A DNA stretch of 64,000 nucleotides from Callorhinchus milii (lineage: Eukaryota). Of the stretch, positions 1-64,000 are shown piece after piece; within the stretch, counting starts at the first letter, position 1; the number at the start of each line of letters is the position of its first letter. The stretch is taken from contig NW_024704742.1 in the NCBI RefSeq assembly GCF_018977255.1, positions 24,802,001-24,866,000 on the forward strand, written 5' to 3'. A program made the translations under genes and the position numbers. The notes below the pieces were generated by a model. The model made no database searches. It worked only from the letters and a program-made list of their open reading frames with translations, and was not told the DNA's origin.

Positions 1-255
1 ATTCCATCAACACTCAGTGGCCCTTTTTCTTACTACCCTATGAAGAATTAACATCAAAAGTAAGAAATCTACTGTGTGAAGCTAAATTCTTACAAATTGG
101 CGTGATGTACATTGAGTTCTTTGCAAGAGACACAGTTTAGGAGCCCAAGAACTTTGAGGTGCAAATTATGTTGACGTTTTCTCACCAAGTGCTTTTCAAC
201 CCCATGATCTGGATTAATTGTCTGCTAAACACTAGTTGTGTTATGCAAAACTCAC

Positions 256-492
256 CTGATTCACTTGTAGTTTGTACTATACCAACTGAACTATGTATTG
301 GGATATCTTCCGCAACAACAAAGAAATAATGAGAACTCTTAAACTTTGTGGGAGGAAGAACGCTCTCGAGAATGTACACAGTCACAGTTGCATTGATTGG
401 TGAGATCAGGCCCCCACCATCTTGGGCAGAAACCATCAACAGCAAACTGGAAACTTGCACATGACAGAGGTCTGAAGTTAAATATACTGCAC
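256..492 (-). CDS. DCHS2: DCHS2 exon 4 (237 nt); gene continues left of the window
   Basis: (G)AVYLTSDLCHVQVSSLLLMVSAQDGGGLISPINATVTV...VAEDIPIHSSVGIVQTTSES; acceptor ttttag, donor gtgag, phase 1/1. Confidence 0.9.
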
Positions 493-1219
493 CTAAAAAA
501 CAAAAATAGATATAACCTAAAAAGTACTGCTTACATTTTTATCAAATAAGGTTTAAATGGACTGTTAAACAGACATTTTATTGAATCAACAAAAGTTCAA
601 GAATAGAACTTAAATGTTCTCCTGAAGTTAACACAAGAGTAATTCAACCCAAGTGTACAGCTAACTCAGCAAATACCAAAATTTAAACCTTCCAGTTTGA
701 ATGACAGTGCCTTTATTTACTAGATCATTTGGATCCAAATTCAAAGTGTACCATAATGTAGGATTTGACAGGACTTAGACCAGACACTATGCAGACAGTA
801 AAAGATCCTCTGTCAATTGTCTAAAGTACTAATCTGAAACAGATTACCTCAGAGAAAGTAGGTCAGTGCTGCATTTATAGATTTAAGACAAAGTAGTCTT
901 GTACAGACTGTATATGATTAACCTTTTGGCATCAAATTCAGACCAACACTGACAAGGCTTTATTTACTTTACACAAATTACAATAGGAAATAAAGCAAAG
1001 CTTTATTTTCTAAAGATTTTTCTTTCATGAAAGTGCCTGGGTGGGCTGTGTTGGTTAAGTGGAGCATGAGAGTCTAGAGCTTTCGTTTAGAAGCAATTTT
1101 GAATTCAGGTTGAAATACTCAAGGTGACTCACCTATATTTTATTGGTTAAAAAGCACTAAGCCATACAGATCAAGTCATGGTTCTATAAATAACAGGAAC
1201 AAATAAACTGTTGTTATAC

Positions 1220-1451
1220 CTGCAGAAGGATCTACAAAGAAGAAAGAAGAGAAATTTCCAGGTACAAGTTCATATGACACTTGTCCATTTATACCAGAAT
1301 CTCTGTCATAAGCGATCACATTTATAATCTCTGTTCCAGGCGGTGTGTGTTTGCTGATACTGGTTATGTATGTCAATGGATTGAATACAGGCTTGTTATC
1401 GTTGATATCTTGTACCTCTATGTGGATAAAAGCTTGAGCACTCAACCCACC
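1220..1451 (-). CDS. DCHS2: DCHS2 exon 3 (232 nt)
   Basis: GGLSAQAFIHIEVQDINDNKPVFNP...DRDSGINGQVSYELVPGNFSSFFFVDPSA(G); AG/GT boundaries, phase 0/1. Confidence 0.92.
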
Positions 1452-3264
1452 CTGTAGAAAAACAGGGAGAATAACAATACTATTAGTGCAGTGATACAAA
1501 CAGCAACAGTAAACAAACAACTTGCCAGCACAGAACATAGTTTAGTTTCAATATAATTGTACAGCTCGGACTTAATAATAATAATAATTGTTGCATTTGA
1601 TGTAGCACTTTTCAAAACCTCTAAACGTCTCAAAGAGCTTCACAGGATATACTGTAAAGTGAATTGACTATATTTGTGGGCGAAATGCAGCAGCCAATTG
1701 CGCACAGTAGTGTCCCACAAACAGTCGTGGATTGAAATGACTTATTTTATTATTGTTTTATTTTATTGAGGGATTACTATCAGCCGTGTGGACTTCTCTA
1801 CTTGTTAGGACTCTGACTTGCAGGGTTCAAGTGCCACTGATTAGACAGACAATCTTGGTCAACCATCAACAGTGCTTTTGATTAGATCACAAGATGATTT
1901 AGATGAAGAAGGCCCTTCAGTCCATCCAATCTCTTCCCTCCAGAAAACCCGCCCTACCATCCCCCATCATGTCAAGCTGCTTTTTAAGTGAATCCAGTGT
2001 TCTAACCTTTCTTGGCAACTCGTTCTGTTGAATACTCCTTTACATGTAAATTCAGAATTAACAAAAAGGGCCAATAAGAAGGAAGTCGGGAAGTACAAAA
2101 GGACACTGGGAGTGGGACAAAGTTTGTAGTTTACAGTGTTAGATTGACAAATAAAGACGCTACTAACACAACCTTGATTTGGATCAAGATATATTAAACA
2201 TTCCAGTCTTGATTACGATCTAAGTATTGTAAATCTGAGTGGATTCCATGTGTCTCTCCAGAAATAGTTCAACCCCAAGAAATCCTGTCTTATTTCTCAT
2301 CCAAGGAAGATAGCTTTTGGACATAGTATAAGGTGAAGGGGTGACTGGACCCACTGGAATTCAAATCCACAACCTCTAGTCTCAAATCTAACTAGCTACC
2401 TGGGATGTTGCCCAGAATCATACATAGAAACAGCACTCAAGCCTGTTCCACCATTTTATAAGATCATGGATGATCTGTACCTCAAGTCCAGTTACGCGCC
2501 CTTGCCCCATATCCCTTAATACCCGGACCTAACAAATAACACACTACCTATCAATTTCAAAATGGATAGCAATGCAATATAAGCTGTTTTAGTAACTGAA
2601 GCCACCGTGATACATTACAGCTTTAAATCAAGCTTATTCTTTGGAATATAATTCTTTATCTGAATTATTTGCAACATTAACATTATTATACTTATAGTGC
2701 ATCTAATTTCCACCAATTTTCTTATTAAAATTAATTAATTTAGCCATACAAGGACTCAAATGCAAAGATAAAACTCTGTACACAAGCCTCTGACTACTAA
2801 TTAATATTTAATGATAGAACAAAGTTGATAGGATCGTCAGCTTCTGTTCTGACTATTAGCAATTTGAAGGCAGTATAGTAGGTCATTTCATATATTTTTT
2901 AAATTTTAAAAATTTAGTTTGTTGTTGAGTTAGCTGCACCAGAGCATATAAATGTTAGTGTAATTTGTGTTGTAGAAAGTGTTGCTGACTTCATTAAGGC
3001 TGTGAAATTATGTCAGCAACACTTTCTGCACATAACACTCAGTGCACATGAAGTGACGCAAGCGGAAGTTGGTCATTTTTCACGCTTTGTTATAACTCAG
3101 CCTCTGAGATATTGGACCTAGGTGAACGTGTTATAACAGGGTTGCTCTGCATTACTGTAAGAGTAGGATTAATAACAGATTTAAAATATTTGTTGCACAT
3201 CACCAACATTTTTCCTCAGAAAAGGAGCATTCAATAGTGTTAATGAGCATTAGGTTTAACTTAC

Positions 3265-3456
3265 CCCATCCTCAGCTTTTACCAAAAGATCATAGTTTGG
3301 TGGTCCGTTGTCTCGATCAAAAATTTGTGTTGTACAGACTTGACCGGTAATGGTGTCAATGCTGAAGAGGTGTGACTCTTCATAGTTGTTAAACCCTTCA
3401 TAAAGGGAATATTGGATGCTACCAAAATGGCCGCTATCTGCATCTCTTGCTGTAAC
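3265..3456 (-). CDS. DCHS2: DCHS2 exon 2 (192 nt)
   Basis: ag|VTARDADSGHFGSIQYSLYEGFNNYEESHLFSIDTITGQVCTTQIFDRDNGPPNYDLLVKAEDG|gtaag; phase 0/0, continues EC6. Confidence 0.92.
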
Positions 3457-5641
3457 CTATGTGTTTTCAAAAAAAATCTATAGTAACAATTTTTATATAA
3501 CAATCCACAGCTTGTATTTTACACACAGAAGATAGTCAGTTTGGATAAATAACTTAGTTATATGCATGTACATCATTCAAATAAGACTTTCAAGATATCC
3601 TTGCTACGTCTGTCCCATTTAGATCAATGCCATTAGCAGGTATGCCTAAATGTTACTAAAATAAATATTCTGGGCTCATTTTTGCATCAAGCTCAAAAGT
3701 GGATTCAGTACAGAAACCCTAGATTTGTCCTACTTGGGAATTAGGTAGTTTGCTGTACACATGATCAGCAGATTTAAAACTCTTTCATACTAAATCTACA
3801 GATTCTAATTACCTATGCATGTTCAGCAGATGTACAATCAGTTTAAATATAAACTCTGATTACCTTACCTCCAGTTCACGGCAGTAACAATAACCATCCA
3901 TTGACAACAGAAACTAAATGGACTATAAAAGCAGGAAATTCACATTATGTTAGCATAAACAGAATTGCAAATCAAATTATAGTCTGCAAGGAAAAGCTAC
4001 ACAACCAGTAAATTAATACATAACACAGATCAGAATCTGAACTGAGTAATCAAATGTAATTCCAATCATTCAAATCCAAAAGAAATGATGCAAAAAGTTA
4101 GAATTATGGAACCAATCTCCTCAGAAAACCATAGATATGGAGTCAAATGAAGCATTTAAGAGAGAGATGGATACTTCTTAAATAGGATATTAAGCGGCAT
4201 GGAGAAAAGGTAGAGAAATTGAATTAAAGGTATTTGATAGGCGGTCCATCTTGACATGCTGAATGGCCCACTCTTATAACAATATCTCTATGGCAGCTAC
4301 AACCAAGATTTTTCACTTGTTAATAAATTTGGCACCTATAAAAAAATTCCATTTATAGTGCACACTGGGCATATTAGCACATTTAGCAAGAAGCATAATA
4401 TATCTCCTTAAGTTATTAGTAATAATAATAACATAATAATTCTTACATTTGAGATAGCACCTTTCATTTTAGGAGGACATTTCAAAGCACTTCACAGGAT
4501 ATACTGCAAAAACTGTCTTTTGTGGACAAAAGTGGCAGCAAGTTTGCACATATCAACATCCCACAAACAACCATGAAGCCAACCTTCATTAGGAGGTAAC
4601 AATATCACCGTACTGAGCATTACTACATAAAAGTGCACTATGAGAGGAAACAATACATTTTCTGCAGGTACTTGGATTATTTTCAATATATCCTGATGGA
4701 GAGGCATGCTGCATAGGAACAATCTGAAAAGTTCATTTACAAAACAATCATAAAGTTACAGGATATGGGGAAAAGGCAGGAATTTTAGACTAGGGATAGG
4801 AACCAGGATGGGCCAAATATCCTGTTTCTGAGCTGTACCTTCTATGAATCTAGAGTTTAGGTCACTTGTTGAGAAATTACAATTTGTGGATTAGGAGAAA
4901 ATGTTAATTCAGAATTCTATACCCAGTTTACAGGATTAGTTCCAGTAAAATTTAAAGCTAATGGCCCACTGACAGAAAGGTTATTGTGAGAGAGGAAGAT
5001 GGGCACGGAAAACATTGATCCAGAATTTTAAAATACTGAGAGGAAAAGTGAATACAGGATATAGGATCAAAATGAATAACCCTCAAACAACAAGTAGTGG
5101 ACTTATGGAGTGAATTCCTAGAAATCTGTGGAATAACTCATAGAAAAGCAGTTACTATGTTAATAAAAATATTTTTAAAAAGCACCAGATGAATGTCTAG
5201 TTAGGGATAGAATTTAACTTAAGGGATAAATTCAGACTAAGATGATTCCTAAATTGTTGGGGTTAAGGTATAGTGAGGGTAGTTTTCTGGCAGGTTGCCC
5301 GAGTTGATTTATGGAGATGTGGGAATAGACAGACTTTTCATGATGACCTTTGTTGTACAGCTATATTTCCTACATTAAGAATTAAGGTTCAGTATACAGA
5401 GTTGTCTTTCTGTTTTCTATGGGACAAGCACATCAAGATTAAATTAAACAAAGTTCAATGTAACAAACAATATATCTGAGTGCACTTGTGTGAGAGCTCT
5501 TGCAATCTTCCCGCCACAACACATTACTCACTCGTATTCCTGACCGGATCAAACATGAAAACACTGCTCCAATAATGCCTATTTAATGACAACATTAGTG
5601 AGATAATTTGAACATACAGGTTAAATACTACACTTATAGAC

Positions 5642-5729
5642 CAGGGGTAGCCTACTTGAGGCCCACAGGTTGCACAAAGATGCAATACGCATGGTAAAAG
5701 TCACGTGTACCGCAAGTCGGCCAGCCCTG
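5642..5729. mobile_element. hAT (Charlie-like) MITE, 88 bp
   Basis: TIRs CAGGGGTAGCCTACTTG / CAGGGCTGGCCGACTTG (14 of 17 match); 8-bp TSD ttatagac / ctatagac. Confidence 0.7.
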
Positions 5730-6049
5730 CTATAGACAATGCATACTAGCAACTAGTTAAAACGTAAAATTAGACAACAATTTATTCATTACCAATCCAG
5801 CCACCTTTGATGTACATCAAGTAGATTATCATAATAAATGCAACCCAGATGGCTTTACTTTACGTAATTATTTAATTCAATTTAAACCAAGGGATTAGCA
5901 TGAATTTCATCAGTTAGTCTCTTTAGCTGTAAATTGAATACATATTTGGATTTACGCTGCTTAGTGGAATCCTGCTTAATGGATTCAAAGATCATTGTAA
6001 ATGAATCCAGCACAAACTAGTTACATCCTGCTGCTGAGTCTGTCCAGTC

Positions 6050-6052
<3 letters not shown>

Positions 6053-6080
<28 letters not shown>

Positions 6081-6385
6081 CCTTGCATTTGATATAGCGC
6101 TTTTCACGTCGGGAGGACGTCCCAAAGCGCTTTACAGAACACACTGTAAAGTGAATTGACTGTATATTTGTGGGCGAACGCGGCAGCCAATTGCGCACAG
6201 CAATGTCCCACAAACAGTCGTGGATTGAAGTGACCAATTTATTATTGTTTTTGGTTTTGGAGGGATTATTATTAGGCTCTGTGTGGAGTAAGGAAACTTG
6301 CCCAAGGTTTCGCCCTGTGCCTGGAATTGAACTCAGGTCTCTCGCTTGCAAAGCGAGTGCTCTAACCACTGAGCTACAGGACTCC
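6053..6385 (-). mobile_element. Full-length tRNA-derived SINE (young subfamily)
   Basis: Head ggagtcctgtagctcagtggttagagcactcgctttgcaagcgagagacctgagttcaattcc with A and B boxes; (TTA)n tail. Confidence 0.9.
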
Positions 6386-9300
6386 ACATTGTAATTTACA
6401 GGGAGATTCTTGCTTGCAAGCAATGCCAATAAACGGTATGGCAGTGGTAAGAATTAGAATCACCATTGCCTTTTGGTGAAATAATGTATCTTAAAAATGT
6501 TACAAGCTCAAAAATATTTTTCTATTTGAATAGACTTAAAGAATTCTAATTATACGCACACAAATAAGGGACAGGTGTAGGAACTAATGCTGAAAAGTAA
6601 TGGCATCCATGCTTTTTTTCTGGCCTGTATGTTTAATATAATCTACAGGAGAAACACACTCAAGCTAAAAAAAAAGTTTACATGTAATAATTTTAATTAG
6701 TTAGTTGATTGGACCGGGTAGTATGCAAAAAGCCAATTGTAAAATGTCATTTTGTAAGTAATTTAGTAAACTAGATAGTATAAAGCAATTTCCTGCCCAA
6801 CATTGCCTAATTACAAATGGTATTTTATATGTTAAATATTTGTGTTATTTACTCTATATATTTTCTGTCACAGTAAATATTATCCAAAATGTATCTATTT
6901 TAACATTTTTATATATAGCAGTAAGATCCAAGAGAATTAATCTGAAAGGGAACTAAATCCGAATAACGACGTTGCTATTACATTATTTACAATTCAAGTC
7001 ATTAACATGCAACAAATTTTACTGAATTATTCTATGCTCAATTATTTTCTACTTGGAGCTATGAATGCAGGCCCACAACTTGCTCTAGCCACACATTAAT
7101 GTCAAGGTAGAAATTTGTTATCATTTATTTCTTCTATTTTTCTGCTTGATGGCAAGCTACCAGTTTGAACTAATTGCAGACACGGCAAAAATGTCGTAAT
7201 GAACAATAGCGATGGGTATGTTTTAGTCCTTGAGCTTTGAGCACAAATATGTTGTTTGTTGTGTTTTTTCTTTTTTAGAATACAACTTACATTTATATAG
7301 TACCCTTCATTTTGGATATAGTATACTTCACACTCTGAAGTGAGTCAGAGAGACTATGGGATTTTAACTGGTTAAGATTACTCCAATAAATATTCTCGGG
7401 TCCTCAAGTATTTGTTCTGAGCAACCTGTACCTAAATTCTCCAGAATTAGGCAAATAGAGTGCGTCCTTCTGTGACAGAGTGCACAATCTATGCCAGACG
7501 AATCAAAATGATTTATGACTGTGAAATTCTCAGTAGTTATGTGATTAAGGTTCAAGGAATTAATGGCTAATTGGATTGAAACCTGGTTTAACTATAGTAA
7601 GTAGGTGGTGATGGTAGAAAACATGTCAGGGTGAGGCCGTGCCTCATGAAATTCTGCAGGGATCTGTTCTGGAAGTCTGCTGTTCACATTATTCATATAT
7701 GATTGAAAGAAGAATATTTCTTGTGATCCTATAAAATTTGCTGATGATGCAAACATATCAGCTGACAAGGTTTACGAGCATTTGCTCATAGTGCAGCGGC
7801 AGTTTACAAATTTATAATTTTGTATGCTAAACCAAGGTTTCACCTGCTATTTCACGTGGTCATTAAAGATCCTATAGCACTATTCAAAAAGAGAAAGAAG
7901 TTTTCTCATGAACACCCCGGATAAAATAGGTCATTTAATTTGTGTCTGTTTGTGGGAAACTGCTGCATTTAAATTGGCTGCTGCTTACACCTACAAAATA
8001 ATTCCACCTGGGTTCGATTCCCGGGCAGGGCGAAATGTTGGCCAAGTTTCCATACTCCACATGCATCTGTTTATCTAGCAGTAAGTAGGAACCCGGATGT
8101 TAGTCGATTGGTGGATCACTTTTGTGGGATAATAATCCCCTCAAAACAAATGGTCACTCAATCAAATGTAAAAGAGTGCCTGTATCAAGTGCAATTATTA
8201 TTTACCTTACAAGAGTTATGAGGAAACACTTTCTTTATATCATTAGATGTTCTTTCTTTATTTTTAATTTGACCAAAGTTGTAACCTGATCAAAGTTGCT
8301 AAATATTCACTCTGCAACAAAGTCACAATTGGAGATATAATGGTACAATGGCTACTGAATGCAATGACTCATGTTTCCAAGTGTCATTCGTATTGTCATG
8401 AAAATAACCCAAGTATTTCTCCATTGTTTCACTGAACATCATCTCTGTGAATGCCTCCTGGTACTACCAGGCAGCGAATTCAAGCTGTGAAAGTAGGGGA
8501 GGGGGAAACTGCACTAAAATGCTATCTACCATATTATATAAAACACGTAATCAACAAAACAAACGGATCAATACCACTGGTCAAAAGTCCAGTTAACACT
8601 GACTGCTTTTGTTCGGCTATAATATATGCACCATTGTTTTTCAGCTGAGTACAGCTGTCACGGTGCAGATGTCAAGAAAATAATCTTGGTTTATTTGCTT
8701 GTGACTTTTTCAAATTTGACTCATCCTTATTTTTAAACAAAATCTTAAAGCAGTATATCTGAATGAAAAACACCTTTGAATCCAGTCTCCTGCAGTGGAT
8801 TAGCTTTGCTCCTAGATGCTACCAGGGCTCTATATAAATATAATGGCGCTATACAAATGCATATAAAAGCTATGCAAATGTTGCTGTTAACCTCTATAAC
8901 ACATAGAGTACTCTATAACAGATGTACGGGAAAGTGTTACAAGTTGTAAGCACAAACTTTGGGTTCTGAAGACATTATTTGCTTAACAACAGTTGTGATA
9001 CAAATCGCCACTCAATACAGTAGATAATATTTGGATTCTGAACTTTCTTTTGTAGGCGTGTACTTATTATTCCCATGAGTTGTTTTATTCCTCCTCCTGC
9101 TGGTGAACTTTCCTGTTCAAAGATGTATATTATGTTCATTTTTCAACACAACCAATTTCAGTTGTTGAGTTGATTGCTCGAACACGTCAATAAAAGGTCA
9201 ACGGAGAATGAGGATTATGGCAGTTTTACTGAAAACTACAATGTTTTTGTGGTAAAACAATTAATTGGATTAAATCTGTGCTTTGCTCTTTGGGATATCA

Positions 9301-10450
9301 ACAATTATTTTCCTGTCTCACTGTAGCTGAATTAATATATCACTCTTCTCTCAATACCCATTGGCAAAATTGCCTTCCATCGAGCTATTGGCCACTATAT
9401 TACAATTGAATATATATTTTAAAGGAATGTTTCAGAAATATATCCTTTAAACAGGCGATGTGCTGCAATGTATCACATCTCTTCCATTTTAATAAAACAA
9501 ATTAACTATCTACTAGAAACTTTGATCTTTTACCTCTTGTATTCTGTAAGATTGGCACTTAGCAACAAAGTGTCCTAATTTAAGAATCACTATGTATGTC
9601 ACCCACCAAGTTTTGAAAAGCTTTCTGGTCTTAGAAATTCACTTGTTTGTGTCCATGTAATAATATAGGACTCTCTTAAAATTTGCATTTTAAAATCAAC
9701 GTCTGAACTCCTACTTTTAATGAAGTGAATAAAATCGAAAAATAATGATTTCCTGCTGTAAATGGATAATTGAAACCACCTTCGGAAGGTATCTGTAATA
9801 TCAACTTTGATGGTGTTTCAGTTACAGGATCACTGAAAATTCTCCAAGATAGTTGAAATCTTGCATAATAACAGATAATAATGTTTGAATGAACACTAAG
9901 TGACAAACTTATTCCATTTAATATTTTCTGTGTTATTTGTGAAAGAAATTAATTGAAACAATTATCAATATCTTCAATACAGAAAGTAATGAATTTGGGC
10001 TGAAGGCTACATTCTCTGTAAAGTCAGGCAATAAAGGAAAAACCTACTGGAACAGCATGGAAAATCCTGCCCTCCAGCTAAGGATAATAATTTCCCATTG
10101 GAGCTTTCTGAAGCCAAAATATTTGCAAACCCATGACAGAGAGATCTGTAAGAAATTAACGGAATCAGGAATAGCAATCTCCACCTTCCGCTTCTGTAAT
10201 AATCAAGGAATCAGAGGAAATGAAGGAAACATAAACAGGAACCCGTGATTCCAAAATAGATCACCAAACATTCAAGTTCATCCGTCTCTTCTTCAACAGC
10301 AGTACTGTACTTTGTAAATTATTTACTGTTCGTAAAAGGCAAATCCTTGCGACATGATCCACTTAGGTGGATCAAATAAAGTGCAATTTAAAATCTTAGT
10401 CATTTCATTATGTACCAATTGGAATTTTAGGCAATTTTATTACACCTATT

Positions 10451-10510
10451 TGACTATAAGAGCTTTAAGTTAGTATAGGTTGACTATAAGAGCTTTAAGT
10501 TAGTATAGGT
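10451..10510. repeat. Exact 30-bp tandem duplication
   Basis: tgactataagagctttaagttagtataggt twice. Confidence 0.95.
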
Positions 10511-13500
10511 ACACTAATGCTCTGGATAACCTTGTATAAGTGCCTTGGGATGTCCTCCCGATGTGAAAGGCACTATACCAATGTAATTTGTTGTTGTATA
10601 AAAACCAGTTGAGAGGGATGTCACCACCAGACTAGGTAGCGTTGTTCAGAAATCCTAAGAGCCAAGTAAACAGGAGAGATCATACTCTCAAATTTAATGA
10701 ATCAATCTAGCAGTAGGAGAACTTTGCAGAGATTTCTGAAATCAGACACTTAGAAATGCAAAGTCTTAGTTTGGAAGTTGTTGGACTACTATTCCTGCAG
10801 ATGTTCCTAATTCAAATGTAACAAATAATTCACCTCTATGTGCTTCAGATTCAACCACCTTAAATAATGTTACTGAGGTTTCATGTGAACAAGATGGTCT
10901 ATAGGTATCAAAGGTATTTTGGCACTTCTGGTGGTTGTAAGATATATGATTCTTTTGGTGCAGCCTCCAGGTAAAGTCCTGAACATAAGAATCCCAAATG
11001 GACACCTGTTAGAAACCATGCCTTTGACAATGACAAAGTAGTACACCATACGAGCGGTTTTCAGCAGATTCTCAAGCTGTCTGTACAGCCCGTACTATCG
11101 TGGATATGTACATGTATGTGACAATGAAGCATGATAGGGACAGGAATGCTTTGGTTAGTAGACTACACTCCTAATCTAGGAATTCAACAACAACCCACTG
11201 CTTGTATAAGACAGTCTTCATCAATGGTAGAAAAGCCACCTTCAAGATGACTATTACAATGTGTTTTCATATTTCTATTGAACTTGGAAGAACAATCAAT
11301 GTAGAATTACTGTACAAGTAATTCAAAATTACTTTGTGAATTGAACAGACTTTTGCCACTCTGGCTGCAATTGGCAGTGTTGCCTTCGGACCTGCTATAT
11401 GTTCCCATCAATAATCATAAGATTAAGAAGGAGTAATGTCCTGGACATTTCACACGAATTACACCAAAAAAGTGAAAAATAGCTCCACCATTTTCAAAGT
11501 TAGGGAGGTTTTCAATTCTAGATACTGAATAAGTTTTCCAGAGTTAGGAAGGTTTCAGAGCAAGGTAGGAGTCGATCACTTAGCACAGCAAGCATTTTCC
11601 ACCATTTTATTTCATATATTTTCTTTTTGGAAGATTGTACTCTGATCCTTCAGAGGTTTAAGAGCTGACCACTAAAAGCTGGGACAACCGTTAACAACGT
11701 CAATAAGGTCAAATGAGTCAACTTGTTTTCAAGATCTATTTGATATCCAAGAAAAAATAATGACCATTTTCAATGGCATTCTTGGATAGGAACTGAAAAT
11801 CCAAGAGGCGTGAATGACCAATTTTATTTAGTGGATTGTTGCCCAGAAAACCGGGAGAAACACCCTTATTTTTCAAATACAATGGGACCTTTAATGTTCA
11901 CCTGAACTGGCAGACAGAGCTTAAATTTGCCTCATCTCCAACAATGCAGCATATCCCAGCACTGCTGTGGAGTGTCAGCCTCGACTACATGAATTCAAAG
12001 TAACTAATAACTGATTGCGCTGATGAATAAGGTTCTTATTTTAAGTTTTTTTGATGCTGCTCCTACATGAAAGGTGTCGTATAAAAGTGTTGTTCTTTAG
12101 AGACAGTGACACTGAATCCATTGCAATAAGTAGAATCCACTGCAGTACATATCAATCAATAGTCAATAGTTTAAAATTGAAAAGCTCAGAAGGAATTTAA
12201 GGTTAAATTTAACTTATTGTGTGTCGTAAGCTAACATTTATCTCTGCAATATACTGCACCTTTAGTCTTTTCTTTTATCAATATTCTTTTCCATCCAGCT
12301 CCTCACATTCCTGCACTCAAAATATCAATTCCTACAAGGAACAGCTAACTTATCTTTTTAATAACTTTTATTGCCATTCAGTCTCTGTTTTATCAAACTG
12401 GTGACAATAAAACAACTGCAATTGTTCCAAAAAACAGAATACCTGCAGACCTTAGCACTGATGGCCAGCATTCACAATGCTTTCTCACTGACAAGGTGGA
12501 ATGGTTTTCAGACTGAGAAGCAAGAGTTAGTAAAATTTTGCTGGCTATAGCAAATCTGAGCTCTAAGTTAAGTGTAGGAAATATTACTAGAACCAAAAAT
12601 TATCTAGCCCTTAGCGATGATATAGAAGAGGGTTTAAGAAAAACGTGCATGCATTATTAGTTGGCAAATATACTTAATACCTATAACCTTGCATGCCTGA
12701 AACATACTCAGGAAACATAAAATAAGTAATGAAAAAGCATTCATGTGTAGACATCATTTTTCATTATTTCTTTCCACAAACTTCAAAGTTCTTGTTTCTG
12801 TTTTCAAAGTTGCTATCAATCATTAAACAACTGATTGCAAATGTATTGTTCTTTACTTTTTCCCATATCAGTGATTCAAATTCTCCAATCAGCAAATAAG
12901 GTGTGTGATGATATTCAAATGGTTAAAGTATGCCCTAATTTGTGCACGTATTTTAAAAAATAAAATTACTTGGCTTCACTTACTTAAAATATTGTATTTA
13001 ACTACTATTGAATTTATAAAACTGAAATGACTATCAGATATGAGTTTATATAGCAATCAACAATTTTAGAAATTGAAGTTGAAACATTGATCAAAATGAA
13101 TTTGACAAAAAATTGATCCAGCTCTACACCTTAAACACAGTGATGATGTATATTAAAAATTCACCCAACAAATCTCATAACATATGCAGGTTATTGTCAA
13201 ACCGTACTAATAAGTAAGCTATTGTAAATAATACTATACTATTTTGCCTACAGAGGACAGTTACTGTAGAGTGTTTCTGTGAAGCACTTTGATGAGTTCT
13301 CCTGATGTGAAAGGCACAATATCAAATGTCACAATTATTATAATACTAAAATAGTAAAAGAAATGCTGGAAATATTAAGTCAATCATAATATGTACATTG
13401 CGTCTAACTAATTATGACATTAAAAGCTGAGATCATATCAATAACTGAATGAGATTTAAGCCATTGAAAAAAATTGACTGGTAAAAGAAACACTTAATTC

Positions 13501-13662
13501 TTTAGAAGGAATATTTTTATAAGCACCATAGTTAGAATATATTCCCTCCCTGTCAGTTCTCCCCCTCCCCCACCCCCCACCCCTCACACGCCTGTCCTCT
13601 ACCCTCCATTACTCCCGCTCCGTCTTCCTCTCCTACTGCCCTCTCTGACTTCTATCCCTGCT

Positions 13663-13983
13663 TGAGTCCTGTAGCTCAGTGGTTAGAGCACTCGCTTTGC
13701 AAGTGAGAGACCTGAGTTCAATTCCAGGCAGGGCGAAACCTTGGGCAAGTTTCCTTACTCCACAGAGCCTAATAATAATCCCTCCAAAACCAAAAACAAT
13801 AATAAATTGGTCATTTTCAATCTACGACTGTTTGTGGGACATTGCTGTGCGCAATTGGCTGCCGCGTTCGCCCACAAATATACAGTCAATTCACTTTACA
13901 GTGTGTTCTGTGAAGCGCTTTGGGACGTCCTCCCGACGTGAAAAGCGCTATATCAAATGCAAGGATTATTATTATTATTATTT
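13663..13983 (+). mobile_element. Full-length tRNA-derived SINE (young subfamily)
   Basis: Nearly identical to the 6053-6385 and 50602-50840 copies. Confidence 0.9.
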
Positions 13984-16335
13984 TACTGCCTCCCCCTGCT
14001 CCAGCCTGCGAATCCTCCGTCGGGCCCAAACACTCACCATCCAAGACCTCATCGTCGATGAAAACATCGACATTCTCGCTCCTCACTGAAACTTGGATCA
14101 CTCCAGGTGACACCTTCCCCCTGACGGAAGCCACACCATCCGGCTACACCTTCCATCATACCCCACAACTAAACCGCCGTGGTGGTGGTGTAGCTCTCAT
14201 CTCCCGGTCCCCGCTCGGGCTATCCCCTTACTCCTCTGGAACCTTCCCCTCCTTTGAGTACCTTACCCTTTATCACCCCTCCAACCTTTCCCTCAAAGTT
14301 CTTCTTATGTATCGTCCCCCCAAACCCTCCCCACCTTCATCACCGTCATCAGCGCTCCTGACTTAAATCAAACTTAACGGTCCATCGGCTGACCTGGCTG
14401 GACCATATCAAATCTTACTGCTCTGCTCTCGCCTCTGCTAAATCGTCGTTCTATTCCAAGACAATCTTGGAGCCCAAGGACAACCCCAGGCTCCTCTGCA
14501 CCATCACAAACCGGCTCCTCCACCCACCCTCTCATGCCTCACCCATCTTCACCTCAAATGCCAACTGTGAGGTGATGCTGGACTTCCTCGAATCCAACGT
14601 CAAGAGAATCCGGTCAGCTGTTTCTGCTATTCCATCTGCTACTCGCTCCCCATCTCCCCCTCCTACCCGGCCCCTACCCATCCCTCCCTCCACACCTTCG
14701 AACCTGTCTCCCCCTCCTCTTTCACCACTATAACCCGTATTGAACCAACTACCTGCTCCCTTGACCCCATCCCTACCCCTCTCCTTACCTCCCAGCTCCA
14801 CCTCCTTACATCGTCAACATCTCCCTGTCCTCTGGTACTGTCCCCACCCCATTAACAACATCCATCATCACTCCTATCCTTCAAAAACCCTCCCTGGACC
14901 CAACTCTACTCCCCAACTACCGACTCATCTCTAACCTCCCTTTCCTCTCCAAGCTCCTGGAACGAGTTGTTGCTTTTCAGCTTCGCTCTTTCCTCTCCCG
15001 CCACTCCCTTCACAAGCCCATCCAATCAGGTTTCCACGCCACCAACAGCACTGGTCAAAGTGACAAATGACATTCTGTCCATTTGCAACCAGGGCTCCCT
15101 CTGCCTTCTCATTCTCTTTGACCTCTCTGCTTCCTTCGACACCGTCGACCACTCTATCCTCATCCACCGCCTCTCTTCTCATCTCAATATTCACGGCTCT
15201 GTCCTTGACTGGTTCAGATCGTACCTTTCACACCGCCTCCACTTCATCTCCGCAAATGGCTTCTCCTCTAGTCCCCCATCGTCTCATGTGGCATTCCTCA
15301 GTGCTCTGTCCTTGGTCCCCTCCTCTTCAATATCTATATGCTCCCTCTTGGTGACATCATACTCAGACATGGGGTCTTCCATATGTAAGCGGATGACACC
15401 CAACTATTCCTCTCTGCCTCCACCCTTGACTCCAGGACCACTGTCCTGACAGAATGTCTGTCGGACAACAAGATCTGGATGAGAGCTAACTTTCTTCAGT
15501 TGAACATCAACAAGACCGAAGCTCCCCTGATTGGCTCTCGTCAGCGCCTCCTCACCTCAGGCGCTGACATTATCACACTCCATGGTTGCACACTCCACCT
15601 TACTAAGCCAGTCCAGAACCTTGTGTTTGACCCTCAACTATCCTTTCTACCCCACATCTGTGCCATGACCCGCTCTGCCTTCCCCCACCTCCGCAACATC
15701 GCCCGGCTCCGCCACTATCTCATACCTCAGGCCACCGAAACCCTCATAAATGCTTTCATTAAATCGAAGCTTGACTATGCAAACTCATTGCTTGCCGGCC
15801 TCCCCAACTCCTACCTCCATAGGTTGCAGATCATCCAAAACTCTGCAGCCCACATCCTCTCCTGCACTAGGCTCCGTGACCCTATCACCCCCATCCTCGC
15901 CCAACTCCACTGGCTTCCCATCACACAGAGGATACTATTCAAGATCCTGTTTTGCACCTTCAAAGCCCTCCATGGTCTTGCTCCCTCCTATCCCTGCAAT
16001 CCCCTTACCCCCTACCATCCTGCCCGCTCCCTCCACTCAGCGGACTGCCACCTGTTTCGCGTCCCCTGACTCACTCACCCCACTATTGGCAGGCGGGCCT
16101 TCTGCCACTCTGGCTCCACCATCTGGAACTCCATCCCGCAGTCCCTCCGCCTTGCCCCCTCAAGACCCATCTCAAGACCCTCCTCTTCAACCATGCTTTC
16201 GATCAACATGCTTTCCCCCTGCCCCCCACTCTCCCCGATCACGACCCCCAGCTCGGGTCCAAACCTGACTGTCCAGCACCTTGGGACGTCCTCCTGACAT
16301 GAAAGGCGCTATACAAATGTAATTTTGTTGCTGTT
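13984..16335 (+). mobile_element. Degenerate L2-clade LINE (APE endonuclease, reverse transcriptase and C-terminal fragments)
   Basis: LTETW...RRGGGVALI (endonuclease), DLSASFDTVDH (RT), NFLQLNINKTE...LHWLPI; frameshifted; 3' tail gggacgtcctcc...(ttg)n. Confidence 0.9.
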
Positions 16336-17179
16336 GTATATTCTTTTTAAGAAGATCAAGAGTCGAGTTGACATGAAATGCAATTATATCATCCCTAGCA
16401 TTTCATTTTTGATTCATTTACAACTACTGGAATAATTTACAGCTCTATCAGGTGAAGTGGAGAGTTAGAAAACAAAGTGTGCTCAAGCAAACCAGTGTGT
16501 CCTATTGCAAATAGCATTTCCTATTGCTCTGCCACCCGATTGCGAGTATAGAACATTGACCTTCACTGTTTTGAACAGACAAACTACTGCTAAAATAGGA
16601 AGACAATATTGACTGATGGTGATCTCCATTGCTTCTTCAGGAACAAAGAAGGGTTTTCGAGACTTATTTTAACTTCTTTAGCTCTACTTTTTAATTGTTA
16701 TTGAAGCGACGGTACTGGGATCATACTCATGGAGTGAGATGCACAAAAATGCCATGCTTTGAATCTGGAAGGGAGTGACCTTTTCCCCATTCACACACTT
16801 GTGCATGGCTTTGAGATCTGTGGAGATTCTGTTTGCACAAAGAGCTCTATTTAATGTGCAGTGCACTGGCCCGGAGTGCCACAGATGCAAAACCCATTTG
16901 AGTATTTAGCAGGGAGATAAATTTGAAGAGTGGATATTTAAGCGATATGGAGAAAAGAGCAGGGCAATTGGATTGAAAGGATAAATACCTGCCGCTGGCT
17001 AATAAAGATGGTAGAGCAAGCTCATTGTGTCAACTGGATTACACATTTCCATTGGTTCCTCATCTCATAACAACATTTACATTTGATGTCTTATCAGATT
17101 GAAACGCATCTGAGAGATTTTAACACAACAGCGTGCATATATATTACACCCTTCACGCATTTCATGGCAATGATGTGCG

Positions 17180-17780
17180 AGTGTGTGGGGGCGGGGGGGG
17201 GCTATGGTGGGCTGTGTGGGGGGGGGTGATGGGGGTGTGTCTGGGGGGGGGGGTGATGGGGGGGAGTGGGGGGCTATGGTGGACTGTGTGTATGTGTGGG
17301 TGGGGGGGGGCTGCTGGGTGTGTGTGTGTGGGGGGGATGATGGGTGTGTGTGTGTGTGTCGGGGGTGATGGGGGGCTATGGTGGGCTGTGTGTGTGTGGG
17401 GGGGGTGATGGGGGGCTATGGTGGGCTGTGTGTGTGTGTGTGGGGGGGGTGATGTGTGTGTGGGGGGGGGTGATGGGTGTGTGTGTGTGTGTGGGGAGGG
17501 GGGGATGATGGGGGGCTATGGTGGGCTGTGTGTGTGTGTGGGGGGGGTGATGGGTGTGTGTGTGTGTGGGGAGGGGGGGGTGATGGGGGGCTATGGTGGG
17601 CTGTGTGTGTGTGGGGGGGGAGGGTGATGGCTGTGTGTGTGTGTGGGGGGGGGGGGTGATGGGGGGCTATGGTGGGCTGTGTGTGTGTGTGCGTGTATGG
17701 GGGTGATGGCTGTGTGTGTGTGGGGGGGGGATGATGGGGGCTATGTGTGTGTGCGTGTGGGGGGGGATGATGGGGGGCTA

Positions 17781-17812
<32 letters not shown>

Positions 17813-18126
17813 AGATGGCTGTGTGTGTGTGTGTGGGGGGGGTGATGGGGGGCTATGTGTGTGTGTGTGTGATGGCTGTGTGTGTGTGGGGGGGGGGTGA
17901 TGGGGGGCTATGTGTGTGTGTGTGTGATGGCTGTGTGTGTGTGTGGGGGGGGTCTATGTGTGTGTGTGTGTGATGGCTGTGTGTGTGTGTGTGTGCGTGT
18001 GGGGGGGGTGATGGGGGCTATGTATGTGTGTGTGTGCGTGTGTGGGGGTGATGGCTGTGTGTGTGTGGGGGGGGGGGAATGATGGGGGGCTATGTGTGTG
18101 TGCGTGTGGGGGGGTGATGGGGGCTA

Positions 18127-18158
<32 letters not shown>

Positions 18159-18275
18159 AGATGGTTGTGTGTGTGTGTGCGTGTATGGGGGTGATGGCTG
18201 TGTGTGTGTGTGTGTGTGTGTGTGGGGGGGGGGGGGGGTGATGGGGGTGATGGGGGGCTATGTGTGTGTGTGTGA
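17180..18275. repeat. Compound (GT)n/(G)n minisatellite at the start of DCHS2 intron 1
   Basis: Many variants of tgatggggggctat(ggtgggct)(gt)n(g)n over about 1.1 kb. Confidence 0.95.
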
Positions 18276-18285
18276 CCTGCCTTAC

Positions 18286-20499
18286 CTGCAGGACGCTGGT
18301 ACCGGGTGGGACGCGCTCCCGCACGGACGCGCTGTACACCTGCCGCTCGAAGATCGGCTCGTTGTCGTTCACGTCGTCCACCAGGAGCAGGACGGAGGCG
18401 GTGGACGACAGGGGCGGCTCCCCCAGGTCCCTGGCCTCCACCACCAGGAGGAACGCCGCCTGCCTCTCCCGGTCCAGGCACAGCCGGGGGTCCGCCGCCA
18501 AGATGTCGCCGCTCTCCGGGTGCACCCGGAAGTAACCCCCGCCCGCTCGCACCGCCCCGCAGTGCGCATGCTCCTCGCCCCCGCTCGCCACGTGCTCCTC
18601 ACGGCCGCTCTGCGCGTGCTCGTCGCTCCCGCGCCGCGCATGCGCCCCAATCCCGCCCTGAGTCACCCGCCGGCGCCGGCTCCCGCTTTGCGCACGCGCC
18701 TCACCCCCCCTCGCGACGACCCGCCGGCTCCCGCTTTGCGCATGCGCCTCACCCCCACTCGGGACGACCCGCCGGCTCCCGCTTTGCGCATGCGCTTCAC
18801 CCCCACCCGGTGCGGCCCGTTGGCTCCCGCTTTGCGCACGCGCCTCACCCCCACCCGGTGCGGCCCGTTGGCTCCCGCCGCGCGCGCGCACCTCGCCGCC
18901 GGCCGCCGCCGCCGCCTCGCTCAGCACGCGGTAGCGCACGGCTCCGTTGCGCCCGCTGTCGGGGTCGAGGGCCCGCACGCGAGCCAGGGCCCTGCCCCCC
19001 AGCGGCACCCCCTCGGCGGTTCGCGCGCGGTACAGGTGCCCGCGAGGGAAGGCCGGCGCGTGGTCGTTGAGGTCGGAGAGCCGCAGGCGCAGCGGCAGGC
19101 GGCCGGCGAGGGGCGGCGAGCCCCGGTCGCGGGCCGTCAGCACGAGCCGATGGACCTCGCGCTCCTCGCGGTCCAGGGCGCCGCTCACACACAGCAGGTA
19201 AACCGACTCAGCCACGCGCCGCAGCGAGAACCGTCCGCCGCCGCCGCCGCCGCCATCTTCCTCCTCGTCTCGCAGAGTCACCAGGAGCCGCCCGTTGTCT
19301 CCCAGGTCGGGGTCCGTCGCCGAGATCCTGGCCACCGGCTCGCCCGGCGCCGCCCCCTCCGACACCAGCGCCCGGCCGCTCGGGCCCAGGTACATGACGC
19401 TGAGGCTCGGCGCGTTGTCGTTCACGTCGAGGAGCCGCAGCGACACAAAGGCGGCGGCGGCGGCGGCGGCCGCGGCCTCGGGCGGCGAGTCGCGCTCCAC
19501 CGCCCGCACCACCAGCCGGTGGACGCCGCGCCGCTCCCGGTCCAGCGGTCCGCTCACGCTGATCACGCCGCTCTCGGCGTCGATGGAGAAGGGCGGGCCG
19601 GGGGCCTGGCCGGCGCCGCCGCCGCCGCCGTCGCGGTCGATCCGGTAGGTGAGCAGCCCGTTGCTCCCCTGGTCCGGGTCGCTGGCGTGTACCTGCAGCA
19701 CCCTGGTGCCCGGGGCGGCGTCTTCCCGCACCCAGGCCTCGTACTCGGTCTGCCCGAACCTCGGCGGGTTGTCGTCGGCGTCCAGCACCTGGATGTCCAA
19801 TCGCGCGGTCGCCGTTCTCCGGGGAGTGCCGCCGTCGAAGGCCTCGATGGTGAGGGAGTAAGAGTCCACGGTCTCGCGGTCCAGGGGCTGCAGCAGCACC
19901 AGGTCCAAGCCCAGGCCGCTCGCTCCCCTCCTGGACTGAAGCTGGAAGGTGCCCGGGTTTCCCCCGGTGATCAGGTAGCCCTGGGTGCCGAACTCACCCG
20001 CGTCCGGGTCCCGGGCTCCGTCCAGCCGGAATGCGACCCCGACCGGGGTCTGCTCTGAAATGTTGAGCCGGATCGTGCCCCCGGGGAAGACCGGGGCGTG
20101 ATCGTTCACGTCCTTCACCCGCACCCGCACCCGGACCACGTGGCCGGTCGGAGTCACGGCCACGAACGCGTACCGCTCCGTGGTCTCCCGGTCGAGCACC
20201 TTCGCCGTCTTTATTATCCCCGTCGCCGCATCGATGTGCAGGTCGCGGAAGACGAGAGATTCGTGGCTTTCCGAGATAAAGTACCCGCTGCTCGGCGTCC
20301 CCTCGGGCAGTCCGGCGCTGATGTCTCCCACGAGGGTTTCTGGCGGCTGCCCCTCGTCCACAGACAGACTTAAATCGTACGCTTGACCGGTCTGAGAAGT
20401 CCCGAACAGCACCACCATTTGGAAGAGTAATTTTGCGAAGTCGTACCTTTGCTGGTGGAAGCAGCAGCGAAAGTGCGCTGCCATGTTCTGTTGGTCCAT
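18286..20499 (-). CDS. DCHS2: Dachsous-2 protocadherin, coding exon 1 (signal peptide, cadherin repeats EC1-EC5, start of EC6)
   Basis: ATG at 20499, 738 codons, donor CAG|GTAAG at 18286/18285. Repeated cadherin motifs (LDRE, DxD, DVNDH/DVNDN). Adjacent to PLRG1 as in other vertebrates. Confidence 0.93.
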
Positions 20500-21010
20500 C
20501 AGAAACGTACCCTTTTATATTCGCGAAATGAACTCCACTGGACTCGAGGAGATTAGAGAGTGTGCCAGTTTCTCTGCGTCTATACGTCTCCAGTACCAAG
20601 TGTTAAGAAATCGACGCACACGGTGCTAAAGTGGCCGTGGTGCAGAGTGTACCTGTGTAAAAAAACCCCGTCGTCTTGTCCTGCCCCCAGTGAACTTGAC
20701 AAGCGTTATGAAAGTCCATTGCCGGTGTGCGCGCCCGGGCTCCTCTTCCGCGCAAATCCCTTCTCGCCCTTCGTGGACCTTTGGTGATTTTTGCGCCGTA
20801 AAAGCGGAGACTTCCCGGTCACCCGAAAGTGCGTGTTAGCCGAGGGTGATCGGTGCGGAATACTGGACCGCTCGCCACCGACCCTCTCTCCGCAACCAAC
20901 TCGCCGCACCCGCTCCCCTCCCGTCTCTATCTCACTGCGGGTGACGCACACCCACCGCCATGAACTCCGGCTGTCAAGAGGGAAAACATGCAGATCGCCA
21001 CTGCACCGCT
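18290..21010. promoter_or_regulatory. CpG island over the DCHS2 promoter and exon 1
   Basis: Very high GC and CpG density against an AT-rich background. Confidence 0.85.
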
Positions 21011-22657
21011 TCTGTGAGGTCCAGTACTTAATCTGTACGAGACGGGTTAATCTCGGTTAATACTTCTGATTAGTTACCCTGACATGGCAGACATGCACTC
21101 ACTTACACAAGGAGGCATTACGCAAAATACACAGTCACACCACTCTGCAGCATATTCGAAGTGCTTCGGAACAGCTCAACACATGATAAGGCGCTGTGCC
21201 AAATACAGGCACCATTACTGATGTGCAGGTAGCTGAAGTTAGCTGGATTTGGACGGGCGGGATAGGCTTGTTTTAGTTTGTGTTAACATTTACAGATCGT
21301 GGGTGCCTTTAAGCTGAGTTGCTGGTAGCTGTCCCTTATCTATACTCAAATTATACGATAAGATTGAGTTTGCCTATGCCCAGTAGTGTTTTTAGCAGAA
21401 ATATGTGAGTTTACCATTCTAACATTTAAAGCAAGTTAACGTTTCTGAAATATGTTTCGCAAATGGCAGTGCATCTCTTAAATCGTAATTTGCTAATTAG
21501 AATTATCCTGTCAGCTATTTTGATCTTCCCTTCTATTGTAACAGTATCACGCTTTCATGAGTTTAAACGGAGGCAGGATCATGAATATGCTGTAGCTTCC
21601 TATGTATCAAAGAACAAACTTCTAATGAGGTCAAAACACCTGTCTTCCCCTCAGTGCATATTTTAAGATGTAGAAGAAAACAGGCAAGGAAAAACAACAC
21701 CCATCAAAAGGTATCAGGTTAAGACAAAATACCTGCTCCGCTGTCAGACCTGGTGTGGTGGAAGCTTGTCCAGTCACTGTTAAAATTTATGTATGTGTGG
21801 TTTAAATAATAAATATATAATTTCTGGAGGTGTGAATTGGTCAGGAATTATTTATTATTTTGCTTGAATATGAAAACAAAATGATAATGTAAGTAGGGAT
21901 TTAAATCATTTTCATTGAGCAATAGTTTCAAGAGGAAATATTTAATTCACAAATCAATAAATAACATGTCAGAAACTTGTCAGGACGTCCAATACATTAG
22001 ACGTTGAATCTATTTTCTGTTGGAAATAGATATATCCCGGAGACCCTCTTCTTCACCCCCTTCCCCCCTTAGGTCAACATTGAAGGACATTGAATGTCAG
22101 AATGAAAATATCTCCAAGCAAAGTCAAACTACAATCTCCAGAGAAATCAGACAAAGCATGAATAAGAGCTCCATGCAATTTCAAAATAAAATCCCAAAAA
22201 AATGAAATTTCTTTTTGAGAAAAATATCCTTGCTTCAAAATCCAGGTTGTGAAATGGACAATGCTCTGCCAGCTTTAATCTTTGAGTTTCAATTTATTTC
22301 TGTTGCATAGGATGTCAAGCATAGGACCAGTAAGTCTATACCCAACATATATTGAAGAATATTAAGCACCCCCTGGAATTTAAAAAAGGACTTTGTTTAA
22401 TAATAATCACTGCATTTGATAGAGAGCCTTATCACATCTTTGAGACGTCTCAAAACGCTTCACAGAATATATTGTAAAGTGAATGGACTATATTTTGTTC
22501 GCGAACCATGGCAGCCAATAGCACACAGCAGTGCCCCACAAGCAGTAGTGAACCAAGTCACCAAATTATTATTAATTTTATTTTTTTGGAGGGATTATTA
22601 TCCCCGGAAAAGCAATCTGTCAATTGACTTAACAACTGGGTTCTTACTTACTGCTAG

Positions 22658-22966
22658 ATAATAATAATAATCCTTACATTTGATATAGTGCTTTTCACAT
22701 CTTCGAGACATCTTAAAGCACTTCACAGAATATACTGTAAAGTGAATTGACTGTACATTTGTGGGTGAAACGCGGCAGCCAATTGTGCACAGCAGTGTCC
22801 CACAAACAGTTGTGAATTGAGTGACCAATTTTTTTTTGTTTTCTTGAGGGATTATCATCAGGCATGTGGAGTAAGGAAACTTGCCCAAGGTTTCGCCCTG
22901 CTGGGAATCGAACCCAGGTCTCTCGCTTGCAAGGCAAGTGCTGAAACCACTGAGCTACAGGACTCC
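22658..22966 (-). mobile_element. tRNA-derived SINE
   Basis: Same head, body and tail as the family. Confidence 0.85.
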
Positions 22967-23100
22967 AGGTTTAAGTAAAATCTGTAGTCATTCTAAGATT
23001 TTCAACTCTGTCTGAGCTGATTTGAGGTAAATAGAGGCATGTGGAGTAAAGACACTTGCCCAGTTTGGGAATCGAACCCAGGTCCTCTCGCTTGCGAGGC

Positions 23101-23907
23101 ACTGACAGCATCAGCATCCAAGGCTGCACTCTCCACCTCTCAAAGCCAATCAGGAACCTCGGGGTTCTGTTCAACCCTGAGCTGTCCTTTCTTCCTCATA
23201 TCCGCGCCACAACTGGCACTGCCTTCCATCATCTCCGAAACATCGCCAGACTACGGCACTACCTCACCCCTCACGCTGCTGAAACTCTGATCCACGCCTT
23301 TATCACCTGAAGGCTGGACTATGGGAACTCTCTCCTCGTCGGCCTTCCCGGCTCCTCCCTCCACAAGCTGCAGGTCATTCAGAACTCTGCAGCTCGTGTA
23401 CTGTCCCGCACCAGGCTTCGGGACCACATCACTCCCACCCTCGCTCGCCTCCACTGGCTCCCCATCCCCCAGAGGATCGATTTCAAGATCCTCATCCTCA
23501 CCTACAAGGCCATTCACGGCCTTGCTCCCTCCTACCTCTCCGACCTACTATCCCCCTACCTACCTGCCCATACCCTCCGTTCCTCTGGCTCCGGTCTGCT
23601 CTACATCCCCCGCCCCAACCGCCCTACCATCGGTGGCCGGGCCTTCAGCCTCTCAGCCCGAGGCTCTGGAACTCCATCCCCAGTGCCTTCGCCGCCTCCT
23701 CCCTTTCCTCCTTCAAGGCCGGTCTCAAGACCTTTCTCTTTGACGTGCCTTCAGCTCCCCTCTCGACTCTCTACCCCCTCCTCGCTCCCTCCCTTCCCTC
23801 CCCTCACCCTGACCATTTCCCCCCAAGGCTCGGGTCCCGACCCAACTGTCCAGCGCCTTGGGACATCCTCCCAACGTGAAAGGCGCTCTATAAATGCAAT
23901 CTTGTTG
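23101..23907 (+). mobile_element. 5'-truncated L2 LINE inserted into a SINE head
   Basis: RNLGVLFNPELSF...HLRNIARLRHYL; same 3' tail as the other L2 copies. Confidence 0.88.
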
Positions 23908-25335
23908 AGTGCTCTAATCACTAAGCTGCAGGACTCCAGGTTTAAGTAAAGTCTGTAGTCATTCTAAGCCTTTCAACCGTCTGAGCTGATCTGACAAGGC
24001 AAACTACTGCTTTGCTTGAAAAAATGAGAATCTGTAGAAAAGGCCAGTCTTTTTTTTGCGGTTCACAATAGTGAAGCAAGATTAAAATAAAATCTAAACT
24101 TTTGGTGCATATTGTAACATTACCTTTTCAGATTTCAGTAATGTCATTTGTGGCACTTTCAATGTGCAAAATAATAATGTGGGCAATACCTAAGAATACA
24201 TTTTCAGGCATGCAAACGTCAAGGCTGATAAGAGAAACAAGTTTTAAATTTTGGGAGGGGTAGAAGAACCTTTGCTGGTCTTTTACAAGTGCTGACAGTT
24301 CTGAAAAAATTGTTTTAAGAGATGGTCATTCACTTTATGAGGAAATCCGTTGGGAGTGGGAAAAGCTTATTTGAAGCTTCAACATTAAATCCACTCGTTC
24401 CAAGATATCAAGCACTTCAATATCAGAATCATTATAGGGAAGTTTATGATAAATTAGAGAAACATGTAGTACAGTATATGGAAATACAGTATTTTAGGGT
24501 AGTTTATTGATTACCAATAAAAGGCTATGAAAATTATACTGTTCCATCCACATTAAAATCAACATCTCAAAACAATGAGGTTAGAAAACTGACAGGCATA
24601 TTTCGATAGTTATTCAATTACAATCATTCAATTGTTCATTTAAGTGAAACAAGTCATCGCAGATAGAACTAAAATACAATTTCAGTAGGTATTTGCTGTA
24701 TTGGGGTATAAAAAGGGGAGGCTTTTAAGATCATTCACACATTGTGAATGCAAAGATACGTAATAGGTTAAACCCCTTGACTAAGCAGTGTAGCCACAAA
24801 TTCTAGATAACAAATGGATTAAGCAAAAACTTTAAATAGAAATTTATGAATATGAAATACACAATTTTTGTACAGAAATGTTTATTATAGGAAAACAATT
24901 TACAACAGCATTGCTATGATGAGTTAAAAACATAATTTGACAATGTTTCTCGTGGCTTGTACAGTAATCTATTGGTCAGAGACAAATTGTAACAATTGAC
25001 TTTGTGCAGCCCATTGATGTGGATTGGTAGGATGCTGGTTTGCACCTTCAATTTCCCACATGGCAGGACACCAATATTTGCTGCGATATCATGGAATATG
25101 TTGAGATGACAGGCATTTTACTAATAAATGGGAGGGGGAATAAAAAAATGGAGAACTTTCACATCTAGCAACTAACTGGTCACATATTGTCAAGTTCTGG
25201 GAAGCAGTCCAAGTCCACTTTTGTGTAAAGGAATAGTTGGGGAAGAAATCGGGAGCAGGGGAGGAAAAAAAAGAGCCTTATGAAAACAAACAAAAAAAAC
25301 AAATGCAACATAACTATTTTTAATGTCAGAGTAAT

Positions 25336-25395
25336 TTAGAATCTCTTCCTTTTGATGATCTCTGGCTTCCAATTGACTGGGTGAGTTTCTTCCGT
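25336..25395 (-). CDS. PLRG1: PLRG1 exon 15 (last coding exon)
   Basis: [22 protein letters not shown], the conserved C-terminus. Candidate AATAAA on the minus strand at 24881-24886. Confidence 0.95.
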   Translation of the reverse strand, partial: [19 protein letters not shown]

Positions 25396-26539
25396 CTGCA
25401 GGAAACATGGCAGAAGTCAGTTTCAAATCAGCAAAGAATCATAAATCAAAACAGTTTTAAAAATGTTTAGAGCTCTTTTTCAAAACAAACACTAAACTTG
25501 ATCAAAAGAAATAGTCACAACCCGCATAACAGTTCAAGAATATGTGCATTTCACCCATTTATGTCTGATACTGAGCAGGCTCCGGAGCAAATTGGAGCAA
25601 AAACTTATATGAACTTGACTAGTGATATTACGACAAAAACTACCACAAATGTAAACGGCATATTCTGGATTGCTTGGTGCACGGTGTTGCACACTGCTTG
25701 GTCTTCAAGAATCAAGTAACTTAATTTTAAACTTTTAAAATAGGACATATATTTGAAGAATGTTTCTGCCAATTCATATATTTTACCTCCCAGTCAACAG
25801 TAAATGAGGAAATCATCTGCCACCGATAAGTTTCAGCTCTCGATTTGGTGTTAAGAAATGCACTGAAGCAACCACATTAAACATTTCTGCCAGAGTTATA
25901 ACTTGCCTTCAGTCTTTAGTTTGCTAATTTCTCCCCACAGCATTGAAAGGCGAGGGTGGGAATTTAGACAAACCATACCTTATATTATTAATCGAATATT
26001 GAACGAAATGTTATTTCTCCTTTTCTGCAAATTACATTGTGTGAACAGAAAGCCTAGTATCTACAATATCAGCCAAGTTCGGATGCCTCGGTTTCTGATT
26101 CTGAAGGTTGTGGGTTCAAGCTTCAGGTCCGGACTTTGAGGTTGTTGCACCAATGTAGTGCTGGAGGTTTGGGGGCGCTGAAGTTACTCTTCAGCTGCTT
26201 GTGGGACATAGCTGCGTGCAAATTGGCTGCTATTTTTGCCTGTAAATAGTCTACACTTCACCGAAAAAAAATGAAGTGCTTTGAGATATTTCAAGGTGAT
26301 AAAACACAAAATCAAAGGCAAGTTTTTTATTATTATTGATATACTATCCACACAACTGAAATTGAAGTACACAGAATGTTGAGGAAAGGCCCACTACAGA
26401 CAAATCTGTGCTTTTAGTTTTAATTTAATTAATTATATACCTTTTAATCACAAATATCACTTATGTTTGATCATCTTTAAAATTAAGGTTTCTTTGCAGA
26501 TTAGAGGAACTGTGGAAGCCACGCAAGTAACATACTTAC

Positions 26540-26733
26540 AGCAGTGTCATCTTCTCTGTAGACTTTGATTGTTTTATCAGCCTCTGCGGTTAGCAATCTG
26601 CTCTCCGACTGGTCAAAGGTACAAGCGAATATTCCAGATTCACTGTCTAAAGAGCCTGGCTGAACAGCAGCATGTATTCGCTGATAGTTGTATCCAGTTC
26701 GCCAATCCCACAGATGCATGGTACCATTATCAG
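26540..26733 (-). CDS. PLRG1: PLRG1 exon 14 (WD40)
   Basis: [65 protein letters not shown]. Confidence 0.96.
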
Positions 26734-27132
26734 CTGTTAATAAAGTAGTCGTGTGAGGACTGATATACATCACTGATTTAACGCAAATATTAAAAATAAC
26801 ACATGCAGAAGTACCCCAACTTATTTAAAATGTAATATGACTAGAAAGATATTGAAAAAACAATTGCATGTGTGGAAAAGATGAGCATGGTACTGAAAGT
26901 GCACCCACACATTCAGATGTACTAAATTTAATTCAATTTAGGTGTACTACATTTTAGTTTGATTTATATTTCTGATACAGAACACAAGCAAAAGCTACAT
27001 TAACCATTACATCCCACCTGTTGTATCTGAATTTTGTGTTATATTTTGAATACTTAAAAAATGGGTTATCTAAGCGCTAAGCATATTCTCTGTTCACTAT
27101 CTCCTCTCCCATCTATCTCACAAGCAGCTTAC

Positions 27133-27272
27133 CTCCTGATACGAGCACTCCATCTGAATTTACAGCAAGTGTATTGATGATCGCATTGTGACCTGGCAGA
27201 TTTTGAATAAAAATTCCATCTGGGCACTTCCACTGCTTTATATTATCCGGAGAACCAGAGGCAAACGTGTAC
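27133..27272 (-). CDS. PLRG1: PLRG1 exon 13 (WD40)
   Basis: [46 protein letters not shown]. Confidence 0.95.
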
Positions 27273-27834
27273 CTGTAAGAATAGGAATTGTTTACATTAA
27301 ATATAAAGCATAACTGGGAATAAACTTAAAAGCAGAATTTTGCTTTCATTGAGAATCTTTAAATATTTAATCTAATCAAGTAATCCATATTTTTTGTAAA
27401 TGGAATTGCCATCACAATTAACTAGGAGCAATAAATTAAAGCTTGTATTTGCATGAACCGCTTTCTTATAAAATGTCCTTTACACGTGATTTACAGAATA
27501 CAACCGATTAGAATTGAAAGTAAATGGCAGCTAATCTGCAGCAGCAATGTCTTCTACACAATACATGAGTAGGCAATTCATTTGAATTGGCGGGGGGAAA
27601 CTTTGGATTAGAAAGGAAATATAAGTCAGGATAACTGGGAGGCGAATGCCATATAATCTTTGAAACACCAAGGTCAGAACAGTCCTACTAATGTTCACCT
27701 GAATCATAGAAAGATACAAGCTAAATTAATATCAAAAAGGATGATAACCAGGAAATTATAAATTACTACTTCCCATAAGTAAGTCAATTAAAATTAAATA
27801 CATTGAAACAGGTATAATTTTCCTAAACACTTAC

Positions 27835-27943
27835 TGTCTTGGATGTAGAACTAGAGAACGCACAGATTTCTTGTGGTTTGTTAGGGTGACTCTAGTTTTC
27901 CCTGCCACCAGATCCCACAGCCGTATGGTAGTGTCATGACTAC
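27835..27943 (-). CDS. PLRG1: PLRG1 exon 12 (WD40)
   Basis: [36 protein letters not shown]. Confidence 0.95.
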
Positions 27944-28492
27944 CTGCAAGAAACAAATTGCTCTTTTCAAAACACATTCAATGTACACAAAATAACCAAG
28001 GCAGTTTGATCTTTACAAATCCTTTAAGTGGTTACAGAGACACACAAATACAGATGTTACCTTTTACCGATAAAAAGTAAGTAATCAAAGGCATGCTCCT
28101 TAAATTTCAGTTGATGAACCATTAATGATGTTTTGCTTTAATATGGATCTGCATAACTTTACAAACCATACCTTCAATCTGAGTCAGATCTGGCTTACCC
28201 AAAATTAATATTATAAAGAAATGATTTTTTTTTAAATGTGAAAGAGCAATTGAACTCACAGTGGATCCAAGCGCATAACCTTCTGGTCCTCACACTTTCA
28301 ATTCATATGGAAACAAAGACTGTACTTACCAGTTGGACCACACAATATCACCAAAACTATCCAATCAAAACAGAAACTGCCAACTCATCCCAAATGATGT
28401 ACATGTACTAAAACATTGGGTTAAATGGGACAAATGGCCTATTATCATTCCTACCCAATTATGTTCAAAATCACATATATAAAGGTACTGAC

Positions 28493-28595
28493 CTGTAATA
28501 ATCTGTGGTTCTCCTGCTTGGCATTTCACTGTGGCAACAGTATTTGTGTGTCCTGATAAGGTGTGAACATTTGCTTTAGTCCGTATATCCCATAC
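28493..28595 (-). CDS. PLRG1: PLRG1 exon 11 (WD40)
   Basis: [34 protein letters not shown]. Confidence 0.95.
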
Positions 28596-28659
28596 CTATG
28601 CCGAAAAAAAAGGTAAAAGTACCAAATAGTATCCAGTTATATTTGCTCAACCAGAAAAA

Positions 28660-29322
28660 TAAGACCACCTCTTCCTTCCCCCACATCGCCTGGCTCCACC
28701 ACCACCTCTTTCCTCATGCTGTTGAAACCCTCATCCACACATTAATTACGTCTGGGCTCAACTATGCCAACTCCCTGTTTGTCGGCCTTCTCAACTCTTC
28801 CCTTCACAAGTTGCAGATCATCCAGAACTCTGCAGCTTGTCCTCTCCCACACCAGGCTCTGTGACCCTATCAACCCCACTTTGCCTGACTCACCATCCCT
28901 CAGAGGATAGAGTTCAAAATCCTCGTCTTCAAGGCCCTCCACAGCCTGGCTCCTTCCTACCTCTATGACCTGCTAACCCCATATCAACCTGTCCGCTCCC
29001 TCCGCTCAGCAGGCTCTGGCCTACTCCACATCCCCAGCCCGGCTCGCCCCACCATCGGCAGTTGGACCTTCAGCTTCTCTACTCCCACCTTTTGGAACTC
29101 CACCCCAGTCCCTTTGCCTCGCCCCTTGGTCTCTTTCAAGGTACGTCTCAAAACCGTGCTCTTCGACCGCGCCTTCGACTACACTCCTATCTCTATCCTG
29201 CCTGCCCTCCACCCTCCCTGATCCCAAACCCACGCTCGGGTCCAAATCCCTGACTGTCCAGTGCCTTGGACATCCTCCCGATGTGAAAGGCACTATACAA
29301 ATGTAATTTTTACTGCTGCTGT
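28660..29322 (+). mobile_element. 5'-truncated L2 LINE in PLRG1 intron 10
   Basis: ETLIHTLITSGLNYANSL...KLQIIQNSAA plus the L2 tail. Confidence 0.85.
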
Positions 29323-29724
29323 TAGAATGTGATTCCTTAAAGGTTTGCTTATAACACAAAATTGTAGGTTTGCTTATTGCCCTATGACCCCAAGACTTAC
29401 ATACGAAATGCACAGTGAATGCAGTAGTGACTGGCGATCACACCCAGTTATAGAACTTGTTGGGATTTTATGGACCACAACTACCATATTATGATGAGGA
29501 CCTACTGTATTGCACCAAGAGAAGCCAAAAGCAAAATATTTTTGGTGGGATAAAATCAAATGCATCGAAGGGTTCTTCTACACCTCTTTGCAGATCTTAT
29601 TAAATATTATGTTATCCATTACTAGCATTTACATCATAGAAACAGGCCATTTGGCCCGATGAGTGTGTGTGGGGATTTATAGTCCACATTTAGGCTACGC
29701 ATTGAATATTTGAAAGGAACTAAC

Positions 29725-29825
29725 CCGTGCAGTTGAATCTCTGCCACACGTTACAAGGACATCAATGGTAGGGTGCAGATCCAGCCCATATACTGCACTT
29801 AAATGCCATGGTAATGTCGGATAAC
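29725..29825 (-). CDS. PLRG1: PLRG1 exon 10 (WD40); 101 nt, with a 1-nt deletion near 29805
   Basis: VIRHYHG / [27 protein letters not shown] reads through only if one base is restored in CAT GG[N] CAT TTA. Confidence 0.9.
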
Positions 29826-29909
29826 CTACAAAACAAATAAATAAGATTGCACTCAAATAACCAGGTAAATTCAATGTCTTCTTACGTTCTGAGCATTAAG
29901 AATCTGTAC

Positions 29910-30059
29910 CTTGTTATATTCCAGATCCCAGCATTTCACTTGCTTATCCTCTCCACAGGAGAAAAGGTACGGACTTCGTGAACTGACTGCCACTCCTCGT
30001 ACTGTGCTGATGTGTCCAGTCAAAGACAGCTTCAGCTTACCACTGGCAAGATCCCAGAT
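29910..30059 (-). CDS. PLRG1: PLRG1 exon 9 (WD40)
   Basis: [50 protein letters not shown]. Confidence 0.95.
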
Positions 30060-30776
30060 CTATACAGTAAATAAAAATGACAGGAAATGTTTTTTCCTCC
30101 CTTGATCAGTATAAATTCAATGGAAATCTAGATGATTCACAGTCACTGTTTTGTTTCTCATTTAACATATGTGCTACTAACACTAGACTTCAGGTTTCAG
30201 TTTCCAAGAACAGTAGATTCTCTGCCCTTAAAATGCAGTTATTTGTTGTAAGTTTAATAACTGAGTATTGTAAGGAACTAGAAAATGCAACAAACCAGAA
30301 AACATATCAATGCATCAATTTTATGCTAATACTTACTATTATATTCAAGCTTGAAAAATTCCAGACAATGTATTAATTAAAAGAGTAGATCATTCGAATC
30401 TCACTTGTAGCTTGAATATATTCTTGCAATTTTTATTCCATTAGTTATTTCATTGCATTGAACATTTAGTTAATGTTTGTTTTACTTTATTCAGTTTTCG
30501 TTTTCCTATATTTAAATGATTCCAATTTGCCTCCATTCCCATCTATCTTTCCCCCCAACCAAATATTTATTGTTTGATTGCAGTAAACTTTAATGCTTCT
30601 CTTTCAACAATAAACACAATCAACTGTAGTGGACTGTTGGAAAATGTTGAAATGCAGGCAAGAAAATACACAATTAAACTATTTTATAAATCCCAGACAA
30701 ACCCTCCTCTCTGGGAAATAAATATTTATACCAAGAACATCAGCTGCCGCTCTGTAATTCTTCTGCAGGCTCTTAC

Positions 30777-30869
30777 CTTAATCGTTCTATCAGCTGAGCC
30801 AGTGACAAACCACTGATTCCCAGGTTCTACTCCAAGACACCTTACCCAGCCCAAATGGCCACTGATTAC
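30777..30869 (-). CDS. PLRG1: PLRG1 exon 8 (WD40)
   Basis: [31 protein letters not shown]. Confidence 0.95.
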
Positions 30870-31655
30870 CTGGAGAATAATGAAAGCACAGTTAGCAACA
30901 CAATGTACAACAGTATTAAAAACTTAGATGATAATATTATAACCTAAAGATACATTTATTACCCTTGGACAATTAAGCAATCTTTGGAGCCTTCTGTCTC
31001 CAAGTGCCAATTGTTTTGTCTATTTTCAGCTCATACACTGATGCTGAAAATATTTACAGAAATAAAGCTACTTAAAACCTAAAATCACATTTATTATTGT
31101 ATTCATCCTAATCTATTCTCACCTTTACTTTTTTCTATATTCTATCCTTCAATGATAATGGCATGCCAGTATCCTGTTGATAGTGACTCTAATCCAAATT
31201 CCAAAGGCCAACTTCAAGCCTAACCTCTGTGATGAAGTTGAGTGAAGGGGGGAAGAAAGGAAAAGGAGGGTATCCATGCTCAGTCAAGCCATCAACAAAC
31301 CCCAATGCTTGCATTTACCAATGATTTGATAAATATCATTCGTGATAACATATTGCATCACAATTTGCACCTTAGCAATCAGAACTATTTTTGAGCTTTT
31401 TTTAAACTTTTCTCGTCGGTTTTCCAGGTGTATATTATTTTGCCTGTGAAGAAGGTAATCTGCACCCAGGCATATGGGTCATTCATAATGTAATCACTAA
31501 GAGATAAAAGAAAATAGATGGTTCATCCAAAAAGCACAACTGAGAAGAGAACCAAAGAACCCAAGTTTCTGCTGCAGTTTACTATGACTAATCTAGAATC
31601 ACTATTGATTAATAAAACATCAATTTTATAGCTAGTTAGGATGATATATATATGT

Positions 31656-31969
31656 GGAGTCCTGTAGCTCAGAGGTTAGAGCATTTGCTTTGCAAGCGAG
31701 AGAACTGGGTTTGATTCCTGGCATGGCGAAACCTTGGGCAAGTTTCCTTACTCCACACGCCTAATAATAATCTCTCCAAAACAAATCAATCATAAATTGA
31801 TCACTTGAATCCACGACTGCTTGTGGGACACTGCTGTGTGCAATTGGCTGCCGGGTTTCGCCCATATAATATACAGTCAATTCACCTTACAGCATATTCT
31901 GTGAAGCGCTTTGAGACATCTAGAAGACGTGAAAAGCGCTATATCAAAGGCAAGGATTATTATTATTAT
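31656..31969 (+). mobile_element. tRNA-derived SINE
   Basis: Same family, full length. Confidence 0.88.
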
Positions 31970-32097
31970 AAAACCATTTAACTGTAACCTTTTCTTGGCA
32001 CATACCAAACATATCATTTAGATGTGAAGCTGTCTTTAATTAAGTAAGGGGAATATGTTCTAGGTTTATATAACAAAGTTCATTTAAAGTTGCTTAC

Positions 32098-32199
32098 CCT
32101 GTAGAGTTTCCAAGGTGGATGCCACTGTGGTTTTGGCATTGCAGGAAGTTTCCTTGTAATTAAAGCAGAATTCTTTGTGCCTCCAGCATCCATTAGAGC
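32098..32199 (-). CDS. PLRG1: PLRG1 exon 7
   Basis: [34 protein letters not shown]. Confidence 0.95.
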
Positions 32200-32345
32200 C
32201 TAAAACACATTTTTTTTAAAAACTGCATTTAATTCAGATTGTACATTCACTTTAAGGTTTTTTAAATAATCTCCAAATTCTGACCACTATCAGGCAACTT
32301 GCATGCTAGTATGTTGGGATATTTGCTCCAGTTCTGGAATCTTAC

Positions 32346-32436
32346 CAAGGCAGATCCTGGAGGCTGTGAACGTTCAGCAATTCCTGCATGTCTGTGGATA
32401 TCGGCAACGCTAGCTGCAGTATGATTAGCATCTTGT
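32346..32436 (-). CDS. PLRG1: PLRG1 exon 6
   Basis: QDANHTAASVADIHRHAGIAERSQPPGSAL; phase 2/0. Confidence 0.9.
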
Positions 32437-33250
32437 CTGAAAGAGAAATAAACACATACTTAGGAGTGGATTCCAGGAATCCTTTAAGTAAAATCAAACC
32501 AGCAACTTCAAGATCTTGTGAATGCTTCACTTTTACTCTCTCTCCATCCCCCACCCCTCATTTTGCGTATAGCCAGTAAATCACCTGGAAAAATGACTCC
32601 AGAATTATGAAGCCAGTATTTAAAAGATGAAGTATATGCAGTTGTTAATCAGATGTGCTTTAATGTTGTAGGTTAGTAGACCTTTACACAGTCCAAATTA
32701 GCAAGTCTGCTAATGTAGGTTATTCCAACATTGCTAATGAAATCAAAACTGCTCCATAAAAATGTATTTTTCTTCTGCTGGAAATCTACAACTAAGTTTT
32801 CAAAACACACACAAAAAAGAAAATCGTGCTTATTGTGTTACTGATATTAACTGTACTGCCAAGGAGTTAGTCTTCAGCAAGACCATGCTGGTCCACAATA
32901 ATGTGTCTGAGGGATTGTTGTCCGAGGGATGGTTGTCCAGAACACCAGGAGAAATCCCTTCTCTTTTCAAAGGATGGTACCTCCAACAATGCAGCACACT
33001 ATATGGGAATGTCATAGTAAACTGCGATTTCAAAGTCTTGATGTGGGGCTAGAACCCACAACCTTCTGACTCAGAGACCAGAATGCTACCAACTGATCCA
33101 GGCTGACACTAACTTGTTCAATATTTTACACTGTAGTTGAAAGAACATGCAATTACCTGGCATCTAGATATGGAATGTTCATGCATTGGGGTCTGCACAT
33201 CTGTGTTAATATGCAATATATAATTTGTCAATTTCATAACCAAACCTTAC

Positions 33251-33344
33251 CTGGCCTTTGAGGGAGGAAGAGACAAAGCCAAGGCTTGAGCATTTGCCTC
33301 AGATGGCATTTTCTGCATCTGCGTTTCAGCTGTCAAACCCACTC
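33251..33344 (-). CDS. PLRG1: PLRG1 exon 5
   Basis: GVGLTAETQMQKMPSEANAQALALSLPPSKA; phase 1/2. Confidence 0.92.
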
Positions 33345-34087
33345 CTATGGACAAATGCGATTCAATATTTGTAAGGAGCAATAAAAACAAACCTAGTAAT
33401 TATCTCTTATTAGTGCTTTTATTAAAATTAAATGTTCAATTTGAAACCATTTAGAGAAATCCTCACCTCTCCTCCCAACAAAGAAACATAGTCATTTAAC
33501 AATGAGTAAGTGTGTGCTCGACCCTTTAGACAAGTAAATGTATTGTAATTGTAGAATACTCCCAAACACAGAGGGCCTCTGGTGTAGACCAAAACAAAAC
33601 GATTTAGTGACAAGGTACAGTTTTAATTATCTTCAATTATCATGATGTTGAATTGTCAATTAGAAAGCTTGCATTTTTAGAGTTCCTTATTTTGGCTGCA
33701 AAAATCTCAAAACACTTTCAAGTGTAGTGACTGTATGTCTTGGCAATCTTGACAGACATTTGTGCCTGGACAGACTGATAACAACCATGAATGAATGATA
33801 ACCTGACCCACAGCATTATTTGAAAGGAAAAGGGAGTGTCTCCCGGTGTCTTGGCCAAGAAACCCCCAAATAAAATTGGTTATTCGCTTCATACGTTTTT
33901 GTGGGACATTGCTTTTGTGTATGTTAGTTGCCGCGTTTGCAAAATACAGTCACTACATTTTACTCCTGTGAAGTACTTTTGAGACAGCCTGTTGACGTGA
34001 AAGGATCATTTTTATTATTATTAATTATTTATTATTGTTATCATTATTATGAGTATTATTAAATGCATTGTAAGAACCACTACTAAC

Positions 34088-34141
34088 CTGGACCGGATGG
34101 ATAAGGATGTGTACCAGTTATAATGTATTCAGATTCCTGAC
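34088..34141 (-). CDS. PLRG1: PLRG1 exon 4
   Basis: GQESEYIITGTHPYPSGP; phase 1/1. Confidence 0.9.
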
Positions 34142-34858
34142 CTGAAACAATACAATGACAAATTCCAACCTCTTTGAAATTGTACAGCAGTGTATTTTAT
34201 AAGTAGAATATCCTTAAAGGAGAAAGAAACATAAGTAAATGATACACTGTATGTTTATACAGTATACTGTATGTTAATAATGTATGTTTAACAGTGTATC
34301 ATTCATGTATTTTCATAAACTTTTTTAGGGGCACAAAAAACTTCAGTCCCAGAATTGTTCAAATGTATTGCGATACAATGCCTCACACGATGGTTATTCA
34401 CTGAATGGAAAGTCATCAAGTAATAGTTTAATGTCACAAGAACTTTCAATGGCAAAATACGCCCTATTATTATCATATGATTGATTGGCTGCCTCATTTT
34501 GCCCACAAAATACACAATTCACTTTACAGTATATTCTGCTTTGAGACGTCTCAACAACATGTTGAGGCGCTATATCAAATGGAATGATGATTATTATTAT
34601 TACATTAACCAATATTTGCATGTAAACATCCAAAAGTCACTATTTCTGAAGTTTGAAACGATTTTCACTCCAATTGCTGTCGTATAAACCTGGCCAAAGA
34701 TCCTGGGAGAAATTTGGGACTGCTCATTTATACACGTATGTTGCGTCTGATCTTCTTATGTGCAGTGCAGAGGCCCCAATTAATCAGATAAACTGAAAGA
34801 TTCATAATAACACATTTGGTATCAAGATGTTTGCTTAACTAAAGCAATGTTAACGTAC

Positions 34859-34995
34859 CATGATTTAGGTCATAATGCCCAGAATTGTATGGATCGATGG
34901 ATTGTGAACCTTTTTCTCTGGCCTCTTTAAGTACAGGCATGTGCAACACAGGACTGTACTCTGTACGAAGCTTCACATCCATCTTCAGTTTGTAA
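34859..34995 (-). CDS. PLRG1: PLRG1 exon 3
   Basis: YKLKMDVKLRTEYSPVLHMPVLKEAREKG...; phase 2/1. Confidence 0.92.
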
Positions 34996-35309
34996 CTGAT
35001 GAAAATAAAATACAAATTAAAAAAACTTTATACAATAAGAAACGGTTGTTGAATTGAACAAATTGAAGATTATACCTGCTCACGTGGCACCACGGTTTAG
35101 CAGAGCTATTAAGGGTATGCCTTTAATTTTCCCATTTAGCATGGTCATCCCAGTATAGAACAACACTGCACAAGGACCAAGTGCTTACCCCGCAGTGTTA
35201 TACTCCTGACGTGAAAGGCGCTATAAAAATGTAATTCGTTGTGGTTGTTGCAAAAACTGAGGGAGACCAAAACCAGGGCCCATCAATATAAAATAGTCAT
35301 AAATAGATC

Positions 35310-36133
35310 AACAACAAGATTTCATTTATATAGCGCCTTTCACGTCGGGAGGACATCCCAAGGCGCTGGTCAGTATACAGCATTTCAGACCCGAGCTGGG
35401 GTCAAGGAGGGAGAAGAAAGGGGAGGGGAAAGGGGGTGGCCGATGGGATGGTCGAAGAGGACGGTTTTGAGGTGGGACTTGAAGGAGGCTAAGGAGGGCG
35501 CGAGGCGGAGTGATTGGGGGATGGAATTCCAGAGGTTGGGGGCAGAGTGGCTGAAGGCTCTCCCGCCAATGGTGGGGCGGGTGGGTCGGGGGATGTGGAG
35601 CAGGCCAGAGCCGGCTGAGCAGAGGGAGCGGGCAGGTTAGTAGAGGGTTAGGAGTTCGCAGAGGAAGGGTGGGGCGAGGCCATGGAGGGCTTTGTAGGTG
35701 AAGACCAGGATCTTGAACTGGATCCTCTGAAGGATAGGGAGCCTATGGAGTCGAGCGAGAATGGGGACGATGGGGTCACAGAGTTTGGTGCGGGAGAGGA
35801 CACGGGCTGCAAAGTTCTGGATTAGCTGCAGCCTATGGAGGGAGGAGTTGGGAAGGCCAACAAGCAGGGTGTTTGCATAGTCGAGCCTGGATGTGGCAAA
35901 GGTATGAACAAGAGTTTCAGCGGCCTGAGGGGTGAGGTAGTGGCGGAGTCGGGCGATGTTACGGAGGTGAGGGGAAGCAGAGCGGGTCATGGCTTGGATG
36001 TGGGGAAGAAAAGACAGTTGAGGGTCGAACAAGACACCTAGGTTCCTGGCTGGCTTGGTGAGTTGTTGTGTGCAACCATGGAGGTTGATGCTGCCAGAGC
36101 CTGAGGTGCAGAGACGCTGGCGCGAACCAATCA
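35310..36133 (-). mobile_element. 5'-truncated L2 LINE
   Basis: ORF 35637..36134 matches the L2 ORF2 C-terminus; tail near 35310. Confidence 0.88.
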
Positions 36134-36400
36134 AATAGGGAAGTTAGAAGAAATTTCTTCACACAGAGAGTAATGGGAACGTGGAACATGCTGCCACAAG
36201 GAGCTGTTGAGGCAAATAGCATAGATGTATTTAAGGGAAAGCTAAATAGGTACATGAGGGAGAAAGCAATAGAAGGTTATGCTTGAAGGCTTAGTTGAGG
36301 AAGGGCAGGAGGAGGCTCATGTGGAGCATAAACACCGGTATAGACCAGTTGGGCCAAATGGCCTATTTCTATGCTGTATATTCTAATGTATTCTAATGTA
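36134..36400 (+). mobile_element. CR1-type LINE 3' fragment
   Basis: ttcttcacacagagagta...tggaacatgctgcca...tttaagggaaagcta motif and a short (attctaatgt)n tail. Confidence 0.7.
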
Positions 36401-37043
36401 ACTGTACAATTCATTATCACGAACAACTAATATCATGTGAGATCCTATATTCTGATTCTACGATTCTGTGAGCATCCACAGGAGTCAGTGGACACAGCCC
36501 AATTGCCAGCTATATGAATCCAAAGCCAAAGCCATACACAAACAAAAAGGAAGTCTTGAATTTAGTATTATTTTTATTCACACAAAAAAAGGTACTGATT
36601 CGGGTAATTACACATTATACAAATACGATTATGGGGCTCAACCAGCAAAACCCAGGTTGTGATTTTAACATTTGTATAATAGGCGATTGAATCCCTTCAA
36701 TGCACAAATACACCATACTGGAATTTAAGTTATCCTTTACCCTTTGTGAGGTATCATACAAATATTGAAAATAAATCCTTCCCAACATTTAAAATGGATA
36801 AAAAATTATTTTAAATAAATAAGACAAAACTTTTTTTTTTACTCACAACTGATGTGATACAACTCCATTGATGTCCACAGTTAAACCGATCAGTATCAAA
36901 CTGTGGGCATCGCATGGGGTGATGAGGGCTTGAAAACGCAGGCTGGATTTTTAGCATGCGGAACTGTGGAATTTATTTTCGGACCGCTAATTCCAAATTC
37001 CAGATATCTGGGGTCAGGATAGTTGGGGGTTTACTGTACTTAC

Positions 37044-37150
37044 CTTTTCTCATCTATAATGACGGGCTTGGCGTGATCAGCTACAAACATGTCATGAGTC
37101 CTTTTCAGTGATCTGAACACTAACGTGTGCACAGAGTGCTTCTGCACCTC
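37044..37150 (-). CDS. PLRG1: PLRG1 exon 2
   Basis: [35 protein letters not shown], the conserved PLRG1 N-terminus; cag/gtaag. Confidence 0.95.
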
Positions 37151-37389
37151 CTGAAACAAAAATGAAAATGTTTCAATTTAATGTAGGAATCTGAACTAAA
37201 CTTGAAATGCAACTCAAGTGATAATTAAAACAATGTAATTGTATAGAGAAAGTACAAATAAACAAAATGTACGAGGTAATAATGCTACATTTAGCTTGCA
37301 AATAACATTCAGAAATATCTGAAATTGTATCCATTAAACAGACTCAGGCTGTTGGGGTCTTCATCAATATTGATAATTATATTATTTAA

Positions 37390-39275
37390 CAATACAACAA
37401 CAAAATTACATTTGTATAGCATCTTTCACGTCGCGAGGACGTCCCAAGGAGCTGGACAGACAGAGTTACAGACCCGAGCTGAGGGTCGGGATGGACGAGA
37501 CGGAGGGACTGAGGGATGGAGTTCCAGAGGGTGGGTGCAGAGTGGCAGAAGGCCCGCCCGCCGATAGTGGGGCGAGCAAGGCGGGGGGCATGAAGCAGCC
37601 GGAGACCGCTGAGTGGAGGGAGCGAATAGGGTGGTGGGGAGTTAGGTGGTCGGAGAGGTAGGGGGGGAGCAAGACCGTGGAGGGCTTTGAAGGTGAGGAC
37701 CAGGATCTTGAACTGTATCCTCGTGTGATGGGAAGCCAGTGGAGTTGGGCGAGGATGGGGGTGATAGGGTCGTGGAGCCTGGTGCGGGAGAGGACACAGG
37801 CTGCAGAGTTCTGGATGATCTGCAGCCTGTGGAGGGAGGAGTTGGAGAGGCCGACAAGCAGTGGTTGCATAGTCGAGCCTCGATGTAATGAAGTCATGTA
37901 TGAGGGTTTTGGCTGCCTGCGGTGTGAGACAGTGTCGGAGCCGGGGGATGTTGCGGAGGTGGGGGAAGGCAGAGTGGGTCATGGTGCAGATGTGGGGTAG
38001 GAAGGATAGTTGAAGGTCAACCAACACCCCAAGGTTCTGGACTGGCTTAGTAAGATGGAGTATGAAACCATGGATGGTGATGCTGTTAGCGCCTGAGATG
38101 TGGAGGCGCTGACAGGTGCCAATCAGGAGAGCCTCGGTCTTGTTGAAGTTCAACTGAAGAAAGTTAGCTCTCATCCAGGACTTGTTGTCTGACAGACATT
38201 CTGTCAGGACAACAGTGGTCCTGGAATCAAGGGTGGAGGCAGAGAGGTAGAGTTGGGTGTCATCCGCTTACTATGGAAGTTGACCCCATGTCTGCGGATG
38301 ATGTGAACAAGAGAGAACATACAGATATTGAAGAGGAGGGGACCAAGGACAGAGCCCTGAGAAACACCGCACAATATAGTGCGGGGGATAGAGAAGAAGC
38401 CGTTTAAGGAGATGAAGTGCAGGAGGTGTGAGAGGTACGATCTGAACCAATCAAGGACAGCGCTGTGGAGGTTGAAGTAAGAGGAGAGGTGATGAGGATA
38501 GAATGGTCGACAGTGTCGTAAGCAGCAGAGAGGTCAAGGAGGATGAGGAGGTAGAGGGGGCCCTGGTCGCAGTTGGACAGAATGTCATTTGTCACTTTGA
38601 TCAGGGCTGTTTCTGTGCTGTGGGTGACATAGAAGCCCAATTGGAGGGGTTCGAGAAGGGAGTGGCGGGAGAGGAAGGAGCGTAGCTGAAAAGCAACAAC
38701 TCATTCCAGGACCTTGGAGAGGAAGGGGAGGTTGGAGATGGGGTGGTAGTATGGGAGTAAAGAAGGGTCCAGGGAGGGCTTTTTAAGAATAGGAGTGATG
38801 ACAGCGATTTTTAAATGGGTAGGAACAGTACCAGAGGACAGGGAGTTTTACCATGTCAATGAGTACAGGGGCAAGGAGATGGAGCTGGGAGGTAAGGATG
38901 GAGGTAGGGATGGGGTCGAGGGAGCAGGTGGTGGGTTTCATACGGATTATGGTGGTGATGAAAGAAGAGGGGGAAGCAGGTTCAAAGGTGTGGAGGGAGG
39001 GATGGGTAGGGGTCAGGTGGGAGGGGGAGATGGGGAGGGGGTAGCAGATGCAATGGCAGAGGCAGCTGAACGGATTTCCCTGACTTTGGATTCGAGGATG
39101 TCCATCATCGCCTCGCAGTTCGCATTTGAGGTGAGGATGGGTGAATTGTGAGAGGGTGGGCGGAGGAGCCAGTTTGTGATGGAGAAGAGGAGCCTGGGGT
39201 TGTCCTTAGCCTCCAAGATTGTCTTGGAGCAGAATGACGATTTAACGGACGATTTGACAATATCCGACATACAGC
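37390..39275 (-). mobile_element. Degenerate L2 LINE in PLRG1 intron 1
   Basis: [14 protein letters not shown]...[22 protein letters not shown]; colinear with the copy at about 14400-16335. Confidence 0.9.
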
Positions 39276-40557
39276 CATGAAGTGAACCATGGAAGTGAAA
39301 CATGAAGTGAATAAAACCAATTTTGTCCGTGGGGGGAGGGGTTTTGTTGGTTAGAAACTTCTTTCTCTTTTTGATTAGCGCAATGGGACCCTGAAGTCCA
39401 CCTGAACAGGCAGATGAAGATGAAACCGCAGTTTAACGTCTCATCCAATGGACAGCACATCCAACAATGCACACACTGTTTTGGAATATCAACAAAGAGA
39501 CTACTACTACAACAACAACAACAAATTACATTTCTTTTGCGTCTTTCACATCAGGAGGAAGTCTATTTGAGTTCAAAGTTCTGACATTAGGCTTGAACCC
39601 ACAACTTTCTGACTTAGAAGCAGCACACATTCGTTGAGTGAATCTAAATCAGTGAAAATTAACAAATTGGTAAAAGCAATCTAGCAAAGCAGCAACATTC
39701 AAAGTTACAAATCAGATCAGCGAACCAACAGCAGTAAATAACTGGGAGAAAGCTTGAAATACAACTGTTTGCATTCACATAGCATCTCCATGTAGGGAAA
39801 CATCTTCAAGCGATTGTGCATGTGTGCGGTTGCCTGTTTCTCTATGCATCTTGTCTTTGTAAAATCACCTACAAAATTCAGTCATTACACTGGATAGCAA
39901 ACCCTGTACAACGTCCTCACAAGTATAAGATAGCAATTGGGGGTGGCTAAAACAGGAACTTCTTCGAGAAAGAGGGCATGCAGTCCTGTAGCTCAAGTTA
40001 GAGCACTCGCAGGGCAAAACCTCGGGCAAGTTTCCTTACTCCATACGCCTGATAATAATCTCGAGAGAGAGAGAAAAAAAACTCTAATAAATTGGTCATT
40101 TCAATCCACGCCTGTCTGCGCGCAATTGGCTGCTGCGTTTCGCCCACAAACCTACCGCCAATTCGCTTTACGGTCTATTCCGTGAAACGCTTTTTTGGAG
40201 ACGTCGAGAAGACGCGATAAGTCGCGGTGTCAAAAATGCAGCGATGATGATGACGACGACGACGGTGATGACGATTACGATTGAGATTGGGGAACACAAC
40301 GCCCCAAAACAGATGGTTAGAGAGTGGCGCTCAAGAGGAACCCGGACGTACGCATATGAGGCAGAGGGAGTGGGAGCGGGTGGAGGGCTCATGTGGTGGA
40401 GTATAAAACACAGAGGCACATGGAGGGGAGGGGGAGGGGAGGCGCTCCCTCGCTCTGTGTGTGTGAGAGAGTCTCACTGCTCCGCTCCCAGTGAGGCCCC
40501 ACTCAAGGCGGGACAATACAAAGCTGTCTGTCAGCCCGTGACACATTCTATACAGTT

Positions 40558-40607
<50 letters not shown>

Positions 40608-40629
40608 GACACAGACATATATATAATGT

Positions 40630-40900
40630 GACGCTGTGGCACACGCACCACTGACAATCGCTCCTCCGGCCTCACCTCCGCCATGTCAGCTCTCCGCGAC
40701 CAACCGCCCGCCCGCCCCACAATGCACTGCGACACCCCCCCCCCCCCCTCTCTCGCTCGGACCATCGCGAGATTTCCAGCCCGCGCGCCCGCCCCCCCAC
40801 CACCAGGCTCAACCCAGCCCGTTTGGGCGGGTTCACGCCCGATTGGGCGGGTTTTTTGTTGTTGTTGTTGTTGTTGCGGTCGCTGTTAACAACAGGGCAT
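40630..40900. promoter_or_regulatory. CpG-rich PLRG1 promoter
   Basis: GC-rich, with GC boxes (GGGCGG) and ATTGG (CCAAT on the minus strand) upstream of exon 1. Confidence 0.7.
40676..40684 (-). CDS. PLRG1: PLRG1 coding exon 1 (MAE)
   Basis: gacATGGCGGAG|gtgag inside a CpG-rich promoter region; in phase with exon 2. Confidence 0.85.
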
Positions 40901-43900
40901 GAAAAACGCCTTTGCGGGATGAGTGTCTTTTTTTTTTAAAAAAATGTTTCATTTAAACCTGCAAAACGTTTGGGTTTTTCTTCTTTGAGGACCTTTTCTG
41001 GCACAGTTTCAAAATCGCTGACCTAAATTGGCCACTCTCTTACCCACGAGCAGACGAGGCGTAATACTGGGCTACTTTTGGACCGGCATCTGATTGACTT
41101 TTTTTCTACAGACTCTTTTAATTTCTGGCAACTCTGCTACCCAGCACTTTACCCTTGCAAGCATCCGGTAACAGGCAGAGGAGGAGACTGGATCATCTCT
41201 TACATTTTATAATAACAACAACTTGCAGGATAGCATCTCGGAGCACTTAACAGTAATGTCCAATTCAATGTCTAAATTAATCCACCAAAAGGTATCCGGG
41301 TACCTCTGTACCGTTGCCGAGCGGAGAGAGTCGATAAAGTTGTTGACAGTCGTCTTAAGTCTTAGTCTTGATCTTTTTTCTTTAGAAGCTGGAATATGGT
41401 TTGGGACTCGCAAGTTCCAACTCCCAATCTCTTCTAATTCTCTTCCCGAATCGATCTCTCTTTCTCCAGTTTGTAGATGACAATTCACCTACTTCATCTT
41501 TCACAAGATGTCTCTACTTTGTCTCTACTTTTCCCTCTGAAAAAAATGGGAGTAAGCCCCCACCCTTCTCAGGCAGGCTGTTTTCCAATGAGAAAAGAAC
41601 TGATAGGGAGAAAGAGAGATGGACAACTTTTTTTTGTTTTGGCAGTTCTCTGCGTGTAATCAGAAGCTGACCTTCGCCGGGTCAAAAAAATATACATTTA
41701 TCTTCGCTAACTCTAATCAGCACATGTATCCTCTCAGGAGCCCTAAACTAGTCATTAAACCAAATAACTTTATGTAAGGATTATAGGTAGGTTACATTCT
41801 AAAAGAATATAAAAATTAATTAAAAGCCTTAAAAAACATCAAGCATCACAAATCTAATTTCAGATAATATTTAATTCATTAGTTACAGAATCCTCACACT
41901 AGGTGTCAGGTTTGATCCACAGTAGTACTTCTGGTCCCTGACCAGGACCGCCTTCCTCCACTTCCACCACATTACCTGCCTTTGACTGTACCTTATCCTA
42001 GGTGCAGCCGAAACACTTGTCCATGCCTTCGTCACCTCCTGACTTCAGAATCCACCTGATCCAAAACTTGGCCGATCGTATACTCACATTGCATACTAAA
42101 CATGTGAAGCGTTGTTAAATCAGATTATAGTTAGGTTGATGTGAAGACTACATTTATCATCTTAGACTATGTGATTCCAAGTCCTGATATAGGGCTCAAA
42201 CCCACAACCTTCTAATTCAGAGGCAAGAGTGCTACCACTGAGTCAGACTAGACTCAAATTTAAATTCACAAGTGCCTTGGCTCTTGACATGGGTATGCCC
42301 CTACAGAGACAGAGTGCATATTCTATTCCAGACAAAGGGAAATTTCCATATGTAACTGGCATATCTGACAATCTCAGTCAGGTTTGGATATTCTTAAGCA
42401 TGGAATGGGTTTCTGCGTACAACCATCTGACCCAAAATATCAAATGTGACCAAAAATATCAAATGTGGGCAAAAATGAGCCAATATTTTGCTAGCTATTA
42501 GTCTACATATCAGATTTATTAAACTGCCATTTTTACTAGAAATCACAAGAATGGTTTGTGTTATGAATGTAAATATCACACGGATGCAATAGTAGATAGG
42601 CTTTTGAGGAGGAAAGATATACTGTAGAGGACCAATGGATGAAATCAGTGCGAAGGGGGTTTTAACCTGCAACTGATTTGACCTGGGTGTGTTTGAGACT
42701 GGCAGTGAGTATCAGGATTGAGTAATGTTCCAGGCGCAATTAAATCTAGTAATTTCTGATTAAATTCTACTTATAGATTTGAAACAAATGGGTAATTTTT
42801 GCGGTATTAATGGATTTCTTCATCAGGAAATTTGAATGGGGACTCCTTCCAGTAAATGGAGGTACATTGCACACATCACTCCACTCAAATAAAGTCCCCT
42901 CCAAAACTAGATTGAGCTGTAAAAGTATTATCAAAAGTTGGCATCATGCACTTTCAGCTTTCTTAATTTAAAAATCAATTTGCAATACTGCAAAATTCAT
43001 CCCAAGGTATGTAACTGTTTTGATATTCCTATTGGGTATTGCAGTCTAATCCACTATATAGCAAAAGAAAGATTATCAATCGCTACAGAGTGCTAATTTC
43101 ATGATTCTAGTCAAGTGTGTGCAAGTGAGGATGTATTGAGCAGAAATTTGAAATCCTCTATAATACTAAGCCTTCCATTTGATATAAAGCATCATCACAT
43201 CTTTGACTGTCTCAAAGCACTTCATAGAATATACTGTAAAATTAATTGTCTGTATATTTTGTGACCGAAACGCAGCAGCCAATTGCACACAGCAGTGTCA
43301 CAAAACTATATACTTGGAAGTTAACTTTAAATTCAACCAAAAGGATTTTTTTTGTAACTGCTGCTCAGAAAGACAAGGTGCGAGCTGACCAGAAATGACC
43401 AGGAAGAGAAGAAAGAAGCTTTATCTCTTTGTTGCATAAATCATTTTATTGATGAGCATCGGGTAAGCACAACTTAAATTAGGTAATAACGGGGATGAGT
43501 TTATTGTAGAACCAATGACGATGAATGAAAATCTGTTCGGGAAGTTGCCTTGTCTGTCTTTATGTGCTGCAGAATGAAACAAGGACACATTAAAATTCTG
43601 TAGAAAGCATATTGTAGTTTTCAAAAGAGAAATGGAACAAAATCAGTCCAACCAGCATTACATTTTACGTCACATAGATAGATAACCAGAACTTCTCCTT
43701 CATGTTTGTTTTCCTCCCTTCTCAGCTATACCCCTATTGGAATTTTGATGGACTGTTTTATTGGTCCCATCCATTGTCATTGGATTTTCTATTATCGTCA
43801 GTCAAAGAGAGCAGAATCAAATCTCAAGGATGGTGTGAGTTAAAACCTTTTGGGGCATAATTCATTTGGAGTTCACTAACCTCATTAACTAATACAGAAA

Positions 43901-45818
43901 ATTCTTTCTGTGCTGTAAATTTCGATGATTCTGTGACTGACTGGATATAGAGTTAGAAAGACAGCTGTGGGTTGAACAAAATGTCTCTGTATATGCTTAT
44001 CTAATTCATAGGAACATAGGAATTAGGAGCAGAAGTAGACCAATCGGCCCCTCGAGCCTACCCCACCATTCAATAAGATCATGGCTGATCTTCTAACCTA
44101 ACTCCATCTGCCCACCTTTTGCCCATATCCCTTAATCCCTCTATCCTTTATAAATCTATCAATCTCAGTCTTGAGCATCTACAGCCTGCTGGGGTAAAGA
44201 ATTCCATAACTTATTTTTTAAATTCTCCCAATTGACGCTGCTTCAACAGACATTCTTCAAAACAAGCCTCCTAACTTCTTTCACATTTTGAATTAGAATT
44301 TTAAATTTGTACTTTCTGATCCTTAAATCATCTACCAGCAGAAACAGTTCTTCACAATTTATCCTCTCAAATCATTTCATTATCTTAATCATCTCTACCA
44401 CATCACCCTTCAATCTACTCTACTCCAGTGGAAAAAGTCCTATTCTGTCCAATCCTGAAGAGTTACCCAGAGGAATAGAGCATAAGTTCCTTTAAGACCC
44501 ATCTCAAGACCTTCCTGTTTGATCATGTTTTGGATCACCCTGCTTTCCCCCTGCCCTCTATCCTCCCCAATCCCGCCCCCAGCTCTGGTCCAAAACACTG
44601 ACTGTCCAGCACCTTGGGACATCCTCCCAACGTGAAAGGCACTATGCAAATGTAATTTTATTGTTGTTGTAAATCACAGGAGATGATACTGAACAAGGAT
44701 CGATCACTGGTTCATCCCCATCTGGATTATCCAAATTTGGCCATTATATTACAATAAGGACATCTCGGTATTGGAAAGGGTACAGTGAAGAGCAATTATA
44801 TTTATGGTCGGAATTGTAGGTGGAGATATGAGGAGAGACTAAACAAGCTGAGAATGTACACATCTGTGAAGATAAGGCTCAAGTGAATCCTTTTTGATGA
44901 ATTCAAAATCGTAAATTGAACTCTAATAATAATGATCCTTGTATTTGATCTAGTGCCTTCTCACATCAACTTAACATCAAAAAGCGCAATATAGGATTTA
45001 TTGTATAGTGACTGTCTATTTGGAGAGCAAACATCACAGCCAATTTGCTTACAGGACACAACCATGAAGTGAATGACCAATTTTTATCTGGAGGATTCTT
45101 GGCGAGGATACTGAGGAAAACCCCTTTTCTTTTTGAATAGTACCATTGGATCTTTAATGTATAGCTCAACAGGTAGTCGGAACCTCAGTTTCATATCTCA
45201 TCTGAAGAATGACACTTAATAAATCTTTGCACGTGATATAGGGAGGATGTCTCAAAATGTTTCATAGGATTTACTCTGATGTGTATTTTGTAGACTTCTG
45301 ACAATGCTTCAACACTGTATTGGAGTTTCAGCCTAGGCTCTGAACTTAAAATCCCAATCATATGTTGAAAATGGTCATAAACTCTACCACAAACAGTCAG
45401 CAATCAAGCACAAAAGAAACTTTGATTGAATTACACAGAGAGACCGTGGTGAATATATATAAGGCACTACTGATGGAGGCAGATTGGGCCATAAAATTCA
45501 AGCGGGAATTAGATAGTCATATGTTAAAGAAATTGGTTGAGGGGCTTTACAGATATTAATATGTATATTTTTTTCAATAGTTTGGATGGTCTACAAGGTT
45601 TTTTGTTTCTTACCTCATTCTGTACAATAGCGTGATCCAACTGGAGGCCCAAGGGCCGATTTCACCCCCCCCCCCCCCTTCCTTCCAACCCATTTCATCT
45701 GTCCCTCAGCAGCCAAAAGAGTGGCCTACCCTGCACATTAAAAAAAAGCAGTCTCAAAGCATACTTAATCGACTTACCTTTCCCAATGTAGCTTTCATGC
45801 TATATCTTGTTATTTCTA

Positions 45819-47879
45819 TTAGATGTGACCTTTCCGGTCAGGAATATCTTCTCCTCTTTCATCCATAGACATGCGTTGCATGGCACTTTTTAACCTTCTT
45901 TGAATTGATTGTTGATCTGGAGAGTCACCTCCTTGGGTGGACCAGGATACTGAATGTGTTGTACGACTTCCAACAACTGAACTATCTCCATCGCTTACAC
46001 TACCACCGGCGTCAGGTAGTGGCTGTCTCGGATCAAAAGTATGAAAATCCCTGAATTCTTCGAACCTTGCAAAGGGATCGAAATCATCTGTGCCTCTCAC
46101 TGCATGACTTTCAGTAACAATAGAGTGTTTGCCTGTTTTGGTGCCTGAGGATGTTAAAGCACTAAAATCACGTGTACTTCCACCTTTACCTGTTTTAGTT
46201 CCTGTTACTGTTGTAAGCCTCCTGGACCCCATACCTGTGGTCCCAGGTTCTGTCCCAGATTGTAATCTAAGTCTGTCAAAATGTGAGCCCATAAATTCCG
46301 GAAATTCCGAAATTTCAGGAAAACCATCTGAGCCGCTTGTCATTGTGACTCTTTCAGTGGTTTTGCCATTTTTTGTAACAGTTGTTTTTGTGTAGGTTCT
46401 GGAACCATGTGTTGTGTGGAACCGTGTATCATCAATATCACCTCTGCCTCCTGTACCCTCTCCAAGACCATGTGCAACTCTGCTTTCTTCCCTACCACCG
46501 TCCCCAATTACTATGCCACTTGTCTGTTTCCGATCAACAGTGTGAAAATAACTGTGATCTGAAAAAGGTTCAGGTGTCCCAGCAACACCCCTGCTACTAC
46601 CCACCAGTCCACCACCTAATGAGGTTGTGGAGCCTGCCTGATGATGAAACGATCCATCTGTTTTGGTTGAGTAGCTTGTACCAGAGGTAGAAGCCCCACC
46701 TCTTTTGGGAAAGTAACCTGTATCAGAGGTAGAAACCCTATCTCTTGTGTGTAAGTAGTCTGTACCAGAGGTGGAAGCCCCACCTCCTGTGGTTGAGTAG
46801 CTTGTACCAGAGGTAGAAGTCCCATCTCTTGTGGGTAAGTGACCTGTATCAGAGGTAGAAACCCTATCTCTTGTGTGTAAGTAGTCTGTACCAGAGGTGG
46901 AAGCCCCACCTCTTGTGGTTGAGTAGCTTGTACCAGAGGTAGAAGTCCCATCTCTTGTGGGTAAGTAACCTCCTGTATCAGAGGTAGAAACTCTATCTCT
47001 TGTGTGTAAGTAGTCTGTACCAGAGGTAGAAGCCCCACCTCCTGTGGTTGAGAAGCTTGTACCAAAGGTAGAACCCCTATCTTTTGTGGGAAAGTAACCT
47101 GTATCAGAGGTAGAAACCCTATCTCTTGTGTGTAAGTAGTCTGTACCAGAGGTGGAAGCCCCACCTCTTGTGGTTGAGTAGCTTGTACCAGAGGTAGAAG
47201 TCCCATCTCTTGTGGGTAAGTAACCTGTATCAGAGGTAGAAACTCTATCTCTTGTGTGTAAGTAGTCTGTACCAGAGGTAGAAGCCCCACCTCCTGTGGT
47301 TGAGAAGCTTGTACTAAAGGTAGAACCCCTATCTTTTGTGGGAAAGTAACCTGTATCAGAGGTAGAAACTCTATCTCTTGTGTGTAAGTAGTCTGTACCA
47401 GAGGTAGAAGCCCCACCTCCTGTGGTTGAGTAGCTTGTACCAGAGGTAGAAGCCCCACCTTTTGTGGGAAAGTAACCTGTATCAGAGGTAGAAACCCTAT
47501 CTCTTGTGTGTAAGTAGTCTGTACCAGAGGTAGATGCCCCACCTCTTATGGGTGTGGAGGTTGCACTATGAATGGAAGCCTCACTTCCACCTTTAGGAGT
47601 TTCTTCTAGGGAAAATATTTGGAAATCTCTTTCAGCCCAGAATTCAGGATATCTACTGTCAGTCATTCCAGATTTATGAAGAGAGTCTGGATCAGATTCC
47701 TTCAAACTCCTCATTTTGAACACGTGCGTTGGCTTTGAGTATTCAATCCTGTCGACTGACATGCTATGTAATGATCCGAGTTTTTTGTCCAATTGGGCGT
47801 CACTCTCCCCGCTGATGCTGTAGGCAAAGGACTTGGCACAAGATCCTTTGCAGGATCGTATCTTGATGTCAATGTCAAC
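45819..47879 (-). CDS. FGA: Fibrinogen alpha-type chain, exon 5 (second disulfide ring, alphaC repeats, alphaC region, stop)
   Basis: ag|VDIDIKIRSCKGSCAKS... open for 686 codons to TAA at 45821-45819. Confidence 0.93.
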   Translation of the reverse strand, partial: VDIDIKIRSCKGSCAKSFAYSISGESDAQLDKKLGSLHSMSVDRIEYSKPTHVFKMRSLKESDPDSLHKSGMTDSRYPEFWAERDFQIFSLEETPKGGSEASIHSATSTPIRGGASTSGTDYLHTRDRVSTSDTGYFPTKGGASTSGTSYSTTGGGASTSGTDYLHTRDRVSTSDTGYFPTKDRGSTFSTSFSTTGGGASTSGTDYLHTRDRVSTSDTGYLPTRDGTSTSGTSYSTTRGGASTSGTDYLHTRDRVSTSDTGYFPTKDRGSTFGTSFSTTGGGASTSGTDYLHTRDRVSTSDTGGYLPTRDGTSTSGTSYSTTRGGASTSGTDYLHTRDRVSTSDTGHLPTRDGTSTSGTSYSTTGGGASTSGTDYLHTRDRVSTSDTGYFPKRGGASTSGTSYSTKTDGSFHHQAGSTTSLGGGLVGSSRGVAGTPEPFSDHSYFHTVDRKQTSGIVIGDGGREESRVAHGLGEGTGGRGDIDDTRFHTTHGSRTYTKTTVTKNGKTTERVTMTSGSDGFPEISEFPEFMGSHFDRLRLQSGTEPGTTGMGSRRLTTVTGTKTGKGGSTRDFSALTSSGTKTGKHSIVTESHAVRGTDDFDPFARFEEFRDFHTFDPRQPLPDAGGSVSDGDSSVVGSRTTHSVSWSTQGGDSPDQQSIQRRLKSAMQRMSMDERGEDIPDRKGHI
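46653..47537 (-). repeat. Coding tandem repeat in the alphaC connector: 21 x 42-nt units arranged as 7 x 126-nt triplets
   Basis: ASTSGTDYLHTRDR / VSTSDTGY(F/L)PT(K/R)xx / xSTxxTS(Y/F)STTxGG repeated seven times. Confidence 0.95.
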
Positions 47880-48829
47880 CTAACAGGAAAACAGAAGAAA
47901 ACAGTCATTGTTAATAGAAAAAAAATGAGGTGAAATATCATGTTTGTCTCAATTTATACTGCAGCACTATACAGTTTGTTCAGGGATGACCTCCCTTCCC
48001 CCCACCCCACCCCTGGCCAAGGACAGAGCCATTCAAAAGAGGAGTCATGGACACCACAAAATTTACAGTCAATTCACTTTACAGTATATCCTATGAAGCG
48101 CTTTGAGACATCTCGAAGACGTGATAAGGAATTCTATCAAATACAAGGATTATTATTATAGACCGGCCAGCCTGGCTCATCAGCTGGACTTGAACGGACA
48201 GACTAGTCACCGGGGGCAGTAATTCTTCTCACTCAGCTCCTGTTAATTCTGCAGCACTAATGGGTAAAGTGGTTCTAGCTGGACAAGCAGTGGGAAGCTT
48301 GTTATATAGTTATAATAATGATCCTTTCATTGATTTAACACTTTTCACATTGGGAGGACATCTCATAGCGCTTCACAAGATACACTGTAAAGTGCAGTGA
48401 CTGTATGTTTTGTGGCAGGTTATGCTGTTTTAACTGGTTAAATTACAAAACGTGCCCCAATACACACTCTGGGTTTGTAGATTTCTTGCCAACCTGTGCC
48501 TAATACTCTCTAGATTTAGGTAAAGAGAGTGAGTCCCTACACAGAGAGAGTTTGCATTCCATAAGGGGCATTTTTACGTGTTAGTGGTGTGTACAAGTCC
48601 TCTCAGACTGGTTTGGCTATGCTTAAGCATGGTAATGGGTTTCCACACATAACAGAGTCCCTGCTGTAAATCTGCTGCTGTTCACAAATGTACTCAGTTC
48701 ATAACCCTCACGATAAAGAAACAAATACCATTTTAACAGCTGTTCCCATAGTAATACTGTTCTTTCAGGGGGAAAAAAAACATGAGTAAAAGTATTCTCA
48801 AATTTCAACAAAAAAACCTTGTCATTTAC

Positions 48830-48975
48830 CTCCAGTCGGGTGATTTCTTTGAATTGTTCGAATATACCTCTTTTCAGAGATTGTATTTTGGTGGTTTGAC
48901 GATTGATTCTCTCCTGCAAGCTGAGAAGTCGGGTCTTGAGTGAATCCACCAGCTGATAGTAGGTAGTACCAGAGT
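48830..48975 (-). CDS. FGA: Fibrinogen alpha-type chain, exon 4 (coiled coil)
   Basis: DSGTTYYQLVDSLKTRLLSLQERINRQTTKIQSLKRGIFEQFKEITRLE; 146 nt, phase 1/0. Confidence 0.95.
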
Positions 48976-49014
48976 CTAAAGGTGCAGAAAAAGACAATAA
49001 TTCGATTAGAAACG

Positions 49015-49316
49015 TTTTGAATCCCGGGCAGGGTGAAACCTTACACAAGTTTCCCTACTCCACACGCCTCTGTTTACCTAGTAGTAAGTAGAAAACCGGT
49101 TGTTAGTTGATTGGTTAGCTTTCCGGGGTAATCATCCCTCAAAAAAATCTGGTCACTCAATCCACAACTGTTTGTGGGATACTGCTATGTGTAATTGTCT
49201 GCCGCTTTTCACCCACAAAATAGACAATCAATCCTCTTTTCAGTATATTCTCTGAAGCAATTTGAGACATCTCAATGAGTGATTGGGCATTATATCAAAT
49301 TCAAGGATTATTATTC
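49015..49316 (+). mobile_element. tRNA-derived SINE filling most of FGA intron 3
   Basis: Family body and tail; head truncated. Confidence 0.8.
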
Positions 49317-49359
49317 AAACAACGTTATGAAATGGACGGGCAGTAGAGGAAACTCTCAC

Positions 49360-49543
49360 CTCCCACTTCGTTCAGAGTTTCCCTGATTCTTCTGGCCGCA
49401 TCGGTGACGCTCACATGGGTAGATCCATATATTTTTGAGTAGTCGTCCAACATCTGTCGAATCTTCCTTACTCTGTCAGCCGTTTTGCGATCTTCATGGT
49501 CCATCAGCCCTTGGATTCGGCATCCGGATGGGCATTTCGGACC
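49360..49543 (-). CDS. FGA: Fibrinogen alpha-type chain, exon 3 (disulfide ring, coiled coil)
   Basis: GPKCPSGCRIQGLMDHEDRKTADRVRKIRQML...; 184 nt, phase 0/1. Confidence 0.95.
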
Positions 49544-49762
49544 CTGTGCCAAGTAATTCAGATTTTTTTTAAAAAATTGCTTTGCAACATGTCATTCATT
49601 CAATGCATGACATTGAATGAATGATATAAAAAGTAGTTTCAGACACAAAAAATAGAATCAATTCACTTCACAGTATATTCTCCTCGAAGAAATGATAAAG
49701 TGCTATATGAAATTCAAGTAATTATTATTGATCTCGCAAACCGAGATCTAAATGCCACCTAC

Positions 49763-49882
49763 CCAGTCCTCATCAGAGCACAAAGAGAAGCCACTCTCAT
49801 CTGAGCATCCCAGTTTAGTAGATCTACTGCGATCTTTGGCTTGTGTAGGGCGGGCTCCTCGAGCTGTCAGCTGGGATTCTGA
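49763..49882 (-). CDS. FGA: Fibrinogen alpha-type chain, exon 2 (fibrinopeptide A, knob, N-terminal cysteines)
   Basis: SESQLTAR-GARPTQAKDRSRSTKLGCSDESGFSLCSDEDW|gtagg; the CSDEDW motif is typical of alpha chains. Confidence 0.9.
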
Positions 49883-50137
49883 CTGAGAGAAAACATCAAA
49901 AGTAAGGTTCGTCTTTGCAGATCAAATGTCTATTTCTATCTAAGATTTTTACTGAATCAAACAAGGTTCGTAAGGAAGATCTGATACACGTTTCACTCAC
50001 TCAAAGCCTTGATCGTTTGTTTCTAAGTGGTACCAAAGAAATACGATTGGTGTTTAACTGTGTCTTTTCTGTGCTGGTCAAAGTAAATGAGTGAAATCCG
50101 CCTTTCGGCAGTGTGCAGAGCAAGAAGGGAAACCCAC

Positions 50138-50191
50138 CCAGTGTAGAAGCGTGCAGCATACTAACAACCCCAGCACCAGAGCCGATCTCAT
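50138..50191 (-). CDS. FGA: Fibrinogen alpha-type chain, exon 1 (signal peptide)
   Basis: MRSALVLGLLVCCTLLHW|gtggg. 54 coding nt ending in Trp, as recalled for FGA exon 1. Confidence 0.85.
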
Positions 50192-50327
50192 CTTTCCTAT
50201 TGCTCAGTAGACCTGAAGGAGATGTCTCTCCTGTCTCCCTTTCATCCAATTTGAATCTCAACAAGATCTGTGATGTCAGTTAGTGTGTGTATGTGTGTGG
50301 GAGAGGGGAGGGGGGGAGGGAGTGTCC

Positions 50328-50356
50328 TGTTTACGCAGAACTTGTCAATTATTTAC
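50328..50356 (-). promoter_or_regulatory. Candidate FGA promoter elements (forkhead TGTTTAC; HNF1-like GTCAATTATTTAC)
   Basis: Motif matches 140-165 nt upstream of the ATG. The HNF1-like site has 2 mismatches to GTTAATNATTAAC. Confidence 0.4.
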
Positions 50357-50601
50357 CACCCATTGCTTACACAATTTATCCCTCGTATCTGTGACCTTTC
50401 CAGTATGTCTGCTGACACATCCAAGGTCTCAAAGCTTTTCCAAACTCCTGCACAAGCATGTCATGTGCAAAACAGGATTGCTCCACTCCAAATGATGTGG
50501 TCAGCTCTCTGGGATGGGAAAAAAATGGATGATTTAGTCCATGTAGAATTGTCCTACCGCACTAGGACTGTGAATGCCAAGGTTGAGCATCCACATCCAC
50601 A

Positions 50602-51050
50602 CCTTGGGCAAGTTTCCTCACTCCACACGCCTAATAATAATCCCTCCAAAACCAAAAACAATAATAAATTGGTCATTTTCAATCTACGACTGTTTGTGGG
50701 ACATTGCTGTGCGCAATTGGCTGCCGCGTTCGCCCACAAATATACAGTCAATTCACTTTACAGTGTGTTCTGTGAAGCGCTTTGGGACGTCCTCCCGACG
50801 TGAAAAGCGCTATATCAAATGCAAGGATTATTATTATTATCTCCAAGTCTCATTAATAATAATAATCCTTGCATTTGATATAGCGCCTTATCACATCTTC
50901 AAGATGTCTCAAAACGCTTTACAGAATATACTGTTAAGTGAATTGATTGTATATTTTGTGGGTGAAACGCAACAGCCAATTGCACATAGCAGTGTCCCCC
51001 AAACAGTCGTGGATTGAGTGACCAAATTATTTTTATTTACTTTTGAAGGA
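50602..51050. mobile_element. Two SINEs tail-to-tail (plus 50602-50840; minus about 50853-51050) upstream of FGA
   Basis: Family body followed by a reverse-complement copy after a short spacer. Confidence 0.85.
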
Positions 51051-53780
51051 ATTACTAAGATGATGTGATAAGGCACTGTGTCAAATGCAAAGATTATTAT
51101 GAAGGCTCAGTTTATTGCTGTTGGGTCCAATTTGAATCTCAACATTGCGGTATACAAATTGACTAACTTGTTCACCTACAAGTATATAGTCATTACACTT
51201 TAAAGGAAAGCCTGTGAAGTACTTTGAAAGACACTTTATTGAATACAAGGATTATTTACAAATATTTTCCCTCAGTCATTAATTAGTTTTCAACAAATTC
51301 CCATAAGATGTATCCTAATAAGCCCCTGTATCTGTAACATATTTGCTTGGAAAATATTTGTTGAACAGTGTGTTTCAGTTTGACTAAGAAACTTGTGACC
51401 TTGTGTTCTCTTTGCTAAATAAAAAGATCAATACTGTCTTCATCAAATGAAAGGGTTTTGAGTAAAAATGGACAAGTTAAACTTTTGTTCGCCTACAGAC
51501 TATATAGTCACTATACCTTATAATAAATCCTGTGAAGCACTTTGAAAGGAATTGTATTAAATGCACTGTATTAAATTATTATTTTGTTAAATATTGACAA
51601 ATGGAACATTACAGAATCCATAAAAAATCAAATATATCTTTAATTAGTAATTATATAATACAAGTATTGGGGAAATGTATCTAGAGTCAACCGAAAATTG
51701 TTAATAATTACAAATATAACCTTTAAGTTGGTTTAATAGCAACTTACTAACTAAAATAATAATCCTTGTGTTTGATATAGTGCCTGTAGTGTTGAACCAT
51801 CAAATCTATTTCATAGGATATACTATAAAGTGTAGTGACTGTGTATTTACAGAAACAGCTCATTTTTGCAAATCATTGATAAATAGTCCTGTAGTGCAAC
51901 GAGAGACCTGGGTTTGCTTCTTGGCAGGGCAAAACTTGGGAAAGTTTCCTTACTCCACACGCCTGATAATATTCCCTCAAGAAAAAACCCTAATAATAAT
52001 TTGGTCACTCAATCCACGACTATTTGTGGGACTCTGCTGTGCGCAATTGGCAGTTGCGTTTTGCCCACAAAATATACGGTCAATTCACTTTACAGTATCT
52101 TCTGTGAAGTGCTTTGAGACGTTCAGAAGACGTGAAAAGTGTTATATCAAATGTAAGGATTGTTATTAATAAATAGCCATGAATGACCGATTATATCTGG
52201 AGGATTGTTCATTAGTACTGGAAGAAACTCATCTGCCTGTTCAGGTGAATGTTAAATATCCCTATGGCACTATTCAAAATGAGAAGTGAGTTTCTCCCAG
52301 TATCCATTTTTTTTGGTCAGCTGAGTGTTTGACACATGAGGAAACCCATCCACATGTTTAAGAGTATCCAAACCAAGCTGAGAATTCCATGCATCCCACC
52401 TACACATGGAAATCCCAGAGATAGATTGTTGGAATGGAATGCACACTCTCCCTCTAGAGGGACACATCCTGCTTATCTAATTCCGAAGAGTATGAGGTGC
52501 AGGTTGGCGAGAGCCAAGGCTTGGGGACCCCGGAGTGCGTGTTGGGGTCCTGCTGGAGTCTAACCAGCTAAAACTGCACAGCTTGCAATTGATATTGCTA
52601 TCCGGCAAGCTTTCCCACTGCTTGTCCAGCTAGGACCACCCTACATGTTAGAAAGGACAATAATCCCCTGGATAAAATTGATCATTCACTTCATGCCAAT
52701 TTGTAGGACATTGTTCTTAGTGCATAATTAATTTAATGCTTGAGGGTAGGTAGATGTTGAAGCGGGTAAAAGTTTTGGATAAACACTTTCTGATAAGTTT
52801 ACCTCAGTCCTAAAAAAAGTTGAAACTTCATGGTTGCACTTTTACTGAAGAAGAAACCTTGGGTGTATTTTGGTCTTTTCCATAATTGGAATTCACAATT
52901 CACTGGCTGCAATTTTTGCTGCATATCTTGCAGTTCGATGTTCGTAAACCAGAAGACGCAACTAATGCAAAAATAATAATAATAATTTGGCCACTCAATC
53001 CACGACTGTTTGTGGGACATTGCTGTGCGCAATTGGCTGCCGGTTTTGCCCACAAAATGCACTGTCAATTTACTTTACAGTCTGGACTTGATTCAAAGTT
53101 CCAATGTGGGGTTTAACCCATAAACTTCTGATTCAGAGATAAGAGTGCTACCAACTGAGACTGGATGACACCCAAATTTACTTTGCGGTATGCTCAGAAT
53201 GGAAGACCAACATCTAAATGTTTCAACTGAACCAAATTATTATGCAATGAGCAGAAGTGGAAATATCAATTCTAATCATAGACTAAAGGGAATTGTGCTG
53301 GACTCATTTAATGGCACCATTGGTAAAAGCCACTAATCAGTTTGAAATTGATCAATACTGAAAGGTTCCTGATTCAATTGCATCTATGCTGAATTAGCTG
53401 ATGGCAAACAGACAGGCTCTAGGGGGCTCTATTAGTTGGCCTCAGCAAACAGGAGGAAACAATCAGCCAGTGTTTCCAATCTTCATGGAAAGTCCATGTG
53501 TGTGAATGGCAGACAAGGCAGCATTAGCTCAGCAGTGATACCTCCATAGTCAACTAGCCCTGACGCACATTTTCTAGGTAATTGTATATGAGTCACTAAT
53601 TTTCAGTAATGGACTAAAATGATTCGTTACCCGTTTACTGAAAAGTTAAAAATACTTTTTTTTTACTCTGCTCCCATTGTAAAATAGGAGACAAAACCAA
53701 GCAAGCAACAGGAATTACAACAAGCCTGTTGAGAATTTATAGGCTTACCCCCAGTGGCTGATGCCTGTGCAACTTGTATG

Positions 53781-54113
53781 TGGAGTCCCATAGCATAGTG
53801 GTTAGAGCACTTGCCTTGCAAGTGAGAGGACCCAGGTTGATTCCCGATGCGGTGAAACCTTAGGCAAGTTTCCTTACTCCACACGCCTCGTGTTTACCTA
53901 GCAGTAAGTAGGATCCTGCTTGTTAGTCGATTGACGGATCACTTTCCAGGGATAATAATTCCTAAAAAAAATTTGGCCACTCATTCACAGAATACCGCAC
54001 TTCACCCACAAAATACACAGTCAATCCACTTTACAATATATTCCGTGAAGCCCTTTCAGATGTCTCAATGATGTAATAAGATGCTATATAAAATGTAAGG
54101 ATTATTATTATTA
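53781..54113 (+). mobile_element. tRNA-derived SINE (variant with the gtttacctagcagtaagtagg segment)
   Basis: Family head and tail. Confidence 0.82.
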
Positions 54114-55539
54114 ATTTTACCCCATAAATCGAGGGTTTGAGGAGAAGCTGGGGAGGAAAAAATGACAGGGTAAAAATACCTAAACCAGCTTAGTATGCAG
54201 ACTGTGATCTATTGTTTATTAAAATACTGGTCAAATTAGTTGTGGAATCATAGATAAGGCTCCCACCAACATCTCCTCATTTCCACCTTTGGCCTCCGCC
54301 TCTGACTTCCCTGGCTTTGCTCTGACACTTACTGAACCAATGCACAAGATTGGGGTTCAGTTTGATTCTTGGCTCTCCTCCTATCCTCACAATCATTCCT
54401 GACCAAGACGGCTTTACTTCATCTTCGCCACATTGCTCGCCTTCCTCCCTATCTCACACAAAATGCTGCCAAAATTCTCATTTCACGTCTTTGTTATCTC
54501 CTGACTCTCTACAGTCTTCCTAGTTCCACCATTCACATGTTCCACCTCATTCAAAAACTCGTTTGAGAGGCGAGTGTTGTAACCACTGAGCAACAAGGTC
54601 ACACTAAGCTGCAGGACTCCACGAACGACTGGATATAAAGAAGGAAAAATAACTCAGATTGAACCAAATGCCAAGGCTGGTGATGGTGTGAGCTTCAGAA
54701 AGGTTCTTGGTAGTGTCCCAAGGACAGAGCATCATTTCAGTAAATGAGCTAACAATTAGAGACCTATTCACTGCTGGTTTTATCAATGTACCTCATCAGT
54801 GGTACCTCAATGTATATCAGTGGTACCTCAAAGATCAGAGTTTAAAACTGCAATGTTCACTGTGCTGAGATATATGGTACTTTGATCTATGTTACTATTG
54901 ACTGGCCCTGTTTCATAACCTTAAAACAATGATACAAAGGCACATTTCCTCCTTGATATTGTACAATATTTTCTAATCATTTTTGTGATGTTAAAAAGAG
55001 TACAATCCTTTTGTTTAATGATAAGAAATATGCATGATACTTCAATCATAATGATAAAACATCTGAAGGACGTCTCAAAATGCTTCACAGGATGTGGTAA
55101 ATGTATTTTGTACATATTTTGTAGACAGGGACTAACATGTCAAACAGTGATTCCTAGGATGCACCTCCATTGACCAATTGACCTTTATTGATCAGCTAAC
55201 TAAATGTTGCTGTTGCAAGTAGAACAAGGATCTGCGATAGCAAAGTTAACCTTTAAAGAGATAAATTCAACCACCTTTGTAAAAAAAGAGGACATTGTAC
55301 TGCTGTCCAAGTAAACATAGTGATTTTAGTTTGGTTTATTATTCTTGCTCAATATGGCCCTGGGGACATGATGAGACATATTTACTGATGTGGTGGTTTA
55401 TTGATTAGTTTCTGTTGAAGTACTGCCTTGTGAAATAGAAATGTTTGGAAATGTCACTGTCAAATATTGATAGTCCTGTTGGTTTCATCAATGTATTCCA
55501 TGTATTATATGGCAATGTTAGTTTTACATTTAATCTAAT

Positions 55540-56128
55540 AACAACAATAGCAATGACAAATTACACTTGTATAATGCCCTTCACTTTGGAAAAACATCTC
55601 AGGGTGCTAGACAGTAAGAGTTTTTTGAATCCAAGCTAAGAGTTGGGATCAGAAGGGGTGGAGGGCAATGGGTGTGTGGTTGGAAAGGTGGCCAAAGGCA
55701 TGGTCAAAAAGGAAGGTCTTTAGAAGGAGGAAAGAGAAGGGGTGAGGTGGAGGAATTGTGGGATAGAGTTCCTGAGTGTGGGGGTAGAGCTGCTGAATGC
55801 CCAACCACCAATGGTGGGCGGTAAGTGCGGGGGACCTGAAGCAGGCCAGTGTCCGGGCGTAGATAGGCTGATTTGGGATTAGGAGGTCGGAGAAGTAGGG
55901 GGAGCAAGACCATGGAGAGCTTTGAAGGTGGTAATGAGTGTTTTGTACATGATTCTATGAGGGATGGGGAGCCAGTGAAGACAGGCAAGAATGGTTGTGA
56001 TTGGTTCACGGAGTCGACTGTGGGAGAGAACACAAGTTGCAGAGTTTTGAGTAATCTGCAGCTTGTGGAGGGAAGAGTTGGGAAGTCCGGTGAGCAGGCA
56101 GTTGGCGTAGTCATGCCAGGACTTGATG
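55540..56128 (-). mobile_element. Older L2 LINE 3' fragment
   Basis: DYANCLLTGLPNSSLHKLQITQNSA...LHWLPI. Confidence 0.8.
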
Positions 56129-56378
56129 AAAGATTGACTGTATATTTTATGGGCAAAACACATCAGACAGTTAGCGCACAGCAATGTCCCACAAACAGCC
56201 ATAGAGTGAGTCACCAATTTTATTTGGGAGAGTGTTGTTGGCTGTAAGAGGTTTAGTGGGGGACGACACAGTCACCAGTGCAGCAGAAGGTCACACAGAC
56301 CAGGTTTCAGATTTGATTCCCGAGTCTGTGTGGAGCACTATAATTGGCTGTAGTTTCTCTATAATAATAATACTAATG

Positions 56379-56446
56379 ATGTGCACTGCTCAGTCACTGC
56401 ACTTTACTGCATATCCTGTAAAGTGCAGTGACTGAGCAGTGCACAT
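56379..56446. repeat. Perfect 29-bp inverted repeat with a 10-nt loop
   Basis: atgtgcactgctcagtcactgcactttac-tgcatatcct-gtaaagtgcagtgactgagcagtgcacat. Confidence 0.95.
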
Positions 56447-57236
56447 TAAAGTGCAGTACCTCTTGGCTAGGATGGGGAAAATGATCCAGGGTTCCTAATC
56501 CTGATCACTATCTGTTGAGTCCTCCTGGAAAGTACTTGTATGTGAACATAGGAAAACAAGGTCAGGCTCAGCTGCAAGTCAATTACAATAGTTATCCCAC
56601 AATGCCTACACGCACACGTGGAGCTGGTAACGTGCATGGAATGCCCCACCTTCAGAACCTAAAATTGGTAACACTATATTGTGGAAACTAATAGTCATTG
56701 TACAAATACACAACAAAACATAATTAGTCCCCAATTAAATTACAACAACTTGCATTAATTTAACTTTTCATGCAGGATGGAGTCTTGGAGCACTGTACAG
56801 TAGAGGGTTTGGAGGCTGAGAAAGCAAGAAGGGGGAGATGATCAGAGGCACAGTCTATGATGTATAAGACACTTTACTGCCTTATACTAGTTGTGCCACT
56901 TTTGACGATCTGTGCTTTAAACCTCAAAGTAATTTGTCTTCTTGGAATACCAATAAAAAAGGTTTAACAAAATTGTTTTTCTGTTGTATTAAAAGATCCA
57001 ATGCAAGGATCATCTATTGGCAGGCCCAAAGTCTCCGGGACCATTTGAATGCAAAGCCCATGAAGTCCATAAAGATATTTTATTGTACTATAAAACCATA
57101 GAACATTTCAGCAGAAAAGGCCTTTCGTCCATCATGTCTTTACTTGCTCTTTGAAAGAGCAATCTGTTCAGTCCCATTTATCCACCTTCTCCCCATTACT
57201 CCTGCAAATTACCCTTTTCGGCTTAACTTCAAGCCT

Positions 57237-57328
57237 AATCCTATATCTAATTTTATGCCCAATCCTATTTATGTTATCCTATGACTAATTCTATGACTAA
57301 TCCTATACATAATCCTATGTCTCATCCT
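57237..57328. repeat. Degenerate 12-bp tandem repeat
   Basis: About 7-8 copies of taatcctatNNN. Confidence 0.7.
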
Positions 57329-57779
57329 GGTTACTATTTGCACACAGCAATGTCCTAAAACCATTTTGAAGTGAATGACCAATTTTATTTCGGAGGGAGA
57401 TATTTGCTAATGACACTGGAAGAAACTTCTCTTTGTTCAGGATACTCTCCCAATTATATGTCTACCTCTTCAAGTTACATTAAGCCTATCAGGATAGTTA
57501 AATACCAACAGAGCCCTGGAGAACTGCCAGGCTCAGGGTGCTGGATTGTTGAATCCACCACAAAGAGCCTCAACACAATTTCTCTTCACCAAGTGTTTCA
57601 ATATGGAATTTCCCCAAGGAGAAAAGTCACATCTTGGTTATCAGGCAGCTGACAAGTGCGAGACTCATTTCTCTAGACAGACAGGTATTACCAGGAACTT
57701 TCCCCAGGCGGTAAGTTCAGTGCGACTCCTTGAGTTCTTTATGAATATTATTAAAAATTAATATTAGTATAGCTCTAAA

Positions 57780-58100
57780 CTCCGAACTTCTGTCACACTA
57801 GTCCTCACCAGGCTTCACTTGCTCCCTATCAGAAAATGGATTGACTTCAAGATCCTTGCACTTGTCTACAAATCCCTTCACACCCTGGCACCTCCCTATG
57901 CCTCTGACCTATTTTCTTCCCACATCATCACTCGCCACCTCCGCTTTGCTGACTCTAGCCTCCTGCTTGTCCTTTGTTCCCTCTGTTCCACCATCAGTAG
58001 CCGTGCTTTCTGCTACTACACCCCAAAACTTTCCCTCAATCCCTCTGCCTTACCCCTCCTTCCCCACTTTCAAAACACGCTTAAGACCTTCCCCTTCAAC
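57780..58100 (+). mobile_element. Old L2 fragment
   Basis: LPIRKWIDFKILALVYKSLHTLAPPY. Confidence 0.7.
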
Positions 58101-58509
58101 TGAATGTACTATAGGAAGAATAGCTGTGGGTCGAAATTGATGTCTAGGGTGTGCACCAGTTTATTGAGTCTAAGGGATATGCTGGGAAGGTTGAGGAGGT
58201 CAGAGCTGCACGACAGAAGACGAACTAGACAGACTTCAGAAGGGAACTAGATAGATATCTAAAAAGGAGTAAACTACAAGGGTATGGGGAAAATACAGGG
58301 ATTGAAAAGATTGCTCTTTTAAAAAGAACCCGCATAGACACAACTGGCCGAATGGCCTTCTTCTGTGTTGACCTGTAAGTATTTATCACTTTATGATTTT
58401 GTACTATTTCCTCAATCAGCAACTAATCTTTCTTGTTGCATCTGTACTAAAATGGCCAGGGTTACAATAGGAGTTTGCCAGTCACCAACCTGAAAAAAAT
58501 CCTCCTGTT

Positions 58510-58598
58510 TCAAATATTAACCAGATTCTAAACACTGATCAGTCATTTGATCCAACCTCCTCTGGCCCCAGTACTGATGCTGAACCAAAGATATAAAA
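58510..58598 (+). promoter_or_regulatory. FGB proximal promoter: HNF1 site (58510-58521) and TATA box (58592-58598)
   Basis: TCAAATATTAAC matches the mammalian FGB HNF1 element as I recall it; TATAAAA lies about 90 nt upstream of the ATG. Confidence 0.75.
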
Positions 58599-58683
58599 GG
58601 AACTGCAAAGGCCAGAGGGAGAGTTTGTGAGAAGGGACAAGTAAGTAGAGGTAGTAGATCAATAGAGCTACCACTTCAGCAAC

Positions 58684-58800
58684 ATGAAAGTATTCTTCCT
58701 ACTTCTGTGCATCACAGCAGCTCAAATGTCTGATGTTAGTTCGGTGGACCTTGACAGTCTAACTGATTATGACGAAGATTTAGAATATCATGGTGGGATG
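58684..58800 (+). CDS. FGB: Fibrinogen beta chain, exon 1
   Basis: MKVFFLLLCITAAQMSDVSSVDLDSLTDYDEDLEYHGGM|gtgagt; signal peptide plus acidic fibrinopeptide B. Confidence 0.9.
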
Positions 58801-59221
58801 GTGAGTGGCATGACTGTGCATGTTTTCTTGTGGCGGATACATTGTATATGAGAAGGCTTACGGTCCAGTGTTTCTTTTCCTTTGAAGTCCAAAAGTTTAT
58901 ATCTTCTGACTAATTTTCTTTCTTTTCTACATGGGAATCTCAATACTCAAGGAAATCACTTTGCATGTGTCAAGCTCTCATTTGAAGTTATTTTCTAATA
59001 ATGCTTCCATTGAACCTCTGAAACAGATAATGCAATAATCTCAATCTTAAGAACTTCAGGAATTTTCGGTCCCTGATTTCAAACTACATACATATATTTT
59101 GATATCTACAAAGGTTTTGTTTAAACATTACTCTATTAATAAGGGTATAAATTGCACCCAGAAAATAGTTATTTTCTTCAGCTTCCTCTTACAGCCATGA
59201 ATCTTCTAATATTCTCCTAAG

Positions 59222-59507
59222 GGAGTCCTGTAACTCAGTGGTAAGAGCATTCACCTAACAAGCGAGAGACTTGGGTTCAATTCCCAGCAGCGTGAAACCT
59301 TGGGCAAGTTTCCTTACTCCACACACCTGATAATATACCCTCAAGAAAAAAACCCATAATAAATTGGTCACTTCAATCCACATCTGTTTGTGGGACACTG
59401 CTGTGCGCAATTGGCCTACAAATATACAGTCAATTCACTTTACAGTATATTCTGTGAAGCGCTTTGGGACGTTTAAAAACGCTATATCAAATGCAAGGAT
59501 TATTATT
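59222..59507 (+). mobile_element. tRNA-derived SINE in FGB intron 1
   Basis: Family head and tail; an inverted partial copy follows at about 59577-59750. Confidence 0.85.
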
Positions 59508-59805
59508 TTTGTTTATTTTATTCACTGCTGAAAGAAATTGTAAATTCTCTTAAATAATAATGAATAATTAATTATTTAATAATAATACTTGCATTTGATA
59601 TAGTGCCTTATTACATTGTTGAGATGTCTCAAAGGACTTCACAGAATATACAGTACAGTGTAGTGGGCGAAATACGGCAGCCAACTGCGTATAGAAGTGA
59701 CCCACAAATAATCGTGGATTGAGTGACCCTCAATTTTTTTTGAGGGATCATTTACAATTTATAGTTGCTGGCTGTACTGAATGTTCTGTTGTTTATCCCA
59801 CACAG

Positions 59806-60030
59806 GAAGGTGAAGTGTACCCAGTAATTGATCCTCGTGGACACAGACCAACGTCTGGTCATGGAGACAGGCCATTGCCAAGTTTGCCAAAGCCAGCGGG
59901 TAGGCCAACATACGATGTTGCAAGAAAAAGAACTTCAAGCCTGCTCCCAGTTCCAGAAAAACAGGCCAAAATATCTGATGAAATTGAGGTGTCTGATCAA
60001 GGAGGATGCATGCATCTCAGCAGTGAACTG
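59806..60030 (+). CDS. FGB: Fibrinogen beta chain, exon 2
   Basis: EGEVYPVIDPR-GHRP (thrombin site, knob B) ... GGCMHLSSEL|gtgaga. Confidence 0.95.
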
Positions 60031-60783
60031 GTGAGAACAATCTGCAACAATGTGGAATGGGAAATAGTAACTTTCTAACATGGGAGTAATGAGGGAGTGA
60101 TGTGATAATTCAGTAGAAACACAACCAAACTTCTGTGAGAATGGTCTTGGGTGTGAGGGGAAGTGTTAGTTAAGAAAGCCAGGTCTGATATAAGTGTATA
60201 TTGTCCCAAGAAGTTGTCCTATGTAAAGAGCGCTACATAAATGCAAGTCGTGTTTAGATGGAGATAGCTATAAACAAGTTTACTGAGCATAAGTTTAAAG
60301 ATTGTCAGCACAGATGTACATGTGCCCATTTTCAGTATTGTGCTGCACTGGTAAAAGACAAACACAACTGTAGCATTGCTGTTACATGCTCTATGCTGTG
60401 TTGATACAATGTCACTGTGCACAGACATGTGCAAATTGTACAATGCAGAATAACAAAGCACCTACAACTAGGGGTTTCCTCTGCTCAAGCATCTGCAACC
60501 CCACCCCACTGAGAGACAGAGAACGAAGAGACTTGGAGAGAGATAGAAGGGCTGGCACAATCTAGTACAACAGTGACAGTATAATTCATAATGGAACAAT
60601 GTTTTATTTAGCTCTGTAGCCAATTTATATTTTGCATGATGTGCAACTACCTGCATTGTTTGTTGATCTGCAATGGAGCCAGTCAATCGCCTCTACTATA
60701 TTATTCTGAATGAAAATACATTTTCGCAAATGTTACTCACTTATCAAATTGATTTGTTTTTATTCATCAACCTTCTGTTCAAG

Positions 60784-60967
60784 TGTGTAATGTGCCCTAC
60801 TGGTTGTGTATTGAGAACTGACCTCCTGAAGCAGGAACGCGATATTAAACCAGTCATTACAAGTTTGCAAAGCAATGTTTCAAGTCTTAGTCGCTCGAGT
60901 CACTCGATTCAGTATTATGTGGAAAAGATGGACAAGGAGCTGGAACGGAGACGTTCACAATACACAG
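60784..60967 (+). CDS. FGB: Fibrinogen beta chain, exon 3
   Basis: CVMCPTGCVLRTDLLKQERDIKPVI...; 184 nt, phase 0/1. Confidence 0.93.
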
Positions 60968-61233
60968 GTACAGCATTCTTGTTTCTTTGTAAGTACATAA
61001 TTTGCCCAGTTTATAATACTTATTCCTTAGAGCATCAGGGGAAGAATCTCCCATTCCGTTATGTTTGTATTTGGGGTGATCATTTTCAAATGCAATCTAA
61101 AAAAGATCAGATGCTTTATGTTTTCAAATGGACAGTGTCACATGTCAGAATTATTGGGCACATTACTCTGAAATCAATTGCTCCAGGCGAAAAACATGTC
61201 ATCTCTTGTGAATATGCAACATCTCCTTCACAG

Positions 61234-61461
61234 GTAACAATTATGTAGTGGAATCATATAGTACAGAGTTGGAGGAGCGTTTTATCCTGATAAAGGACAC
61301 CATGGACAGGAGTCTTCCCTCCACCATCCGTATGATGCGCTCCATTGTGGACAGCTTCAAAGAAAAGCTGCTGAAGCTTGAACGAGCATTGGAGACTCAG
61401 AAAGGTTACTGCAAAGATCCATGCGTAGTTTCCTGTAACATACCAGCAATATCAGGAAAAG
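61234..61461 (+). CDS. FGB: Fibrinogen beta chain, exon 4
   Basis: NNYVVESYSTELEER...YCKDPCVVSCNIPAISGK; 228 nt. Confidence 0.95.
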
Positions 61462-61577
61462 GTAAACTAGCCAGACAATTTTTTTAACATTAAGTATCTG
61501 TTTTTAAAAAAAATTTCAGTAAAATGAGCAATGTTCCCAATTCAAGATTCAAACACTCACTGTTGGATCTTTCCTAG

Positions 61578-61688
61578 ACTGTGATGAAATTCGCAGTAAG
61601 GGCGGTGACACATCCCAACTCTACTTAATCCAGCCAGATTCCTCCCAACCCTACAAAGTGTTCTGTGACATGACAACAGACATGGGAG
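61578..61688 (+). CDS. FGB: Fibrinogen beta chain, exon 5 (start of the C-terminal globular domain)
   Basis: [37 protein letters not shown]. Confidence 0.95.
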
Positions 61689-61789
61689 GTAGGAATTTTT
61701 ACTCTTCCGTGCAGTGCAACATGTGGCTTTGTTCATGCACAGAAGCTTTGTATCGTTTTAACATTCTTGAAACAATTCACGTTTTCCAG

Positions 61790-61912
61790 GATGGACACTA
61801 ATTCAAAATCGAAAGGATGGCAGTGTGGACTTTGGGCGGACCTGGGACGACTACAAAAAAGGATTTGGAAACATTGCATTCGATGTGGGAAAAGGTTATT
61901 GCGATACCCCAG
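61790..61912 (+). CDS. FGB: Fibrinogen beta chain, exon 6; later exons not seen in the window
   Basis: [41 protein letters not shown]|gtgag. Confidence 0.95.
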
Positions 61913-62069
61913 GTGAGAATTCAGGAGCTCTCCAGAAAACCTGGTTTTAGTTCCAGTCAAAAGTGTACAGCAGTGCAGTGGACAATTGACTACAAGGGGT
62001 TTTAAAAAGAGATAGCCCCACAACAAGAAAGATTTATGTTTAAATTGTACCTTTTGTGTTGGAAGAATG

Positions 62070-62435
62070 TCACAAAATTGACTGGATGCCCAAGGTGTCC
62101 AGAGGGAGGAGAGCTGAGGACAATGGTGGTGGGGGCTGGGGTGGGGGGAGATCGGGGGAGAGGGAAAGGAAAAGGTGACCCAAAGTGCTGTTGAAATGAT
62201 AGATATTAAGGCGGACCTTGAAGGTGGGTGGGAAGCGACAAGGTGAAGGGGTTCCACAGGTCAATGGTGGGTCGGATTGAGGTGAGTGACATTCACTGAG
62301 TGGGGTGAGCGATTGGGGCAGAAATTTTGCAGGTGGACACTGAGGTAGGGAAGGTTGTGGCCCATGGGGGGATTTGAATGCGAGGATGAGGATCTTGAGT
62401 TTGATCCACTGGGAGATGGGGAGATAGTGGAGTTG
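62070..62435 (-). mobile_element. Old L2 3' fragment in FGB intron 6
   Basis: QLHYLPISQWIKLKILILAFKS plus the tail. Confidence 0.7.
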
Positions 62436-64000
62436 TAAATAAAAGGAAAGGGTTAGATGGCGCCTCATACAATTGTAGGGTTCACATGAATGGAAATCTG
62501 TAAAGTGATTATAATTTGACTACAGAATGGTTAGTTCCAAGTTCCATGAAATTGTCATCTGGGTGAAGATGCAGAGTGTCAGTCATGATAAATCCCATTT
62601 ACCAAGCCTTTTGTAAATCTCACAATTTAAACCTATTATGTGTAAGTAAATCACTGCAGTTGATGCATGTAATTGCGATCAAAATGGCAAACACCTCTAA
62701 TCTATCGCCCCAGAAAAGAAAGTTAGCCAGACTTTCTTGGGAGAATATAATGCTTTTTTAATGTCTCAAAAGCTACAAGCATTGCCTGCTGTATTACCAG
62801 GGAATCTTTTACACTGTGAGGGCTAATAATTTAATTTAATTATTTACTATTTTGCTTAGTATCTACATTAATCTGATCCCAATAGAGTACAGTCCTACCC
62901 ACTTATCTCAAACTCCTTTATGTCCACATCCCACTTATATCAACAAAAAAGTGAAGTCCCGATCCCTACTCCATACATTAACACTAAAATCTAATTGTCT
63001 ATATTGACGTACTGTCTCTGGCACACTTATGTTTGACAAATGGTTAGGTCCCTAACAACAACAACAACAAATTAAATTTGTATAGTGTCTTTCATGTCAG
63101 GAGGACATGAAAGGCATTGTATTAAAGGCATTGTTCTATTAGAATAATTTGGTCACTCAATCCACTTCTATTTGTGGGATACTACTGTGCACAATTGGCT
63201 GCTGAGTTTGCCCACAAAACATACAGTCAATTCACTTTACAGTAGATTGTGTGAAGCGCTTTGAGATGTCTAAAAGACGTGATAAGATGCTATATCAAAT
63301 GCAAGGATTATTACTATTATTACCACTTATGGCGACAGTGTACTCTTAATGAACTTTTGTTTTGCTTGCTTGACTATTTTTGGAAATAAGGTAATGAAAA
63401 CACATGTAAACAAATGGTTCGGGAATTTTAATTAAATGTATGACATTTTAAAATAAATCAATGTAAATACAGGGTTCAGAAATTTTAATCACAGAACACC
63501 TATTGCCTGCTTGTGACCCTCTATGTTGACAAACTCAAATGATCCATGATGTGTTGACATAAGTAGATAGACTGTATCAATTTTAAACGTCTCCCTTTCA
63601 TCTGAAATAAATGGAAAACCATGTCCTACGAGTGTCTAGTGCGTCCACAGCTCACTGCACTCAAATGCTGCAGTTATTACCAGAATTGCAATCATGTGTT
63701 CACTCTTATCTGAACACTTAACTCCATATACATAGACAGACAGAGACAATAAACTTGCATTTGTTACATTCAATACAGCAACTTATGATGTAGAAAGACC
63801 TTAAAGTACTTCAAAATATGAGTAACTTTGGAAATTGTTGCGAAGGGGCACACAGCACCTCGTCTGCAGCAATAATATCCCACAAACAACAACAGGATGA
63901 AGAAAGCATTCATCTTGAGGTTTTCTTTAGTGGATCTGTAGCAGGGAAAGATTGTAGGCCTGGAAAACTCACTGCTCCTCAAATTTCAATGTGGGGTTTT

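What the first reader, a model, noticed from the sequence alone, without database searches (positions are those of the whole stretch)
45772..45860. Vestigial alpha-E splice junction stranded behind the stop codon, with no alpha-E exon downstream
Seen: the CDS ends ...GEDIPDRKGHI-TAA. A perfect donor AAG|GTAAGT lies 41 nt later (45778/45777). In a shifted frame the bases before that donor read E-S-Y-I-G-K plus a phase-1 G. Known, from memory: in non-mammalian FGA, exon 5 ends like 'EDxPD..ARS...SYxGK|' at a phase-1 donor that splices to the alpha-E (fibrinogen-420) exon starting D-C. Seen: no minus-strand ORF resembling a fibrinogen-related domain lies between here and the PLRG1 promoter. Inference: this gene lost the alpha-E isoform through indels and stops plus exon loss, but kept the donor.
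Basis: partly seen in the sequence, partly recalled or inferred. Interest (0 to 1): 0.75.

Follow-up and report, generated by a model that had tools for sequence, protein, structure and literature searches.

The report
Ancestral fibrinogen splice donor still used
In one of the elephant shark's two fibrinogen alpha genes, the splice site that once joined on an extra globular domain now lies behind the stop codon, yet it is still used to attach a short non-coding end piece carrying the poly(A) signal.

Summary
The letters are as reported. On the minus strand the CDS ends ...GEDIPDRKGHI-TAA (stop 45821-45819), and 41 nt later comes AAG|GTAAGT (junction 45778|45777), preceded out of frame by E-S-Y-I-G-K+G. 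The window is Callorhinchus milii. The donor is homologous to the alpha-E (Fib420) donor: a second FGA gene about 30 kb away, outside the window, reads ...ADGYIGK|DCSDIIQKH into a single-exon fibrinogen-related domain. Twelve shark and ray FGAs, and teleosts, carry the same junction. No fibrinogen-related exon lies downstream of the in-window gene.

The donor is not vestigial. Contigs of three probable transcriptome runs from three studies join 45778 to 43566 (2211 nt skipped, GT..AG), and a probable genomic run does not. The target is a 139-nt single-copy, non-coding terminal exon (43566-43428) with AATAAA 14-17 nt before the contig ends. So this FReD-less paralogue kept the exon5/exon6 architecture as a 3'UTR intron, with the stop 41 nt before the junction, inside the canonical NMD-safe distance (inference).

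The alpha-E form survives in the paralogue. A ~450-nt gene-conversion tract (exons 3-4) hides the age of the duplication. This is a new member of known kinds, of moderate interest.

The parts
45822..47879 (-). FGA-a exon 5, coding part (residues 169-854 of P0001), including the alphaC region with tandem repeats at 46654-47553
   Evidence: 686-aa ORF. (tblastn, 100% to P0001). (period 42 nt x 21.4 copies; 126 nt x 7 at 93%).
45819..45821 (-). TAA stop codon of FGA-a, followed at once by TAG
   Evidence: No variant reported in any of the 4 runs.
45778..45818 (-). 41-nt 3'UTR tail of exon 5. Out of frame it still reads (H)ESYIGK+G, homologous to ...GYIGK+G of the alpha-E-bearing paralogue
   Evidence: 0 of 1000 shuffles reach the alignment score. 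There is a net +7 nt relative to FGA-b between TTCCTGA and the donor.
45772..45780 (-). Splice donor AAG|GTAAGT (exon ends at 45778, intron starts at 45777). It is the ancestral alpha-E donor and is in use
   Evidence: table 5: joint 43566-45778 in X1, X2 and X3, and 0 in X9..
43567..45777 (-). Intron 5, now a 3'UTR intron of 2211 nt with GT..AG ends, holding several high-copy repeat insertions
   Evidence: skips 2211, ends CT..AC on the + strand; X9 depth spikes. (repeat matches at 44488-44670, 44924-45160 and 45236-45284)..
43428..43566 (-). Terminal non-coding exon 6' (139 nt) behind the acceptor ...ttcattctgcag|. It has AATAAA at 43505-43500 and 43450-43445. RNA contigs end at 43428-43431
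   Evidence: table 8 (X1 43428-43560; X2 43431-43566 joined to 45778-46550; X3 43460-43566 joined to 45778-45874).. Single copy in the genome. No similarity to the FGA-b intron 5, exon 6 or 3' flank.
48830..49543 (-). FGA-a exons 4 (48830-48975) and 3 (49360-49543) with intron 3. This is a gene-conversion tract shared with FGA-b
   Evidence: exon 3 is 171/184 identical, exon 4 is 127/146, intron 3 is 84/91, and the flanking introns are about random. dS is 0.13 here against 0.40 in the start of exon 5.
49763..50191 (-). FGA-a exon 2 (49763-49882) and the coding part of exon 1 (50138-50191)
   Evidence: tblastn of P0001, 100%.

Best explanation
The window holds one of two fibrinogen alpha genes of Callorhinchus milii. 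I call the in-window gene FGA-a (minus strand, 50191-43428). It encodes the repeat-rich alpha chain and has no fibrinogen-related C-terminal domain. A paralogue, FGA-b, lies between FGB and FGG outside the window and keeps the alpha-E arrangement: exon 5 ends ...YIGK plus a phase-1 G and is spliced to a single FReD exon beginning D-C.

FGA-a descends from a gene of that type and has kept its six-exon architecture. Its reading frame now ends 41 nt before the exon 5 donor (TAA, then further stops, plus a net 7-nt length change). What lies behind the 2211-nt intron is a 139-nt non-coding exon that supplies the poly(A) signal. The old alpha-E donor is therefore a working splice site of a 3'UTR intron.

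Shown here: the splice, the homology of the donor, the absence of a FReD exon, the paralogue, and the conversion tract.

Inferred: the donor is retained because 3' end formation depends on it, since no AATAAA or ATTAAA lies between the stop and the donor. Also inferred: the stop can sit where it does because a junction less than about 50-55 nt downstream of a stop does not trigger nonsense-mediated decay. Also inferred: the alpha and alpha-E functions, produced from one gene by alternative splicing at this donor in bony vertebrates, are divided between two genes in cartilaginous fishes.
For: SPLICING., table 5: a joint from 43566 to 45778 skips 2211 nt with ends CT..AC on the + strand (GT..AG on the minus strand). 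It is seen in X1 (depth 22855.8, side 26), X2 (16.1, side 136) and X3 (10.2, side 97), which come from three studies, and in 0 contigs of X9, the run that covers all 30 bins as genomic DNA would. In table 8, X2 record 11 and X3 record 17 carry both sides with 0-2 other letters. X2 and X3 have no contigs on the unique intron bins 45278-45649. In X1 the intron contigs have depth 471-3231, against 18447 and more on exon contigs.

TERMINAL EXON; a polypyrimidine acceptor, AATAAA at 43450-43445, and RNA contigs of two studies ending at 43428 and 43431 while the DNA contig runs on (43276-43607).

HOMOLOGY. Searches give the alignment to the FGA-b donor; 12 of 12 FReD-bearing cartilaginous-fish FGAs read ...YIGK or ...YVGK before the D/N-C start of the domain; the teleost alpha and alpha-E isoforms diverge exactly after ...DYVGK (Seriola, 474 shared residues).

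NO FReD DOWNSTREAM..

PARALOGUE., and P0003 (750 aa; PF00147 and PF08702 in the listing).

IDENTITY; 100% to 'fibrinogen alpha chain [Callorhinchus milii]' (P0001, 854 aa).

NMD RULE. [quoted passage not shown] Both were seen only in the listing.
Against: All RNA evidence comes from assembled contigs of runs whose RNA nature is the tool's guess. Contigs cannot give isoform proportions, strand or true 3' ends. X1 also holds contigs across the whole intron, including the unspliced acceptor (record 2, 43540-44075), so some unspliced RNA or pre-mRNA exists. Table 5 left 49 further joints unshown.

The terminal exon shows no similarity to any part of FGA-b, so its descent from the alpha-E exon is not shown.

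The NMD argument is inference: no NMD test exists for this species. The exonic conservation TACATTGG upstream of the donor goes beyond what U1 pairing needs and is not explained.

Confidence: 0.85

Rival explanations
1. One reading: the donor is a dead relic, stranded in the 3'UTR after loss of the alpha-E exon, and the mRNA simply ends nearby.
For: The stop lies upstream of the donor, the frame is shifted, and no FReD exon lies downstream.
Against:: the donor is joined to 43566 in the contigs of 3 of 3 probable RNA runs (three studies) and not in the DNA run; there is no poly(A) hexamer between the stop and the donor, and the first one in the intron lies 620 nt further on.
Confidence: 0.03
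2. The spliced form is a minor or regulatory isoform. The main FGA-a mRNA would read through the donor and end inside the intron, as the human alpha mRNA does, with the junction serving, for example, EJC-dependent control.
For: X1 contains contigs over the whole intron at depth 471-3231. AATAAA or ATTAAA hexamers exist in the intron at 45158, 45002, 44662 and 43762.
Against: In X2 and X3 only the spliced form was assembled, and the unique intron bins have depth 0. In X1 the joint contig depth (22856) exceeds the intron contigs by 7- to 48-fold. Contig depths are poor measures, so this rival is weakened, not excluded.
Confidence: 0.07
3. Origin rival A. FGA-a arose by a duplication private to the chimaera lineage, and it lost the FReD exon independently of the FReD-less 'alpha chain-like' genes of sharks and rays.
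For:: on the first 300 residues the two C. milii genes are sisters (100/99), nested with the elasmobranch FReD clade (98/97); a+b as sisters is not rejected even without exons 3-4 (p-AU 0.246). The FGA-a C-terminus ...DERGEDIPD resembles the FReD-type ...GEDLPD more than the elasmobranch FReD-less ...DETGxSDPS.
Against: The sister signal comes from a converted tract: intron 3 is 84/91 identical while the neighbouring introns are about random, and dS is 0.13 against 0.40. Without exons 3-4, FGA-b joins the elasmobranch FReD genes (94/92) and FGA-a falls outside. In the start of exon 5, FGA-a is 45% identical to FGA-b but 48-49% to the elasmobranch FReD-less genes. All 15 FReD-less proteins end in the same short segment.
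Confidence: 0.35
4. Origin rival B (preferred for origin). One duplication occurred in the stem of cartilaginous fishes and gave a FReD-less gene and a FReD-bearing gene. Later gene conversion in the coiled-coil exons made the C. milii copies look young.
For: as set out against rival A; the two Heptranchias genes share an identical 108-residue block, so conversion recurs; all cartilaginous-fish FGAs form one clade against bony vertebrates (100/100 and 100/99).
Against: The FReD-less genes form a grade, not a clade, in both trees. Their monophyly is merely not rejected (p-AU 0.242). No lamprey sequence was available and no outgroup rooting was done. An old loss makes the 17/18 identity around the donor harder to explain without constraint or a further conversion.
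Confidence: 0.6

Closest known systems
Human and bony-vertebrate FGA alpha / alpha-E (fibrinogen-420) alternative splicing
   Same: It uses the same donor position: a phase-1 junction after ...Y(I/V)GK leading to a single exon that encodes the FReD (alphaEC) domain. Teleost isoform pairs diverge exactly there. A passage of PMC5796141 states that alternative splicing of human FGA gives the extended A-alpha-E isoform, 1-2% of circulating fibrinogen.
   Different: In bony vertebrates one gene makes both forms, and the common alpha form arises by NOT using the donor. That is seen in the teleost models; for human it is recalled. In C. milii FGA-a the donor is used constitutively or predominantly, but behind the stop codon and onto a non-coding exon. 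The alpha-E form is encoded by a separate gene.
Lamprey fibrinogen alpha-1 / alpha-2 genes
   Same: There are two separate alpha genes, one repeat-rich without a globular C-terminal domain and one with it. UniRef even names P0002 'Fibrinogen alpha-1 chain-like'.
   Different: No lamprey sequence was in the trees. All cartilaginous-fish genes group together against bony vertebrates, which argues for an independent duplication. The lamprey comparison is from memory.
Division of alternative isoforms between duplicate genes (subfunctionalisation); the general concept is recalled
   Same: The two products of one ancestral alternatively spliced gene are now made by two paralogues.
   Different: Here the FReD-less copy kept the splice itself as a non-coding 3'UTR intron rather than losing it.
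3'UTR introns within the NMD-insensitive distance of the stop codon
   Same: An exon junction lies 41 nt downstream of the stop, under the canonical 50-55 nt rule (abstract of bioRxiv 10.64898/2026.06.26.734884, seen in the listing).
   Different: The origin is traceable: it was formerly a coding junction. NMD insensitivity was not tested.

Membership tests
Fibrinogen alpha chain gene (FGA) | N-terminal fibrinogen coiled-coil domain (Pfam PF08702) | tested here: met
   The precomputed Pfam column lists PF08702.16 for P0001 and P0002, which are 100% identical to the window's product.
Fibrinogen alpha chain gene (FGA) | Lies in the FGB-FGA-FGG cluster next to PLRG1 | tested here: met
   FGB FReD exons lie on the + strand at 61577-65644. 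An FGG-like gene lies on the minus strand at relative 100-107 kb. PLRG1 WD40 exons lie on the minus strand at 26.5-30.9 kb. FGA-a itself sits between PLRG1 and FGB, which is not the canonical slot; FGA-b occupies that slot.
Fibrinogen alpha chain gene (FGA) | Repeat-rich, fast-evolving alphaC region in a large exon 5 | tested here: met
   42-nt period x 21.4 copies; exon 5 is unalignable to the paralogue beyond its first 175 nt.
Alpha-E (Fib420) isoform / alphaEC exon | Exon 6 encodes a Fibrinogen_C domain (PF00147) in phase with the exon 5 donor | tested here: not met
   For FGA-a: no PF00147 or tblastn match downstream, exon 6' has no Pfam hit (protein 53), and the stop precedes the donor. 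For FGA-b, outside the window: met (E 1.7e-62).
Alpha-E (Fib420) isoform / alphaEC exon | Phase-1 donor after ...Y(I/V)GK | tested here: met
   The position and sequence are conserved in FGA-a (17/18 identical to FGA-b), but it is no longer in the reading frame.
NMD-insensitive 3'UTR intron | A spliced junction downstream of the stop codon | tested here: met
   the joint is seen in the contigs of 3 of 3 probable RNA runs.
NMD-insensitive 3'UTR intron | The stop lies less than about 50-55 nt upstream of the junction | tested here: met
   41 nt.
NMD-insensitive 3'UTR intron | The transcript is not degraded by NMD | not testable with these tools
   There is only the indirect hint of very high contig depth in X1, which the tool warns is a poor measure.
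Gene conversion between paralogues | A bounded tract, including neutral intron sequence, that is far more similar than the flanking sequence | tested here: met
   intron 3 is 84/91 identical, against 18-30 of 60 in the adjacent intron windows. dS is 0.13 against 0.40.

The most novel reading that the evidence does not exclude
In every cartilaginous fish the FReD-less fibrinogen alpha paralogue still splices at the ancestral alpha-E donor, and the rule that a stop must lie within about 50-55 nt of the last exon junction has fixed where the protein could be truncated. That would explain why all 15 FReD-less proteins examined, chimaera, sharks and rays alike, end in the same 11-17-codon segment before the old junction. 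It would make this a case in which mRNA surveillance has constrained a protein's C-terminus and preserved a 'fossil' splice site for more than 400 million years. The age is recalled, not computed here.
Probability: 0.3. Interest if true: 0.6.

Novelty: new member of a known kind. Interest (0 to 1): 0.45.

Why it matters
Three points matter.

First, this corrects a tempting misreading. A consensus donor behind a stop codon looked like debris, but it is the working splice site of a 3'UTR intron that delivers the poly(A) signal.

Second, it shows a third way in which vertebrates provide the alpha and alpha-E fibrinogen chains. Bony vertebrates use one alternatively spliced gene. Lamprey has two genes (recalled). 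Cartilaginous fishes have two genes in which the FReD-less copy keeps the old exon5/exon6 junction as a non-coding intron.

Third, it gives a concrete, datable example for two general questions: how alternative isoforms are parcelled out to duplicates, and how the NMD distance rule may limit where a new stop codon can arise.

It also warns that paralogue trees of the fibrinogen coiled-coil region are distorted by gene conversion. My searches found no paper describing two FGA genes in cartilaginous fishes. However, both genes are already present as automatic models in public annotation, so the genes themselves are not new.

Tried and rejected
(1) I looked for a degenerate FReD remnant downstream of FGA-a. 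A PF00147 scan of the genome and a tblastn of the FGA-b alphaEC domain with word size 2 and E up to 100 over relative -20000..114000 gave only noise below 45778.

(2) I tested descent of the terminal exon 6' from FGA-b's intron 5, exon 6 or 3' flank by local alignments against 200 shuffles. All four queries scored within the shuffles (51-129 of 200 reached the observed score). Descent is neither shown nor excluded.

(3) I asked whether exon 6' is a repeat. It is not: there is one match in the genome.

(4) I asked whether exon 6' was formerly coding. The phase-1 frame is open over the whole exon, but 1110 of 20000 shuffles are open too, and it has no Pfam hit. I rejected this as evidence.

(5) I tried to date the duplication with AU tests. 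Both hypotheses survive (p 0.242 and 0.246).

(6) A protein search with FGA-b exon 5 at 'near' lengths scored nothing because of the length filter. FGA-b was then found through P0001's N-terminus.

(7) The look-up of sequencing runs lists no holder on record as RNA; the RNA labels are guesses. I treat X1-X3 as transcriptomes because of their small size, their empty intergenic bins and the GT..AG joint that is absent from X9.

(8) Earlier notes of this scan gave nothing.

(9) The teleost 'FReD-less' hits first looked like a second gene. They proved to be isoforms of the same gene.

(10) I could not test expression and splicing of FGA-b, the genomic structure and synteny of the elasmobranch FReD-less genes, or lamprey sequences.
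Full report
OBSERVATION

On the minus strand the large exon of a fibrinogen alpha gene ends ...GEDIPDRKGHI, followed by TAA (45821-45819) and at once TAG. Forty-one nucleotides later (45818-45778) the sequence GAA AGC TAC ATT GGG AAA G is followed by GTAAGT (45777-45772). In the +1 frame this reads HESYIGK plus one base. The 9-mer AAGGTAAGT occurs twice in the whole window, against 0.71 expected. None of the four public runs laid on the region shows another letter or an indel between 45650 and 45900 (tables 3 and 4), so the stop and the frame are real.

WHAT THE GENE IS

The product is 100% identical to 'fibrinogen alpha chain [Callorhinchus milii]' (P0001, 854 aa). Its exons map to 50191-50138, 49882-49763, 49543-49360, 48975-48830 and 47879-45822. 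Exon 5 contains a 42-nt (14-residue) tandem array of 21 copies. FGB lies on the plus strand upstream, from about 60.7 kb.

THE DONOR IS HOMOLOGOUS TO THE ALPHA-E DONOR

A scan of the whole assembly with Pfam Fibrinogen_C found a full-length, single-exon domain on the minus strand just outside the window (C1:24879626-24880318, E 1.7e-62). I fetched the neighbourhood. It shows a second FGA gene, which I call FGA-b, between FGB and FGG. Its exon 5 ends ...DEIGQDFPDIFAHSTKVQKADGYIGK plus a phase-1 G, followed by GTAAGC. After a 535-nt intron comes an exon starting (G)AT TGT = D-C-S-D-I-I-Q-K-H. It is annotated as a 750-aa protein (P0003).

The 3' ends of the two genes align in three parts: GATGAAA..GGA.AAGAT.TTCCTGA, then a diverged stretch, then TACATTGG(G/A)AAAG|GTAAG. 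The non-coding 81 nt behind the FGA-a stop find their best match in 3 kb of FGA-b exactly at that donor (score 40; 0 of 1000 shuffles reach it). FGA-a is a net 7 nt longer between the two anchors, which explains the frame shift.

All 12 FReD-bearing shark, ray and chimaera FGAs examined read ...PD.(H)ARSF....KVQKI.GY(I/V)GK before the D/N-C start of the domain. Teleost alpha and alpha-E isoform pairs diverge exactly after ...DYVGK.

NO ALPHA-E EXON DOWNSTREAM

Neither the Pfam scan nor a deliberately permissive tblastn with the FGA-b domain finds anything on the minus strand between 45778 and 20 kb beyond the low end of the window. The best hit has E 7.8.

THE DONOR IS USED

I laid the contigs of three probable transcriptome runs (X1, X2, X3; three studies) and one probable genomic run (X9) on 41000-46550.
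- All three RNA-like runs contain a joint from 45778 to 43566 that skips 2211 nt with GT..AG ends on the minus strand. The sides are 26, 136 and 97 nt.
- X9 contains no such joint and covers all 30 bins.
- In X2 and X3 only the joined form was assembled.
- In X1, which is extremely deep on this gene, contigs also cover the intron, at depths 7- to 48-fold below the joint contig. This is consistent with pre-mRNA, although contig depth is a poor measure.

The downstream exon begins behind ...gtttcattctgcag. It is single-copy. It carries AATAAA at 43505-43500 and 43450-43445. It ends in the RNA contigs of two studies at 43428 and 43431, while the DNA contig continues; the tool rates such a coincidence as a weak hint.

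No poly(A) hexamer lies between the stop and the donor. The donor is thus the 5' splice site of a 2211-nt 3'UTR intron, and the terminal 139-nt exon supplies the 3' end signal. The word 'vestigial' does not apply.

MECHANISM AND ITS INFERRED PARTS

Shown here:
- the splice;
- the homology of the donor;
- the absence of a FReD exon downstream;
- the existence of a FReD-bearing paralogue.

Inferred:
(i) The donor persists because proper 3' end formation depends on it.
(ii) The stop can be tolerated 41 nt before the junction because this is inside the canonical 50-55-nt distance within which an exon junction does not elicit NMD. I saw that rule only in abstracts listed.
(iii) Exon 6' either replaces or is an unrecognisable remnant of the alpha-E exon. 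No similarity to FGA-b remains. Its open phase-1 frame is not significant.

EVOLUTION

In bony vertebrates one gene yields both alpha and alpha-E (a passage of PMC5796141 for human). In cartilaginous fishes there are two genes. FReD-less 'alpha chain-like' proteins of 470-600 aa and FReD-bearing proteins of 700-800 aa occur together in sharks and rays.

On the first 300 residues the two C. milii genes are sisters (100/99). This signal comes from a conversion tract:
- exon 3 is 171/184 identical;
- exon 4 is 127/146 identical;
- the whole 91-nt intron 3 of FGA-b is 84/91 identical to FGA-a, which also carries a repeat insertion there;
- the adjacent intron windows are random (18-30 of 60);
- dS is 0.13 in exons 3+4 against 0.40 in the first 100 codons of exon 5.

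With exons 3-4 removed, FGA-b joins the elasmobranch FReD genes (94/92) and FGA-a falls outside. The AU test rejects neither monophyly of the FReD-less genes (p 0.242) nor a+b as sisters (p 0.246).

The two Heptranchias genes share an identical 108-residue block, so conversion recurs. I favour one duplication in the cartilaginous-fish stem (about 0.6) over a private chimaera duplication (about 0.35).

All 15 FReD-less proteins end in the same segment, 11-17 residues before the homologous junction. This fits either a shared truncation or a positional constraint such as the NMD window.

COMPARISON AND NOVELTY

The closest known systems are:
- the alpha/alpha-E splicing of bony-vertebrate FGA, which uses the same donor with the opposite logic;
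- the two alpha genes of lamprey (recalled, not retrieved);
- the general phenomena of isoform partitioning between duplicates and of NMD-insensitive 3'UTR introns.

Both genes exist as automatic annotations. Six literature searches found no description of the two-gene arrangement or of the retained junction. That library omits most subscription journals, where the classic fibrinogen evolution papers appeared.

I rate this as a new member of known kinds, with interest 0.45. It is a clean, instructive case, but it is not a new principle.

VERDICT

The homology and the loss of FReD coding are right. The key adjective, vestigial, is wrong. The alpha-E function is not lost from the genome; it is carried by a neighbouring paralogue.

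Noticed in passing
G000:C1:24879611-24893198 (window-relative 77611-91198; L010, L011), minus strand: A second fibrinogen alpha gene (FGA-b, P0003, 750 aa) with a short, non-repetitive alphaC region and an intact single-exon FReD domain. It lies in the canonical slot between FGB and FGG. The in-window FGA-a sits in a non-canonical slot between PLRG1 and FGB, head to head with FGB.
   Followed up: yes
window 48830-49565 and L010 8413-8885: A gene-conversion tract of about 450 nt (exon 3, intron 3, exon 4) between the two FGA paralogues. FGA-a intron 3 carries an extra repeat insertion of about 293 nt.
   Followed up: yes
Proteins P0004 / P0005 (Heptranchias perlo): The FReD-less and FReD-bearing FGA genes of this shark share a block of 108 identical residues (positions 18-126) and then diverge. 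This suggests recent conversion in the same gene region as in C. milii.
   Followed up: partly
window 46654-47553, minus strand: The FGA-a alphaC region holds 21 tandem copies of a 42-nt (14-residue) unit, organised as 7 copies of a 126-nt unit with 93% matches. The UniRef model P0002 (769 aa) is 85 residues shorter than P0001 in this array, so the copy number differs between assemblies or models.
   Followed up: partly
window 47580-47879 vs L010 5595-5894: In the first 100 codons of exon 5, dN (0.475) exceeds dS (0.40) between the paralogues. This indicates relaxed or diversifying selection after duplication.
   Followed up: no
window 43428-43566, minus strand: Exon 6' is open over its whole length in the phase that the old junction would impose (AHKDRQGNFPNRF...). 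The other two frames are closed. 5.6% of shuffles are open too, so this is weak. It could hint at a formerly coding tail.
   Followed up: partly
window 45781-45790, minus strand: TACATTGG immediately upstream of the donor is 8/8 identical to FGA-b although it is non-coding here. That is more than U1 pairing requires. It could be a splicing enhancer, a small conversion patch or chance.
   Followed up: no
window 18127-20514 and 185-1541, minus strand: Long cadherin-repeat ORFs (796 aa in one exon) lie downstream of PLRG1. This is consistent with a DCHS2-like protocadherin, as in the human chr4 neighbourhood (that synteny is recalled).
   Followed up: no
window 14000-16300, 23300-23950, 35200-38300; also L009-L011: Many copies of LINE reverse-transcriptase fragments (RVT_1 hit at 38207-38533) and of a tRNA-like SINE are scattered through the introns and intergenic DNA of the cluster. 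Several lie inside the 3'UTR intron of FGA-a.
   Followed up: no
window 45667-45682: A run of about 15 G on the minus strand inside the 3'UTR intron. The X1 intron contig breaks there (45678).
   Followed up: no

Follow-up and report, generated by a model that had tools for sequence, protein, structure and literature searches.

In human, the fibrinogen cluster and its neighbors are ordered DCHS2(-), PLRG1(-), FGB(+), FGA(-), FGG(-), with FGB and FGA convergent. The window analyzed here, a stretch of 64,000 nucleotides of Callorhinchus milii DNA, raises the question of why a minus-strand alpha gene, intact and with five exons (45819-50250, hereafter alpha-A), lies between PLRG1 and FGB, head-to-head with FGB. 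An earlier note on this DNA had read it either as an additional paralog, the canonical FGA still being present downstream of FGB, or as an FGA that had been translocated. The answer that we favor, with a probability of about 0.8, is that alpha-A is a functional, expressed second FGA, derived from a duplication that predates the split of chimaeras from elasmobranchs, with the classical and extended chains divided between two genes and with gene conversion of exons 3-4.

Alpha-A and its neighbors

The exon bounds of alpha-A rest on the open reading frames, on the placement of the public model P0002 by tblastn, and on an RNA contig that is spliced. The features of the window are as follows.

182-20514, minus strand: large cadherin gene (DCHS-like), with a GC-rich first coding exon at 18124-20514
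26501-40000, minus strand: PLRG1, with its last WD40 exon at 26501-26824 and an approximate 5' end at ~40 kb
45819-47877, minus strand: alpha-A exon 5, a 686-aa open frame 100% identical to P0002 residues 169-854
46654-47553, minus strand: tandem repeat array inside exon 5 (Tandem Repeats Finder)
48828-48975, minus strand: alpha-A exon 4 (coiled coil), from spliced RNA contig blocks and tblastn
48976-49359, minus strand: alpha-A intron 3, with an interspersed-repeat insertion of ~296 bp (about 49017-49313)
49360-49542, minus strand: alpha-A exon 3, where the coiled coil starts, with the GPKCPSGC disulfide ring; from the RNA contig
49762-49882, minus strand: alpha-A exon 2 (fibrinopeptide, predicted thrombin-type Arg-Gly bond, GARP knob, two N-terminal cysteines)
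50138-50250, minus strand: alpha-A exon 1 (5' UTR, ATG at 50191, and signal peptide MRSALVLGLLVCCTLLHW)
50251-58683, no strand: divergent intergenic region from the alpha-A start to the FGB start, 8.4 kb
58684-64000, plus strand: 5' part of FGB, with the ATG at 58684 (ORF 58666-58851); the gene runs ~1.7 kb past the window

Pfam finds five Cadherin domains and Cadherin_FAT4_N on the minus-strand ORF at 18124-20514, and Cadherin also on 1176-1541. Among solved structures, the minus-strand ORF at 26501-26824 matches Pleiotropic regulator 1 (PLRG1; E 1.9e-41), and two more WD40-like minus-strand ORFs lie in the same region (27113-27325 and 28365-28595). The part of FGB in the window encodes a signal peptide, the R|GHRP knob (within ORF 59701-60078), the CPTGC ring, the coiled coil, and the beginning of the globular domain. 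Pfam recognizes Fib_alpha in two of its exon ORFs, and the last exon of the gene is best matched by solved beta chains (E 2e-38 vs. 8e-21 for gamma). The order PLRG1(-), alpha-A(-), FGB(+) that the earlier note had read from the letters is thus borne out by ORFs, tblastn, the RNA contig, and solved-structure matches, and the divergent alpha and beta ATGs, which it had placed ~8.5 kb apart, are separated by 8,493 bp.

The protein encoded by alpha-A has the parts expected of a fibrinogen alpha chain. The RNA contig extends exon 1 to 50250, and tblastn places residues 1-18 at 50191-50138. Exon 2 reads SESQLTAR|GARPTQ...LGCSDESGFSLCSDEDW, so that an Arg-Gly bond (...LTAR|GARP) follows the signal peptide and the knob is GARP where the canonical one is GPR. 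Exon 5 contributes the last part of the coiled coil, with the VDIDIKIRSCKGSC ring, and the repeat array; it also carries an RGD (at protein residues 647-649), an alphaC-like region, and the stop codon. The array comprises 21.4 copies of a 42-bp (14-aa) unit (period 42 at 76% matches), with a higher-order unit of 126 bp (42 aa) in seven copies (period 126 at 93% matches). In P0001, the protein from an older assembly, this array falls 85 aa short of its length in P0002, which means that the array is either polymorphic or difficult to assemble. Fib_alpha (PF08702) is the only Pfam domain of P0002 (E 8.1e-31, 107.6 bits vs. a cut-off of 29.9); Fibrinogen_C is absent, and tblastn at E<=1 recovered no alphaEC relic downstream of the gene, between 40 and 45.8 kb. 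Alpha-A does not have the sixth-exon alphaEC globular domain that defines the extended alphaE chain.

A second alpha locus in the canonical position

Extending the analysis past the window (124 kb in total, with no N), we found another alpha gene, alpha-B, ~13.6 kb to the right on the minus strand (G000:C1:24879608-24893198), where it converges with FGB and has FGG(-) as its next neighbor. FGB(+), alpha-B(-), FGG(-) is the canonical FGB, FGA, FGG arrangement, and the full order is PLRG1(-), alpha-A(-), FGB(+), alpha-B(-), FGG(-); alpha-A sits in the usual cluster beside PLRG1, but in a noncanonical slot. A search of the genome (991.5 Mb) with one alpha exon returned exactly two alpha loci. With the whole alpha-B protein as query there were matches in 31 places, those to the coiled coil (query residues 14-305) only at alpha-A and alpha-B and all others to the globular domain. 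The earlier note had proposed looking to the right of FGB for a second FGA and for FGG, and searching the genome with the alpha chain, a single locus being the outcome that would speak against a paralog. Both searches came out in favor of its extra-paralog option, and translocation of a lone FGA is set aside by the alpha locus downstream of FGB.

The two genes share the five-exon core of vertebrate FGA, with signal peptide, Arg-Gly site, and Gly-x-Arg knob, as well as the Fib_alpha coiled coil (E 1.4e-31 in alpha-B, P0010, which also has Fibrinogen_C). Their six cysteines (two N-terminal, and the CPSGC and CKGSC rings) align with those of bony-vertebrate and cyclostome alpha chains. The introns of both are GT-AG, and the models yield the publicly annotated proteins (P0002, 854 aa; P0010, 750 aa). 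Exon 6 of alpha-B encodes an alphaEC globular domain that best matches the human fibrinogen-420 alphaEC structure 1FZD (E 4.5e-93; runner-up 1.9e-54), and because this domain is present in alpha-B and absent from alpha-A, the alphaE-type gene of the pair is alpha-B. Alpha-B also occupies the place of vertebrate FGA, convergent with FGB and upstream of FGG, whereas alpha-A is on the PLRG1 side of FGB, with a GARP knob and neither an alphaEC exon nor a relic of one. Both genes are already present in public annotation, although literature searches turned up no description of this chondrichthyan two-alpha-gene system.

Bony vertebrates have a single FGA that yields two products by alternative splicing. 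In our preferred reading, FGA was duplicated before chimaeras parted from sharks and rays, giving rise to alpha-A, and the division of labor between two splice products would have become one between two genes. Alpha-A would have lost the alphaEC exon and would make the classical chain (fibrinopeptide, Gly-x-Arg knob, coiled coil, repeat-rich connector, RGD, and alphaC-like region); alpha-B, which kept the canonical position and exon 6, would make the extended, fibrinogen-420-type chain. Tandem duplication of an FGB-FGA block, with later loss of the extra FGB, would produce the observed order and orientations without any inversion. The region at 50251-58683 is rich in interspersed repeats (many dispersed-repeat matches by blastn), and tblastn found no fibrinogen relic there, so no FGB relic backs this route. 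We infer that subfunctionalization was the driver and that both proteins are part of circulating fibrinogen.

Age of the duplication and gene conversion

The two-alpha pair is common to sharks and rays and is thus not peculiar to the C. milii genome. Alpha genes without the globular domain were found in eight of the chondrichthyan species listed and those with it in nine; both types were seen in four species, and in all three elasmobranchs among these the pair is on one chromosome-sized contig. In trees of the N-terminal part of exon 5 (exon 5N), the globular-domain genes fall together, alpha-B among them (support 95/87 with 25 rows, 88/88 with 33 rows). Residues 271-515 of alpha-B match only elasmobranch globular-domain genes (E 5e-36 to 3e-9), and the C-terminal region of alpha-A matches the Pristis gene that lacks the domain (E 3e-7). 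As judged by these comparisons, alpha-A and alpha-B are orthologous to the elasmobranch no-globular and globular types, respectively.

An older origin has to be weighed. Lampreys reportedly have an alpha-1 that is repeat-rich without a globular end and an alpha-2 with a fibrinogen-type globular end, a pair that Pan and Doolittle are said to have described in 1992. The earlier note had anticipated a lamprey-like architecture, and the repeat-rich alpha-A without a globular exon and alpha-B with its alphaEC domain agree with it, as a resemblance of architecture only. A lamprey alpha-1 relative (P0154, Lampetra) likewise has a long tandem repeat array, and it has a GPR knob; its repeat unit is 18 aa vs. 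14 aa in alpha-A. If the duplication occurred in the vertebrate stem, alpha-A and alpha-B would be orthologs of lamprey alpha-1 and alpha-2, cartilaginous fishes may retain the ancestral separate plain and globular genes, and bony vertebrates would have dropped one copy and either gained or retained alternative splicing, so that their single alternatively spliced FGA would be the derived condition. Besides the architecture, the automatic UniRef name of alpha-A ("alpha-1 chain-like") fits this reading. So does the AU test rooted on cyclostome alpha-1, which leaves unrejected a grouping of globular-type genes with bony FGA, with the no-globular genes outside (p 0.41), but equally no-globular-type genes with bony FGA (p 0.36) and a single no-globular-type clade (p 0.31). 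Gene conversion, moreover, can wipe out old divergence and so mimic a young duplication.

We nevertheless consider a stem origin unlikely. The combined coiled-coil and exon-5N tree, in which alpha-1 of lamprey and hagfish serves as the root, unites the chondrichthyan alphas (89/90) apart from bony FGA (97/96) and so favors a separate chondrichthyan origin of the pair, although conversion itself could produce this monophyly. Alpha-B keeps the long exon 5, as in alphaE, with a linker of ~350 residues from coiled coil to globular domain, whereas lamprey alpha-2 is not known to have a long insert there. Finally, the Lampetra models P0261 and P0262 fuse the 5' part of alpha-1 to an alphaEC-like domain, which outside lampreys is best matched by gnathostome FGA (50%-57% identity); should these models hold, a single gene with both ends would be older than the split. 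Lamprey alpha-2 was neither among the 150 best representatives nor among the proteins of at least 556 aa in the lamprey globular-domain search.

At the other extreme, the duplication might be recent and confined to chimaeras, with shark and ray pairs arising independently. Alpha-A and alpha-B are 83% identical in exons 3-4, vs. 52%-56% to the Heptranchias genes, and adjoin each other in the exons 3-4 tree. However, this high identity is limited to a tract of ~470 bp that includes intron 3, and outside the exons the two loci have only dispersed repeats in common. For exon 5N, uniting alpha-A and alpha-B in one clade is rejected by the AU test (p 0.0059), and the paralog-specific regions match only the corresponding elasmobranch type. 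A chimaera-only event is therefore very improbable.

Within the older duplication that we prefer, the similarity of exons 3-4 is better explained by conversion. In the tree of these exons, paralogs group by lineage or species (98/94 for the Heptranchias pair), and dS between alpha-A and alpha-B is 0.164 in exon 3 and 0.095 in exon 4, compared with 0.45 in exon 2, 0.41 in exon 5N, and saturation in exon 1. Grouping by species together with low dS points to gene conversion that is homogenizing the 5' exons of the pair. Exon 3 (92.9% nucleotide identity) is the core of the tract. Intron 3, insertion aside, is identical at 84 of 91 aligned bases (92%); by blastn, 49016-49315 matches many dispersed copies, whereas its flanks match alpha-B only. 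The Heptranchias pair encodes identical protein over exons 2-3, which we read as likely conversion too. Recurrent conversion would hold exons 3-4 nearly identical, leaving exons 1 and 5 free to diverge, and would serve the pairing of both chains with the same beta and gamma chains. For a duplication that predates the chimaera-elasmobranch split, the exon-5N dS of 0.41 is on the low side, which may reflect slow evolution or older conversion.

Expression, related units, and knob variation

Alpha-A is transcribed and spliced as modeled, as seen in RNA contigs from two studies. One 938-nt contig (run X1) aligns to five exon blocks with no mismatches, with joints including 47877|48828 (GT..AG minus-strand ends), 49542|49762, and 49882|50138. 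Three of the four splice joints were seen again in run X3, from another study, and none was found in DNA run X9, whose contigs cover 29 of 30 bins of the stretch compared. An assembly artefact or decaying pseudogene copy of FGA, to which the 85-aa difference in the repeat array between P0001 and P0002 might point, is hardly credible given the intact frame of 854 codons with GT-AG introns, the spliced RNA, the N-free sequence with its X9 coverage, the presence of alpha-A in the older assembly's protein set, and its orthologs in seven elasmobranch species.

Some teleosts also have a second alpha-type unit beside fga, seen in read-through gene models (P0011, P0015, P0019, P0023, and P0026). These coiled-coil units have the CPSGC ring and a distal C-x-G-S-C ring. 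Unlike alpha-A, they are short, sit downstream of fga with the same orientation, and in the sequences seen carry no Arg-Gly-x-Arg knob; in the tree they make up a separate clade (100/100) within the bony-vertebrate alpha clade and do not join alpha-A.

In alpha-A as in alpha-B (whose site reads ...MLR|GPRS, with the knob GPR), thrombin is predicted to cleave an Arg-Gly bond and so free a Gly-x-Arg knob. The GARP knob need not disable alpha-A, because GARP, GTRP, or GNRP stands at this site in teleost FGA chains (GARP itself in eel and salmonid FGA). In elasmobranchs, four of the six globular-type sequences that cover the knob site read GPQ, PPQ, or DPQ. Because the knob A arginine is lost in these, an elasmobranch fibrinogen-420-like molecule might not polymerize via the usual A:a contact; if so, globular-ended fibrinogen might modulate clot structure in these fishes.

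Two alpha genes in the Callorhinchus milii fibrinogen cluster

Jawed-vertebrate fibrinogen is usually described as the product of three genes, and the second alpha chain of lampreys is regarded as a peculiarity of jawless fishes. The Callorhinchus milii genome has an alpha gene on each side of FGB. The gene in the window, here alpha-A, encodes the protein named "fibrinogen alpha chain" by NCBI (P0002), and the second, alpha-B, is located beyond the right edge of the window and carries a globular alphaEC exon. Features are listed below; extended coordinates carry the window numbering on through the next 60 kb to the right.

Features of the fibrinogen cluster
Further left in window, minus strand: large cadherin gene (Pfam cadherin domains)
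Left of alpha-A, minus strand: PLRG1 (E 1.9e-41 to solved PLRG1)
45819-47877, minus strand: alpha-A exon 5 (this and the next four: ORFs, spliced RNA contig, tblastn)
48828-48975, minus strand: alpha-A exon 4
49360-49542, minus strand: alpha-A exon 3
49762-49882, minus strand: alpha-A exon 2
50138-50250, minus strand: alpha-A exon 1, ATG at 50191
58684 to near 65.7 kb (extended), plus strand: FGB (R/GHRP knob; last-exon match)
77608 to 91198 (extended), minus strand: alpha-B (six GT-AG exons, exactly reproducing the public protein P0010)
About 100.2-108.4 kb (extended), minus strand: FGG (sequence matches)

The earlier note had placed a minus-strand alpha gene between PLRG1(-) and a divergent FGB(+), and this arrangement was confirmed, with the alpha-A and FGB ATGs 8,493 bp apart. 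The identity of FGB is supported by its last exon, for which the top match was to solved beta chains (E 2e-38; gamma 8e-21). The note had also offered two explanations, an extra paralog with a canonical FGA still downstream of FGB or a single translocated FGA. The first proved correct: alpha-B, followed by FGG, was found to the right of FGB, and without alpha-A the cluster has the canonical order FGB(+), FGA(-), FGG(-). A genome search with an alpha exon matched two loci, and of the 31 places matched by the whole alpha-B protein, coiled-coil matches were found at these two alpha loci only, the remaining matches being to globular domains. As the genome has two alpha loci, a single translocated FGA is rejected.

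Public annotation already includes predictions of both genes, under generic names. In the literature searched, which covered few subscription journals, no account of a chondrichthyan two-alpha system turned up, so an earlier one may exist.

Some other features of the region were noted. One short interspersed repeat family (copies ~75-90% alike) occurs many times across the whole cluster, in introns and intergenic sequence (in the window, for example, at 48054-48159, 49016-49315, 50599-51040, and 51900-52170). Window positions 14000-20500 reach 73% G+C with strong strand skew, and a TG/CA-rich simple sequence at ~17.0-18.1 kb, in which open frames read as His-Thr or Cys-Val runs, lies directly upstream of the cadherin gene's first coding exon, itself GC-rich.

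Architecture and expression of the two genes

Both proteins retain the full set of six cysteines in the N-terminal knot and the two rings, and they differ as follows.

Comparison of alpha-A and alpha-B
Protein length: alpha-A 854 aa; alpha-B 750 aa
Pfam domains: alpha-A Fib_alpha only; alpha-B Fib_alpha and Fibrinogen_C
Knob: alpha-A R/GARP; alpha-B R/GPRS
Exon 5: alpha-A 21.4 tandem 14-residue units, one RGD, alphaC-like region; alpha-B no RGD and no repeat array seen (TRF scan covering alpha-A only)
Globular exon: alpha-B exon 6, top match the solved alphaEC domain of human fibrinogen-420 (E 4.5e-93)
Nucleotide identity, alpha-A vs. alpha-B: exon 2, 77%; exon 3, 93%; exon 4, 86%; exon 5 start, 73%

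The next-best structure match of alpha-B exon 6 was at 1.9e-54, and a tblastn search downstream of alpha-A returned no alphaEC exon or relic at E<=1. The 14-residue units of alpha-A are grouped into seven higher-order units that are 93% alike. Within this array (46654-47553), the alpha-A protein of an older assembly (P0001) is 85 aa shorter than P0002 across 42-aa repeats, and outside it the two differ by one substitution; the array is either copy-number polymorphic or collapsed in one assembly. The GARP knob of alpha-A is unusual yet not unique: it also occurs in eel and salmonid FGA, and other teleosts have GTRP or GNRP. Intron 2 is ~4.9 kb in alpha-B and 219 bp in alpha-A; the alpha-B copy (region 83.2-87.7 kb, extended) contains long ORFs of retroelement-like appearance, among them minus-strand ORFs of 212 aa and 279 aa.

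Alpha-A is expressed. A 938-nt contig from sequencing run X1 aligns to the five alpha-A exon blocks without a mismatch, every joint being bounded by GT..AG on the minus strand, and three of the four joints also occur in run X3, from a separate study. None was found in the DNA run X9, whose contigs read through the introns. Run kinds were guesses, with no run recorded as RNA; it is the intron-skipping contigs of X1 and X3, set against X9 contigs that retain the introns, that mark these two runs as RNA.

Occurrence, age, and gene conversion

The alpha pair is not peculiar to Callorhinchus milii. Among the matches listed, which were limited by protein length (so that absence from the list is uninformative), alphas without a globular domain (short) occur in at least eight chondrichthyan species (Callorhinchus, Heptranchias, Mobula, Hypanus, Pristis, Mustelus, Hemiscyllium, and Chiloscyllium punctatum), those with one (long) in at least nine (Callorhinchus, Heptranchias, Pristis, Pristiophorus, Carcharodon, Stegostoma, Mustelus, Narcine, and Chiloscyllium plagiosum), and both types in at least four. 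In the three elasmobranchs listed with both types, the two genes are on one chromosome-sized contig. Within a species the two alphas show differences along the chain (for example in Pristis, 72% in exons 3-4 and 49% in the N-terminal part of exon 5, exon 5N), and they are thus separate genes and not isoforms of one. A whole class of jawed vertebrates has two alpha genes, with the alpha and alphaE forms split between them, a natural experiment on the separate roles of the alphaEC domain and the alphaC repeats.

The knobs also vary. All seven elasmobranch short alphas sampled have GPRP, the eighth short alpha, Callorhinchus alpha-A, alone having GARP. The knob arginine is missing from four of the six chondrichthyan globular-type alphas that cover the site (proteins P0034, P0027, P0018, and P0273): Pristis has GPQS, Carcharodon GPQP, Chiloscyllium plagiosum DPQS, and Pristiophorus PPQP, with no Arg-Gly bond.

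In trees from the leading 97 alignment columns of exon 5, alpha-B falls into one group with the other globular-domain genes (95/87, 25 rows; 88/88 when 33 rows are used, among them lamprey and hagfish alpha-1), and a clade of alpha-A with alpha-B is rejected by the AU test (p 0.0059). Over the rest of exon 5, alpha-B residues 271-515 matched elasmobranch globular-domain genes only (E 5e-36 to 3e-9), and the C-terminal region of alpha-A matched the Pristis short gene (E 3e-7). Taken together, the grouping, the AU rejection, and the paralog-specific matches show that the FGA duplication predates the chimaera-elasmobranch split.

Exons 3-4 give a different tree, in which paralogs are grouped by lineage, with alpha-A beside alpha-B and the Heptranchias pair together (98/94). 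Within Callorhinchus, collinear blastn similarity between the genes is confined to exons. Synonymous divergence is 0.16 in exon 3 and 0.10 in exon 4, vs. 0.45 in exon 2, 0.41 in exon 5N, and saturation in exon 1, and intron 3 shows 92% identity across 91 bases. Because low synonymous and intronic divergence is found in this tract only, the pattern indicates gene conversion, and not purifying selection alone, over the single tract made up of exon 3, intron 3, and exon 4. A repeat insertion splits the tract in alpha-A; a copy of the interspersed family lies there in intron 3 and is missing from alpha-B. The Heptranchias pair is protein-identical through exons 2-3, which we read as probable recent conversion. 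The locus is a clear case of conversion restricted to exons that must fit common partner chains, and it cautions that trees from coiled-coil exons only will mis-date the duplication.

Possible route and the lamprey comparison

The most likely route is that one FGB-FGA block was duplicated in tandem and the surplus FGB was later lost, which would account for the order and orientations seen with no need for an inversion. Between PLRG1 and alpha-A, tblastn for an FGB relic gave chance-level matches only (best E 0.33). After duplication, each copy probably kept one of the ancestral gene's two ends, and conversion would keep the coiled-coil exons in step with the beta and gamma chains that both alphas share.

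The locus offers a concrete test of whether the lamprey two-alpha arrangement is ancestral. An older duplication, making alpha-A and alpha-B orthologous to the lamprey alpha pair, seems to us improbable. AU tests rooted with cyclostome alpha-1 rejected none of the orders of short genes, long genes, and bony FGA that were compared (p values of 0.31, 0.41, and 0.36). The combined tree places all chondrichthyan alphas together (89/90) vs. bony FGA (97/96), a result toward which gene conversion biases. A profile search of 1.84 billion representatives gave no lamprey alpha-2 candidate among its best 150, and a Lampetra globular-domain query (proteins >=556 aa) returned alpha-1-linked models only, and no alpha-2. 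In two of these, P0261 (L. fluviatilis, 1012 aa) and P0262 (L. planeri, 793 aa), the alpha-1 5' part, with signal peptide, coiled coil, and repeats, is joined to an alphaEC-like domain that, outside lampreys, matches gnathostome FGA best (50-57% identity). These predicted models represent either an alphaE-like splice form of lamprey alpha-1 or neighboring genes fused by prediction. Should they prove genuine, a single gene with a choice of two ends predates jawed vertebrates, and the chondrichthyan division of labor is derived.

Five teleost models (P0011, P0015, P0019, P0023, and P0026), annotated as fga isoforms or 'uncharacterized', contain, beyond the fga part, another coiled-coil unit of alpha-like type. 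This unit carries CPSGC and distal C-x-G-S-C rings and, in the sequences seen, no Arg-Gly-x-Arg knob. These second units form their own clade (100/100) within the bony-vertebrate alpha clade, and the models suggest that an unnamed small alpha-like gene may adjoin teleost fga.
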